Source: Klebsormidium nitens
Lineage: Eukaryota > Plantae > Klebsormidiophyceae
DNA: 64,000 nt
NCBI GenBank assembly: GCA_000708835.1
Contig: DF237020.1
Coordinates: 1-64,000 of the forward strand
Direction of reading: 5' to 3'
In this document: piece after piece, positions 1 to 64,000 of the stretch
How positions within the stretch are numbered: position 1 is the stretch's first letter
Layout of the letters: the number at the start of each line of letters is the position of its first letter
Made by a program: the position numbers and the translations under genes
Notes under the pieces: model-generated
The model's database searches: none
Told to the model about the DNA's origin: nothing
Seen by the model: only the letters and a program-made list of their open reading frames with translations

Positions 1-620
1 AAATAAATAAATATATGATATAGATATATCACATAAATAAATATGTGATATCAATATTTAGCACTTTGTTAAACGACATTGTTCCAAGGTTGCCCGGTAC
101 AACCCACCCCGGGAATGACAACGAGTGTGCAAGCATGTAGGTGGCAGCCGGATCATACTACCGGTCGTAAAATAGATAAGTATTTCATATTTATTTACAT
201 AGAAGGTTAAGGGTTTAACCCAAGAACCTTTCCCAGAAGCCGTGGAAGTTTGGAGGTGGTCAATGGCTAGGTTAACACAGGGTTAACTAGTGACATGCCA
301 ATATGCCAAGCCGCATATATAGCTCAGCAGAAGCAGATCAAGAAGCTGAAGACAGTAAAGTAGGCACCCAGTAGGCATCAGTATAGCTCATGAGTATGCC
401 TGAACATGATATAACTTTTCTATCCCCCATGAGGAGTTGGATGGAAAGCAACAGCTCACCAAAATCACTGGTTCATGAGATGTCAGCTTGGACGACACAT
501 GTGATGCGAGGGTTAGATCATCCAAGATCATGGGGATCGCCACCATCATATGGTTCCCGTTCAAAACTCCTTTCACATCGAGCTCACTAGCCTCTAAGGA
601 GCAACCAATCTTATACCTTT
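1..620. other. Compositionally distinct non-coding segment with an AT-rich (AAAT)n end and a hairpin; possible end of a repeat or mobile element
   Basis: The first 60 nt are almost all A/T; 10-bp stem 26-35/42-51 with an AATAAA loop; no credible exon. No element family was recognised. Confidence 0.3.
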
Positions 621-1557
621 GATACTTTGAGTATACTTTGCAATGCGTACAGAACGCTGAAAGGCATCAGTTCATGGTATTGACGCTAGTCATTGACGTG
701 TTGGCAACCCGGCCCCGCTGGACTCCGTGGATTGCAGAAGACTACCTATATCAAACCGTCTCGCTCTATCATAACAGCAGCTGTGCGCGTGCAAGAATTT
801 GGCTTCGTGACGTGTCTATGATCGGTTGCTTCGATGTAGACAAGGGGTTCCTGATTCGACCTGCAAGAAGCCTAAATGATCAGAAGGAGATCCTTAGATT
901 CAAGACGTGGTTGAAGAGGCGCAACAAATCCCGTAGTGACCAAAGGCAAGTAAACCAGACAACCGTATCTGCTGGCTTCGACGGCTTTATTTACCCAGCT
1001 TGCCATCACCGGAGTCTCCTCCTCCAAGAAAAGACTGCTTATAAAAACTTCTCAGCAGGCACGACTTCTTTCACAAAGTGCGACGGCATATGAGCACTCC
1101 ATTGTTGGGCGGCGTAAAAGCTCAGATATCAGTCAGTGGCATCGTTGGCGATTGAAGGTTGCTTAGACGCATTTTGCTAAGAATGTCGGACGGGCAAAGG
1201 CCGATATAGAAGCGTGCCGTGGTTGCTGACGACTTTCACAGCTTTGAACATCAGGCAAGTCAACGGATCAATGACAACGGAACGAGCAATTTCGAATAGC
1301 TCATCTCACTGCGAAAGGTTCTGAATCTGCCAAGAGATGCTTGCGCACAACGACCGTCTTTTCAAGAACACAACTCAGGACCTGCGCCCCAAAACGAGTC
1401 CCTGGCACCCCAATGCGCAAGCCTGGACCGTGAGATGGCCAGTCCGCGTTCAGCAGACCGCTCAAGATCGCAAACATAAGGATGTATGTCGGACAACTGG
1501 AAACGAGAACAATGCAGTCGACTTGCCTGTGAAAGGGGATGACACTGGTGCATGTCA

Positions 1558-4360
1558 TCAGAAGTGTTCCAGCGCGACGTAGTAAGCGAGCGCCACCGGA
1601 AACGACATCAGAGTTCCGAACGTGATGCTGCACAGGAAACGAGACCGTGCGAATAAGCGCCAGGTTGGGAAGTTCCGTGGCTCTCCTTTGGCAGAGAGTT
1701 GCCGGTGTCCTGCTATGTCGAGATTGGTAGTAAACGGGGCTTCATCACTTTGATACATCCATTGCCTGTTGGTCGCTTTCGAGCGACCGGAGGACCAGAC
1801 TTCTAGTCTCTTTGGCAATACGTTGAGAAAAGAAAGCGGCTTGGAGTGAGGCGAATCCCTTGTGATTCTTCGAGCAGTTTTCAAGGGACTTTGCGCCTTA
1901 CCTGGTGCTCAGGACTTCCGGATAGGCGTCATACTCTTTCGCGAACGAGAAAGATACAATAGCTTGCGGAAGGGCGGCCTGGAAAACAGGAGTGAGAGAA
2001 AAGTTGGTAGCTACCGAACAAGATGAGGGGAAACAATCGTGTGACAGTTCAAAACGGGCGTATTTCGCATCATCGCCAAAGTGCACGTTATGCTCTTGGC
2101 TGCTCGGCTGCTTTAGAAAGCTGATCCTAGCTGTCCCAACTTACAGACAGGAGGGTCAATTCCAGAAACTAAACGGGTCCTTCGTAAAGCAAAAAAAGCG
2201 CATTATCAACTGATACTTTCTGGCTGCAGGCTTGTGTGCGCGGTTCTGTGCACAGCAGCCTGACTTCATTTGTCTCCTTAAAAACGGAAGCTCTCAGCCC
2301 AGCCGACGAAACGCCGAACGTCGGCTTTCAAGATTCGCAACCTACACGAAGCCCTCGCAACTATCAAAAGGCCGACCTACCTGGATGATGGCGACGCGCA
2401 GAATGTTCCCCCGAAGTCCCACCACGAACGAGATAATTCCCATTATCGCAGGCCCAATGATAAAGTGAAGCCCGTGAACCATTAGGGACAGGCAGAAACC
2501 GCAGGGGAAGATAGCGGTGCTCCCCATGAACATGCCAAGAGAAAACATGGTCATGCCGATGCCTGTGTCCGCAAGAACGTCCAAAGATTTTCGGACGATG
2601 AGGGGCAGGCCGAAGCCGGACCTGCAATGAAGAAAATGCGGGGAGCCTTGAAATGGCGCATGGAGCTGTGACGGATGATTGTATCTAGAGACGAGGTGCA
2701 GCGACAACAGACCAATCGATGGGGCGAGGTCACTAGGAAAAAAGAGAACTATATGCAGTCATTTGAGGTGAGTGGAAGCAGGTTTTGCTGTCATAGGTTT
2801 GCTTTGATCCAATTGGGAAAAATATATGAAGTTGAGGACGCATACTCTAGCTTCGAATCTGCACATGAAAGACCACCGATCTGGAAGAGCATATAGCGCT
2901 ATTCTCACAACAACAAAGAGCCCCTTCGCGCAATCTGCGAGTTCATGAAGAAGTTTGAACATCTTCAAGACATTGACCACAATCGAGTAGGCAAGTTCTG
3001 ACCTTAGTCCAGAAAATCAAAACACCATGCTGATAATGTCTCTACTATGACAGCCACAATCTAGTGATAAGAGTTGAGTGTAACAATCTTCTTACTGCCC
3101 AACACACAGCTTCCTCACACGGGCACACCCAACATGCCAGCTTCAGCACAAAGCACACGGTCAACTGAACCCAAAAAGAAGTCTGATTGCTCACTTGTAT
3201 GCCACAAGCGAGTAGACCAGCCCCAGTATCGCCGCGTGCACTGTGAAGCTCTTGCGCAGCTTCCACCCCAGGATCCGCAGCGTACGCTTCCACTGGGCCA
3301 CCTGTTCTGCTCGACTGGCCTTCCTTTCGAGGACCCCCGGCCTGTTACGTACCACCAGCGAGAGCTGCCCCCTCAGCACAGCGCTCGGTTGTCGAGTTGG
3401 GGAGTTGGTTGGTTCACCTTGATGGAGGGGGCGTTCGAGGCTGGTAAGATGCTGTAGCTCTAACTTACTAGTAGAAGCTTCTATTGGAGGGGTTGGCTGG
3501 TGGTGGTTGGGAGAACTAGACGGGCTTGTCTGCGTAGGCCCGTCACTGGCAGTGTCCCCTTTGATACGTATCCGAAACTCCTCTGCAGGATTTTGTTGAC
3601 TCTGATCAACTGAGGGCCAACTCCTTTCTTCTTCCGTAGACACCCGCTGCAACTCGCAAGTGCACGGGTGACTCTCAACTCTGGAAAGCTTCTTACATCT
3701 TGCCCCCGCAGCCTGCTCCCCTGCCAATTTAACTTCATCATTGTCTAAAGAGGTATCAGCTGCCCTCGCCTCCCCACTACCCTGTCCTTCGTTGTCTGCA
3801 ACTTTCACCTCTGCCCCTGCCTCCAGCTCTGCACCTTCTTCTGCCACTTGTTGCCTCTCCTCTTTTCGGGACGCCCGAATCTCATATAGGATCATAAGCG
3901 CCGGGTACCAGATAACAGCCTGCCCTACGACAACCTGTCCGATGAGGTCTGTCGCCATAGGGCCATACATGGCCACCAGAGTGGGCACGCCAACGATAAG
4001 GGTGTTTGAGAGGGTGGCGATCATCCACAGCGTGATGAGCCAATCAAGGTCTGCCACCTGGCGCCGCGCCAGGCCATAGACCGCCAGCACAACAAGGACC
4101 AGCAGCTTGAAGAGAGTGTCTGCCAGAATGAGCCTGTACGAGATTGTGTAGAGGTCGATGCCAGCTATGAAGCGGAAGGAAAGGACAGGGATCGCGATGA
4201 GCACCACAAAGCGGTTGATGCCAGCGATGTCTGCTGGGGTGAAAAGCTTGAACTTAACAGAGAAGTAGCCTGCGCAAATGGCGACGTAGAGGGGCACAAC
4301 GGCAGAGAGGATGCGGTAGACGCTGCCGGTGGTGATGCTGCCATGGCCGCCGGATGCCAT
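1558..4360 (-). CDS. PIN: PIN auxin efflux carrier, 4 exons (4360-3195, 2621-2381, 1978-1902, 1627-1558), 517 aa
   Basis: N-terminal TM block VYRILSAVVPLYVA...GINRFV...ATLSNTLIVGVP; C-terminal block DTGIGMTMFSLGMFM...IIQAALPQAIVSFSFAKEY...ITFGTLMSFP. All junctions are GT-AG and phase-consistent (1554 nt). The 77-nt penultimate exon matches the canonical PIN layout. Confidence 0.97.
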
Positions 4361-4966
4361 GGCAGCCAAGTTTCTTAGCCTTTCGCACGCTTCTTCGTTG
4401 AAAGTCGTGGTCCCACTGCCTTGGCCATACAACAACACTGTCAACAGCGCCACCACCCCAGAAAGCAAACATGCAAGGCTCCGGCTGAGGCTGCCAGCCT
4501 TAGGCAGCTTCCGTCTGTCCTGGACGAAAACCTCTCATGAAGTGCATAATATAAGTCGGAGGTTCTCAACGCTTATAGAATGCCGGTCGGCAAACCGGCA
4601 TAGCACCGCCGTCGTTCCACAACCTCGTAAATTCACGCGGCGTGCCGGTTTCCAAGTCCAAGGCAGTGTCGTTCAGTTGTGAGCGCCTGGAATTTTCATC
4701 ATTTGCTGCTTCTGCCTTTTGGTATGTCCAGCTTGAAGATTCCCAGTATTCGTTGATCACCTTTCCAGGCTCCACCACCTTCAACTTGCGTTCAACTTCA
4801 AGGGACAGAACTGCATGGACAGAAGAGCGCTTCATGGCACTTCGTTGAATGTAGAAGATCAACTGACCTTGAAAGGCTACCCAGGTTTTCCAGACCACCC
4901 ATCTAGCTTGGAAGAATCAGCGAGAATCAACAAGTGGGGCGCTTGCACAAAGAGCGGGAAGTTACA

Positions 4967-7900
4967 ATGGCTCAAGTTGCAACCACCCGCCTACATTCCC
5001 ATAGCTTGACCTCTACTTCTAGCTGGAAGTGTGCACAACAGCGTAGTACTTCTGATGTGCAGGCATCATCAAGGTCCTTAGTGTGCTCCCCCGTCAAGAG
5101 TGCAGACAGGACAATTGGGTTCAGGGGAGTTGGACATCTGAAGCGGTCACAATGCAGTCGGTCCCCTCGTGGTACAAGGCACGGGCTCATCCAATGTAGT
5201 GCCATGGACAACAACAAGCGCCGCCTGCCAACTCTGGACTCCCCCTCTCCATACAAGTAAGCAAAGAGCATCCCGCTGACCAGTCCAATGTTTCAAGACA
5301 GCGATGACGTGGTGGTACTGTTAGAAGTATTTGCGCACTGCCACTCGGGCCACACTGGCGCCAGTGTGGCCCGAGTGGCAGTGCGCAAATACTTCTAACA
5401 GGTACACCAGCCTGGCTTGCATACATTGTATGATAATGTTCCTGCGTTGCCAATCTGCTGTTTGCTGAGCCCAACTGACGCGCAATGTCCCGATGCCCAG
5501 CTTAACTTCAGACAATCTGGGCGAGAAACTTTGAAACATCCCAAGTGTGACAAAAAGTCATGTAACAGGTTCTTAGTGCAGACTGACTGTGGTCTGAGCA
5601 ATTGAAAGGACTGCAAGCAAACGAGTACAGTCAGAGTTGGCACCAAAAGCTTCACCACTCTTTCATCAAACAAAGTGGAAGCATATCTGGCAGGTACATT
5701 ATCAACACATGGCAAGCATGATATTTGTAGACTGACCAAATATTGTTCACCATCCTCAAGTTTTCTGGTGTCTCCTCAACTCACAACCTCTCAGACTTCA
5801 AGGACCGAAGCAATTGTAGCCTGAATATATCAACTATACAACCTTCTCTCCCCTTCCTGATTCTCAATCTCGGCTGCTTCATAATCCAGGCCCCCCTGGA
5901 CGCCGGGGGGCTTTTCCGCTGGAGGAGCGACACCCCCTGTGGAGGATGGGGCGTCGCCTGCAGCCGCTTCAGTTGAGGATGAGCCTAAGACAGAGGAGGA
6001 ATGGTTGGCCAGAGTTGCACAGGACGCTGCTAAGCGGAAAGAACTGCTGGAGCAGGTGGGGTGCAGAGTCTTTAATGACATTGTGGAATCTATGTGCTTA
6101 AATCAAGAAAGTTGAGGGATACTGGCGCACTGTTTGGAAGATCTGCAAGTGACACTAGATCTGCTTATCTTGGAATGAAAATCCCAGTGGACTGACTAAA
6201 AGCCCAAGCGGGGTATGCGATCTTTTGACAACCTTTTCTGAGTTTGTCTGATCATATAACAGGGTTTTTCAGTCTGCTCTATGTAGTCAGTTGACCAGCT
6301 TTTTGCCATGATGGCCTGGAATTCTCACACTATCTCAAGCAGCCACTCAAGGAACGGGACTCAATACTTTCTGCCCCAGCCATTCTCCAAAGGTCGTCAA
6401 CTTCATCAGAAACGCACAAAAGCGACTGTTTACATGCCCTTCTCTTATCTCTCAGGTGCGGAATCAACTAGGGACCTGGTACGAGCGGGTCCGCTCGATG
6501 CGCATCCTCCAAAAGGCAGGCGAGCTGTCAGCTGAAGAAGTGGCCGATGAGGCGCGCCTAGTTGGCCTCGACTCCACCAGGCTCATGGTGGCAGGTTCGG
6601 TGAGAATAGCCCCTGTCGTCCTTCATTGTGGAGCTCTCGAGGCTGCCTCTATGAGCACTGACTGCCTTCATACCCAATAACTAAAGGTGGCCTCCCGGCC
6701 AGTGGCAACTGGTAGAAAGAGTTTCGTGTTTGCAGGTCCTGCCACCTATCAAAAAGTCTTGTATGCGCATGGTTAATCTGCTTGCCGGCTTTCTGCAGAC
6801 TATTGTCGTGGTCTGGTTGCGCCTTTGTCTGAGCTTGCTTAATCGTGCTCCACAAAAATGGTTCAAGAACGAACTTGGAAAGCCCGTCGAACGCCAATGA
6901 GCGCCTCTCATATCCGGACAGAGTAAATCAAGGAGGTTCCATTCTGTCGAAAGTCTTGCTAGACACTGAACATCCTGATTTTGGCCGGTCTTACTCTTGC
7001 AACGAGCAGGTATACAGGTCATTCAATAGGGACGTCTTGACTGACTGCCGTGTAGTTACCGGTTCAATGCAACCCCCTCCTTTCGCAGGTGTATGATTCT
7101 TTGACTGACCTCGACCCTGAAGTATTGAGTCAATTTGGAGGTCCCGACGGACCGGTTGTTCTTTACGAGCTCAGGACGCTGTCGGTGGCACAGAGAGGGG
7201 TGAGCAGGCGGCACATCTTGTTCTTCGCAGTCGCGTGCGCTTATCTTTTCGTCGTTTGAAGTTATTTGTCAGCAGCAATAACGTTGAATCCTGCCTATCT
7301 TGTCCCTTTTGTTCTGCTTTCTTTTTTCCTAGTCATCCCTTCTCCGTCGACACTGTTGGTAGGTTTACCGAGCATGCCACGCTAATGAGCACTCTAATCG
7401 GTCCAGTGTTTTGCTGCCTCTTTCCTAAGGCAGGACGTTTGGGTTGGCCTTGGTTGCCGTCTACGTTGGGTTGCCGTCTCTCCTGTGAAGTGAAACATGT
7501 GGTCGTTAAACAACGAAACCGTCCATCTCTACAGACTTTGACCTCTACAAAGGTTGCCAACCAGATCATGTGACTTTCGATAACGAACCACTTAACGTAA
7601 GATGCAAAGGACAGGTTGTTTGCCGTTGCTTCATGCTTACCTTCGTAACCCGACTTTCTCTTTCTTTTGCAGCCTGTCGCGGAATACATTGTGGCCAATG
7701 GGTTGGACGTGGACGGCGCGCGGGAGGTGGTCAAGGCGGTCAAGGACCATGAGAGGCGGCCGGAAGGACGGGAGGTGAGCGATGCACGCTTGTCGCCCCT
7801 CTTTAATCTTAGTCTGTAGAGCGACCGAAACATGATGGCAAATATGATGCTCAGCGCCTGTGTGCCTTATCGTGCCAATGACTTCCAGGGAAACGAGCCG

Positions 7901-8508
7901 ACAGAATATTCAAAGTGCATCACTCTCCTGTGGGAATCCAAGGAGGGAGCGAAAAGCGTAAGCAATATAATCTTCCGCAGCGAACAGCGGAACACTCTGC
8001 TCGACATATGTCGCCCTCATCCTCTAATTCCGGTCAGATTGAATGCCTTGGGGTTGCAAAACCCTCGTAGTTTGTCTTCGTTGAACTGACTGAATGCTCC
8101 TCGCAGCTTCCTTCAATCGATTGGTAAGCCAATGCGGCATCTTGTAAGTTCTTTCAGGTGCTGTTGCGCTGCTTCAGCGCAATTCATCCTTTTCTTCTCA
8201 ACATCTCCGCCCTTTTGGTACACCCTTCAAAATATTCATTCTCCTTTCCAAACAGGTATTATGAGACGGACGGAGTGAACGTCTAAAAAGCAGGATGGGC
8301 CATTGCACCATGCTAAGAAAGCAACCGCTGAAACCGCAATGCGTTTGCGCAGGGCTTCACGGAGGCCCCTGGCGACACGCTCGCGTTCTGGTACTTCCGC
8401 ATGGCGGGCGAGACGCGGGAGCCGGACAAGCGCGCGCGCCTCGTGGAAAAGGCGGCTGCGGTCGCAGAGAGCGAGTCGGCAAAGGAGCGCGTGGCCGAGT
8501 CTAGTTGA
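4967..8508 (+). CDS. RAF1: Rubisco accumulation factor 1-like protein, alpha domain only; 6 exons (4967-5256, 5890-6055, 6456-6599, 7089-7199, 7673-7774, 8353-8508), 322 aa with a predicted plastid transit peptide
   Basis: The spliced product reads ...LLEQVRNQLGTWYE...RLMVAGSVYDSL...VLYELRTLSVAQRGPVAEYIVANGLDVDGAREVVKAVKD...FTEAPGDTLAFWYFR...RARLVEKA. This follows the Raf1 helical-domain pattern (LYE[IL]R.LS..QR..AA.YIV...LD...A.E.A.A.KD). The N-terminus is Ser/Thr/Arg-rich. Phases are consistent across all junctions. Confidence 0.85.
5318..5401. repeat. Perfect 84-bp palindrome (42+42, no loop) in RAF1 intron 1
   Basis: ctgttagaagtatttgcgcactgccactcgggccacactggc|gccagtgtggcccgagtggcagtgcgcaaatacttctaacag; the two arms are exact reverse complements. 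Pairing extends with bulges to 5311/5408. Confidence 0.97.
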
Positions 8509-10404
8509 CTACCTCGCACTAGGTATGGAGTTACAATTGTACGACACAAGTCTTCTTCTATACGGCAGGACACTCGTTGTAATACCAGATGTTGAACCCG
8601 CAGGGATATGGATTGACTTGTCAAAACCAGTCTTTTCTTATGACAGTCCCAGTGTCATGTGCCATACACCGGGCCCCTTCAAGTTCTTGTGCTCATGGCC
8701 TTGGATATTCGTCCGGTGCATCCTGCACAAAGCTTTCTCTTTATGCCGGTGAAGTTCCCAAGTTTTGAACGGTGTGCCTCCATAATCCGCTGGTGAGCTG
8801 CGATTCGGGTGCCTATTGCAAATCTCAGCTACAAACGCAGCTTCATTGAAAGTCGACTGGGTCGAGTCCAGTCGCAATGATTTCGTGAATCGAATGGCCC
8901 ATTATGCTCCATTCAAATGGAGCACAATTTATCCTTCATGAAAGTCGGGGAAGCAGGTCTAATATGAGATTTAAATCTTGATAATATTCTGCGTTTGAAT
9001 ATCCCACACATTCGGGGGAATTCAGATGTCCCTCTCAAGCAGACCCACGAGATGCTGGTTCGTCGCCGTCCTTCAAGCATGGAGGAGGATAGCGGGAGTG
9101 CAAAATTTCCCAGCTCGACTGAAGTCAAAAGCACTTCGGCTTCTGGCAGATATGTCGCTCTGCCGCCTTTGTTTTGTCTTCAAAACATTCTGCCGGATCT
9201 CAGGAAATGCTGAGATCATTTGGCCCCCGCAGCAAAAGATCGGGAACATGTTCTTCTGGGTGTCCAGAGTTCCCACCTTTTGTCTCAATAACGGCATGTG
9301 AATTTGCAGACAACTCAAATTATCAACTTATCAAGTGCGGTTCCAGCCTGTTGTGAAACCTCTAGCCAACCTGCTGCAGAGCTCGATGCCGCTCTCTGAC
9401 GATTCCGGTGAATTCGCTTTGCCATCAAGCAACGCGTCCTTCTTTGTGTGACATTTTCTTCGACACTACTCCAAGCAAAATAGAAATTGTTGACTTTCCT
9501 CGAATGAGAGCCAAGAACCTTCGACGGGCCCTCTGGCGCAAAATGTTTTGCCTTGCGGCCGTAGAACTGTTGTGGATCGACCTGTCCGAGGGCCTGGGAG
9601 AATGCTCCGGCTGATTGCCTGCATGGCTGTCGGGCCCTAATTGTGCCTCTGAATATTCAAACGGTACTACGGTACGTACTGCCGCGGTCTATCGTTTTAT
9701 CGGAACCCCTTTTGCCGATCGGACGGCAATAAATTCAAGTTCATGCGCGCGCAGATGTCGGCCGAAATATGTTCGGCCGGCGGTTGGCCTCTCAAATTTT
9801 CGTACGAGTAGGTTCCACTTGTTCTAGCTCTCGCCTGCAGAAGTACCTAGGTGTAACGGCACCTTTCCGTATTGTACAGAGTAGTACATAACTTTGAATT
9901 ATACATTTTTAGACTCATTACCAGCACTATGAGAACTATCAAAAATTCTATGCTGGTTAGCACAGGTCAGGGCAGGCTTGTGAAGCCTGCAAAAGTCTGC
10001 CCGCTCTTGTGGAGAGTGAGATCAAGGATCTCTAGTAGTGGTCTGCATCGTTCTCTATCATTTGTAGAATTCGGTCTATGCACAACGAGGCCCCCAAAAC
10101 AGTGAATCGGAGAAGAGAAGCATGCACATTGTTCAGATGCTTCTCTTTGCTCCTTCCTCATTGACCCGTAAGCGAAGCACTAATCAATTGCTGGCGGCAT
10201 TGGGCGTAGACCACAGCATTGCATGTTGGAGACAACCAAGATTCTCTTGCTAGTGCAAAGTCACTGATTCGGTAGTGAGCATTGGACTGCTCAGTCCACT
10301 TAAAGCAAGAAACCCTTTTCAAATGCTGCCCCTTCCGCAGCATTGCATGCACCTTCTTTTGCCAATCCAGCGGTCGGGCCACTAATCCAAGCCGTTCGCT
10401 CGGC

Positions 10405-13400
10405 ATGGATCGCTCGGCAGCCTTCCCCTTGGGAAAGCTTATTCTGATCTCCCTTTGCATTGTTTTATGGGCGCCCCAAAGCGCGGCATGGCTGCCCAAA
10501 ACGGCCCATAAATTCGCCGACGCCCCCCACATTCGCCTGCGCTCCGTGTCTCTCCGAGTGTTGGACCATCCTGAATTGTTACTCGGCAGCGATTCAAATG
10601 TTCGGAGCCACCGGAGCATGATGGAGTCTGTCCGAAGAGAGCTAGCCCAGGCGAATACTACGACGGGGGGGTTCAACAGCAGCGTTTTGGAGCAGCTAGG
10701 GTCGCCCCCAATCCAGGTCATGGTGACGCTCTCGGCAGCGGCCATGCTGCAGCCGGACACTTTTGGGAAGTTGAACGATGCGGCGGGGGCGGTGGATAGT
10801 AGTGTTCTGGGGTACCTGCCGGAGGATTCGTATTTACTATTGTGTCCAAACACGACCGCGGCGAAAAAGATTCAGGCGGCACTGCCGGCGGTGGTGTGGA
10901 TGGGGGTGTATGATCCCAGCCATAAGATGGCCCCCGAATGGATACAGATCAGCCAGTGAGTTGTCTTACCATCGACCCTTCCTCTGTCCTCAGGGAAGGA
11001 TTAGTCGACTGCCTAGTTCATGGTATGAGCTCTGCTGTTTTCCTGTTGCTTTGCCTGTAGAATGTACAGAATGTGATCTTACAAGGAAGTCAGGAACTCT
11101 TGGACATTTTGAGTCCAGGAGGACAGGAAGCAATCTTGGAAAAGCGAGCTGCCGCCCAAGTATTTGCAGAACGGAACGTGGAGAAATCATTAGGGCCAGA
11201 TGCTACATGCCAATAATCTATCAAAAGGTACCGGCCTGGGCAGTTTTTGGAGATACAGAATATCTTGAATGCAACGCCAGAATTGCCACTTGTCACATGT
11301 AAAGACGGACTTTTGGACGCAACCTTAGTGTTTGTGAACAATCATTGAATCAAAGACCGTTGCTTGGAGCTAGTGTCAATAGTGCCAGTCTTTAACGGGT
11401 CTTCTTGTGTTGTAGGGTGGTTACGGGGGGCTCGTCCCCTGTGATGTCAAGCGGGGGGGACGCGGGAGCAGAATCGGTGGCTATCGACGATTTGAGCCGG
11501 GTGCTGATCGACGTGCGCCTGCCAGGAAGTGAGCTTTCAACCCGCCCATTCGTCTGCTGTTATGCCTTCTTTCAAACTAGACATCTGAACGCCGCTAGGA
11601 CGAAGCAACTGAGAGATCAGCATGGGATGATGGCTGCCCAGTGGAGTCGGTGACGTAAGTAGGCGATGGGTCAGCCGTTAGCCAGGGTATCGAAGCCCAC
11701 CGGATCACGGAGAGGTTGCTGCTCGAGGGTGCGCTTTTGCTGCGGACGACGTCCTTACAGCCGGAAGTAGCTGACACGTTGAGAGTCCGGTAAAGGGTGA
11801 GAATGCTCATTATCAAAATTGACAGCAATTGTCACGCTCGTTGAAGAACGGCTGTTAAGTATGAGAACGGTGAACCACGTTGAGCCCCTGTCAAGCTTAT
11901 CGCTCCACCCTACAGGTGTTGCCAGCGGCGCTGACGTCAGTACTGACCTGGCGGGCGCGCTGGCAGCCCAGTGGAACGTCAGCCTCAATGTGTACCTTAA
12001 AGCGAACTGCAAGGGTAACGCCATACCCGCTGTGGTGACGAAAGCAGCACGGGATGTCGTCACGGCGGCCACACCCAGCATGTGCCTCAACGTAAGATTT
12101 CCACGTCTGCTAGAGACTGTACTTACGAAATCTGTTACGATTTTACTACAAAACAGAGGTTTTGTAGTGGGTGTGCGGTGTCCGTCATTGTCGACTTAGC
12201 TCGAACTTGAAGCTAGTGTTGGTCTCTTGATAAGGTTTCTCTGGTTGGGCGGGTTAGCTTTTGGATAAACAAACTGCGAGCAGAACGTCCATAGCTTGAT
12301 AGCCGGTTTTGAGCAATTACTTTGCAGTTCCTCGGCTGCTATGAGACCTGGCTGCACGATCGGCTCAAGTTGACATCCAAAGCCATCGCTCGTCGTCCCC
12401 TCTGCGAGGCGCTCGAGAGTCGGGCCACGAGGTGTTTGATCTGTAACAGAAAACGCTTGCTGAAGCTGCTAAAAGGCCCTGTTACGGCTGTGTTGTTCGC
12501 AGATGGCTGTGGCGTGGCTGGCGGGACAGCCGTGGGCGCACTGGGTGGGGCCTCGTCCCGTGACCCGGTTGCATAACATGTACTCTAGCAGGTGAGCCGG
12601 AGAACCTCCGATAAAGTTTAGCAGTTCACAGAAATGCACGCTCCTTCTCGCCAAGCAAACGGTTCAATCACGGTCATTTTTGCGCGCTAGATAGCTAAGG
12701 ACGCCTCAGCTTTAGCCTCACCGACTTCCAATCCCGATAGAAAGGCTTTTCCTAGGTCGGCGTCCCTGTTTACCAACTCGACTGACAGTCAGTCTGACGA
12801 GTATCGACTGCCAAAAAGCGCAAAGGCACAGCTGCGACGGCGACTCTGCACTCTGCTTCTGACACGTGCCACCTTCTCGTTGGTCTCTGTTCAGCCTCAC
12901 CCAGAGCTCTATGGCTCTGGCCCTCAGCCCCGGCGTTACGGACGGCGTCAGTTACGGCACTGCCCGTCCGGTTTGGGACGCGGGAATCATGGGCCAGAAC
13001 CAGATCGTGGGCATGGGCGACAGCGGAGTCGACTGGAACAGGTACGAGGTCGCCGTCTTACAGCTTTTTTAAACTGCTGCCTATCGATTTATCAGAGACG
13101 CCCAGCACGAAGACCTTTGAGTCGGACCACTTCCACTGAGGAGGGCGTACCGTTTTCTTCAGCAGCACGCCTTATCGATGCAGCCGCGCTTCTTGTTGTT
13201 GGAGCGCTTCTTGTTGTTGGATCGCTTTTCGTCTCTATGAGATTAAAGTTCTAACCCTAGATTTGAGTTCTAACCCTGGCTTCTCTGCCAGACGGCCGCC
13301 TACATTTCCGCCTACATCAGCATGTTATCTGCCTTTTATTATGAATGGGTTGAACGTCATACCCTCACGTTTACGCCTGACGTCTGGCTGTGTTCCCTTG

Positions 13401-16400
13401 CGTTGCAGCTGTTACTTCGTCGACCCAGCCGTTCCGGTTCCGGGCCCAACCCACCGGAAAGTGGTGGGCTACCGGCAGCTCTCCGGAGGCGACAACCTGG
13501 ACGGGGAGGGCCACGGGACCCACGTGTGCGGCAGCATCTGTGGCCAGGTGAAAAGACGCCACATGTCCCTTGCTCGCTCTCAAACCGTTTGATTGTTCCT
13601 GAGACCGCTGCCAGGAAATCTATCAGAGTTGAGTTCAGTTGGTGTCTGTCAGAATCTTCCGTCGCGGAAAAGAGCAGGCGTCAAGAGCCCTTTCGGTAAA
13701 AAATTGCTGCGCCATGGGGAAGAAGAGGGAGACAAGGTTGGCGGTCGAGAGGAGATAAGAGTTTGGAACTCCTTGCAAAGCAGTTCTAATTGACAAGAAC
13801 CGGCGCTGACATACATGGTCAACTCATCTAAACGCACCTGGATTAGTCGACTCCGCGGGTTCTTTCGCCACCGTTAAAACAGTTTGCAGATTGAGTACGA
13901 ACAGAACTCATTGTGCTAGGCCTGCGCGCTTTGTTTGGTACGCTGCCAAGTTGCCGCTTTCGAAACAAGTCGCACGGATTCTGAGAAGTGTCCTCATCTC
14001 CGCGTTGCAGGCGGGCGATCTGACGCCTAGCCAGTACGACGGAATGGCCCCCAAGGCTCGCGTGTTTGTGTCCGATATGGGCACCGGGAACGTGGGCTAC
14101 ATCAACCCGCCCTCCGACCTCAATAACGACTACTTCAAGTGAGCGCCTCCGTTTGAGTGGTCTTGGTTTTAAAGTTGAATGGGCTCATTCTCTTGCCTCA
14201 CAGGACGATGAATCATCCAGAAAAAATGGGAACCAGTTTGCTCGTAGGAGGCTTTTCCCCGGAGCGAACTGCTGTTACGTTACTCATTCTCCGGTTTGAC
14301 GCTTGCTACGACTCACATTCCACTACGTAACATCGAACGGATGAAGAATCAGCGTTTGTCCCCGAAGTAGACTGCTCATAAGCGCTGACCCAATATGCGT
14401 CGCCTAAAAGCTTATGTTCGGTGGGGCAGGTACGCGTACGCGGCCGGCGCGCGCATTCACAGCGACTCGTGGGGCACCTCGGACGCGAGCTACTCGTCCA
14501 TGTCGCAGGACGTCGACCAGTTCACGTGGACCAACCAGGTACGCCCACGTGTCTGCGTTTTTCAAAGCACTCTTGCTGGGCAGCCTTCTCTTCAAATCGC
14601 GGTCCCTTATAGTTAAGTTACGGGGTGGTTGAAGAAAGGAGACAGGGCAAAAAGGAGGAGACTCTGACGGCACGTTCAAGAAGCGAGAGCATGTTGGAGG
14701 CCCGGACAAAACGAGGCGGTCCGGCAACGATCGGATCAGCAGCTGTCCATCGTTTTTTGCACGTGGCCGTTGTTGCTGACGCACTCTCTCTCGATCGTTC
14801 TGAGCGGATGCCCGCACTGAGCAGACTCTGGAACAGGACCACAGCATCCGCATTAAGGCGTGTATAACCATTCACAAGTCCTCCGTTTTTTGGCCCAGCA
14901 ACCGTCTCTTCCCCTAGGAGTCGCTGCTGCTGAGCCCTTCTTCTCTTATCTGATCCTTCTCCCATTTTCCCTCCGCAGGACTTCCTGCCTGTCATTGCGG
15001 CCGGCAACTCCGGCGCCCAGCACAACTACGGGCCGACCATCTACGCACCCGCCACCGCCAAGAACGCACTCACAGGTACGAACCTCCTCCCTTGGCACGC
15101 ACTTTAGAGAGCACGAGTCGCTCCAGGGAAGCACGACCCATGTGCAAGACTAGGTTGTCGACCAAAGCGCAGCTTTCCCTGCAACCATCTTTCAAATCGT
15201 GGACAGCTAGTCCGACAAATGGCAGGCCCGATCACCCGCTGCAGTATGGAACCACTTTTGCCTACGCGAGTGAGCCACTAAGATCCTCTTTTTGAGTCCA
15301 AACACGGTTGTGCGGAAGACCAAAGTCTTGCAAAGTGCATAAACCTAAGCGGATCTGTTACGTGGCTCCTCCAGTGGGCGCCACGTGGGGCCCTTTCGGC
15401 CAGAGCGTATACAAAGACCCCGCCGGCAGCTTCATCATGACCTTTGACTTTTCAAAGCTCGGTCAACTTTCAAAACGCACGCAAACCCATGATCGTGCAA
15501 ACACAGAATCTGAGCAAATCCGTTCGTGGTCCTCCAGTGGGCGCCACGTGGGGCCCCTTCGGCCAGAGCGTGTACAAGGAACCCGCCGGCAGCTTCATCA
15601 TGACCGTTACCGGCCCCGCGCTCGACCTGAACGTCTTCAAGGTGTTCAACTCCGGCTTCGGGACCGACTTCAAGAAGCTGACGTCACCGCTGACGGCGGC
15701 AGCGGCCGTCCCGCAGGACGCGTGCTCCGGGCTGACGAATGCCGCGGCGGTGAAGGGGAAGGTGGTGCTCTTGGACCGGGGCACGTGCCTGTTCTCCGTC
15801 AAGGTGCGTTTGCGTGTTCTTTTTATGGGTTTTTTTTTGAGACTCCATCTAGGAATCATCGCGTTCTGATTTGTGGGCTTTTTCGGGTACTCGATTCTGG
15901 CTTTTAGATTCTAGAGGCAGTCGTTCGGGCACCTTTGAGTCGAACGAGGGTTGAATCGGAACTCCGTCCGGCCGTTGATTTGTTCAACACTGTGCTGACT
16001 AGAGTATTGTAGAGTCCGTTGATGTGTTTTGTCGACCTGGACGTGATAGTTGAAGTCAAGCACTTACATCGAGTAATTTCCGCCAAACTGATCTCCCACA
16101 TCATTATCGTAATCTGAACCCCTTCAACTTGTCTGGCAGCAGTCTGAACGTTGTTCGTAACCTCTTCGCTGCTGCAGATCCAAAATGCCCAGACCGCGGG
16201 TGCGGCCGCGGTGCTCATCATGAACACGGACGCATTCCCACCGGGCTACTTCTCCATGAGCGCCGGCACGGCCGCTGGCAGTGTGAATATCCCCGCGGGG
16301 TCGCTGCCCAAGGCGATCGGCGCTATACTGTACGCAGCGCTCAAGGGAAAGACGGCAGTACAGCTCTCGTTTGCGGTGGTGAGTGGGGAAATCGAGTTTT

Positions 16401-19400
16401 GAATGCATAAGCGATGCGCCAGCGCTAAGTAATCAAGCGCTGTCTTTCATAACATCGCTTTCGACAGTGCTTTTACTTGAAGAAACGAATAGTACGGGAA
16501 TAGGTGGACCCGGATCCCTGCTTGTCTGAATCTGGATTTCTTTGATCATGATCATCTATTTGTCAAATTGCTTAATGAAGTCCTTGTTGAGACTCTTAAC
16601 CGCAGGCCTTCTCTTGAGTAGCCCGCTTGCACAAAGCCTGCCTTTGACGAGGTCTCCTTTCCTTTGTATGTTCGACGTCGAATCGAAGGCCTTGTTTCGC
16701 TCCTCGCAGGATTCTCGCACCGATGCGCGATACGACAACGTCGCGAGCTTCAGCAGCGTGGGGCCCACACAAGACGGGCGGATCAAGCCGGAGATTACGT
16801 CCCCCGGTAAGGCTGTTTTATGTGTGCACCTTTAGCTGCCGGCAGACGTCTTCTCCGAGCTCCATTTTTGGGAAGGGGACACGGAAGAGCGCATCTTTGA
16901 CGTCATAACCTGCCGCCTCAAGATTGAAACATACTCCATTCTGCTTTGCACTTCTGCTTTTGCGCTTGGTTGAGGATAATAAATCTTGGTCCAAAGTAAT
17001 TGCAGAGTCAGCGCGCTGCAAGAATCGGAGCGATACTGGAATAGAGACTGGTACCAGGTCCTTTCCGTTACGTGCCAAATCGACCTTGATGCCAAGAAAA
17101 ATATCTAACAGTCAAAGGAACTCGCAGAAACGGCACGTGCTGTTTCCAAAGTGACGGCGATGCACCATATTTGAAGTCCTGCCCTCCTGATCTAGGCAAG
17201 CAGATCTGGAGATTTATGCAAGATGTGCTGACGTCCTGCTCCCGTGCAGGCGACACGGTGCGTTCCGCCAAGAGTTCCGGCCTGCTCAACGACCAGACGT
17301 GCAGCCAGGCGACGATGTCGGGAACTAGTATGGCGACGCCCATCACCGCGGGCTCCGCCGCGCTCGTGCGCCAGTACTACACCGACGGCTGGTACCCAAC
17401 CGGGAAAGCGGTACGCACCAAGGATTTGTGTCGCATTGGTGGACGATTTTGGTGGAAACGAGTCTGCCGGGAGCCTGTCACAAACAGGATATCATATGAG
17501 CGCGTCTTACATGGGTTACCAGTGCACCGAAGGAACGAGTTTGACGTTTGGAGATTGGCAGATTCTGTGCTTTTCAGCCTCTCAAGATCTTGAGACCATG
17601 AACCTGAAGCATACTGGCTTCAAAGACAGCCGACATCATTCACTTGCTTATCCTCCTTCATGAAGGGCCCCGCGTATGATTCAAGTATGATTCAAGTATG
17701 ATTCAAGTATGATTCTTCTTATTTTGGAGTTCTTACTGAGTCTCCGCGCAAGGGCAGGGAAGTCTCCATCATTTCCCCAGTCTGAAGCAGTCTGTGCTTG
17801 CGTGTAGACCCCCTCCAACCGGTTCCAGCCTAGCGGCGCTCTGGTGAAGGCGACTCTGATCAACGGAGCTGCGCTGATGGGCGGAGTAACCGGCGACGGG
17901 TGGCCGATCGACCTGCCGCCGTCAATGACGCAGGTCCGGCACCCGCTGACGTCACCATAGCACTTCTTCTTGAGATCCGATCTTCACCAGGAGCCCGTTC
18001 GGTTTCGCTTCTGGTTTTGAGTATTTCGGCAGTCTGGGCCATTCACAGAGCCTGTTCTCCGTCGGTGCATACAAAGCAGAGAGACATTTTCCAAAATTCC
18101 GCGAGAGTTTCTCACATTCGACGGTTCCGCTGAGTGTAGTCTGGAGCGATGCTACCGTCAGCAGTTCTGACAGTATCGCTTACGTGTCTTGCGACCTACT
18201 TGGGTTTCAGATCACACGCGAACGATCCTTTCGGATTGGTGGATTTGTTTGCGGAACTGATGCAGCAGCCTGTCGGATTTGGGGCAACGTTTGAATCATT
18301 GACCCACTTGTCTTACATAGTTGAACCCATTCCAGCTGGTTCTGACGTCTCTTTGCGCATTGCACAGGGCTTCGGACGAACGTTTTTGGCCAACAGCCTG
18401 AAGCTGCCCAACACGGCCTGGAGCATGTTCGTGCGCAACGGGACGTCCGTGCAGACCAGCAGCGGGCAGCGCTACTGCGTCTCGGTTGGGGCAAACAGCG
18501 GCGACCTCAAAGTCACGCTCGTCTGGTGAGGTCGCCGGGAAACGCCAAAGAAATGAGATTGGAGGAAGAATTTCAGTGCTAGCAGACTTGTGCCAACACC
18601 TCACTGCTAGAGTTTGTGGAGGCGAAAGGTATGCGTCGCACGGGAGTTGATCCGGTCCCCTCGTCAGGAGATGCTAGACTGAGACTGGAAGAACAAGGAG
18701 CAACTTTTGTAATTGAAGTTTGTGTTGGCGGGCTCTCTGTGACTCTGACACGTGTGTGACCAAAGTAACAAGGATCAAATCGGCAAGATGCGGTGCGGAG
18801 GACAGACCTGGAACTTGCTTCCCGGAATGGTGAAAGCAACTTAAGTCAACCACGACCCGAGGAGAGTGACGGAATCTGCTGACGTGTGCAGGCACGACGC
18901 GCCCGCCCTGCTGACCGCGAGCACGGTCCTCGTGAACGATCTCGACCTGGTGGTGACGTCACCTTCGGGGCGGGTATTCCTGGGCAACGGTCAAGCCGAC
19001 CGCATGAACAACGTCGAGCAGGTATGGAGACGCGACAAGGGCATGCCTTTGACTTTGCAAAGGAAACGCCAGCCAAGCCGTAAACCTGCTGTAACCACAC
19101 GATTTGTTCGTTACGAAAAGGAAGCTCACAATCTTGTTCTAAGATCCCTGACTTTTGTTACATCGCCCTTCAATCCATGCTAAAGCTAACGCCAAATCCA
19201 CCGTACCTACGTTAGGCCGGCGACCTTATCATTCTCAACGCTTACTATCGTTCCAGGATTATTCAGAGGCTCTCCGTAATGATTCTGTCCCCGCACACTG
19301 CCGCCGTTTGCTTGTTCGCAGGTCTGGGTGCGCACCCCCGAACAGGGCGTCTACTTTTTGGACGTGAACGGTTACAAGGTGCCCATCGGCAAGACCGGCC

Positions 19401-22400
19401 AGCCCTTCGCTCTAGTTGCCAGAGGCCCGCTCAAGGAGGTGGCGTGCTACGGTACGTGCCCTTGCCTTTTCTGGTTGCACTGTCTGCCGCCCCAACCCTG
19501 CAAGCCGCCGAATCTTTGTCGAAGAGCACGAACAGTCAAGTTGCAGAGTGAAGGCATAACTTGATGAGGAGTCTGCGTTCCCGTTCAGCAGGCGTCTCAA
19601 AGAGACGGTCTCCTGTCGATGCTGGTTAGAAACTCCTCTGCCAGCATCTCTTCCCTTTTTTCGTACACAGAAGCGCTCTCTTTTCTGGGTATACCTCGTG
19701 ATCATAACCCTGCTTGGATTCAAAACAATTCAGCCCTCCGCACTCGGAAAACTTCCAAACCTAGCCGCACTAAACCACTTTGTAACTTGCGACCAACCCA
19801 CGCCCATTCCTACCGCCTCTTTCCAGACGCCCACGTGAGCGGCGGCCCCTCCGGCTTCACCAACAACCGCAGCCCCGTGTTTTACATCAGCGCGACCGCG
19901 GGCGCCAATCTGGTGCTCCAGTGTCGCCTGCAGTGCACCCCGAGCAGCTCCTCGTGCTTCGCCTGGAAGACGTGCACTTCTCCAGTCACGCTCAAGAGCC
20001 TCCCGGATGCGGCCTACACATTCTCCGTCCAGGTAATGACTTTGGCCTCCTTAACCGTGAGGGATTTCCGGGGTTAGGTGGGGGTTTGATGCGGTATTCT
20101 GGGAGGCAACGAACCGGTCGGCGTTGATTTGGAATGCGTCTCCAGCGGGACGAGTCGGCGGCGGGCGCTCTTGCGAGAAACGGAGGTTTGGGTCTATAGA
20201 GGTTCAGATCGAACTGCGTTGCCAAAAATTAAAACTCTGCCCGGGGGGTTTCGGGGTTATGCTCGCAAGACCTTGATTGATGCGCGTGTTTGCCATTTTA
20301 AAGCACGAAGAAAGGTCCGTCTCTATGGCAAATTCGGCATAAGAGTTTTTTCCTCTGTATTAATTACTTTCCTACGCTACCCCACCGTTTACATTTGAGA
20401 GTACGCACTATCACGTCAAGGGCTCCATCGCCCACTGCGTCTTCCGCTCCAATTAGTGGGAGAGCTGACCATCCGTTTGTGACTGTAAACCTGTGACCCC
20501 TAGCAGCTGGTGCTATAACCATCCAAATGCTTACTCATGGAAGCCGAGCACCTTAAGAAGTCGTATTCGTCATCAAACCCTGTCCTTCCTTCTTGGCAGA
20601 TAATCGACACCAAGTACGGCATGCAGAGCACGCCCAGCTCCCAAACCTTCACGGTCCTAACCAAACCCCCCTCAACCACGCTGATGTCTTCCGACGCGCC
20701 CTCCAACGCTGCGACTGCGACTTTCACGTTCACCTCCCCCTCTGCCAACGTGGCATCGTACCAGTGCCAGCTCAACGGTACGAACCTTCGTGCTCCACCC
20801 GCCGATATCGGTACCGTCGTGAGCCAAGAGGGGCGGTCAGACTTAACCCATGGCTGGCAGCCTTGCTTTACCCCGGAGACGTACCAAGGGCAGTTCGACG
20901 GCGATTATATATTCTCAGTGCGGGCAGTCGACCTTGCGGGGAACGTCGATCCGAAGCCGCCCACCTTCTCCTGGAGTGTGAATACGCTCCAACCGAGCGC
21001 CAAGATCACGCAAGCGCCGGGGCTGTACACCAACAACTCCAGCCCAGTGTTCGCATTCACACTGAGCAAGGCCCCTGGGATCACCCCCGGGGTACCAGAG
21101 TGGAACTGCCGCTTGACTCCGGGAGACCCGGGCGCGTTTCAGAAGCTGACGTCATCCGAAGGAGTGGACGGGGAAGAGGCGCAGGCCGCGGCTGCCGCGG
21201 TTAGGCTCGCGCAGGGTTTGGTTATGGGCGGGGTTAATCCTAACCTGCACGACTGGGCGCCCTGTAAGTCCCCGGTGAACTTCACCGGCCTCCCCGACGG
21301 GGCCTATGCGTTCAGCGTCCGGGCGATTGACACTCAGGGCGCCAATGGACTCAGCAATGCCTCTGCGACCGTCGACTTCAGTGTCAACACCGTGCCGCCC
21401 CGCACGGCAGTCCTCTCGCAGCCGCCGGCCCTGGCAGCTGCCACGTCAGCCGCCTTCTACTTCATAAGCTCGGAGCCGGTGACATACTTATGCGAGCTGC
21501 GGTCAGCTTATGCGGTGGATCAAACGCAGTCCAAGTACAACCAGACGGCGACCATTGTCTACTCGTGGAGGGCTTGTTTGTCGCCCATATCTTTCCTGGG
21601 ACTCCAAGATGGATCGTACACTCTCCTTATCCAAGCGACGGATCTGGCCGGAAATGGGGGCGCAACGATGCCGCTCGTATTCGGTCTTGATTCGACGGCG
21701 CCCACTCAGACTATCACGTCGGCCACGGTGCAGACTGGCACACTTCTGGTGAGACTCGACGCCGAAACCTTTGCAAGTAAGCTGCGTGGTGGCAGCGAGG
21801 GCGATGCTGCTGTTCCTACTGCCTGCAGTCTCTAAGGATTCAAAAGAAGGACTGGAATGGACTTCGATTTCGTGGAGCACTTTCTCCAGCTTTCAGTTCT
21901 ATTCCTCTTTGACGAGGATTCCTCGCAGACCGGGAGTTCGAAGCAGAAAGTCTACCCTTTTCTCTTCTAGCCTTCATTCCCGTAAAACAAATACGTGCCA
22001 TTCATTCCTATTGTCAAGCCTCATCATAACCAATATTCACCATCTTCTGTTATGCCAACTGCGATGTTCAAACAAGCCCCAAGCCCCCGAAACCCCCAAA
22101 CCCTTTGTTTCAGGCGACCTTCTCCGGCGCCGACGGCGCGCGCGGCTCCGGGGTGGTGAGCTTCCAGTGCCGGTTAGTCCAAACCGGCCGCACAGCGCCC
22201 GGGTTTACCCCGTGCACGTCTCCGAGCACTTACAGCAACCTGTTCTGGGGGCAGTACAACTTCCAGGTCAAGGCGGTGGATGCCGCCGGGAACGTCGCGG
22301 GTTCGCCCGACGAGTACAACTTCACCATCGCAAACGCCGGCGTTTCCGGGCAGGTGAGAGGGTTCGCATTCAGTTTTGGACGACCTTGAAAATGGCTCCT

Positions 22401-25400
22401 CCTCTTTTGATGTCCCGCTTCGAAAGTCGACTGCAGATCAGGCGCTCTCAAAGCCTTTCGGGTGCTGACGACAAGAGCCCACAAGACGGCAACAGCTTCT
22501 GGTTACAGTTATGATCTGTCTTGTCGGGATGAATATCCTTCGCATTCCCCGTCACCTAGCTGCACGGATGTGCACGGTCCGCGTTTGCCTGATGCGCTGG
22601 ATACCCTGCAGAGCACTCGCACCTTTGTATTGGTCACGGTCCGTTGGATTTTAGATTTGACGCCACGTGTCCTCCCCAGGTCGTCTCCTGGATGCGCGCG
22701 CCCTTCCCCGCCAAGATCTCCAGCCGCACCGCGGCCGCAATCGCGTTCGACGCGAGCGGCGCCGACGGGCTGACGCCGACGCCAAACCTCGGGGGTTTCG
22801 AGTGCAGCCTGGACTCGGGGAGCGTGCTCGCGTGCACGAGCCCCCGGTTCTTCAACATGCTGTCGGAAGGAGAGCACGTCTTCCGAGTGAGAGGCAAGGA
22901 TACAAAGGGGGCGGCCGGGCCGTGGAATGGGTACAGCTGGATCGTAGGTGAGGGATTGAGAGAAGATGGACTCTGGGCTTTCTTCTGGGCTTTCTATGCT
23001 ACCATTGCATAGCTATGGATTCTGGACTTTCTTTCCATTCCATTGCTATAATCACTCCATAGCTATAATCAACCCATAGCTGGACCGCAGGTGAGGTTTG
23101 AGGGGATTAGAGTTCTGGGCTCTAAGTCGGTAACTTAGTACTCTGAGTCCATCCGGTAATTTAGTACCCCTGGATCTGATTACAGAATCCAGTACATTAA
23201 TAAGGATCCGAGGCTTTTGAGTCCAGAACCAAGAATCGTCTAGGGGCCTTCTTGAGTGTTTCAATGATTCACGGGTACAGTATATTGTTGGCTTGTCACC
23301 TGCGTTCAAACGTGTGCCAGGTATGCGGTATCATGTTTTCTTAACCAGCATCAGAACGTGACCTGGACAAATGCGGATATGAAAGGCCAAACTTTGAACG
23401 CGCATCGACAAGAGGGCTTTCTTCAGTTGCGACATAAGAGCCTTCTGCTAGCAGCTCTTAGCTGACATAAGAGGCCTTTTGCTAGCGGCTCTTACCGGAT
23501 TAGAATCGAGTCTCGTTAATTTCGCGGCAAAACACCCTCAGCTCACTGCCAATCTCTCCTCTTCGCAGACACGCAAGCGCCTTCAACGGCCATCACGAGT
23601 CCAAAGTCACTGGTCCTGAACACGATCAGTCCAGTCTTCACGCTTTCCGGTGACGACGGAGCCACCGGAACCGGAATCGACCACTTTGAGTGCAAGCTGG
23701 AAGCCCAAGGGCAGGTCGTTGGCGACCCTTCCGCCGCGGAATCCGTCAGCAACTCGACCGGAATGCTGGTCAACTGGAAGCTGCACGACTGGCAGGCGTG
23801 CGGCGTGTCAACGTCGTTCCAGCAGCTGCCGAACGGGCTCTACAGGTACGCGCACTCACTTGACGAAACAGGGTCTGTGCGCTGGAGAGCTGAAATGTCT
23901 TGCGTCCTGGGCCATCCGAAATATCGATTCCTGAAGTTTGGATGTCGGTGTCTGATCAGATCCTCTTTAGGTCTTTGAGAGACGGGAAAGCATTTCCAGA
24001 ACTACTTCTTTCCGAGCCTTTCATTTCGGACATGTGGAGTCGAATTTCACGCTTGTCCCCCGGTGCGATCATAAACAGGCCCGCCCACCCCAACATCCTG
24101 TGAATCTTTACAATTATTCTTTTGGCGGCCTTACGAGGCCATTGATATATCAGCCTCCAAAACCCCTAACCCATGCCCCGTGCCAGGTTCTCCGCGCGCG
24201 CGGTGGACGAGGCGGGCAACGCGGACCCGAGCCCCGACTTCCGCGACTTCTTGGTGAACAAGTGGGTCGTCGAGCTGGAGGCCTTCTCCGCGAGCAGCAG
24301 CCCGCTCGTGCTGCCGCCCTCGTCGGACGTCGTCCAGTGCGACCAGGGAGCGCGTACGTCCGCACACGCCCTGCGCTTCTAAGCTTTTAGCTTTTCTTGA
24401 CCACCTATTTGGGGTTCTAGGGTTTAGCGTTCCCTGTTTGCTTCCATGAGAATATGGGGGAGGGTATCGCAGATCTGTTCAGGATTTCGTGCCGAAATTT
24501 CATCCGTGGACGTCACCAGAAGGATGCACTCACTATGGGACGTTGATGCTCCTTTTTCGACTGTTTAATTTCATCGCTGTAAGGGCCAAACGCTTCGAGC
24601 CGCACCAGGAGAACGAAGAAATTGCTCCTTTCCACTGTATCCTGAAAGTGGGCTGTTTAACAGACGTGCTCCGAGCTCCATAGTGTAGGGATGTCTAAAT
24701 CAAGTAATGACCTTCTTTCCAGTACTATTGCTCGACCGGATTTCTCAACCTCTTGTCATTTATCCACAGCGAGCTGCCAATTCACGGTCGGACTGGACGG
24801 TGCTGCCGTCAGCGCCTTCGGCGGCCGCGTCATCGCGCTGTTCCCGGGATCGCCCTCTGCGACGTTCCCCAGGTGAGCCGCCACCTGTCCAAAATCCGGA
24901 CGATGGATACCGCTTGCAGCTGTTCCGTACGGCGGCTCGAGCGTCATGCTGACGTCAGTACGTGCATTTTTGAAGCACCGGTGTCCACAGCCAGAGTTAT
25001 GGGCTGCCAAGAATCGAAAGAACAGACGTTGGTATAAGCGAAAAAGACGAGGGTTTGCGACTTGTTCTGAGGGTTGCTTGTCGCTCTCCGCTCGTTCAAT
25101 TGCTTCAACTTTGCCACATGTCTATGATGCTGTTGCCGCGCACTACATCCGCTTTCAGCCATTTCGACCCGGACATGGGTCGCTTCTCCGTTGAATCGAC
25201 AATAGCCCGGGCTTTTGAACCCCGAGCTTTTTGGCCCGCTTCACAAACCGCTCACCGTACGCAGTTTATGCCTGGATCGCAGAGCATTCAAATCCGACAC
25301 CCGCAACATCATGAAGCTCAAAATCGTAGAGCCGCAAAAGATTCAGATTTGAATTCGCTATTTCCCGCATTTCGCCCCGCAGCTTCTCCCTGAGCAGCGG

Positions 25401-27975
25401 CAGCGGCGCCCTTCTCGCGAACACCATCAGCGCGTCGCTCGGGCCGGGGCAGCCCCCGCAGCAGTTCAGCCTGCTCTCCCGGGTGGTCGCCATCCAGTCT
25501 ACCGACCAGTCGACCGCAGTCCTGTCCGCGCCGGGGCTGCTCATGCTGCAGTACTCGGGGGACGCGGCCGCGCAGGCCAGGAGGCGCGCGCGCGCGCTGC
25601 TGGGTACGTTGGTCGCGGATCCCTTTTTGCGACCCTGAGACGACGAACTTGGTGATAGGATCCTCGCGACCTGTGAATGGTTTCAGTAGTATCGTGTAAG
25701 GCCTCTAAACTCTTGAACTCATGAATCCTGGACAGATATAGTGGATCGAACTTGCTGATCACGGCTGACGGTTGTCTCGTGGCGCCACAAAGAAGCAATC
25801 GCTACGATCAGTGCCTTCGAAAAAACTTGGCCTCCCGCAGGCCTCAGCGTTCAGTCGGAACCTCCTGAGAGCTTCAATGTCACTTAGATCACCGAAGACC
25901 TGAACGCCAAACAGCTTCTCTCCATCTCTTCGCCACAATCCGGAACTTTCTGAGCATCTTACAAAGCTTCAAACGTTGTGAAAGATCACCAACTTTTCCG
26001 CTCTCTCTCCACAGCAACCGGAAACGCAACGGACGGCCCCCCGGGGGTGCTTCTCTTCAACCCTGACCTGTCTGTGGGCAGTACTGCCAGCTGGCAGCAG
26101 GTGGCGAGCAGCGTGATCGTCACGTTCGAGGACGGCTACTGCACCGCCCAGGTGAAGGACCTGGGGAACTACGCCGTGGCGACGCTCTACGTCGGTGAGT
26201 GCATAATTCTCAAGAAAGATAACAATAAGCCCCGATAGCAATAAGCTCCGATAAGTCTGAAACCCTAACCTAGAAAGATGCCTGCTCCGCCCCCATACCC
26301 ACCCTAACCACCAAAGTAACTCTACCCGTCCCAGTGCGGTTACCCTATCATTATCTCGGCTTATCATTGTCTTTCTTGAGTCTCATGTCGAGTACCCGGG
26401 AGACGCCAACCGGCCGGTCTGCAAACATGCGGTTCTGCGAGACTTTGTGTGGCGTCCACATGATTGGAGGGAAACCGGCCTACTCACCATCTCAGGTTGT
26501 TCAGATTCCCGCAAAAGTGTGTGATGGGCGGAAGAGAGTGCGGAGCGTCGAAGTTTTGAAACAGGCTTTAGTTTGCCAGGAGAAAGCCTTCTGCCCGGTT
26601 AGAGAGCCGCCTCTGTGAATGCGAATCTCTACACGTTCCCCAAAATGGGCGCACTCTCTCAAAGCAATTCTTCTTTTCGTTAATCCGCCGGCATCCCGAA
26701 GGTCAGTTTCTGCCAACTTTATCAAACTGACGGAGTCCATCCCACCCCCCTCCTGCAGCGCCTCCCGTTTCAGGTTTCATACCTTCGGACCCCACCCCCA
26801 GCCCGACGCCGACTCCCCCCCTCATCGTGCCCATCTACCAGCCCCCCCCCAGCGCAAACGAGTCCACGCCGGCCACTGTCATGTCGGCTTCCGTCGGAGG
26901 GGGTTCAATAATCCTGTACGTCATCATCTCTGTTGTGGCGATTGCACTAGCGACAGGTGAGGCCCCGCTTCCGTCCGCAAATGCGTGCGCTTTATCAAAT
27001 GTTTATGTGCTTTTACCCCTTTGCATACATACGACGGAGCTTGTCGCGTCTATCGTGAACCCTCCCGCTGAAACTCTTCCCATTTCGCAGCGAGCCCTTG
27101 AACGGTTACAATAGTCCGAGATGATAGCTAGTTTCAATCCTGACACCAGGCCTTTTCAAACTTCGCGCAGGCGGGTTGCGTGCTGATAAGAAGCGGCGGC
27201 ACCTTCTTGAAAAACTTCCAACATTATCTTTGAAAAGCTACACCATATCGGAAAGAGAACCACCTCCAAATTCTTGACACCAAAATTTTTTACACCCCGT
27301 GCAGGTGTCGCGGGTTGCGTGCTGGTGTGCAAGCGGCGGCAGCCCAGCAAGGCCGTGTCCATGTTCGCCCCCAAGGCGCCCGCGTTTGCGGACACGCCCA
27401 ACGACAGTCCGCGGTCCGCGCAGCCGATGCGCCGCCGCAAGAGCCGCAAGTCAGGGACGCACTTCGAGTTGCCGCAGGACTCGCCGGGGGGTAAGAAACA
27501 GCGCGCTGCATCTTTGCTCTGTTATTGATTCCGAGGAGACTCCCTCGTTCTCCATGTTTTGCAACGTCATTCTTGTTGTGTTCCTGCTGGTAATCCACTT
27601 TCGTCGTTGCTTCCAATAAATGGCCGCAAGAGGCTTTCCAGATTAGTTGTTTTGGCTGGGGAAGAGAGGGCGAAGGACCCCAAAGTACGTCTCTTTGATT
27701 TGGGCGGACTCATCAACCGCCAATGTTAAGTCCTGAACGCAGCGACCACTGGTTTTCCAGGTTCTCTTCCGGGTACACCCCGAGGGCGACGCTTCTCGTC
27801 CGGCCCAGAGCTGGCACGGTCGCCGCTTTCCGTCGGTTCGATAAGAAAGTCGTTCACAGACAAGGTCCGCAAGATCAGCATGTCCGTCATGGGTCGCTCG
27901 GATGAGGTCATGCATACGCAATACGAGGACCTAGAAACAGTCGACCTAGAAGGCACCACGCCGACAGGGCAATGA
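10405..27975 (+). CDS. Type I membrane S8 subtilase (KP-43/TagA-like) with PA domain, C-terminal beta domain, 7 Ig-like repeats, TM helix and cytoplasmic tail; 29 exons, ~2070 aa
   Basis: Exons: 10405-10955, 11416-11528, 11916-12091, 12503-12591, 12895-13041, 13409-13547, 14011-14138, 14430-14538, 14979-15075, 15538-15803, 16178-16378, 16710-16806, 17250-17410, 17808-17933, 18368-18525, 18892-19021, 19322-19451, 19827-20032, 20600-21748, 22114-22353, 22680-22947, 23569-23845, 24187-24353, 24770-24872, 25383-25603, 26015-26194, 26774-26956, 27305-27490, 27761-27975 (6213 nt, one open frame). Signal peptide KLILISLCIVLWAPQSAA. Catalytic triad intact: Asp in IVGMGDSG (13019), His in GHGTHVCG (13512), Ser in SGTSMATP (17327); oxyanion Asn in IAAGNSG (15006). 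KP-43-type motifs ARIHSDSWG, AKNALTVGA, SFSSVGPTQDGRIKP, PSGALVKATLING, QGFGR, LVNDLDL, NNVEQV. The choice of exons 2-4 (prodomain) is less certain. Confidence 0.92.
15361..15442 (+). repeat. Intronic duplicate of the subtilase exon-10 acceptor plus the first 68 exon nt
   Basis: 15361-15442 (cgtggctcctccag|tgggcgccacg...atcatgacc) matches ~15525-15605, with 4 differences in the exon-like part. Confidence 0.95.
17674..17715. repeat. Short tandem repeat (GTATGATTCAA) x3.8 in subtilase intron 13
   Basis: Read directly from the sequence. Confidence 0.95.
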
Positions 27976-28177
27976 CGGGTTGCGCATCTGAATTGCTCGC
28001 GTTAGGTAATTAAGTATAGCAGGGAACCGCCATTTGAATGTTTTGCTTACGATTAGAAGCTCTAGCATGCGGTTAGTACTGTCCCACTCACATCCATTCG
28101 TTAAAGCTTACTCCAGAAGCGTGGCTACTTCCGAGTTCAGGACTAAATTTCTATCAGGGGGTAATCAGGTCCACCTC

Positions 28178-31100
28178 CTAGAAGTCTAGAGCTTTCTGAC
28201 TGTATGCTTCATCCATAGACTTCTCGTCGGAGTCAACGTTCCGGATAGGGCCATTGTAGTGCTTACGGGCACTTACAAACCACCATACCAGAATGACAAG
28301 TCCAAAACCTCCTCCTGTAACCGGCGTGTAGTTGAAAGTCGCGCTGCGGTCAACATGGAGGTGATTGCGTGAATATCTTTGCAATGTTAGATGACCGTCC
28401 AAGGCAGATTTGCACCTGATATTTCTGCCCTAGAAGGTTCCAAATCAACCGACGCCAGCAAAGTAGTCGCATCCTGAGGGTTCCATTTGCGCGAGTCCCA
28501 CTTATGTGAGCATTTTGAATTAGGTCATGTGCATTCACAAAAACTATGTGGTTTCGGCCTGCATAGACTGCACTTATAGCAAGTAACATGCCGTGTTGCC
28601 CTCGGGGTTACATTGAATCGCAACTACGACGTTTTGCTTGCCTCACCTGTTGATCGGGTAACTGAAGGGCAGGCAAAGAGCGACCAGCATGAATAACATA
28701 TACACCACCGCGATCCAACCAACGATGTAAGTATACCTGCAAAAGACGCGAGCATGTGTTCCGATCTGCTTAGTCACTAGGAGCTCATCTTCATTTAGCT
28801 ACAGCATCATTTGCCATGCGTTGCAAACGGAAGCAATGGTTGGCCAAATTTCTGTCCAATATCTTTCATGCTATAAAAAAGAAAAAGCCGCGCGCACTAC
28901 GCGATTACCAGCATACGACTCGACTCTTTCATGTAGAAGACTTACCGCCCCATGTTGAATGGCCCTGGCTTGAAGTTTTGCGGGCACACTAAGCGGAGGC
29001 AGATCGGGACGATGTAGGCCACGTGGAAGGAGATTGACCCACACGTGGTCACAGCATTGAAAGCAATGACACTCTTCAGCGAGAAGAGCGCAAAGCAGAA
29101 GGAGAGCAGGGAGGAGATCCACACGGCCGCGACAGGAGTGTGCGAGCCCTTCGGAGACCAGTGCACGAAGCCGCTGAAAGGAACGGCCTTGTCACGGGAC
29201 ATGGCGAATAGCTGCAAAAGCAGAGGCTCTCTGTCGGTTGCAGGTTGCGACAGTTGTGCTACATGAACAAGTCGTTATTTTATGCGTGTTCTGATCGATC
29301 CGCGTTCCTATGACGCAGTATCATGTGCATCAAGCGATGCAACAGTCTGATCGCAAAATATTCGGCTGATGAGCTTGCGTGGCAAACGTGATCTGCCTTC
29401 CACAGAGTCCACAGGGTTTTCACATTGTCAATTCTAGGCTGAGGCGATTGAGAGAAGGCGTGTCTACTAGGTTGCGTCATTTGCGACGCTGAGTCCTTCT
29501 TGAACGACGACAATCAACTCGAAGTGACCCATTTCGGTTTGACAACACTTGCAGAAAGAGAAGACTTACCACCCGAGAGCAGGCTGCTATCTGAGGTACT
29601 CCACTACAGCAAGCGGTGACGAGGGGAATCGTCAGCAAGGCAATTGCACCATTGTAGCTCCGGCCTTTGCTTAAGAACGCGTCATAAAAGATCTGCCCGA
29701 CCACGCTTCGACCAGCCGTTGCGTTCTGAGGATCTAATATGGTGGCAGGATCCTGCGGCAATAGAACATGACAGTCAAGAAAACAAGTCTTGCTTCAAGA
29801 TCAACAGCGTCCTGCTCTTTGAATCAATCCTAGTGCTCAGACTATCTTATAATGCGCGATTCATGAGGACGACTTACGAGGACTTTTGTCAAACTCAGCG
29901 GGACTGTTGGATGCAGTGTCAAACGCAGCCTCAAATGCTACTACCCAGCGGCTGCTGGTGTGCCAGATGACGCGACACCTTAGGAAAAGTAAGCTTTAGG
30001 AATAGTAAGCTCAAATCAAACACTGAAATCCTATCCTATAGAAATCACCCGCTCCGCACCCGTACCCACCTTAACCCCCAGACTAACCCTAGCCGTCCCA
30101 GGCTGGTGAGCTTACTATTCCTAAAGCTTACTATTCCTAAAGTATCATGAAATGTGTGCCAGCTGTACCGACCTGGATACAGAACGTGAGGACAATGATG
30201 AAGATCCAGCCAAAGAAGCCCGCCGCTCCGACTGCGCTGATGATGGAGACGGGGGTGGTGACGTCCGAACCGACCGTCTCTTCGGACATGTGCACCGCAG
30301 CCTGCATCACACGACGGGCTTCTGTAGCGCTTGAAAATGGGGCAAACTTCCCCCAAGGAACTTCTGGCGGGTCGATCCAAAGGCCGTGTTAGTTACGCAT
30401 GTAGGAAGAAGATGTGCATGGCCGGGCATTCGTTGCAATTTCGGCGACAGAGAACGCAGTTTGTCGCTGACACGGTTCTTGAGATTTGACATGAGAATCG
30501 ACATCTGAACGAAGCTACATTTCTGTTGTCAAAGCAGAAGTGAGCAGAAAGCAACCACAAATTCCTACTTCAAGTTTGTCGTATACTCGTAGTCATCCTA
30601 TTATGTAACTTGAAGTTGGCTCTTAAGTTCGAAAGCTTACGTCGTAGGCCCCAATTGACCATTGGGCCAGCAGCGAGCCAATCAACAAGACACGAAAGAC
30701 ATTGTCGATGCCTGTGCCCGCTGCAGGTTCGTAGTGAGTGAAGACGTACTTGGCCGATTGCTTGTGTGCTGTGCGGGCAAAAAGACAGATTGTCAAAGTC
30801 AAGGTCCAACATGTCGCTACAGTGAAAGGTTAAAGTCCCTCTGTTCCTCACGGTGCCAACAGACGGGTTGAGCTCGACTTTCGGAGCGGCCGTAGAGTTC
30901 CAACAGTAAAATACGATTGCATGCCATTACACCAAGCGGCCAGAAAACGGCGAGAACCTTTCAGATTGTCAATGGGCATGGCAGACAAGCCAAGGCGGGC
31001 GTTTTTACTGACAGTTCTAGACCTACTTAACATGAAGATGCACTAAGCTCTCCAGCCAAACTCGCCGCTAGCACTTATCTAGCAGTTAAGCGCTAACCTT

Positions 31101-33844
31101 CGGGTTATGTCAGTCAGGATATTCTGTGAATGCCTGGGACCCGCGGCACGGAAAGGAGTGACCCCAGGCATCCGTAACGAGCAAGCACCGCAGCGAAATC
31201 ATTCAATCAAGCCCGTGAATCTGGCAGAAAGTATGGCTCTAGCTCACCAGAAACGGAAAAGCAAGGTGGCCACGATGACGACTAAACCGGCCAGCTCAAC
31301 ACAGAGGACCGTCTTTTCAAACACCGCCAGGATTCTGACGTTGAAGGTGTTGATGGTGGCCTGCACATGCATGATATATAAGCTGTGAGCGCAGCAATAA
31401 ACCGCCGTTCGAAACGTGCGTCGATCACTGCGTCATTGCACCTGTACTATGACAAACTAAGGCGGGCCAACAAACCTTCTTGACAACGAGAGGCAGATGC
31501 TGAAGTGAGGGAATCTACAACGCAACCAGCTTGGCCTTTGCTGCCAACCTCATCACCTCAGCCTCTCAGAAAGAGCGAGAGACATCTTGTTAAATCAGAC
31601 GAGCAGTTGGGAGCGTCTATGCGAAACCCACCTGGATGATGCAGAGGCCTGACATGATTGCCAAGATGAGCCCCTTGCTGGCAACATATCCACTTTCAGG
31701 ACCAGGTCCTGTAGCGATGACCACTTGCGTTGCAATAATGTTGGCTGCTATGTTGTTGATGACGGCCAAACCGCACACGAAACCCAGGAAATTGTACCAG
31801 CCCTGTTTGTAAGCAAAAGCGGCTCGTGTCAGAGTCGAATCCATTTCAATTCAAGGTTGTCAGTGCAGAGACACCGTACCCTCTTTGAGTCAGCTTTTGC
31901 AGAAAAAAATCTGGATTTCTTTGAATCCTAAGATACCACATCCTCTTAGCACGAATCTTATTGACTAGACGATCTTTTTTCCACGTCTCTCACCACGGGT
32001 TACATAAAAGAGACACGATCTTCTTTTCGCCAAGGGCTAAAATAAGAGACGTCCTCAAAATCAGTCAGTGTTTTTTGTTTGTGTCCAAAAGCATACAGAA
32101 CGACTTGGGCAGGCTGCAGATTGCGCAGATACCAATTCCAGTCAGAGGTTTTGCAAGCACGAGAAGGAGGGAAATGATTCCACAGCTCACCGTTATCCAG
32201 GACCAAAAGGGGCCCCACGTAGGCCCAGCCAAAACGTAAAACCAGGGGTAGAGGCCTCCGGCAGTCTGCAGCACTAGTTTGTTCTTTCAACTTGCGAGGT
32301 AGAAAGGAGTGTGTGACCACACCTCCATAATCAGGTGCTGGGGGAGCATATTTGAAACTTTTTGGACAGGAAGTACGCAGAGCCTAGGTTGCCCTTCAGT
32401 CTTGAGTATTGAGTGATCAAAAAGACCAAAAGGTGCTGCTCGGCAGCGCTGAGCCTTCTTACCTGCGTATGAAAGTTGGATACCAAACTGGAAAACAATG
32501 AGTGCCTTCTCAAGTATCACTTTTCTGGTTCTATTCTGACGTCACAGACAATCACATGCATAAAAGCCAAATATGAAAAGGACCTGTTGGCGGGGATTTC
32601 CAAGTTAAGCAAAAGATGGCCAACATGTCAAGAAAGGCATTCCTATAGCAAGAGAAACTCTGTGTTCCTGACTCCAAATCCTTGCAAGAAGGTACTTGGT
32701 TCTTAGAGTTGAGGAGTTCAAACTGACCGGTAGGCTGCTGCTGAGCTCTGCCATTGAAGATGCAATGAAGAGGCAGAAGATGCTGGTGAGGAACCAACCC
32801 CACACAACTGACACTGGGCCTCCATTCTGAAAGCCCCAGCCGTACAGACCAGTGACACCCATCAGTACTCCAATAATGGTGTAGCCAATTGCAAAGTTAG
32901 CAATTGCGCCCTGCAAGTAACACCAGAGTAACAACCTTAGCAGATGGATAAGAGGCCGGAGCCTCCAGTGGAGTGAATGTAGCAGAGTACTTGATGAGAC
33001 AATATCACTTGGCTGGACTGTATTGGACATAGGTTGGTGGAACCGCGTGGCTTGGAGCGATCATGCAAGTGGTTGGGCCATCCCATTCATAGCAGTCAGG
33101 GAGTCAGTTTAACTTAAGCTGTGAGACTCAATAAAGAGAGGGGCCTTTGGTCTGACGACAAGCTTTGCCAACTCTGAGCTAACTGGCTGTCCTGTTGTGC
33201 CAAGTGATGAGAAGCTATTTATCTGATCAAAAGCAATTTACTTCTAGAAAGATAAATGTGAAGTCAGTACATTTGCTACTGTTTGTCCTGCATAAGATTG
33301 CCAAGTGATGACCCATGACTAGCCTGCAAAAGCAGGGCTTTAAGGGCAGCAAAGACAAGCTCACCAGTGCCCGAAACAACTCCTGCTTATACCTGCAAGC
33401 GAGGGCTAACTATCAGCCAGTGAGTTCTTCCAATGTCAATGCAAGGAGTGCTCAAGCCACGTGGGAGAACATGTTGAAGGCTGGGGCAGACTGAATTGGT
33501 GCGAGGAAAGGGAGTCATTGATCTGGCAGAATTAAGACTAGCTTCTGAGTGTGGCCAAAAAAGATTGAGACCTGAGCAGACAGATTTGAAACTGCACTCT
33601 TACATCATGACGGGTAATGCAGCCTTTCGAAATATATCAAGAATGTTGTGCTTGAAAGCAGGATCAGGTATTAGGGCAATCTCAATCAGCAATTAGGAAT
33701 CCCGCTCAGTATTGCAACTTGCAAAGCTTACCCCAGCTCCCTCAATCGCTTCTCCCCCGAATCAATGGCCATCGCCTTTGTAGCCTTAAAGTGAGCCGGT
33801 GTGGAAGACACCTCTCCTTTCTTGACAAGAGCTGCACCCTCCAT
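28178..33844 (-). CDS. BAT1: BAT1-like APC-family amino-acid/GABA permease, 12 exons, ~545-547 aa; one unresolved phase conflict at exons 6/7
   Basis: Exons: 33844-33732, 33392-33365, 32910-32728, 32265-32191, 31802-31632, 31360-31248 (or 31255), 30768-30641, 30301-30173, 29752-29570, 29211-28946, 28736-28647, 28343-28178. Motifs DSGEKRLRELGYKQEL, NFAI, GGPVSVVWGW, MAELSSSLPTAGGLY, WSWITGWYN, YDAAVHMSEET, SRVLFAMSRD, AVWISS, PGPFNMG, FNYTPV, SARKHYNGP. The family is clear; orthology to BAT1 is inferred. Confidence 0.9.
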
Positions 33845-34511
33845 AGTACCTCACTCTCTTTACGTCTTTGGATCGTTTGGCCAAGAGAGGAAGAAGTCGA
33901 AATCGGTTTTACATCGGAAAGCAGTAACCAAGCTAGCAGCAGGCTGCCACTGTAACTCTCCGACCTTTCCGGATTTAATATGAGCCGGTTCATCTTGCAG
34001 TGGCGGCTTGCCGTCGGAGCTGCCTGGCCGTGGCTGGGCGTCTTCTTGCGACAGCCTGCCAGCCGGCAGGTGCGCCATCATGCAACAGAACTTACAGAAG
34101 AGTTCTTTGGTTGGGGTTGTACGTACCTCCTAATACTATCGGTACATACAGTTTTTTGGAGTACCTAAACCTTTGTCTCCTCCTTCAATTTGAGTCTAGC
34201 TTTAGCTGCTTTCTAGTCCACCTTCATACCAGTATACGGTCGGGTGCGACCTCACTGACGTCACAGGCTACTGCCCCCCTGCCGGGGGCCCGGGCCTTGC
34301 CATCACCGGCCGGGAATGACCGTTATGCAGGCCCCGGGCCGATTTGAGTCGGGTTCTTTTCCGTTCTGGGAAGAGCCTCACAACCGGAGCAGGTCCCCGG
34401 TTCCCAAAAACAGGGTGCGAGGTGCGCGGGCGACGGCACTGCGGCTGCCGGGGCAGACTTACACGCCCGGCTATGGTGAAGTTAGAATCCAGCTGTCCGG
34501 CCGGGTCGCGA

Positions 34512-34538
34512 CCCCCCCTCCCCGGGCCCCGGCCCCCC
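34512..34538 (-). other. Strong G-quadruplex-forming motif (G6-N2-G4-N3-G4-N1-G7 on the minus strand)
   Basis: Plus strand reads ccccccc-t-cccc-ggg-cccc-gg-cccccc, upstream of the permease start. Folding is inferred from the motif only. Confidence 0.55.
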
Positions 34539-35894
34539 ACACGGGCACAACCAAATTAATTTGATCATGATTGGTGCCGCCTTGAAGCTTGGGATTTGGG
34601 CTAGCTACGAATTAATGTGGCACCAGGCAGACCGCACGACGCTGGCGGCTGCGCACGCCGCGCCGCATCGGTAACCCTGGGGTCAGGAGTCAGGACACTG
34701 TGAGTGGCTGAGCCTGAAACACATCAGATCCGTCAAGACCAGTACAAACCTAAGTATCTCAACCCGCTTTGGACGGCCGGGCTTGCCTGCCACACTAATG
34801 TGAAGCCGCATACCGTAATCGCAATCGATGCTACAGCCTACAACAACCTAGGATGCCGCCCAGGCCGTAGGATCCTCTACCAGCTGGCCTTCAACCCGGT
34901 AGCTGATCTAGACCAGCAACCGGGTTTTACATTTTAGTGCCGGCCCGTTCCCTGCTAGCTAAGCATGAGTAGCCAGCGGGCGCCCATGCAGAGAAGTAGA
35001 TCTACCGGTTTCCTCAGGTAGATCGCCCCATTTTGTCGTATCCATCCTGGACTTCGGATTGGCTGGAGCTCTCGTTAAGGTTAGGTTCTAGAGAACCGAC
35101 AGATCCTCGCTTATGACTTGTCCAAGGTGCAGGTTAACCCCGTACCTTCCGGATCATGGTGGCCACCTTCTCCCCTCCTCCTCGACCCTTTCACAGAAAC
35201 CACCGCACAGAATGGCAAAGGCGCGTCCATTGGTGTCCTGGGCGGAAGCCAGGCAGCCGGGATCGAGTGCCCCTGTTAACTGCGTCATATAGCCGAGACG
35301 ACCGTGCCCTGAGCCCGATCCCTGCTCGGGCAAATTGCCTCCAGGTGGGCAGTAACCGGATCAACTTGGCAAGATCTGAGGTTAATCAGCTTGGCATCGA
35401 CGGCTCGGTAAACGAAAGAGCATCGGACGGCTGGAATATTACAAAGCCATCCAGTGCCCGCCTTTCCACTGTAAAGGCCCGCTAATCTACGTAACCCGGT
35501 TTAACATGACAGACTTTTTCCACACCGGCGCACGATGATCAAAGCGTCATCTTTAGTTTCGACGCCTAGTTTTCCTTCTGAAAGTCGTGAAAACTTGATG
35601 ATCAAGTTGGCTGAACTACATCACCGGACGCTCTCTGTGAGAGTCTAGTGACAATTAGGCAGTAGATGATCGAATAACATCTGTGCATTGAACGGTAGAT
35701 TCTTACAAACCACTAGGGCCAGCAAAACCAATTAATCCATAGTAGAGCATATTTGGAGGTTTGCGACAATCTGCTGACCTTTTCGGTCTCGTTCTCAAAC
35801 GCAGAGAGCATTGTTCCGCATGAGATACTTCTGCACTGCACGTCCTTTGTTTGAACCATTCTATTCATAGAGAACTCCACGCGGACCACATTCG

Positions 35895-38800
35895 TTATCT
35901 AATGGGCTGCCACGTCCTCCTTAGAAGCTGGTACCGTTGCACCGACTCCCCTTCCGCCTCCTTCAATAAAGTATCCTGGATCTCTACCCTAATCTGGTCA
36001 CTCCCCCCAGTCTCGTTGCCCGGGGGATCCCCCTTTCCCCCGAGCCCTTCTACCAAGAGCTGCAACGGTCGCTCCGCTTGGTCCACTTCGTCGTCGCTCG
36101 AGTAGCCGCGCGCATCGAGCGCCGCGGCCGCGTCGCAATCCTTGCCGAAGCGCACGCGCAGGGGGGCCGACGGCGCGGCCACATAGGTGCAGGGCGCGGC
36201 GGGCGCGTTGTACAGATAGGAGGGGCCCATGTCGGCCTCGCCCTTGCGCCGCTTCTCCATTGAAACCTGGGGCAAAAGAAGAGCGTTAGGAGCACTGTTC
36301 GTGGCCAGTGTTCTCTTTCTGAGTGCAGTGGCCGGAGCTGACAACAGCAGATTGCACGACGAAAGAGGTCGGGCTTGCAGCTTCCTTGTTTTCCGAACCG
36401 TCTTGAACTGGATGCAAAATTTCATCTTTGTTTTCAAAGATCGCACGAAGTATCGGGGTCATATAAGAGTCGCCGAAAGACAGTCTCTTTCATCCTGCGA
36501 CGTGAAGCTTAATCATCCTCCAAAGCAAATTGTTGTCCTTGACCGGTTGGTCGGAGATTGTCTACTCATCCGGCGAGAAATCCAAACGTTCTCTCACCTC
36601 CGCGTTGAAGGCTGCTAAAAGAGAGGCTGGGACAGGTTCCGGCGCATGGTAGTCCGGCACGAAGAGGTACAGCACGCGTCGGATCAACGGAAGCGTCAAA
36701 GGCCCGCACACCTGCCAAGGATGCAAAAAACTCAAGCCCATCAAGCCTTGTCTGAAAACAATCAACCGACTAAAACGAGGCACTCTCCACGGGTTCCAGA
36801 AAAGTGTCACGAGGACGACCGCTTCTTGTAACTTTGTCCTTCGGGACACATGCTTTGCAAGCGGTCGATTTGAAAGTTGAGACTTTGGCACAGCATCTCA
36901 CGAAGAATCGAGGGGTCTTGCCATCCTTGACGCGGCAAAAGAAACAAAAAGCGGGGGACTCAGGACTTGTGTCCCGTGCAAGCATCATGAAAACGCAAAA
37001 ATGATGCGATTGCTCCGAGGCTCACCTCTTTTCTGACGGCCCGGTCCATGAGCATCTCCTTTGGCAGCATCAGCAGGTCCGCAGCGGCGCGCAGGTAAGG
37101 GGACGGTTCCGCTCCGGGAGGTGCTGAGGAGGGCGAAGCGGAGCCGCATTCCGTTCCGTTCAGGAGCTCTCCGCTGAGGAGCTGCGGCAGCCATTCGGAC
37201 CAGGCCTTGATGGCGATCTTGAGCTGGACGCCCCCTGAAGGAGAAAAATGACTTCAAGATGAGACTTCGACTGGTGTAGCTCCATACATTCAAAGACAAG
37301 ATAATCTGGTCTGGAGGATCGTCTTCCTCCCTTGCAATGTCAAGAAGGGAGCGGTGATCCAGGAGTTTTACATGGCGGTCCGAGCTGTCCAAACAAGAGG
37401 AGCTGCCTAGTTTCGACCTGGCCTTGACAAACAAGGAGACGTACGACCAAGCAAGCCCACAATTGCTCCTGCGTAGATTCCGTCTATCTCCCCTTCCTTC
37501 TTTAATCCATTGATACGACTGACCCATTTTACTGCGGTCTGCTCTGAAACAATTGTCGTCGCATGTTTCCAATCGAAGTCGAAGTTCCATAACGCAGCCT
37601 GGCGACAAACGCCTACGTCATATTCGATGCTAGTGCGCGCGCGCTCACCTCCAAACGTGAGCTTTCCCGCGGGGATGGGCAGCGCGCTCGGCTCGGTGAG
37701 GGGATCGCTTATGGGATCCGTGGGCCCGTCGATCTTGGGGTCCCGCAGCAACGCATTGAAGAGGGCGACGTCCAGCCGTGCGATGCAGTGGTCTAATACC
37801 TGTAAGGAAGCGCCCTAAAATCTTCTCAACGGTTCAAGAATCCTGTTTGTCGGACGCAAGGGACTCGGAGGAACAAAAGGGAAACCGTGTAACTTCAAAC
37901 GCCAAAGTGGCATGCTGCATACCGTGACAGAAGAAGATACAAGGACAGCGGTCCATGGTTGGACCGTTCTAAACGCCGCTTCTGAAAGGTAAAATAGGAG
38001 CCCGTCTCAGCTGTTCATGACATGTTTATTGCACCTCGAGCTTGACTTTGATCGCGCCAGGAAAACAAGCCAAACCGACTCCAGTGGATCAAAAGTAGAC
38101 AAAAATTTCCAGGCCAGATGCGTATAGCTTGTCGGAAAAACCTGTTCTAAAGGTACCGCACCCTCTCTTGCGCTGCTCACCTGTTGTGTCAACACGTGTA
38201 GGCAGCCGCACTCGCGCCCCTCCGCGCGCGCGGGACAACACAGTTTCTCCACCTCGAGTAGTACCCCCTTCCACAGCTCAACACACTCCAGTGGACTCTC
38301 CTCGCAACCCTGACCCCCCCGACTCCCTTGCCTTTTCTCCCCACTTACACCGATACCGCTTCCGTTCGCCTTTCCGTTTCCGCTTCCACTGCCGTTTTCG
38401 TGTCCGTTCTCGGTGCGTCCGCTGGGGCTAGCTTCGCCCCCTCCGATCACGCCGTCTTCCGTCGGCGCAGACCTCCTCGTTCGCGAGCTCGCCGGAGTTT
38501 TCACACCGCTCGTGGACGGCGAATCCGACTCGGACACGTCAGCGCTTTCGGACGCTTCACCTGACGACGGACTCGCCGGGCCTTTCGCTTTGTCCAATTT
38601 GCTCCGAAACCCAACAACCTTCCCATTACTCCCGATGATCTGCCCCTTCTTGTCCACCTTCGGGCCCTTGGAAGGAGGGGCCCGGTCCGTCCTCCCGACC
38701 GGCACCTTGCTGACGTCGATCACGAGCTCCGTCTTCTTCAGCGGCGGCGTGCTGACGTCAGCGCCGGTACGGACCTCGGCCTTCCTCCGGTACCCGGGCT

Positions 38801-41800
38801 GCATGGGCGGGTTCATCACGCGCCACCACAGGAGCTGCAGAACCTTTCCGCAAATCCAAGCCTCCGTTTTCTTCAGCGCGTCGCAGTAACCCGCCGCGGT
38901 TTTCCATCCCGATTTGCCTTTGCCCGCGTCCGGAGCGGAACTACCGGCTGAGTCGTCCCCTTTGTTCACGCCGGGTTTCGCGGGCGGGGTGTCTCGGGAT
39001 GGGGCTGCCTTTCCGGAGCTCCGGTTGAGCATCCGCTCCGCTTCGAGGATCTCCGCTGAGACCTTGGGGGCGGGCGCGGCTGCTGACGTCTCCGTTCTGT
39101 GTCCAAAAGGGTTGAGGCGGTGTTAAGCGACTAACCAAAATTGCAACCAATTGTGGAGGCTCTTTGAACGGAGTTCCGAATCAAGCAGCCTTCGCTGTCA
39201 GGACGAACCCGAATGCCCGATACACTGCTCGACGGTCTCCAGATTGGGCAAGCCGTGAAGCATTGAGCAGCAAGGCACGCAGTCAGGAACCGTCTGTAGC
39301 CTGCTCGCATTCTCAGAGAAGCATGTAGGTAATCATCGGTTAGGACATCTACCCCAGGCACACTCCTCACCGTTTCCTCTCCTCTGCAATCCGCATCTCG
39401 ATGTCAAACCCGGCCGCAACCATCTCCCGCAACACAACACAGTTCGACCACCAGTAGACGAGCCTCCCGACGTCGTCCCCGCATGCCCGGGCCGCTAGAA
39501 TCAGTCCCGAGACGCTGTTCCGAGCCGTTCCCGCTGCAATCTCTGGGGGCCAGAGCCCGTTTCCCCGTGCCTGGATGTACGCGCGTGCCAGCCGCCGGGC
39601 CGGGGTGTGCAGCTTGTGTGCGGTTTGCCCGTGGACGGACACAGCGGTGTGAATGGCCACCTCGAGCGCGGCACAGTCCCGGAGCTCCCCCTGGAAAGGA
39701 AAAGGGCCGTACTAGAGGCGGTCAGTCGTCTTTTTCAAGGTTGCAGTGTCATTGAAATGATCTTGACCTTAGTCGGTCACAAGTTTCAAGGATACGATAT
39801 GGTGGCAGAACTATTGGGCCTCGTGTCTGAAGCATTCAACAGTCTTTGATTCGCAGCGCTGTCAACTACTGTGCCTTCGCACCTTTCTCCCTACACACGC
39901 AGCATACGCAAACATACTTTTCCGCCTACAACTGGCTACTCGAAGTACGAAAATAAGCTGATTCTGAGCTGCTTGGGCAATCTCAATGCCGAGATAAGAT
40001 GCAGACCAGCTCAGTACTGGCACGAGCCCTGCTTACCTCTAACCTCAAAACCCGTGACTCAGCTGTTGTCGCTCGCTCTTGCGCCAGCCTGACCTTTTCT
40101 GCGGCATCCAGAACAGCCATTGACATCTGCAGCACAGGCAACACGGACAGGTCAGCCTATGTGTGCCGTGAAAAAACATCCTTCTTATACGTTCTGCTTT
40201 TTGCCGTGCTTATGCTTGGGCATCCTGGAGATTGAATGCTTCTAGGACACCGTGCATCATTGCATGACGTCCTCAAAGTGGTCCCTCTTCTAAGAAGTGT
40301 TTGGAGCGAGCTTTCATGGCTAGGGACTCATCTGCCACTAGGTTCCTAAGTCCGGTAGGGATGCAATCACGAAACGTTGATCTGTACAAGAAAGAGCTTT
40401 GGCCTGCTCGATCACTCACTGACTACGACCTTCTAGCAATTGGCTGATCTCATGCCAGCTGCAAGTTGCGTAACTTACCAAGGCAATTAGAGGATGGGTT
40501 ACCAGCCCTACCTTTGCATTTTCTGTGCCTGGCTTGTTCTTTAACGCAATCGGCTTCCCCTGCGGCATGGCCATACCCGCCTTTCCCACCGCCGCTGATA
40601 CTACTGCCCCATCGCTCACTCCCTCGCCATAATCTGGATGCGGTGGCATCGCGCCCTGCTGCATGGCGGACTTCGAAAGTGCAGCTTTTGCTGAGGCCTC
40701 CGGTAAAGCTTTTGCTTCCTGGCTCGACTTTGCACCTTTTTGCACTTCTGTATTGCTTGAAGCACCTGTCGTCTGACTTCTGGGTGGGGCTTTAGAGGTG
40801 CTTCTATCTGGCGTGCTTGCAGGAATGATAGGGGTGCTCCCATTAGGAGTGCTTGCAGGCTTTGTAGGCGTGCGTATTTCGGGAGTGCGTGCAACGCTGG
40901 CCGTTCGGGACGGGCTTTTTGGCTTGGGTGTTTCCACGGCTTCAAAGTCATCCTCCGTCATGAAGTCCAAATCACTGTCGTCATCTGCATCATCGGCAGC
41001 GCTTCCTTTTCGTTTTCTAACCTCCTCTTCGTCATCTTCTACTTCTTCACCGTCCCCCTCCGCAGTCGCTCTGCTTTCCCGCTGTCCATTTCTAGCTCCA
41101 TTCTGCCTCCCAGGCTGGCTGCTCAGTTCCCCGTCGCTGCCTTCATCTTCGCTTTCCATCAGCGAGTCTATCAAATCTTGGTCAACCGCTTCCGGTGGAG
41201 CGGCCGCTGGCTTGCTCAGCGCCGACTTCGCCTTCTTAAGCTCAGCTTTTGGCTTCTCCTGCCTCAGACTCATCGACTTCTCAAGAACCACTGCCTTCTT
41301 GGCCTTGGCGCTCAAACACGTGACCGTTGCCTCAATGTGGATAGCCTGACCGCCATTTGCCTTCTCAATCTGCTTGTTTACAGCCAGCCGGATCTTCAGA
41401 AACTTCCCCACCGGCATGACATCACTCCCCCCAGCTGCAAATTCCGCGAGGTCCAGCACCCCACGGCCCAGCGGCGGCTCCTTTGGCTGCCCGTCGCTTG
41501 CGGCATCGTGCAGTGTCAAAATGATGGTCTTCTTCTGCCAGATGTGACTGTCCCCGTCAGCACCTCTGCTCGGGCTCTTGTGCGCGGCATGCTCTTTATG
41601 CAATGTGGCAGGTATCTCAAACAGCTCATTGAAGTGAATGGCCCCTGCCGCTGCACCTTCCTCATCGCTGCTGACGTCACCAGGTTCAACAAAGGCCACC
41701 TTGCTGGTGCCTGATCGCTTGTTGTCCCTGTTCCACTTGAGGACCAGCCCCGCCGGCTTGTCTTCCGCTCTGCCCTTGCTTTTCAGCTGCACCCATGGCT

Positions 41801-41870
41801 GCACGCACTGAACCTGGACATTGAAGGTGAAGCGCTCCTCGCCCTTGTGATTCCCAAACAGGAAATCCAT
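35895..41870 (-). CDS. Plant-type NT-C2 (EEIG1/EHBP1 N-terminal C2) domain protein with the conserved C-terminal helical region; 8 exons, 1176 aa
   Basis: Exons: 41870-40512, 40126-40037, 39690-39371, 39096-38181, 37799-37649, 37234-37026, 36711-36598, 36266-35895 (3531 nt, in frame). N-terminal LVLKWNR...IHFNELFEIPATL...LGRGVLDLAEFA. Family motifs ELRDCAALEVAI, KLHTPARRL, ACGDDVGRLVYWWSN, LCCPARAEGRECGCL, ARLDVALFNALLR, PTDPISDP, LPIPAGKLTFG, DLLMLPKEML, RYQLLRRTW. Confidence 0.9.
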
Positions 41871-42956
41871 CTTGGAGGATCAAAAGATCTACCAGAGCTG
41901 GTACCTAAATGCTTATGCTAGCTGCCTTGACGAGACTCTCCACAGTCGATCTGTCAGACAAGGCAGAGCCATTGTCTAATCACTTGCCGTCCACCCTGAG
42001 GTCATTGGTTGGTCCTGAGAAACACTGGTTCTTCTACTTTTTCCTCAGAGAAGTGCTCTACCAAGGACCTGCAGATATAGCTATCTATCTTTCAGGGGTT
42101 TGAATGGAGGGCTATGTACTTGAAAACCTTTCAAGGCTCGCTATATACATATAGCCGCCGGCGCCAGACAGTTGTGCATCGTGCAAGAAAAAGCAAAGGA
42201 GTCGCAAGAAACGTCTTCCCTTGAAAGTGAAAGGGGGGCGCTGATGCCACAAGCAAGAACTTTGTGACAGTGGCTTGCATGCCAGCACAGGTCCGCCCTG
42301 AATACCCAGGTGGCCCTTACCCTTACACATCAGTATACCTAACAGAGTTTGACACCAGATACTGATCAGCTACTGGTCAAAGGAACCGTGTATGACATTG
42401 CCGCGCGCGATGAATGTATCGGACGGGTGAAGACAACGGAGATTTGTCGAAGAAGTCCCATCGACGGTGAGGATCACCGGAGAAAAAGAATCCCTTGCAG
42501 GATCAGGAGATATTGGACGGAGTATAATTTCTGTAACAGTACAGTGTACGTAGGTACATACGCACAGGATCAGATTCAGCCGGCAATGTTGGCGGCGCCT
42601 TTTCCCTTCTTCTTCCTCAAATATTCACACATACATACGTATCTTGCGGCTCTCAGTAAAACATTCACTTTTCTCTGCGTGCGGAGCGTGTGATAGAAGA
42701 GTCACAGATTAGCAGAGGCTAAGGAAGACGGTAGAGAAGCTTCTGCCAGTATACCCCCAGTATAAGCTGTCCCTGATGAATTTGCCACCTTTGCTTCACT
42801 AAATGCTGCTCATCTGATGACACAAACGTACTGCATCAATTCAGTCTGATCGAGTCCGTCTGTCTCAAAAGGTCACGTGCAATTTACCACTGATGCAGTG
42901 CATGTCTTGCTTCAGCCATTCGTTGTTTTCCTACCCTTCTCCCTACTTCAACAAAG

Positions 42957-45900
42957 ATGCAGAGCTCACCTTCATCTTCCCAGAGCTTTGAAGTAAAACT
43001 CAAAATGAAAGCTGACGGTCCGTCAATCAATTACTTGCATAATGGTATGGGCAGTAGTCCCAACAGAGAATCTCCATACCAGGCAGCAGATGCAGCTAGC
43101 CCTAGAGCCATTTGCGTAGGTGAAGGGTTGAGTCCAAGATCCGTAAGAAGCGCTGAAGGTGCCAGTTCACAAGCAGAAGAGGCAATCAGCACATTCACTA
43201 CCGCACTGAAACTCAGTGAAATCAGGACGCGGCGAGCGGTAAACGAACTGGAAGAGTTTCAAAGGGCTCCCTTGACAGTGTATGCAGCCACATGGAATCT
43301 GAACGGAAAGGTATGTCACCTCACATCTTCAAACTTGTGGCTAACAGCTTGATCTTGAGGATCCAAAGAGAGGTAAAGTTTCATTCAGGCGTGGTAATAT
43401 CGTCGAGAAGGTCTTCTCCCTGCAACGTATTGTTAATCTCTCAACCGCGGTCCCTTGTGAGCTTGCTCTGACTCACCTTAAAACCTCTGCAGATGCCTCC
43501 CCACCGTCTACCTGAGCTGCTAGGAATAGGCCCATCAAACACCTTCTGCGACTTGTATGCTATTGGTGTTCAAGAAGCGCCCTCGATTGGCATCGAGCTC
43601 CAAGTCCTTGCAACGCTCGGAGAAGATTACAAGTGAGCCAAGCAAGCCGTGAACAGCAGAATTTGTCCTCCACGGTTTACTTGTCATTGCGAATTACAAT
43701 TCAAGGGAGTTTGCAGCCCCTTCGGATGTTACACAATGGCTGGAAATCATAGCATGCGCATGCTTCGTAAAAATGGACGATCTAAAAAGTGTCCTGCTGA
43801 AAGCTTCCAGGCCACTTGAAAGCTCGTGTAGACCAGGTTGCTGTGAAGTTGGTAAATGTACCCTTTTCCACTTAGTTCGATGCCTTTCGGGCAGATAGAA
43901 CCTTCACTTGTAAGACATACTCATACAAAGTACTCATCGCTTTATCAGACCCTTGTGATGCTTGATCCATCCCATGGATGATTGGATTCAATGCACATAC
44001 CCTTTCTTTCCCTTTTTGCAGGAAGCTCGTTCATGTGTCACTCGCTTCCATCCATCTTACCCTGTTCGTCAAGAAAGAGCTTGCCTCCGAGATGTCTGAC
44101 ATTCACACAGACAGAGTAGCCACTGGCGTGGCTGCTTTCTTTGGAAACAAGGGCGGGGTGGCAGCTGCCTTCACCTACCGAGGCACCACGTTTCTCTTTG
44201 TCACCTGCCATCTCGCAGGTAAGATGTTGAATCAGGCTCACTTATTGTGCGTCGACAGCTGATGCAAACCGTCTGAGTTTCTGGGAGCAGGGAAAGGAGG
44301 TCCTAAAGAGCCGTCCGTTCAGGTTGTTCGTTGTGAAGTCAAACGGGGAGGACGTCCGACGAAAGTCAAGGGCTTTTGAAAGCTTCACGTAAGAACCTGC
44401 TTCGGGGCCTTGTGTTCAAGCAGAGAAAGCAGCGGGGCCTACTTCGAGACCAACTCGACATCACTCTAAACTGAAGACGATTTGCGTGCGCGGTTTGCAG
44501 CGCATCAGGACGCCGTATTGGAGCGGAACGACCAGTTCGGCCGCATCAGCCGGACCCTCTTTGTAAAAGAACGGGACTGGGCAAGAAGGGTCAACCAAGA
44601 ACGGGTCCAATCGAGCAGCCCACGATCCCCCCGAACGGTTCGATCCCCGCCCCCACAAACCGCCCTCTCAAGCCAGCCTGCAGCTTCGCTTTACTCCCCC
44701 GGAACAAGTTCCCCGGGTACTAATCACTCAAGCCACTCCTCTGAATCAGCGACACTATCTGGGGCTGCGACGTACAGAAGCGTTGCATCCCCCTCTCAGC
44801 GAGACTCCCGTTCTGAGCCGCATGCCAATGTTACCGGGAATAGGATGACGGAGATCCAACCGACTGGATTTGAAAGCTCGCCCCTGAGCCCGCACTTTAC
44901 CCCGGGGCAGATCACCGATACTCGAAAAGCTGGTGAGAGAGTAGGGAACTCGAGCGTCGCTGGAGTTCCGCCTGAGCCATCGGTTTCTTCTGAGGCGCTC
45001 CTGAAGCCCCACGTGGCGGACGATTTCGATATCATCGTGTGGAGCGGCGATCTGAACTACCGGGTGGAAGGCAACCGGAGGGTGGCGGATGCTGCTCTCG
45101 AGCAGAACTTGCTGGAGGTACGGAAAAGACATCTCGCGCCTGGTTCATTGGGATTCAATGGTTGGCCCCTTCAGACGAAAGAGATAATCTGCTTCTCACA
45201 CGAGCACAGCTTTACCGTATGTTTTGACCGAGGCAAACCATGCGCTGGTCGCATGCAGATGTAAGATTGGAGTGTGTGCAAGCTGCAATGTCTCGAACCG
45301 TGGCTGACTGCCTCGAACTTCTCCGAACAACAGAGAAATGAGTCCTTCGGCGGAAGACAACCTACCTGAACGGCAGAGAAGTGACGTGAAACACCGCGTG
45401 TTGATCGCAGGTGCTGAGAGCAAATGATCAGCTACTGCGGGAGAAGCAGGCCGGCAACGCCTTCCAAGGATACGAAGAAGGAGACCTCTCTTTCACCCCG
45501 ACCTACAAGTTCGATGATCGGAGCCAGCGATACGACAGCAGTACGAAGGTATTGTCGGCGTCGCTTGCTGCCCTTACTTGACTTAAAAAAGCAGCGCATC
45601 GCTCCAAATGTCCTGATTGCTGTAACGATGACTCGTCTTGATGCCACATTTTGCCTCGGGGTCCGCGCAAGCTTGCAGCTTGGTCATGTTATCCGAGAGA
45701 AAAAACGCAGCGTTGCGCTTCTTTGGGGACTTATATTCAACCCAAACATTTTTGCCGTTGATGCCTATTGCTTTGAGACACCTGTCTGCTCAGACCATCG
45801 GCAGGCTGACGGCCCGCTGTTGGTCTCAAGCGTTCGTTTCCCTACAGGCTCGGATACCATCTTGGACAGACCGAGTATTGTACAGAAGCAGAAACCCAGC

Positions 45901-46123
45901 CCTAGCCGTTGCGAAGCTGGACAGCTACAGAAGCGTTCCCAGTCTGACGACGTCGGACCATCGACCAGTCTGTGCGCGCTTTACCATTGCAACACGGCTA
46001 GGAAGGTCAGATAGCAATGAGTTAGTGAAAGAGAAGAGGTTTGTCGATGCCCAGGAGGTTCTAGAAAGGAAGACCATACGAGATGAGGACATGTCCCTAG
46101 CAAATCGCACGGCGGAGTCGTGA
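42957..46123 (+). CDS. Inositol polyphosphate 5-phosphatase; 6 exons (42957-43310, 43493-43632, 44022-44218, 44501-45117, 45411-45548, 45848-46123), 573 aa; start codon tentative
   Basis: Motifs ATWNLNG, DLYAIGVQE, GNKGGVA, FLFVTCHLAAHQ, WSGDLNYR, DQL, FTPTYKFD, PSWTDRVLY, SDHRPV. Phases are consistent. Confidence 0.93.
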
Positions 46124-47629
46124 ATTGGAAGAGCCCTGTTCGATAGACCTTTCGCTTTGAGAACCATGCACGCGTGACTGTGGCGGGGTTTGTGCAATTT
46201 GTCATAAGATTCTGTCATGGCGTCTACGATTTTGATTGCGTACGTCAAGGGGCGCTTGACAGTGCAACCGGACTTCAAGTCGGCTTATAGTGCCTTACGC
46301 AATCTTGCGGCCCGCTTAGTTGTATTTGGCTCTCCTTAACCACGAGAATGATAGTGTCTGCTGGCGACGTCTGACGTATCCGGCAGGTGTGCCTACTGCG
46401 CTGCGCTTCAACAGTTGTAATTATACGCAGGCCTGTTACAACGTCTACATGATACGCCGGTTACTAGAGCCGCCCACTTCCCATGTACTTTACATGGTCA
46501 GGTATAATGCAACGTTTGAGGATCTTATAGGCAAGGAATTTAATTGCTTGCTTTAGCGTCTGACGATGCAACATGGCAGTTCGATTCAACTTGGCAAGAA
46601 GTACAACCACGTAACGTACACGATGATGCGCATATGGTCGGCGCGCAAGCAGGTACTGCTAGTACAAAGAGACGGTCCATATCAGACAGTCAATATATAG
46701 TATTACATCCACTTTCGAGTCGAGTCGAGTCCAGTCGGAGCAGAATAATAGCCTGCTTAAGTAACTCGAGCATTTATGCTGTGATGCACTTGTCTATCGT
46801 CCGACTATGTGCTAGCCTACTAGCTGTCATGTCATGGATGCAAGTCGGCTTTATTCTTTGCTTGGTTGCAAGATGGGCTTCAAGTCCATGTCTGTCATGA
46901 TACACAAGAACAATCAAGCGGTGCCGTGGAGCAAAGTGGGGTGCATATCAATATGGAAGGTCGACAAATCAGCTAGGAGCTGCACCCGGCACTTTGATAA
47001 GGAGCAAAGAATGGCTGCGGCAGACAAGGAACGGCCAAAGTCACATTCGCAAGATTTTGCACCAGCATAGCGAGCGCACTACTGACAGAAATCTGTTTGT
47101 TGCCTCTTCCCGAGTCCGTTGATTTGAGCAAAAATGGTAACATCGACTTCGCTATGGTAAAACGCCTTTTGAATTGTCAGCCTTCTATAGATAAACCCTG
47201 CAAGCCTCTTCTCAGCACGTTTCATGCAGACATGGCGGGACAAGTTGGGTGCTTTCGCTTAAGCTCACCCCTCAAGCAGCACCTTCTGCCCCTCCCCTCC
47301 CGGCTTTGCTGCTCAACCCCACATGACCGGGGCCACTGTTGCTTTCCCATCACAACCTTTCACTTCAATACTCTCCCCCATCAACAATCGTCTTGCGCAA
47401 TTGTCTATGCTGTAATCTCTAACACCCAGCCACCGACCTGTTCTGCCTGCCTTTGCAAACTCCTCTACACCACTAGATTGAGTTGCCCTTCGCTTCTCAA
47501 CATCATGCTCCCAGCAAGGGCCGACTTCCATTACAACTGACGCGCCCCTAATTCTCCCTGTGCCCCACTAGTCAACATCCTGCGCCCCAGCATCTTCCGC
47601 CTGCTTTTCCCAGCAAGTACAAATGACCC

Positions 47630-48505
47630 CTAATCCTCCGGCTCTTCGTCCTTCTCCTGCGCCTTTTGCGTCCCCATTGGCACCTGGATGTATACGGCGT
47701 CCGACAGGAACGGGATGTCTGCGTACAACCCGAACGCAGCGTGGAGAGCCGAGTACATGGAGCAGAACCAGACAAAGAACCCCAGGTAGAACATGGTCTC
47801 TGTGAACGTCGCAATGATATAAGTAGGCGGGAGAATCTGCTGCACGAACACCCGGATCGTGAGCACGATCTCGCACAGCACGCTCTGCAGCGTGTGCCAC
47901 CGCACAAAGTGCGGCATCTTGGTGTTCTGGATGATCGTGAAGAAGAGCAGGAAGAAGACAGCCATCGGGATGATCGGGATTTTTGAGTACCACTCCAGCA
48001 CGGTCGCAATCGGCGTCACCGCATCCATCGCCTCAGCGCCAAACTTCCCGCTGTAAGCGATAGACAGCGTCCCCTCAAAGATGGACGGCAGGTACGGCAG
48101 AATTGCCAGAATCCGCCAGAAGAAGAATGGCTTCTCCATCATCGTAGGGAACGGCTTGTTCCCCTCCCGAATCCACTGCGTCTTCCACCGAGCTATTAGG
48201 GATGCGCGCGCACCCACAGCTCGCGGCGCCCTGAGCCTCTTAGCCTGCGTCCGCTTCAGCTCGGCAGCAAAAGGGTTCGGCCCTGCCATGAAACTGCTGG
48301 CGTGCGCGCCATTCAGCTGGCTGCCAGAGAAGAGAGAGCTGGACAGGGGCGCTTTATGAAGGGCAGGAAGTCTATGCTGCCGTGTGGTGCTGAGGGGTCT
48401 AAGCAGAGGGGTAAAGGACTGCTTGGCAACCGGTTGCTGCCGAGAGGAGACGCTGGGCAATCCTGCCCTGAGCGCAGCACCGCTTGCACAGACGCTTGCC
48501 GCCAT
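47630..48505 (-). CDS. TIC20: TIC20 chloroplast inner-envelope translocon channel (Tic20-I/IV-like), single exon, 291 aa
   Basis: Transit-peptide-like N-terminus; WRILAILPYL, PHFVRWH..Q, LEIVL-like CEIVL, YADIPFLSDAVYIQVP. Confidence 0.9.
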   Translation of the reverse strand: MAASVCASGAALRAGLPSVSSRQQPVAKQSFTPLLRPLSTTRQHRLPALHKAPLSSSLFSGSQLNGAHASSFMAGPNPFAAELKRTQAKRLRAPRAVGARASLIARWKTQWIREGNKPFPTMMEKPFFFWRILAILPYLPSIFEGTLSIAYSGKFGAEAMDAVTPIATVLEWYSKIPIIPMAVFFLLFFTIIQNTKMPHFVRWHTLQSVLCEIVLTIRVFVQQILPPTYIIATFTETMFYLGFFVWFCSMYSALHAAFGLYADIPFLSDAVYIQVPMGTQKAQEKDEEPED

Positions 48506-50200
48506 TACTGGACCACCTCAAAATCGCTCAACAAAAATATTGATGAGCTCTCCTTGTTCTAAAGTTTAAGCGTGCTAGCAACCCCAGAAACCCCGCATGG
48601 CTTCTGCCACTGAAAGAAACAAACTCCTGCCGCCTGCGTCTCAGCCAGAAGCTGCCTTCACAGGATGCTGGTCGTGGAACTTTCTCTGTGAGCTGTGGAT
48701 TGTACCTATAGACTCAGAGATTACCTTTATTACCTATTTCAAATTTGGATGTTGGTATTGGTAGTGTCTATTGCCCGCTGCTGTTTATTCGGTAACCGTA
48801 CCTGAAGAACGTCGGTACCGGTCCTGGCCGGGGTCTTTCTACACATCGAAAATTAGCCGCCCTTTGGAACAGGTGGCCGGTTTCTTCTGCGTTCTTTGAC
48901 ACACATCAAGCCTTTCCCGCTTGTCCCTTCTCATACTGGAGACTCTGCTCGAATACTGCACCTGATCTTCTGCGCCCCTAGAGCAGTGGGCTTGTCGACA
49001 GAAGGAAAAGTGCATTGCTAGCTGTTTCGGGGCGAGCTGCCGCCGAGCACCGGTCCTATGGTCCTAGTATCTTAGCATCTGCATGGAAGACTACACACGG
49101 ACAAATGCCATTAGAATGGTATTGGAATTGAAAGGCTGTACTATTAAACTTTCATATAAACTTACATCAGTGTGTGCCAGCACCCAGAGTTCGTCCATGT
49201 TTTGGCATTTTGCTCATTGACACATGGCTTGTGACCGATCAAGTACAATTTCGCTCAATGATCATTATGCACATTCGCCATGTATCATCAGGAGCTGTTC
49301 TCTTAGGTCCGTTCACATGGTTGGTGATCGGGTGTCTTGGAGCGAGAGGCTAGCGCCTCTGCCACCAAGGTCGCGCTGCGGATCACTGACACTGGCACAT
49401 GTGTAGGTCCTAGGAGAATGTAATGCCCCTGGATGCATGTAAAACGGCCCCACCATAGCCCCATGCCTTTGATAGTGCACGGGCTTGTAGAGAAGTCAAC
49501 ATCAAAAGTTTGTGCTTGCCAGCCTGAACGCCAAGTTTGCATTTTACGACTCAGACGAGTCACATCAAGTCTGATCCGGCCTCATCCAAAATGAACTCAC
49601 TGTCTTGTGCCAGTGGGCATGGCCATCGCCATGGCCGTTGCTCCCATGATGTTTGAGATTGGACCAGATGCGCGTAGCTGCTTTCTTACAAAGCGCATGG
49701 TGTAACATGCGGGAACACATTGTTGATTAACTTACCTACAAAGCTCACAATCTCACTTAATTTTTTGATCCTTGGTGTCGATCCCATGTACCAGATCCTA
49801 CATGCATACATTCTGGCACAGCGGAAGAACTATCATTGTGCATATGCATGAGAGCTCTCGATTGTGACCTTCCCTGTCATGTACGAGACATAGGTTATAT
49901 TGCATATCGAGATTTTGTCCACTTCGTCTCAAAAAGATAAATTGTGATAACACCAACCGCCAAGCTCCCTTGAGCGACGGAATGAGCTGACAATCCGGCC
50001 TTTCCAGCTTGTTCAACACGACAGCACATATATCCCTTGACTTGAGTACAATTTCATGGGACCGGTTGCCTGTTCGGCTATGACACAAATGACTTGCTCA
50101 TTCTTTGCCATCCAATTTAGATTCTGCTAATAGAACAAAGACTTAAGTTCCAAACTTGTACCTATATGTTACACCCCCTGTTTTGGGGCCTCCCGGCCCA

Positions 50201-52560
50201 TTAGTCATTCCTTTCATTCGGCCGCGCTTCGTCTCCCCCCCAAGCGCCTCCAACAACACCACCCACAGCAGCTGCTTGACGTGCTCGGAGGTCAACAACG
50301 ACATCGTCATCCGGAAAGATTGCTTTCAAAAGCGCTGGTGTTTTCAGGAGGCGCCGGCCCTGTGACCACAAGTGATGGGCTTCAAGAACGGCTCCTATTT
50401 GCATGTCTGATGACTTTGCTTCCCCAATATAAGGAAACGATTGGGACAGCAGGCAGGGCACTCAGAAAATAACCAAGCAATCAGAGTTCGAGCGGAAGTA
50501 CTCAAGCCAGGATTGAGGGGCGATTCAGATCTGAAACAATGAACCAGCTTGTCCACTCCACAAGCGAAAAAACTCCAGCCGACTTGTTGGCCTGCCAATA
50601 TTGTAAAGTTCAGTATGACACTAGTACCCAATCGCCGTTGCCATGATTCTTCAAAGCGCAGGCGGAATTGCATTGCAAACATGACAAGCGGAACTTACTG
50701 TGAGACGGGGGTACACGTCCTCAAGGTAGAAGTAGGCATGACCGGCTGCCATACCCTGCCATACGCAACAATACCCGATTTCAACTTGACGAACTTCTTG
50801 TGAAGCCAAAAACAAAAGATTTCAATGAAGAAGCAGCGCAGGTGCATCTGATCCGAAGCTCTTTATACTCCCTCAAGCAACAACGTTAGAAGCAGTGTTT
50901 CGGCTCTTCAGACCTGCCAATAGGGATATCTTGCAATCCAATCACCTATACTTTTAAGACAAGGCTTTCTCACAAGATCAGAAGCGTTGTCCTGTTCTTT
51001 TGATGTGAACCTTACCAGAAGATCTACGACGGGACTGCTTCCGAGCATGAGGGAAAACCCGAGAAGAACCCAAGGAAGGTACGGGGCTGTGAAGTTGAAC
51101 AGGCCCAAGAAGCTCATCTGCACGTACGGGTTGCGGCGGCCCCAGACGTAAACCTGCATCATCGAAGAGGATAGCTACTCAGAAAGAGTTTTTTGTCGGT
51201 TCGAGGGATCCCCTCACGTTTGGAAATCCACAGAGTCGAATACAACAGCTACAGAAAGGAACTTTGTGTCACCTTGAAAAATCCCCTCTCGGATACATCA
51301 CCAAATCTGGCTTGTGTAATGCTGCCCGATTGGAATCCTGAAAGCCTGTATTTGAAGCAGTGCATCATACAAATAGAAGGATTCAAAGATAGCAATAAAA
51401 AGTATCAGCGCTAGCGGCCAAGCAGAGTATCATCAGTTGCGTGTCCAGAAGATCATCTTGAGACAAGATGAGCAGAAGACCGCGATAACAAGGACGTACA
51501 GCTTACCATCATGAAAGTGAGTGAGTGCCCCAAGAATTGGATATTTACAAATGGGGCTGCGGTTGTGAGCAGGACACCACCAAAGATGAGCATGTAGAAG
51601 AAGTCTGCTGTTCGGCCTCGGAAGGAGGTCTCCTCTAGGAGTTTGCAGTACCGCGAAAGGAAGAACATGTGAAAGAGGAAATCAAGACCTGCCACAAGAA
51701 CGAGAAGGCTTGTAAGCTCGGGCATCTGCAATCAGGACCTTCAGCTTGTGTGCGACAAAACTCAAGATCGGCATGGTGCCAAGCAATATATGCATCTAGC
51801 TGAAGCGATTGCATCCGGTGATATACTCGCTGCCCTTACAGGCCATATCTCCGCTGCAACTTGCCCTGGGCCCTCACCTAAGTGTCCGAAGTAGAAGAAG
51901 TTTGTGAACAGCCTCCATAGTTGAAAGCGTTGAAATATCAGCTTTGCATTGAAGTAGACAGAGTACGGAGAGATGACCTGTAGGAACAACCAAGACACAC
52001 AGAGTCAAGTATGGGAAACACATCGCTATATTCCAAGAAAAGTGAGCCTCCAATGAACAGCACTCCAGACGAAAACATATTGGATGCAGGACTCAAGAGT
52101 CCAGTTGATTCCATGCCAGCACCAAAGAGCTCTGACTTTAAAGATCCCTACCCACTCACAAGAGATAGTATTCAATACATCTGCAGAAAAACGTTAAAAG
52201 CTTGAGGTACTTCACATTCACTTGCAAGCAAGTCACGAAAAGCTAACTACATTAGATCCAGGGACAAGGAAAGCTGTGGCATGTGAGTACCTGCAAGTAC
52301 CCAAATCTTGCAGAGTGATAGGAGAGATAGCTGACTGCATGTACGCTTGGTGCAATTTGGCCTCTAGCAAGGGCCAAAGCAACACCAGCAACAAGCAAGG
52401 GCCGCACAGAAAGCAAAAACCTTACAGACAAAGACGCATCATTCCAAAAGAGGGTGCTTACATCAAGTGCAATGCCAGCGGTAGTCAGGAAGGAGAGTGT
52501 CAGATAAGACCGTGTGATGATGGGCATTTGCTTATACCAATCCTCGATGGTTTGGGCCAT
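50201..52560 (-). CDS. DER2: Derlin-2 (ERAD rhomboid-like protein); 6 exons (52560-52462, 51977-51878, 51688-51507, 51153-51016, 50755-50699, 50359-50201), 244 aa
   Basis: [81 protein letters not shown]. Phases are consistent (735 nt). Confidence 0.96.
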
Positions 52561-52773
52561 CTCGGACGGTTAGCCCTTCAAGCGGTTGACAAGGTTGCTT
52601 GCTAAAGTAAGGGGCCAGTTGTACGTGTGCAGCTCCTCTACCTATGCTCTGACACAAGGCTAGAGAACTGCCCAGCCTTCGGCCCCAGCCAAAACCTTTC
52701 CACCGGCTTACGAGGAATACTTGCGCCCCAGGGGCCGGAACATGTACTTGAAGAAATCTTTGAACTTGTTTCC

Positions 52774-52782
52774 AAACCCTAA
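52774..52782 (+). promoter_or_regulatory. Telo-box (AAACCCTAA) in the divergent Derlin/SRP54 intergenic region
   Basis: Exact motif. Telo-boxes are known in plant promoters of translation-machinery genes, but the same 9-mer also occurs at 26260 in an intron, so function is unproven. Confidence 0.35.
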
Positions 52783-53531
52783 AGTCCCCCCCTCAACTTC
52801 GCTCCCTCGTTCCAGTAAAACAACCCCAGGAAAGATGTCCTTCACAAGAAGAAACTCAGGACGCTGCTTTGAAAATTTCTGACGATTGGATTCAAAGACG
52901 AGGAGGCGGCAAGTGCCAGGCTAGGGTGCAGGCGCCCTCCTCAAATTTGTGTTCCTTCTTCAGATTTTCGTCTCGACTTTGCTTGCTGCATGCCATCTCG
53001 TAAACCTGAGTCTATTTACGGCCAGAGAAAGAAGGGAGCCACTCCTTATCTGATTGGCTCGAAAGTCCATCAGGCATTTTGAACCGTCGAGTGAGCGCAT
53101 CGTGCGGCGCCGAAAGTGTGTATGATGTGGCGTGCGAGAGGAAGCAGCGGTGCCTAAATATTCAACAGGGGTCGTCACTGGTCAGGGAGAGTCGTGCATT
53201 CTTCGTGAACTGGGAAGAGCTTGGACTCGGAGCACGAGTCAGAGAGCCAGAGACCTGACTGGAGAGAGAGGAAGCCTCCGAAGAAAGACGAGTTCTGGCA
53301 TTGAGCGTGTTCACCATCTTTGATTCTTAGAAAATCAAAGCAACCTAGCTAGCTCGATCTATTACATGCTTCTTTAGGCTGGCCGCAAAGTTATATTTCA
53401 TGAGAACAATCTGAAAGCGCGGCCGGTACGTTGGGGAGGGCGGTGGTTGAGAGCTTGCTGATCCAGATTTTTAATTTGAAACTCTCAACTCTAGAACTTT
53501 GCCTCTGGCAGTCTCACGTTAAGCTGCAACC

Positions 53532-58756
<5,225 letters not shown>

Positions 58757-60624
58757 TCCTTAGTGGCGCCATGCGCCTAGGTTTGTTTTCAATCCGATCT
58801 GTAACATAGTTGTCGCACGCAACCCACCGTCCATTGCCTGGCTAGGCATTTGCGAAGCTGTGGTTCACGATCACTCGATGTGTGTGTCAAATGCATTCAT
58901 AGACGCTTGATCCAAAGTTTAGGTCCGCTTGGCAGCGGCCTGGCATTCGGTTCTCATGTGAGTAACTTGAGGATCAGGATATCATGGCCGCAGCTACCGG
59001 CCATGGACACCACTTCTTTTATCTAGCCCCTGGCATCGGGCCCATGTTATACTAGCATGTGGCATGACACCGCCAATCGCGATCGCCTGATGGTTCAGTG
59101 AGTATGCAGCACTGTTGCATACGATCCACAATGAGCGTTATATATTACTACTTGCATCATGGTGCTAGCTGCTGCGCCCACTGCCATGACGACTGCATGA
59201 TGCATGCAGCCATCCGTTTCTATAGCAAGTCAGGCAACCGGAATAGCATCAGATTGTGTATTTAAGGTCATCTGAATTATTCAATTGCTATACGGTCCTT
59301 TCAGCGAGTACGTCCAATCATCAAATACACTCTGCTCTTTGCGCTGTCCAAAGATAGTTTATAGTAACAAGCACCTTACTGTCAGATGGATTCGGTACGT
59401 CGGTGGGACCACATATGGAGCCTTTGGCATTTCTATGTGCATGCCATGATCCTCATGAGCTGCACAAACGGGGCTGAAACAACAGAACTTGCGACCATGG
59501 CTTCAAAGTGCAGCCGTCAGATCAGCAGAGAGGCTGGATGCATCAGCATGATTGCACATGACTGATCACTTCCAGCGACATCTTAACGCACCAACGGGTC
59601 TTTTCCTGACAAGCAGATCAATCAACTGCTCACAGATAGCAACAGCTGGCTTCGCAGCTTTCAATCAGGCACTTCCCTTGCGGCATACTGAAATACAATG
59701 CGCCCCTCCGATACGGAAACCGCATTCGGGACCTGAACAGGGTCGTCTTGGCTTATTTCCCCTGCATTTGTCTCCCTCCTCCTATCAAGAGGTTCCACGT
59801 CCTTTTCTACAGGCCTTCCACGAGTGCCGACGAAAACAAGCGTCCCAGCCTGTTGGAAAGGATATTGTGTGTGAGCAAGGTGAACAGCTTTGATTCAAGA
59901 CCGATTTTGAAGTCGCGGAATCGACGGGTAGAAACGTAGTTTGTCAGGTCGGTGCTTGCGTCCAGCTGTTTGAGCGAGACCAGATATGCAGCAAGAGGCT
60001 GTTGGGGTAAGATTCTACGAATCCTGTCAAAAGAGGTGGCTCCCCTTGCGCAAAAAAGAAGAAGCTTCGATCGAGGTCAGCAGTCAGGAGAGCAGCATGT
60101 GGATGCCTACATGACTCGACCAAGGAAAGAACCATTATCAGCTTCTCCGAAACTTGCTACTTGTCGAAACAAAGTGAAGGCAGATCACTTTGACGATGTC
60201 GGGCAGACCACTTCATCCGCATCCTTATGTGAACGCTGTACTACGATGTTGCACCGGCACCATAACCATTTGAAATATCTGTAATCCGTTGGGCACAGCC
60301 AGCCGGCCGGCAAAAGACCTGGCTGTCAAAAAGCACCCTGTTTTGACTTCAACACGTACACCACCTCGAAACAACAATCACCGCCCCACCGATGTCACCA
60401 GCTGCTAGAGTGAGATGAGCGCAAAACCCTTTCGTTCCAAGCGAATAGGACAACAGAGCTTTTCTTCTCAAAAATTACAGAAACCGCAAGCAGTCCCTAA
60501 CCAAGTCTGTGCTTTTACATACCGACCCAGGTCTCTATCAACCCGGCTTTTATCCACTGCAGAACCCTTCCTAACCCCAAAATGAAAAGAAGCCCTCACC
60601 AACCCGCAAAGCCTGTACCCTCAC

Positions 60625-63600
60625 CTGGGTGCCCGCTGCAAGTTCGTCGCTTAAAGGGTGCACCGCCACCGACGCAGGCGGGTCGTCTATTAATACTCTA
60701 GGCGGCTCCACGCTTCTGGAGTGCCGTTGCCGCTTTTCTGCCGCAGCCCGACTCTGCTGGGCCGCGGCCCGAGAAGCTTCCGCCGGAGCCGTCGCCCCCG
60801 GTTCTTTTTGCCGGTCGTGACTGCCGGGCAAAGAAACCAGCTTCAGGACCAAGTAAGGCACAACGAGATGGAGCAAGCTTTTTCGAAGCTTCGAAGCGAG
60901 TCGTCTGCTTGTTCTTCCAGTTAGAGGACGCAAGCAGACAATGTCCCATTTGGGGATATCGTTTCACCACGAAAAAGTCATCAAGTGCGAAGCTAGCAAA
61001 GCGCGATGAAGGAGCCACTATCCACTACAAGCTGCTAGTTCAAGGCCGTTTTCATGATTTTTCTTCAGGCACTCCTCCCATACAGCTGCTTTGCAGACTT
61101 ATCACCCGCTTTTAGCCTATCAGAACTGCACAGCACGACTTGCGCAATCTACCTAGTAGCGGAGCTCTGTCTCTGGCAGAAAGTATGAAGGAGGCTCTTT
61201 CAGAAAGAGAGTCGGTAGTCGGCTGTTGTTCGCTCACCCGGCTTCGCCAGAAGGCGTCGGCTCGTCTTCTCCCACCCAGCAGCGCGACCGTGGGTGGGCC
61301 GTAAAGTCTAAGAAAGTCAGTAGGGGTTCGTTGGATGCGGGGACGCAGAACACCTGCGCGAAAATAGTGAGAGCCTGGTAAAGAAAGTTTGCAAAGACTG
61401 GATGCAGGACGATTTTACAGGATTCCAAGAACAATGAGAAAGTGATATTGAAAAGGTGATAATCGAAAAAGTTGGGCCCTCAGAGCAGGGAAAGCAAGAG
61501 ACAGGGTGCGAACCCTTTCGTCTACCGCAAAATATGGATTTTGAGTCGCTTTAAGTCACAATATTTCTCCCTTCGATACAATCTAGAGTAATGCCTCCGC
61601 TGCGCACAGCCAATACTGACTGTTCAATATACCAGCAAAAATGGCTGTGTTTTGAAGCATTCGAAAATTGGACTTAGTTCCCTCTGAGTTTTAGTCTGTC
61701 TCCAGAGATACATCTCGAGCAGTGACCCAATTGAGGGAAAACGAGGGAACCTTCCTTTGCAGGAAAGGATCCTGAACAATGCGTGTTCCAACCTTTCGCG
61801 GCCTCGTGTGAGTCCTTCGCCAACCCCAGACTGTTAACCTCAAAAGAAGCACGCTGAAAGCAGCGGCGACCTACCGAGCCTGTGGGCAGCCACACGGGTC
61901 GCCTCCTCCGGCCCAGTGTCCAGGCGAGCCCCGTCTGCAAGCCGTCTTGCCAGGGCGGCGGCGGGCAGTACGCGTGCGTTATCTTTTGCGAGAGCGTGTC
62001 GACGGCGCCGGACCAGCCGTTGTTGAGGTGGAACGCGAGCTGGCGCGGGTTGGAGGGGTTGAACGCGAGAGCGTGGATGGCGCTGGTTTCGACGTCCGTC
62101 TGGCTCTGTTTAAGGATGGTTAGGAATTCAGCTTTCAGAGTTTCTGAAATCCAGAGACATTACAGCATACGTTACGATACATTACAGCTGGCGGGCGTTG
62201 GAGTGATACAAAGCGAGAGCGTGGATGGCGCTGCTTTCGACGTCCGTCTTGCTCTGTGAAGAGTGACTTGGATGTTGGGGTGTTGAAAATCTGAAGGTCT
62301 TCGGTATCTCAACAGACAGTAACCGGCGGGGTCTAGAGGGGTTGAAAGCGAGAGCGTGGATGGCGCTGGTTTCGACCTCCGTCTGGCCCTGCTTAAGGAG
62401 GGTTGTAAATCCAGTTTGTGGGGTTTAAGGTCCGAAATCGACAGTACAGCTGCCAAGATTAGAGGGGTGTGAAGCGAGAGCGTGGATGGCGCTGGTTTCG
62501 ACGTCCGTCTGGGTCTGTTTAAGAAGGGCTGTGAATTCAGCTTCTGGGGTTTAGAGGTCTGGAAATAATCAGACAGGTCAGCTGCTGGCATTAGAGGGGT
62601 TGAAAGCGAGAGCATAAAAATGGAAAACTTGAGGCTCCATTCTGAAGAATCTCTCACGATCTAGGAAACTAATAGCCGGCGAGCATGAGTAAGGAGTGTC
62701 GGCCTTAATGAAAGGCGCTCCGTTCCAACGTCCGTCTGGCTCTGTGAAAGGAGACAATCACGGGACCCAACTCGATCGAATCTTTAAGCCCTTGAAAGCG
62801 TTTAATGAATCACCAACTGGCAAATGTTTCAACGTCCGTCTGGCTCTGTGAAAGAAAACGACCAGGGTTCATGTTTTGAATGTTGAAGTATGGCTCTGCG
62901 CAAGGAGATGATTGAAACCTGAGGCTTCGAACAGTGTAGGTTTCTTGAGTTTTTGACAGAATGCTTGTTGGCGAGCGAGTGGATGGCGCTGGTTTCGGCG
63001 GCCGTCCGGCTCCGTGAAAGGAGACGATTGAGAGACTCGACCTTTATGACCTGTAACTCCTCAGAAAAATTCGACAGAATACTCGTTGGCGCGGGTCAGA
63101 GGGGTGGACGGCGAAAGCCTGAAAAGCGCTTGTTTCGACGTTCGCTTGACTCTGAGATGAAAGGCGTTCAGTGAATTCAAGCACTGGAAGCTGGAAGTCT
63201 TGCGGAAGAGCGGAAATACTGGAGGCATTTCAGAAGTTCTCCACGTGTCTGAACGAGTGTTTCAACGAGCAGGTGAGGAAACTCTGACGGCATCTGAAAG
63301 TCCTGAAACCCACATAGTGAAAACGGCCGCTCTAAGATGACGGTAAGTGTCTTGCATCGTCACTCTTTGCGAGCACCGCTGGGGCTTCGGCAACGATTCA
63401 AGCAGGAAGCTAGAAGCACCGAGAAAATTTACGGCCGAATTGCGACTTCTCTTTTCTGATACTCCTGTAGCCCGTCCACTTTTCTCTGGGGCCGACACAA
63501 AAGGTTCGGGCGCTTTCTCACACTCAAGGAGGCAAGGCTTTGCAGCAGATCCGCGAGAACGAGCCGGCAGATGGGGCGGTGGTAATCTTCGCTCGCGCGC

Positions 63601-63674
63601 ATGAACGCGCCCTGTGTGCCCCCTCGCAGGTCCCACCCGTGAATGCAGCCCCCCTCCGAGCCCGCATACAGAAC
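60625..63674 (-). CDS. Plant WD40-repeat family protein, partial: internal exons 63674-63522, 62105-61875, 61353-61238, 60820-60625; 5' end probably beyond the window, last exon unresolved
   Basis: Spliced peptide VLYAGSEGGCIHGWDLRGG...SQTDVETSAIHALAFNPSNPRQLAFHLNNGWSGAVD...HAYCPPPPW...RPVWLPTGSVFCVPAS...LTFLDF...VAVHPLSDELAAGTQ. It resembles a conserved land-plant WD40 protein I recall with WDLRGG / QLAFHLDDGWSG / HCPPP / KPSWLP motifs. Phases are consistent. Confidence 0.8.
62106..63160 (-). repeat. Degenerate tandem array (~100-150-bp units, ~9 full or partial copies) of the WD40 exon acceptor plus exon start, inside the upstream intron
   Basis: The core gcgagagcgtggatggcgctggtttcgacgtccgtctggctctgt recurs. 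Acceptor-equivalent AGs are at 62255, 62390, 62516, 62743, 62847, 62897 and 63153. There is a mutated copy at ~62972-63020 and a half copy at ~62578-62615. Confidence 0.93.
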
Positions 63675-64000
63675 CTGCGAGAATAGCGAAAAAGGTTGCC
63701 ATAAGTTCTTGTCTTCTTTTCGACATCGAGTAACTAAGCGAGAGAACTTGTTGCTGTGCCCCGACGAAAAACGTAGATAAACTGGGGGGGAGACTTAACA
63801 GATAGATAAACTTGCATGATCCTCGAGCTGTTGCACACTTGTGAAACGGTTTCATGCGTGGTTCACAAGACTTGGAAGCAGAGGGACATGCATGGCAGGG
63901 ACTGGCATCCGCATCGACATCTAGAGCACCTACCCGGGCGGTCAACTGTAATAGACGAGGGGCAAAGGAGGCGTCGTGAGAGACACGAAAGAGCATTTGG

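Follow-up and report, generated by a model that had tools for sequence, protein, structure and literature searches.

A putative membrane-tethered KP-43-type subtilase with a PA insert and seven Ig-like repeats in the streptophyte alga Klebsormidium nitens

The locus at positions 10405 to 27975 (+ strand) of the window, by which we mean the whole 64,000-nucleotide stretch of Klebsormidium nitens DNA that was analysed, raises the question of whether a protease, an Ig-like array and a membrane anchor belong to one gene, and what such a protein might do. A sequence-only reading had proposed a single gene of about 2070 aa. A splice-aware dynamic-programming model, made independently, started at 10405 and stopped at 27975, and the final model, for which RNA joints and orthologue conservation then served as corrections, agrees with the proposal, with 29 exons and 2070 codons plus the stop. 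Exons 1-8 lie on the + strand at 10405-10955, 11416-11528, 11916-12091, 12503-12591, 12895-13041, 13409-13547, 14011-14138 and 14430-14538; exons 9-16 at 14979-15075, 15538-15803, 16178-16378, 16710-16806, 17250-17410, 17808-17933, 18368-18525 and 18892-19021; exons 17-23 at 19322-19451, 19827-20032, 20600-21748, 22114-22353, 22680-22947, 23569-23845 and 24187-24353; and exons 24-29 at 24770-24872, 25383-25603, 26015-26194, 26774-26956, 27305-27490 and 27761-27975. RNA contigs placed the exon 18 donor at 20032, not at the model's 20056, and lacked the duplicated pseudo-exon of the first model (15375-15461), 15075 being joined directly to 15538. The last exon was taken to start at 27761 rather than 27860 because 33 extra codons are kept in frame in the orthologue; conservation thus makes 27761 the probable acceptor.

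To decide whether neighbouring protease and Ig/TM genes had been misjoined, or a decaying pseudogene misread, we relied on RNA contigs from four runs of four studies and on related algae. All ten splice joints within 15075-20600 were present as GT..AG in single RNA contigs of 5.6-7.4 kb, and in all four studies single spliced contigs bridged the protease and Ig exons. These contigs exclude the possibility, raised with the original proposal, that the protease and Ig/TM halves are separate genes, and a gene-fusion artefact is refuted for 14979-20900. Two of the contigs extend 3274 and 3280 nt beyond 20900, which fits the remaining 2888 nt of coding sequence and about 390 nt of UTR. These lengths, together with orthologue conservation, suggest that the transcript continues 3' of 20900 through the TM and tail exons. 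The spliced coding sequence of 6213 nt contains no in-frame stop. Orthologous contigs of related algae carry all 29 exons in the same order and under purifying selection; the gene is 80% identical to its orthologue, with a dS of 0.95 and a dN/dS of 0.13, and every domain has a dN/dS between 0.05 and 0.19. Judged from these alignments, the gene is real and constrained over its whole length. After testing, nothing spoke for an artefact, the first automatic model having had three local errors, and we give this explanation almost no weight. It is probable that the locus is one expressed gene, with one mRNA, for a type I membrane-anchored subtilase zymogen.

The signal peptide and long prodomain that had been proposed were both recovered at the N-terminus. 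The putative signal peptide (aa 1-27; 10405..10485, + strand) gives a Kyte-Doolittle peak at aa 3-30 with a hydrophobic core at aa 9-22, and cleavage would follow the AxA-like QSA; Met1 and the hydrophobic core are kept in two related sequences (L003 and L004). The propeptide region, of about 300 aa, spans exons 1-5 from aa 28 to a probable end near aa 330 (10486..12955, + strand). Within it, the AF2 model of exon 1 (pLDDT about 80) predicts an I9-like beta-alpha-beta-beta-alpha-beta module at aa 100-183 (10702-10953, + strand). This model aligned to the propeptides of subtilisin, PCSK9 and Tk-SP with Z of 7.1-7.6 (VIA-align), and it reached an equal Z (7-8) with unrelated ferredoxin-like folds. 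Pfam I9 matched none of the gene's exons. An I9 reading of exon 1 is compatible with the model, and unproven.

The S8 catalytic domain, located by Pfam Peptidase_S8 pieces and by motifs, occupies aa 331-800 (12956..17933, + strand) and is split by the PA insert. D352 (codon 13019-13021) stands in GDSGVD, H394 (13512-13514) in HGTH, the oxyanion N494 (15006-15008) in AAGNSG and S731 (17327-17329) in GTSMATP. The triad is therefore intact, as had been claimed, and its Asp-His-Ser order with the oxyanion Asn in canonical motifs places the protein in Peptidase_S8 (PF00082); the presence of all catalytic residues suggests that the enzyme is catalytically competent. Peptidase_S8 pieces fall on exons 6, 8, 12 and 13, collinear along the profile, and exon 13 alone scored 29.6 bits against a cut-off of 21.8. 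In sequence searches of the PDB, exon 8 matched only KP-43 (1WMD) and SubHal (5FAX), and the same two chains ranked top for exon 12. With exon 13, KP-43 was tied with other subtilisins (savinase, MCP-01), C5a peptidase being one of the weak S8 matches, and exon 6 showed a weak preference for other subtilisins, not KP-43. Judged exon by exon, the catalytic scaffold appears to be of the KP-43 type.

The PA insert (aa 520-682, exons 10-12; 15546..16739, + strand) is flanked by AKNALTVGA (aa 511) and VASFSSVGP (aa 683), the two strings between which it had been placed, and so lies after the oxyanion Asn and before the catalytic Ser. Its two halves are encoded on the adjacent exons 10 and 11. One matches positions 3-44 of the Pfam profile PF02225 with 27.4 bits, the other positions 42-94 with 25.6 bits; both exceed the cut-off of 23.9, and together they account for the full profile. 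A sequence search of the PDB with the PA exons and exon 14 gave no usable match, and a word search with a PA exon returned three close relatives only.

Directly after the catalytic domain, and split over four exons, PDB sequence matches point to a KP-43-type C-terminal beta domain (aa 801-946, exons 15-18; 18368..19846, + strand). In agreement with the KP-43-style domain read from the sequence, exon 16 matched only 1WMD residues 353-386 (E 5e-7) and SubHal 5FAX, and the sole matches of exon 17 were the same two chains, weak and collinear (1WMD 402-428). KP-43 and SubHal were the best or exclusive, collinear matches of exons 8, 12, 16 and 17. The beta domain has the lowest dN/dS of the protein (0.049). 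Bacillus KP-43, in contrast, is a 434-residue secreted enzyme without PA insert, Ig array, TM helix or tail.

The next part of the protein consists of seven Big_13-type Ig-like repeats (19847..24271, + strand), located with a repeat HMM built from 2716 bacterial repeat instances, Pfam Big_13, AF2 and Foldseek. They correspond to aa 947-1039, 1037-1147, 1149-1282, 1284-1383, 1381-1475, 1482-1572 and 1576-1681, the third carrying an Ala-rich helical insert. The proposed number of seven was upheld by the repeat HMM, and exon 19 scored 40.4 bits with Pfam Big_13 (PF19077; cut-off 27). The AF2 model of exon 19 (pLDDT 79.7) is all-beta, with tandem beta sandwiches, and in Foldseek it matched FnIII arrays and the SiiE BIg domains 2YN3/2YN5; Big_13 Atlas clusters gave a score of 0.95. 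Profile, Ig-like fold and tandem arrangement agree in assigning the repeats to Big_13. An exhaustive search over representative proteins with exon 19, the largest (383 aa), returned 10,559 proteins, of which the best 150 were all multi-repeat proteins with 32-42% identity. None of these 150 shared the protease or the tail, so that the search yielded no full-length relative.

Big_13 arrays are rod-like stalks of bacterial surface proteins, and Periscope or Big_13 stalk proteins, such as SiiE, project an N-terminal functional head from the cell (PMC9704523). The tandem, predicted all-beta array of the algal protein resembles these. However, the repeats of Periscope proteins are by definition nearly identical and differ in number from strain to strain, whereas the seven repeats here have diverged to 29-47% pairwise identity and their exons pair one-to-one with those of the orthologue L001, whose gene model was curated by hand; membership of the Periscope group was therefore rejected.

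For a comparison with prokaryotes, a motif scan yielded 119 KP-43-type ORFs with the GARIH..WG motif, a biased sample. The N part of the catalytic domain was matched in 117 of the 119 and the C-terminal beta domain in 100, and the PA insert was found in none of this biased set. The motif spacing differs as well: GARIH and the Ser motif are 275 aa apart in the algal protein, as compared to 108-218 aa in 95 of 96 prokaryotic ORFs. Ig-like C-terminal tails were frequent among the 119, and Big_13-type repeats occurred in five, with one or two each in those listed. In five Ig-tailed ORFs (L101, L092, L069, L035 and L036) the S8 domain is followed by a PPC-like beta domain and a run of Ig folds, as it is here; their Ig folds are Big_7, PKD and fn3, with Big_13 below the Pfam cut-off in one. 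Prokaryotic proteases of this kind reach up to 2145 aa, but have neither a PA insert nor a eukaryotic-type TM helix and cytoplasmic tail. A search of prokaryotic genomes with the exon-16 alignment, using over-specific patterns of 8-9 aa, confirmed nothing.

Between the repeats and the membrane lies a juxtamembrane region of about 200 aa (aa 1682-1885; 24272..26799, + strand), whose exons gave no Pfam or NCBIfam match (NCBIfam: sub-threshold only) and which had no counterpart in the 119 prokaryotic ORFs. It is 76.5% identical to that of the orthologue (dN/dS 0.18). Both orthologues keep a multibasic RRRAR (aa 1809-1813; 25579-25593, + strand) with (A/T)LL after it, in a loop that is otherwise less conserved and lies some 105 aa from the membrane on its outer side. 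A Pro/Thr/Ser-rich spacer (aa 1886-1917; 26800..26895, + strand; about 50% P+T+S), also conserved in the orthologue, leads to the TM helix (aa 1918-1946; 26896..27330, + strand), whose coding sequence is divided by an intron between exons 27 and 28. This helix is the only internal 19-aa window with a Kyte-Doolittle value above 1.6; it is followed by KRR and conserved in L001. The combination of a signal peptide with a single TM helix and KRR points to type I topology. The Pro/Thr stalk, single TM helix and tail of about 130 aa that had been proposed were thus located, the spacer being short (about 32 aa) and the tail 124 aa long.

The putative cytoplasmic tail (aa 1947-2070; 27331..27972, + strand) was defined from motifs and orthologue comparison, and has a dN/dS of 0.147. 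Its proximal 30 aa are 43% and its distal 94 aa 89% identical to the orthologue. The distal part contains RRKS, the 14-3-3-like RRFSSGP (27787-27807, + strand), RKSF, RKIS and YEDL, a YxxPhi motif (27922-27933, + strand) with an acidic end after it; the tail also has a basic, NLS-like RRRKSRK. These motifs are short and could have arisen by chance. Exons 28-29 matched no Pfam family and contain no kinase, TIR, death or other signalling domain. A word search with the tail exon, among proteins of 38-122 aa only, returned zero candidates, a blank that says little. The sequence-only reading had envisaged a protease held off the membrane on an Ig stalk with a signalling tail. Its first part is supported by the type I topology, with the head distal on the Ig-like array. 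The second part fared less well, since the tail has no known domain, and its conservation and short motifs could reflect trafficking or phospho-regulation just as much as signalling.

In lactocepin PrtP and the streptococcal C5a peptidase ScpA, a PA domain interrupts the subtilase head between oxyanion Asn and Ser; several Ig/Fn3-like domains follow, then a Pro/Thr-rich wall spacer, and a C-terminal anchor keeps the enzyme on the producing cell. The algal protein resembles such Gram-positive cell-envelope proteinases in overall layout, an analogy, but differs in having a TM helix and tail instead of LPXTG, a KP-43-type catalytic domain and a Big_13 rather than Fn3 stalk. In land-plant SBT proteases, the PA domain lies between a TVGA strand and an FSS.GP motif. 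The PA insert site, and possibly the I9-like propeptide fold, are common to the algal protein and to SBT1-5 (I9, S8/PA and Fn3-like), which are secreted, lack a TM helix and belong to a different S8A cluster. Membership of SBT1-5 was rejected on the basis of the TM anchor, catalytic pieces nearest to KP-43 and the lack of a Pfam I9 or Fn3-like match. Xu et al. 2019 (PMC6713707) report that the SBT1-5 cluster is absent from earlier-diverging streptophyte algae, the group of Klebsormidium, and they define a 'KP43 proteinase' cluster to which sequences of Klebsormidium, Chara, Ectocarpus and Cyanophora belong. In Chlamydomonas, seven of 21 large S8 proteins are membrane-bound, with 1100-1800 aa and one TM helix (PMC6313938). 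VLE1/sporangin and five others are type II, with an N-terminal anchor, the single type I protein being S1P-like; VLE1/sporangin is stored membrane-bound, becomes soluble after cleavage and digests the mother-cell wall (PMC6313938). A PA and Big_13 architecture is not reported for these proteases, which we compared by description (PMC6313938). The background given with the original proposal, on plant as against KP-43-like S8 proteases, was therefore incomplete: the algal KP43 cluster and the membrane-bound S8 proteases were known, and prokaryotic KP-43-type proteases with Ig arrays are common. We found no paper on the full architecture, so that the concern that it might be an already characterised, widespread family did not materialize.

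Taken as a whole, the explanation that we favor, and hold to be probable, is a tethered KP-43-type subtilase zymogen that acts near the producing cell and is regulated through its tail. The propeptide would serve as folding chaperone and inhibitor and later be removed. The active head would then be held some tens of nanometres off the plasma membrane on the Ig-like rod, in the periplasmic space or inner wall, where it might cleave wall or secreted proteins near the producing cell, a display that resembles, by analogy, that of bacterial surface proteins and cell-envelope proteinases. The PA domain, beside the active site, may limit the substrates accepted. Where and when the enzyme is displayed could be governed by the distal tail, through candidate basophilic-kinase sites (RRKS, RRFS, RKSF and RKIS), the 14-3-3-type RRFSSGP, and the YxxPhi motif with acidic residues after it. 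Shedding might take place at RRRAR, which lies close to the outer side of the membrane. We counted VLE1/sporangin, the green-algal precedent for a membrane-anchored subtilase, in favor of this explanation. Wall remodelling, filament fragmentation and peptide processing, the roles suggested earlier, are speculation.

The candidate shedding site also admits a different emphasis, in which the membrane form serves for delivery or latency and cleavage at RRRAR/ALL releases the protease, along with its Ig array, to the wall or the medium, as for VLE1/sporangin by analogy; the cleaver might be the enzyme itself, an S1P-type convertase or another protease. Conservation of RRRAR-(A/T)LL in both orthologues inside the less conserved loop is in accord with this, as is the change of VLE1 from a membrane-bound to a soluble form (PMC6313938). 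However, a disposable anchor would need no tail of which the distal 94 aa are so conserved, and shedding could equally follow the tethered state, which makes it less a competing explanation than a subsequent stage of the favored one. We consider a released-protease precursor unlikely, if still the most serious of the competitors.

It is less likely again that the enzyme is a furin- or S1P-like processing protease that cycles between TGN, endosome and surface and cleaves secretory precursors within the pathway, the Ig array being a spacer or substrate-docking region. The sorting code of furin consists of YxxL and an acidic cluster, which the end of the algal tail recalls. YEDL with its acidic run would fit a TGN/endosome-resident enzyme equally well, several phosphorylatable basic sites precede it, and type I topology is common to furin and S1P. 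Lumenal convertases are not known to carry a seven-domain rod, juxtamembrane domain and Pro/Thr spacer, which we count against this explanation. Furthermore, the catalytic domain appears to be of the KP-43 and not the kexin/S1P type; P_proprotein (PF01483) matched no exon and the PDB matches are S8A enzymes, so that membership of the kexin/furin convertases (S8B) was rejected. A true receptor or wall-integrity sensor, in which a ligand or RRRAR shedding would lead to intramembrane cleavage or phosphorylation-dependent tail signalling, is a long shot. The distal tail has been conserved as strongly as the catalytic domain, and the conserved juxtamembrane multibasic site, the NLS-like RRRKSRK and the 14-3-3-like motif would each suit such a role. 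Yet the tail offers no recognisable signalling domain, only short motifs and conservation, its search among short proteins found zero homologues, and the readings of the motifs are drawn from short patterns; a receptor-like protein with a recognisable signalling domain was thus rejected. Equally improbable is the fuller version of this idea, that an early-diverging streptophyte has assembled a protease-headed surface sensor out of bacterial-type modules; wall or ligand status would control RRRAR cleavage and the tail would relay inward, in a Notch-like or wall-integrity pathway, via phosphorylation-dependent partners or intramembrane release. In a milder part of it, the PA insert of the KP-43 scaffold may have been gained independently of the land-plant SBT PA domain.

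Land-plant SBT1-5 are thought to be bacterial in origin and to have been acquired after the Klebsormidium lineage split. Our results indicate that a PA-bearing subtilase already exists in an alga of an earlier-diverging streptophyte lineage, apparently on a KP-43 scaffold and tethered via a bacterial-type Ig rod. Although the domain mix is unusual and unstudied, tethered proteases are already known, and the gene represents a variant of them rather than a novel type of system; current views are not overturned, since membrane-bound algal subtilases and algal KP43-type domains have already been catalogued. The gene is an expressed, conserved candidate for the processing of wall proteins or signal proteins on the surface of early-streptophyte cells, and may represent eukaryotic reuse of prokaryotic surface-protein modules. 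Regulation could be approached experimentally through its tail, which is unusually conserved.

Intron 9 contains an unused pseudo-exon (15342..15461, + strand), a duplicate of the 3' splice site and first ~72 nt of exon 10. This intron is 462 nt long here and about 240 nt in L001, which leaves no space there for the extra copy. In the window, 15342-15445 and 15507-15608 are about 88% identical.

The window consists of eukaryotic coding DNA interrupted by many introns, and the subtilase gene was modelled by splice-aware dynamic programming trained on the obvious coding ORFs. The model returned a plus-strand gene with its start ATG at 10405 and its stop at 27975, reproducing exactly both limits proposed in the sequence-only reading. 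Sampled words of 14900-20900 were present in public runs of several studies at a level of 26-29%, which is close to the exonic share of ~32%. Four runs from four studies, whose RNA origin was a guess, were placed on 14901-20900, and their contigs lacked GT..AG introns, indicating that they represent transcripts. Each run provided a single contig of 5.6-7.4 kb containing ten GT..AG joints: 15075/15538, 15803/16178, 16378/16710, 16806/17250, 17410/17808, 17933/18368, 18525/18892, 19021/19322, 19451/19827 and 20032/20600. Single RNA contigs thus carry the last protease exons together with the first Ig exons, which settles the question of whether the two halves are separate genes in favor of one gene. 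An 87-nt "exon" at 15375-15461 was skipped in the RNA contigs and was removed from the model, and the same contigs placed the end of exon 18 at 20032. Because 33 codons upstream of the first-choice start of the last exon are kept in frame in the orthologue, this exon begins at 27761. The final protein is 2070 aa long.

Beyond 20900 the RNA evidence is indirect: two contigs from different studies extend by 3274 and 3280 nt, lengths consistent with the 2888 nt of CDS still to come and a 3' UTR of ~390 nt. The other two contigs, from runs X5 and X9, continue for 1.2-1.7 kb more, probably because they are merged with a convergent, permease-like gene whose 3' end probably overlaps that of the subtilase gene. 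This gene lies on the minus strand at 28178-33030 and ends ~200 nt past the subtilase stop codon; its ORF pieces resemble an amino-acid/polyamine permease of the APC type.

With the largest ORF as query, a word search identified two close relatives that share 87% and 77% identity with it, both of which are ORF calls on genomic contigs. Loci L001 and L003 are parts of one 36.7-kb metagenome contig. L004 comes from another contig of that sample, and L002 is a Logan contig. All 29 exons were found in order in L001 and L003 together, with 55-92% identity per tblastn match, and exons 1-19 were present in L004, up to the limit of the retrieved sequence. A Raf1_N (Rubisco accumulation factor) gene is located upstream of the subtilase gene in L003 (5614-5775), in L004 (4635-4796) and in the window (4967-8508), and the neighborhood is therefore syntenic. 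The subtilase locus exists in two different versions on the two contigs of this metagenome sample. Comparison with the L001 orthologue over 1825 aligned codons gave 80.4% identity, a dS of 0.95 and a dN/dS of 0.134. By region, dN/dS was 0.049 for the KP-43-type domain, 0.076 and 0.12 for the catalytic N and C parts, 0.135 for the Ig array, 0.147 for the tail, 0.152 for PA, 0.177 for the juxtamembrane region and about 0.19 for the spacer plus TM helix. These values show that the gene is real, intact and constrained along its full length.

Every part of the observed architecture that had been read from the sequence was confirmed. Database searches used the exons of the spliced model one at a time, and the joined protein was compared only with the retrieved sequences. 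The signal peptide occupies aa 1-27 and aligns, together with Met1, with the orthologues, and the long prodomain corresponds to a propeptide region reaching ~aa 330, in which exon-by-exon Pfam searches gave no I9 match. An AF2 model of exon 1 folded aa 100-183 as beta-alpha-beta-beta-alpha-beta (pLDDT ~80) and aligned at Z 7.1-7.6 to the propeptides of subtilisin, PCSK9 and Tk-SP; because unrelated ferredoxin-like folds score equally, the modelled module is only compatible with an I9-like module. The triad is intact (D352, H394, S731), with N494, in canonical motifs. Against the PDB, exon 8 matched only KP-43 (1WMD 118-151) and SubHal, these two ranked top for exon 12 (KP-43 200-223), and KP-43 tied with other subtilisins for exon 13. 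The KP-43-style C-terminal beta domain was recovered in exon 16, which matched only KP-43 353-386 (E 5e-7) and SubHal, and in exon 17, whose sole matches were weak ones at KP-43 402-428. The KP-43 matches are collinear. In the stretch corresponding to KP-43 151-200 the algal protein is longer by ~150 residues, which form the PA insert; exons 10 and 11 each matched half of the PA profile above threshold, and together they give a complete domain.

The seven predicted Ig-like repeats were located within aa 947-1681 by an HMM trained on 2716 repeat instances from retrieved prokaryote-like proteins; the third contains an Ala-rich insert. They share 29-47% pairwise identity and are assigned by Pfam to Big_13, and the Atlas clusters nearest to them consist of bacterial Big_13 proteins. 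For exon 19, AF2 predicted a string of beta sandwiches (pLDDT 79.7), which matched FnIII arrays and BIg domains from the SiiE adhesin. The juxtamembrane region that follows (aa 1682-1885) gave no family match in exon-by-exon profile searches; it is conserved, and its multibasic RRRAR is kept in the orthologue. The Pro/Thr stalk proved to be a 32-aa Pro/Thr/Ser-rich spacer just before the TM helix (aa 1918-1946), which is the sole internal hydrophobic helix and is followed by KRR.

The tail, estimated earlier at ~130 aa, is 124 aa long. It matched no Pfam family, and a word search restricted by protein length found no relatives. Identity between orthologues is 43% over its first 30 residues and 89%, as high as in the catalytic domain, over its last 94, which carry RRKS, RRFSSGP, RKSF, RKIS, and YEDL with acidic residues after it. 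We take these motifs to be compatible with sites for basophilic kinases, with the 14-3-3 consensus RX[F/Y]XpSXP and with a YxxPhi sorting signal. As a reading of short patterns, this supports a regulated tail rather than demonstrating the signalling role attributed to it.

Prokaryotic genomes were scanned for the motif GARIH[ST][DN][ST]WG, yielding a sample of at least 120 loci, from which 119 ORFs were compared. Among the matches listed, the alga's catalytic N part was matched by 117 of the 119 ORFs and its KP-43-type domain by 100, Big_13-type repeats occurred in five, and the PA insert and juxtamembrane region were matched by none. The distance from the GARIH-type motif to the catalytic Ser motif was 108-218 aa in 95 of the 96 measurable ORFs among the matches listed, and is 275 aa in the alga. 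Only L036 fell outside this prokaryotic range, at 325 aa, and it had no Pfam PA domain. Pfam analysis of seven prokaryotic ORFs of up to 2145 aa revealed S8 and PPC, then Big_7, PKD, fn3 or sub-threshold Big_13. A KP-43 core with an Ig-like tail is thus an ordinary prokaryotic design. The algal protein stands out by its PA insert, its juxtamembrane region and its eukaryotic parts, namely the signal peptide, TM helix and tail. Among the matches listed, such KP-43-type GARIH..WG genes (L005, L011, L034, L040, L060, L062, L082 and others) were frequent in marine Poseidoniales (MGII) archaea and in genomes of Thermoanaerobaculia, Bdellovibrionota and Anaerolineae.

Gram-positive cell-envelope proteinases show the same order of parts as the algal subtilase: a subtilase with a PA domain is followed by Ig/Fn3-like domains, a spacer in the wall and an anchor. 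Our literature search found no publication describing a membrane-anchored subtilase with this architecture. A KP43 cluster of S8A was already defined by Xu et al. 2019, with members in Klebsormidium nitens, Chara, Ectocarpus and Cyanophora, and the same authors report SBT1-5 as absent from the earlier-diverging streptophyte algae (PMC6713707); the N-terminus of our subtilase is not among the rows of their table that were compared. Of the 21 S8 proteins recorded for Chlamydomonas, six are membrane proteins of type II and one, which is S1P-like, is of type I; the 21 include the wall-digesting VLE1/sporangin, which is shed (PMC6313938). In bacterial surface proteins, Big_13 arrays hold heads off the cell (PMC9704523).

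The best-supported reading is a membrane-anchored zymogen with its head held on an Ig rod. The zymogen would enter the secretory pathway, mature by propeptide loss and remain anchored, its catalytic head kept off the bilayer by the seven Ig-like domains, the juxtamembrane domain and the spacer, which is probably glycosylated. Shedding at RRRAR and control of trafficking through the tail are plausible additions. Possible rival readings are an endomembrane, furin-like life of the enzyme and a true receptor function. The interpretation originally proposed, a cell-surface protease on an Ig stalk with a signalling tail, is partly supported.

At 15342-15461, intron 9 contains a ~104-nt duplicate of the first ~72 nt of exon 10 together with the 3' splice site; the duplicate, ~88% identical to the original, forms the in-frame 87-nt pseudo-exon that transcripts leave out, and intron 9 of the L001 orthologue is too short for this copy. 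A separate low-depth 237-nt contig from run X1 at 18566-18802 lies wholly within intron 15, which suggests trace unspliced RNA or intron retention. By our count, the X5 and X9 contigs both start at the exon 4/5 junction (12895), and the X1 contig starts near the exon 1/2 junction (~11416); these starts may reflect alternative upstream forms that break the assembly.
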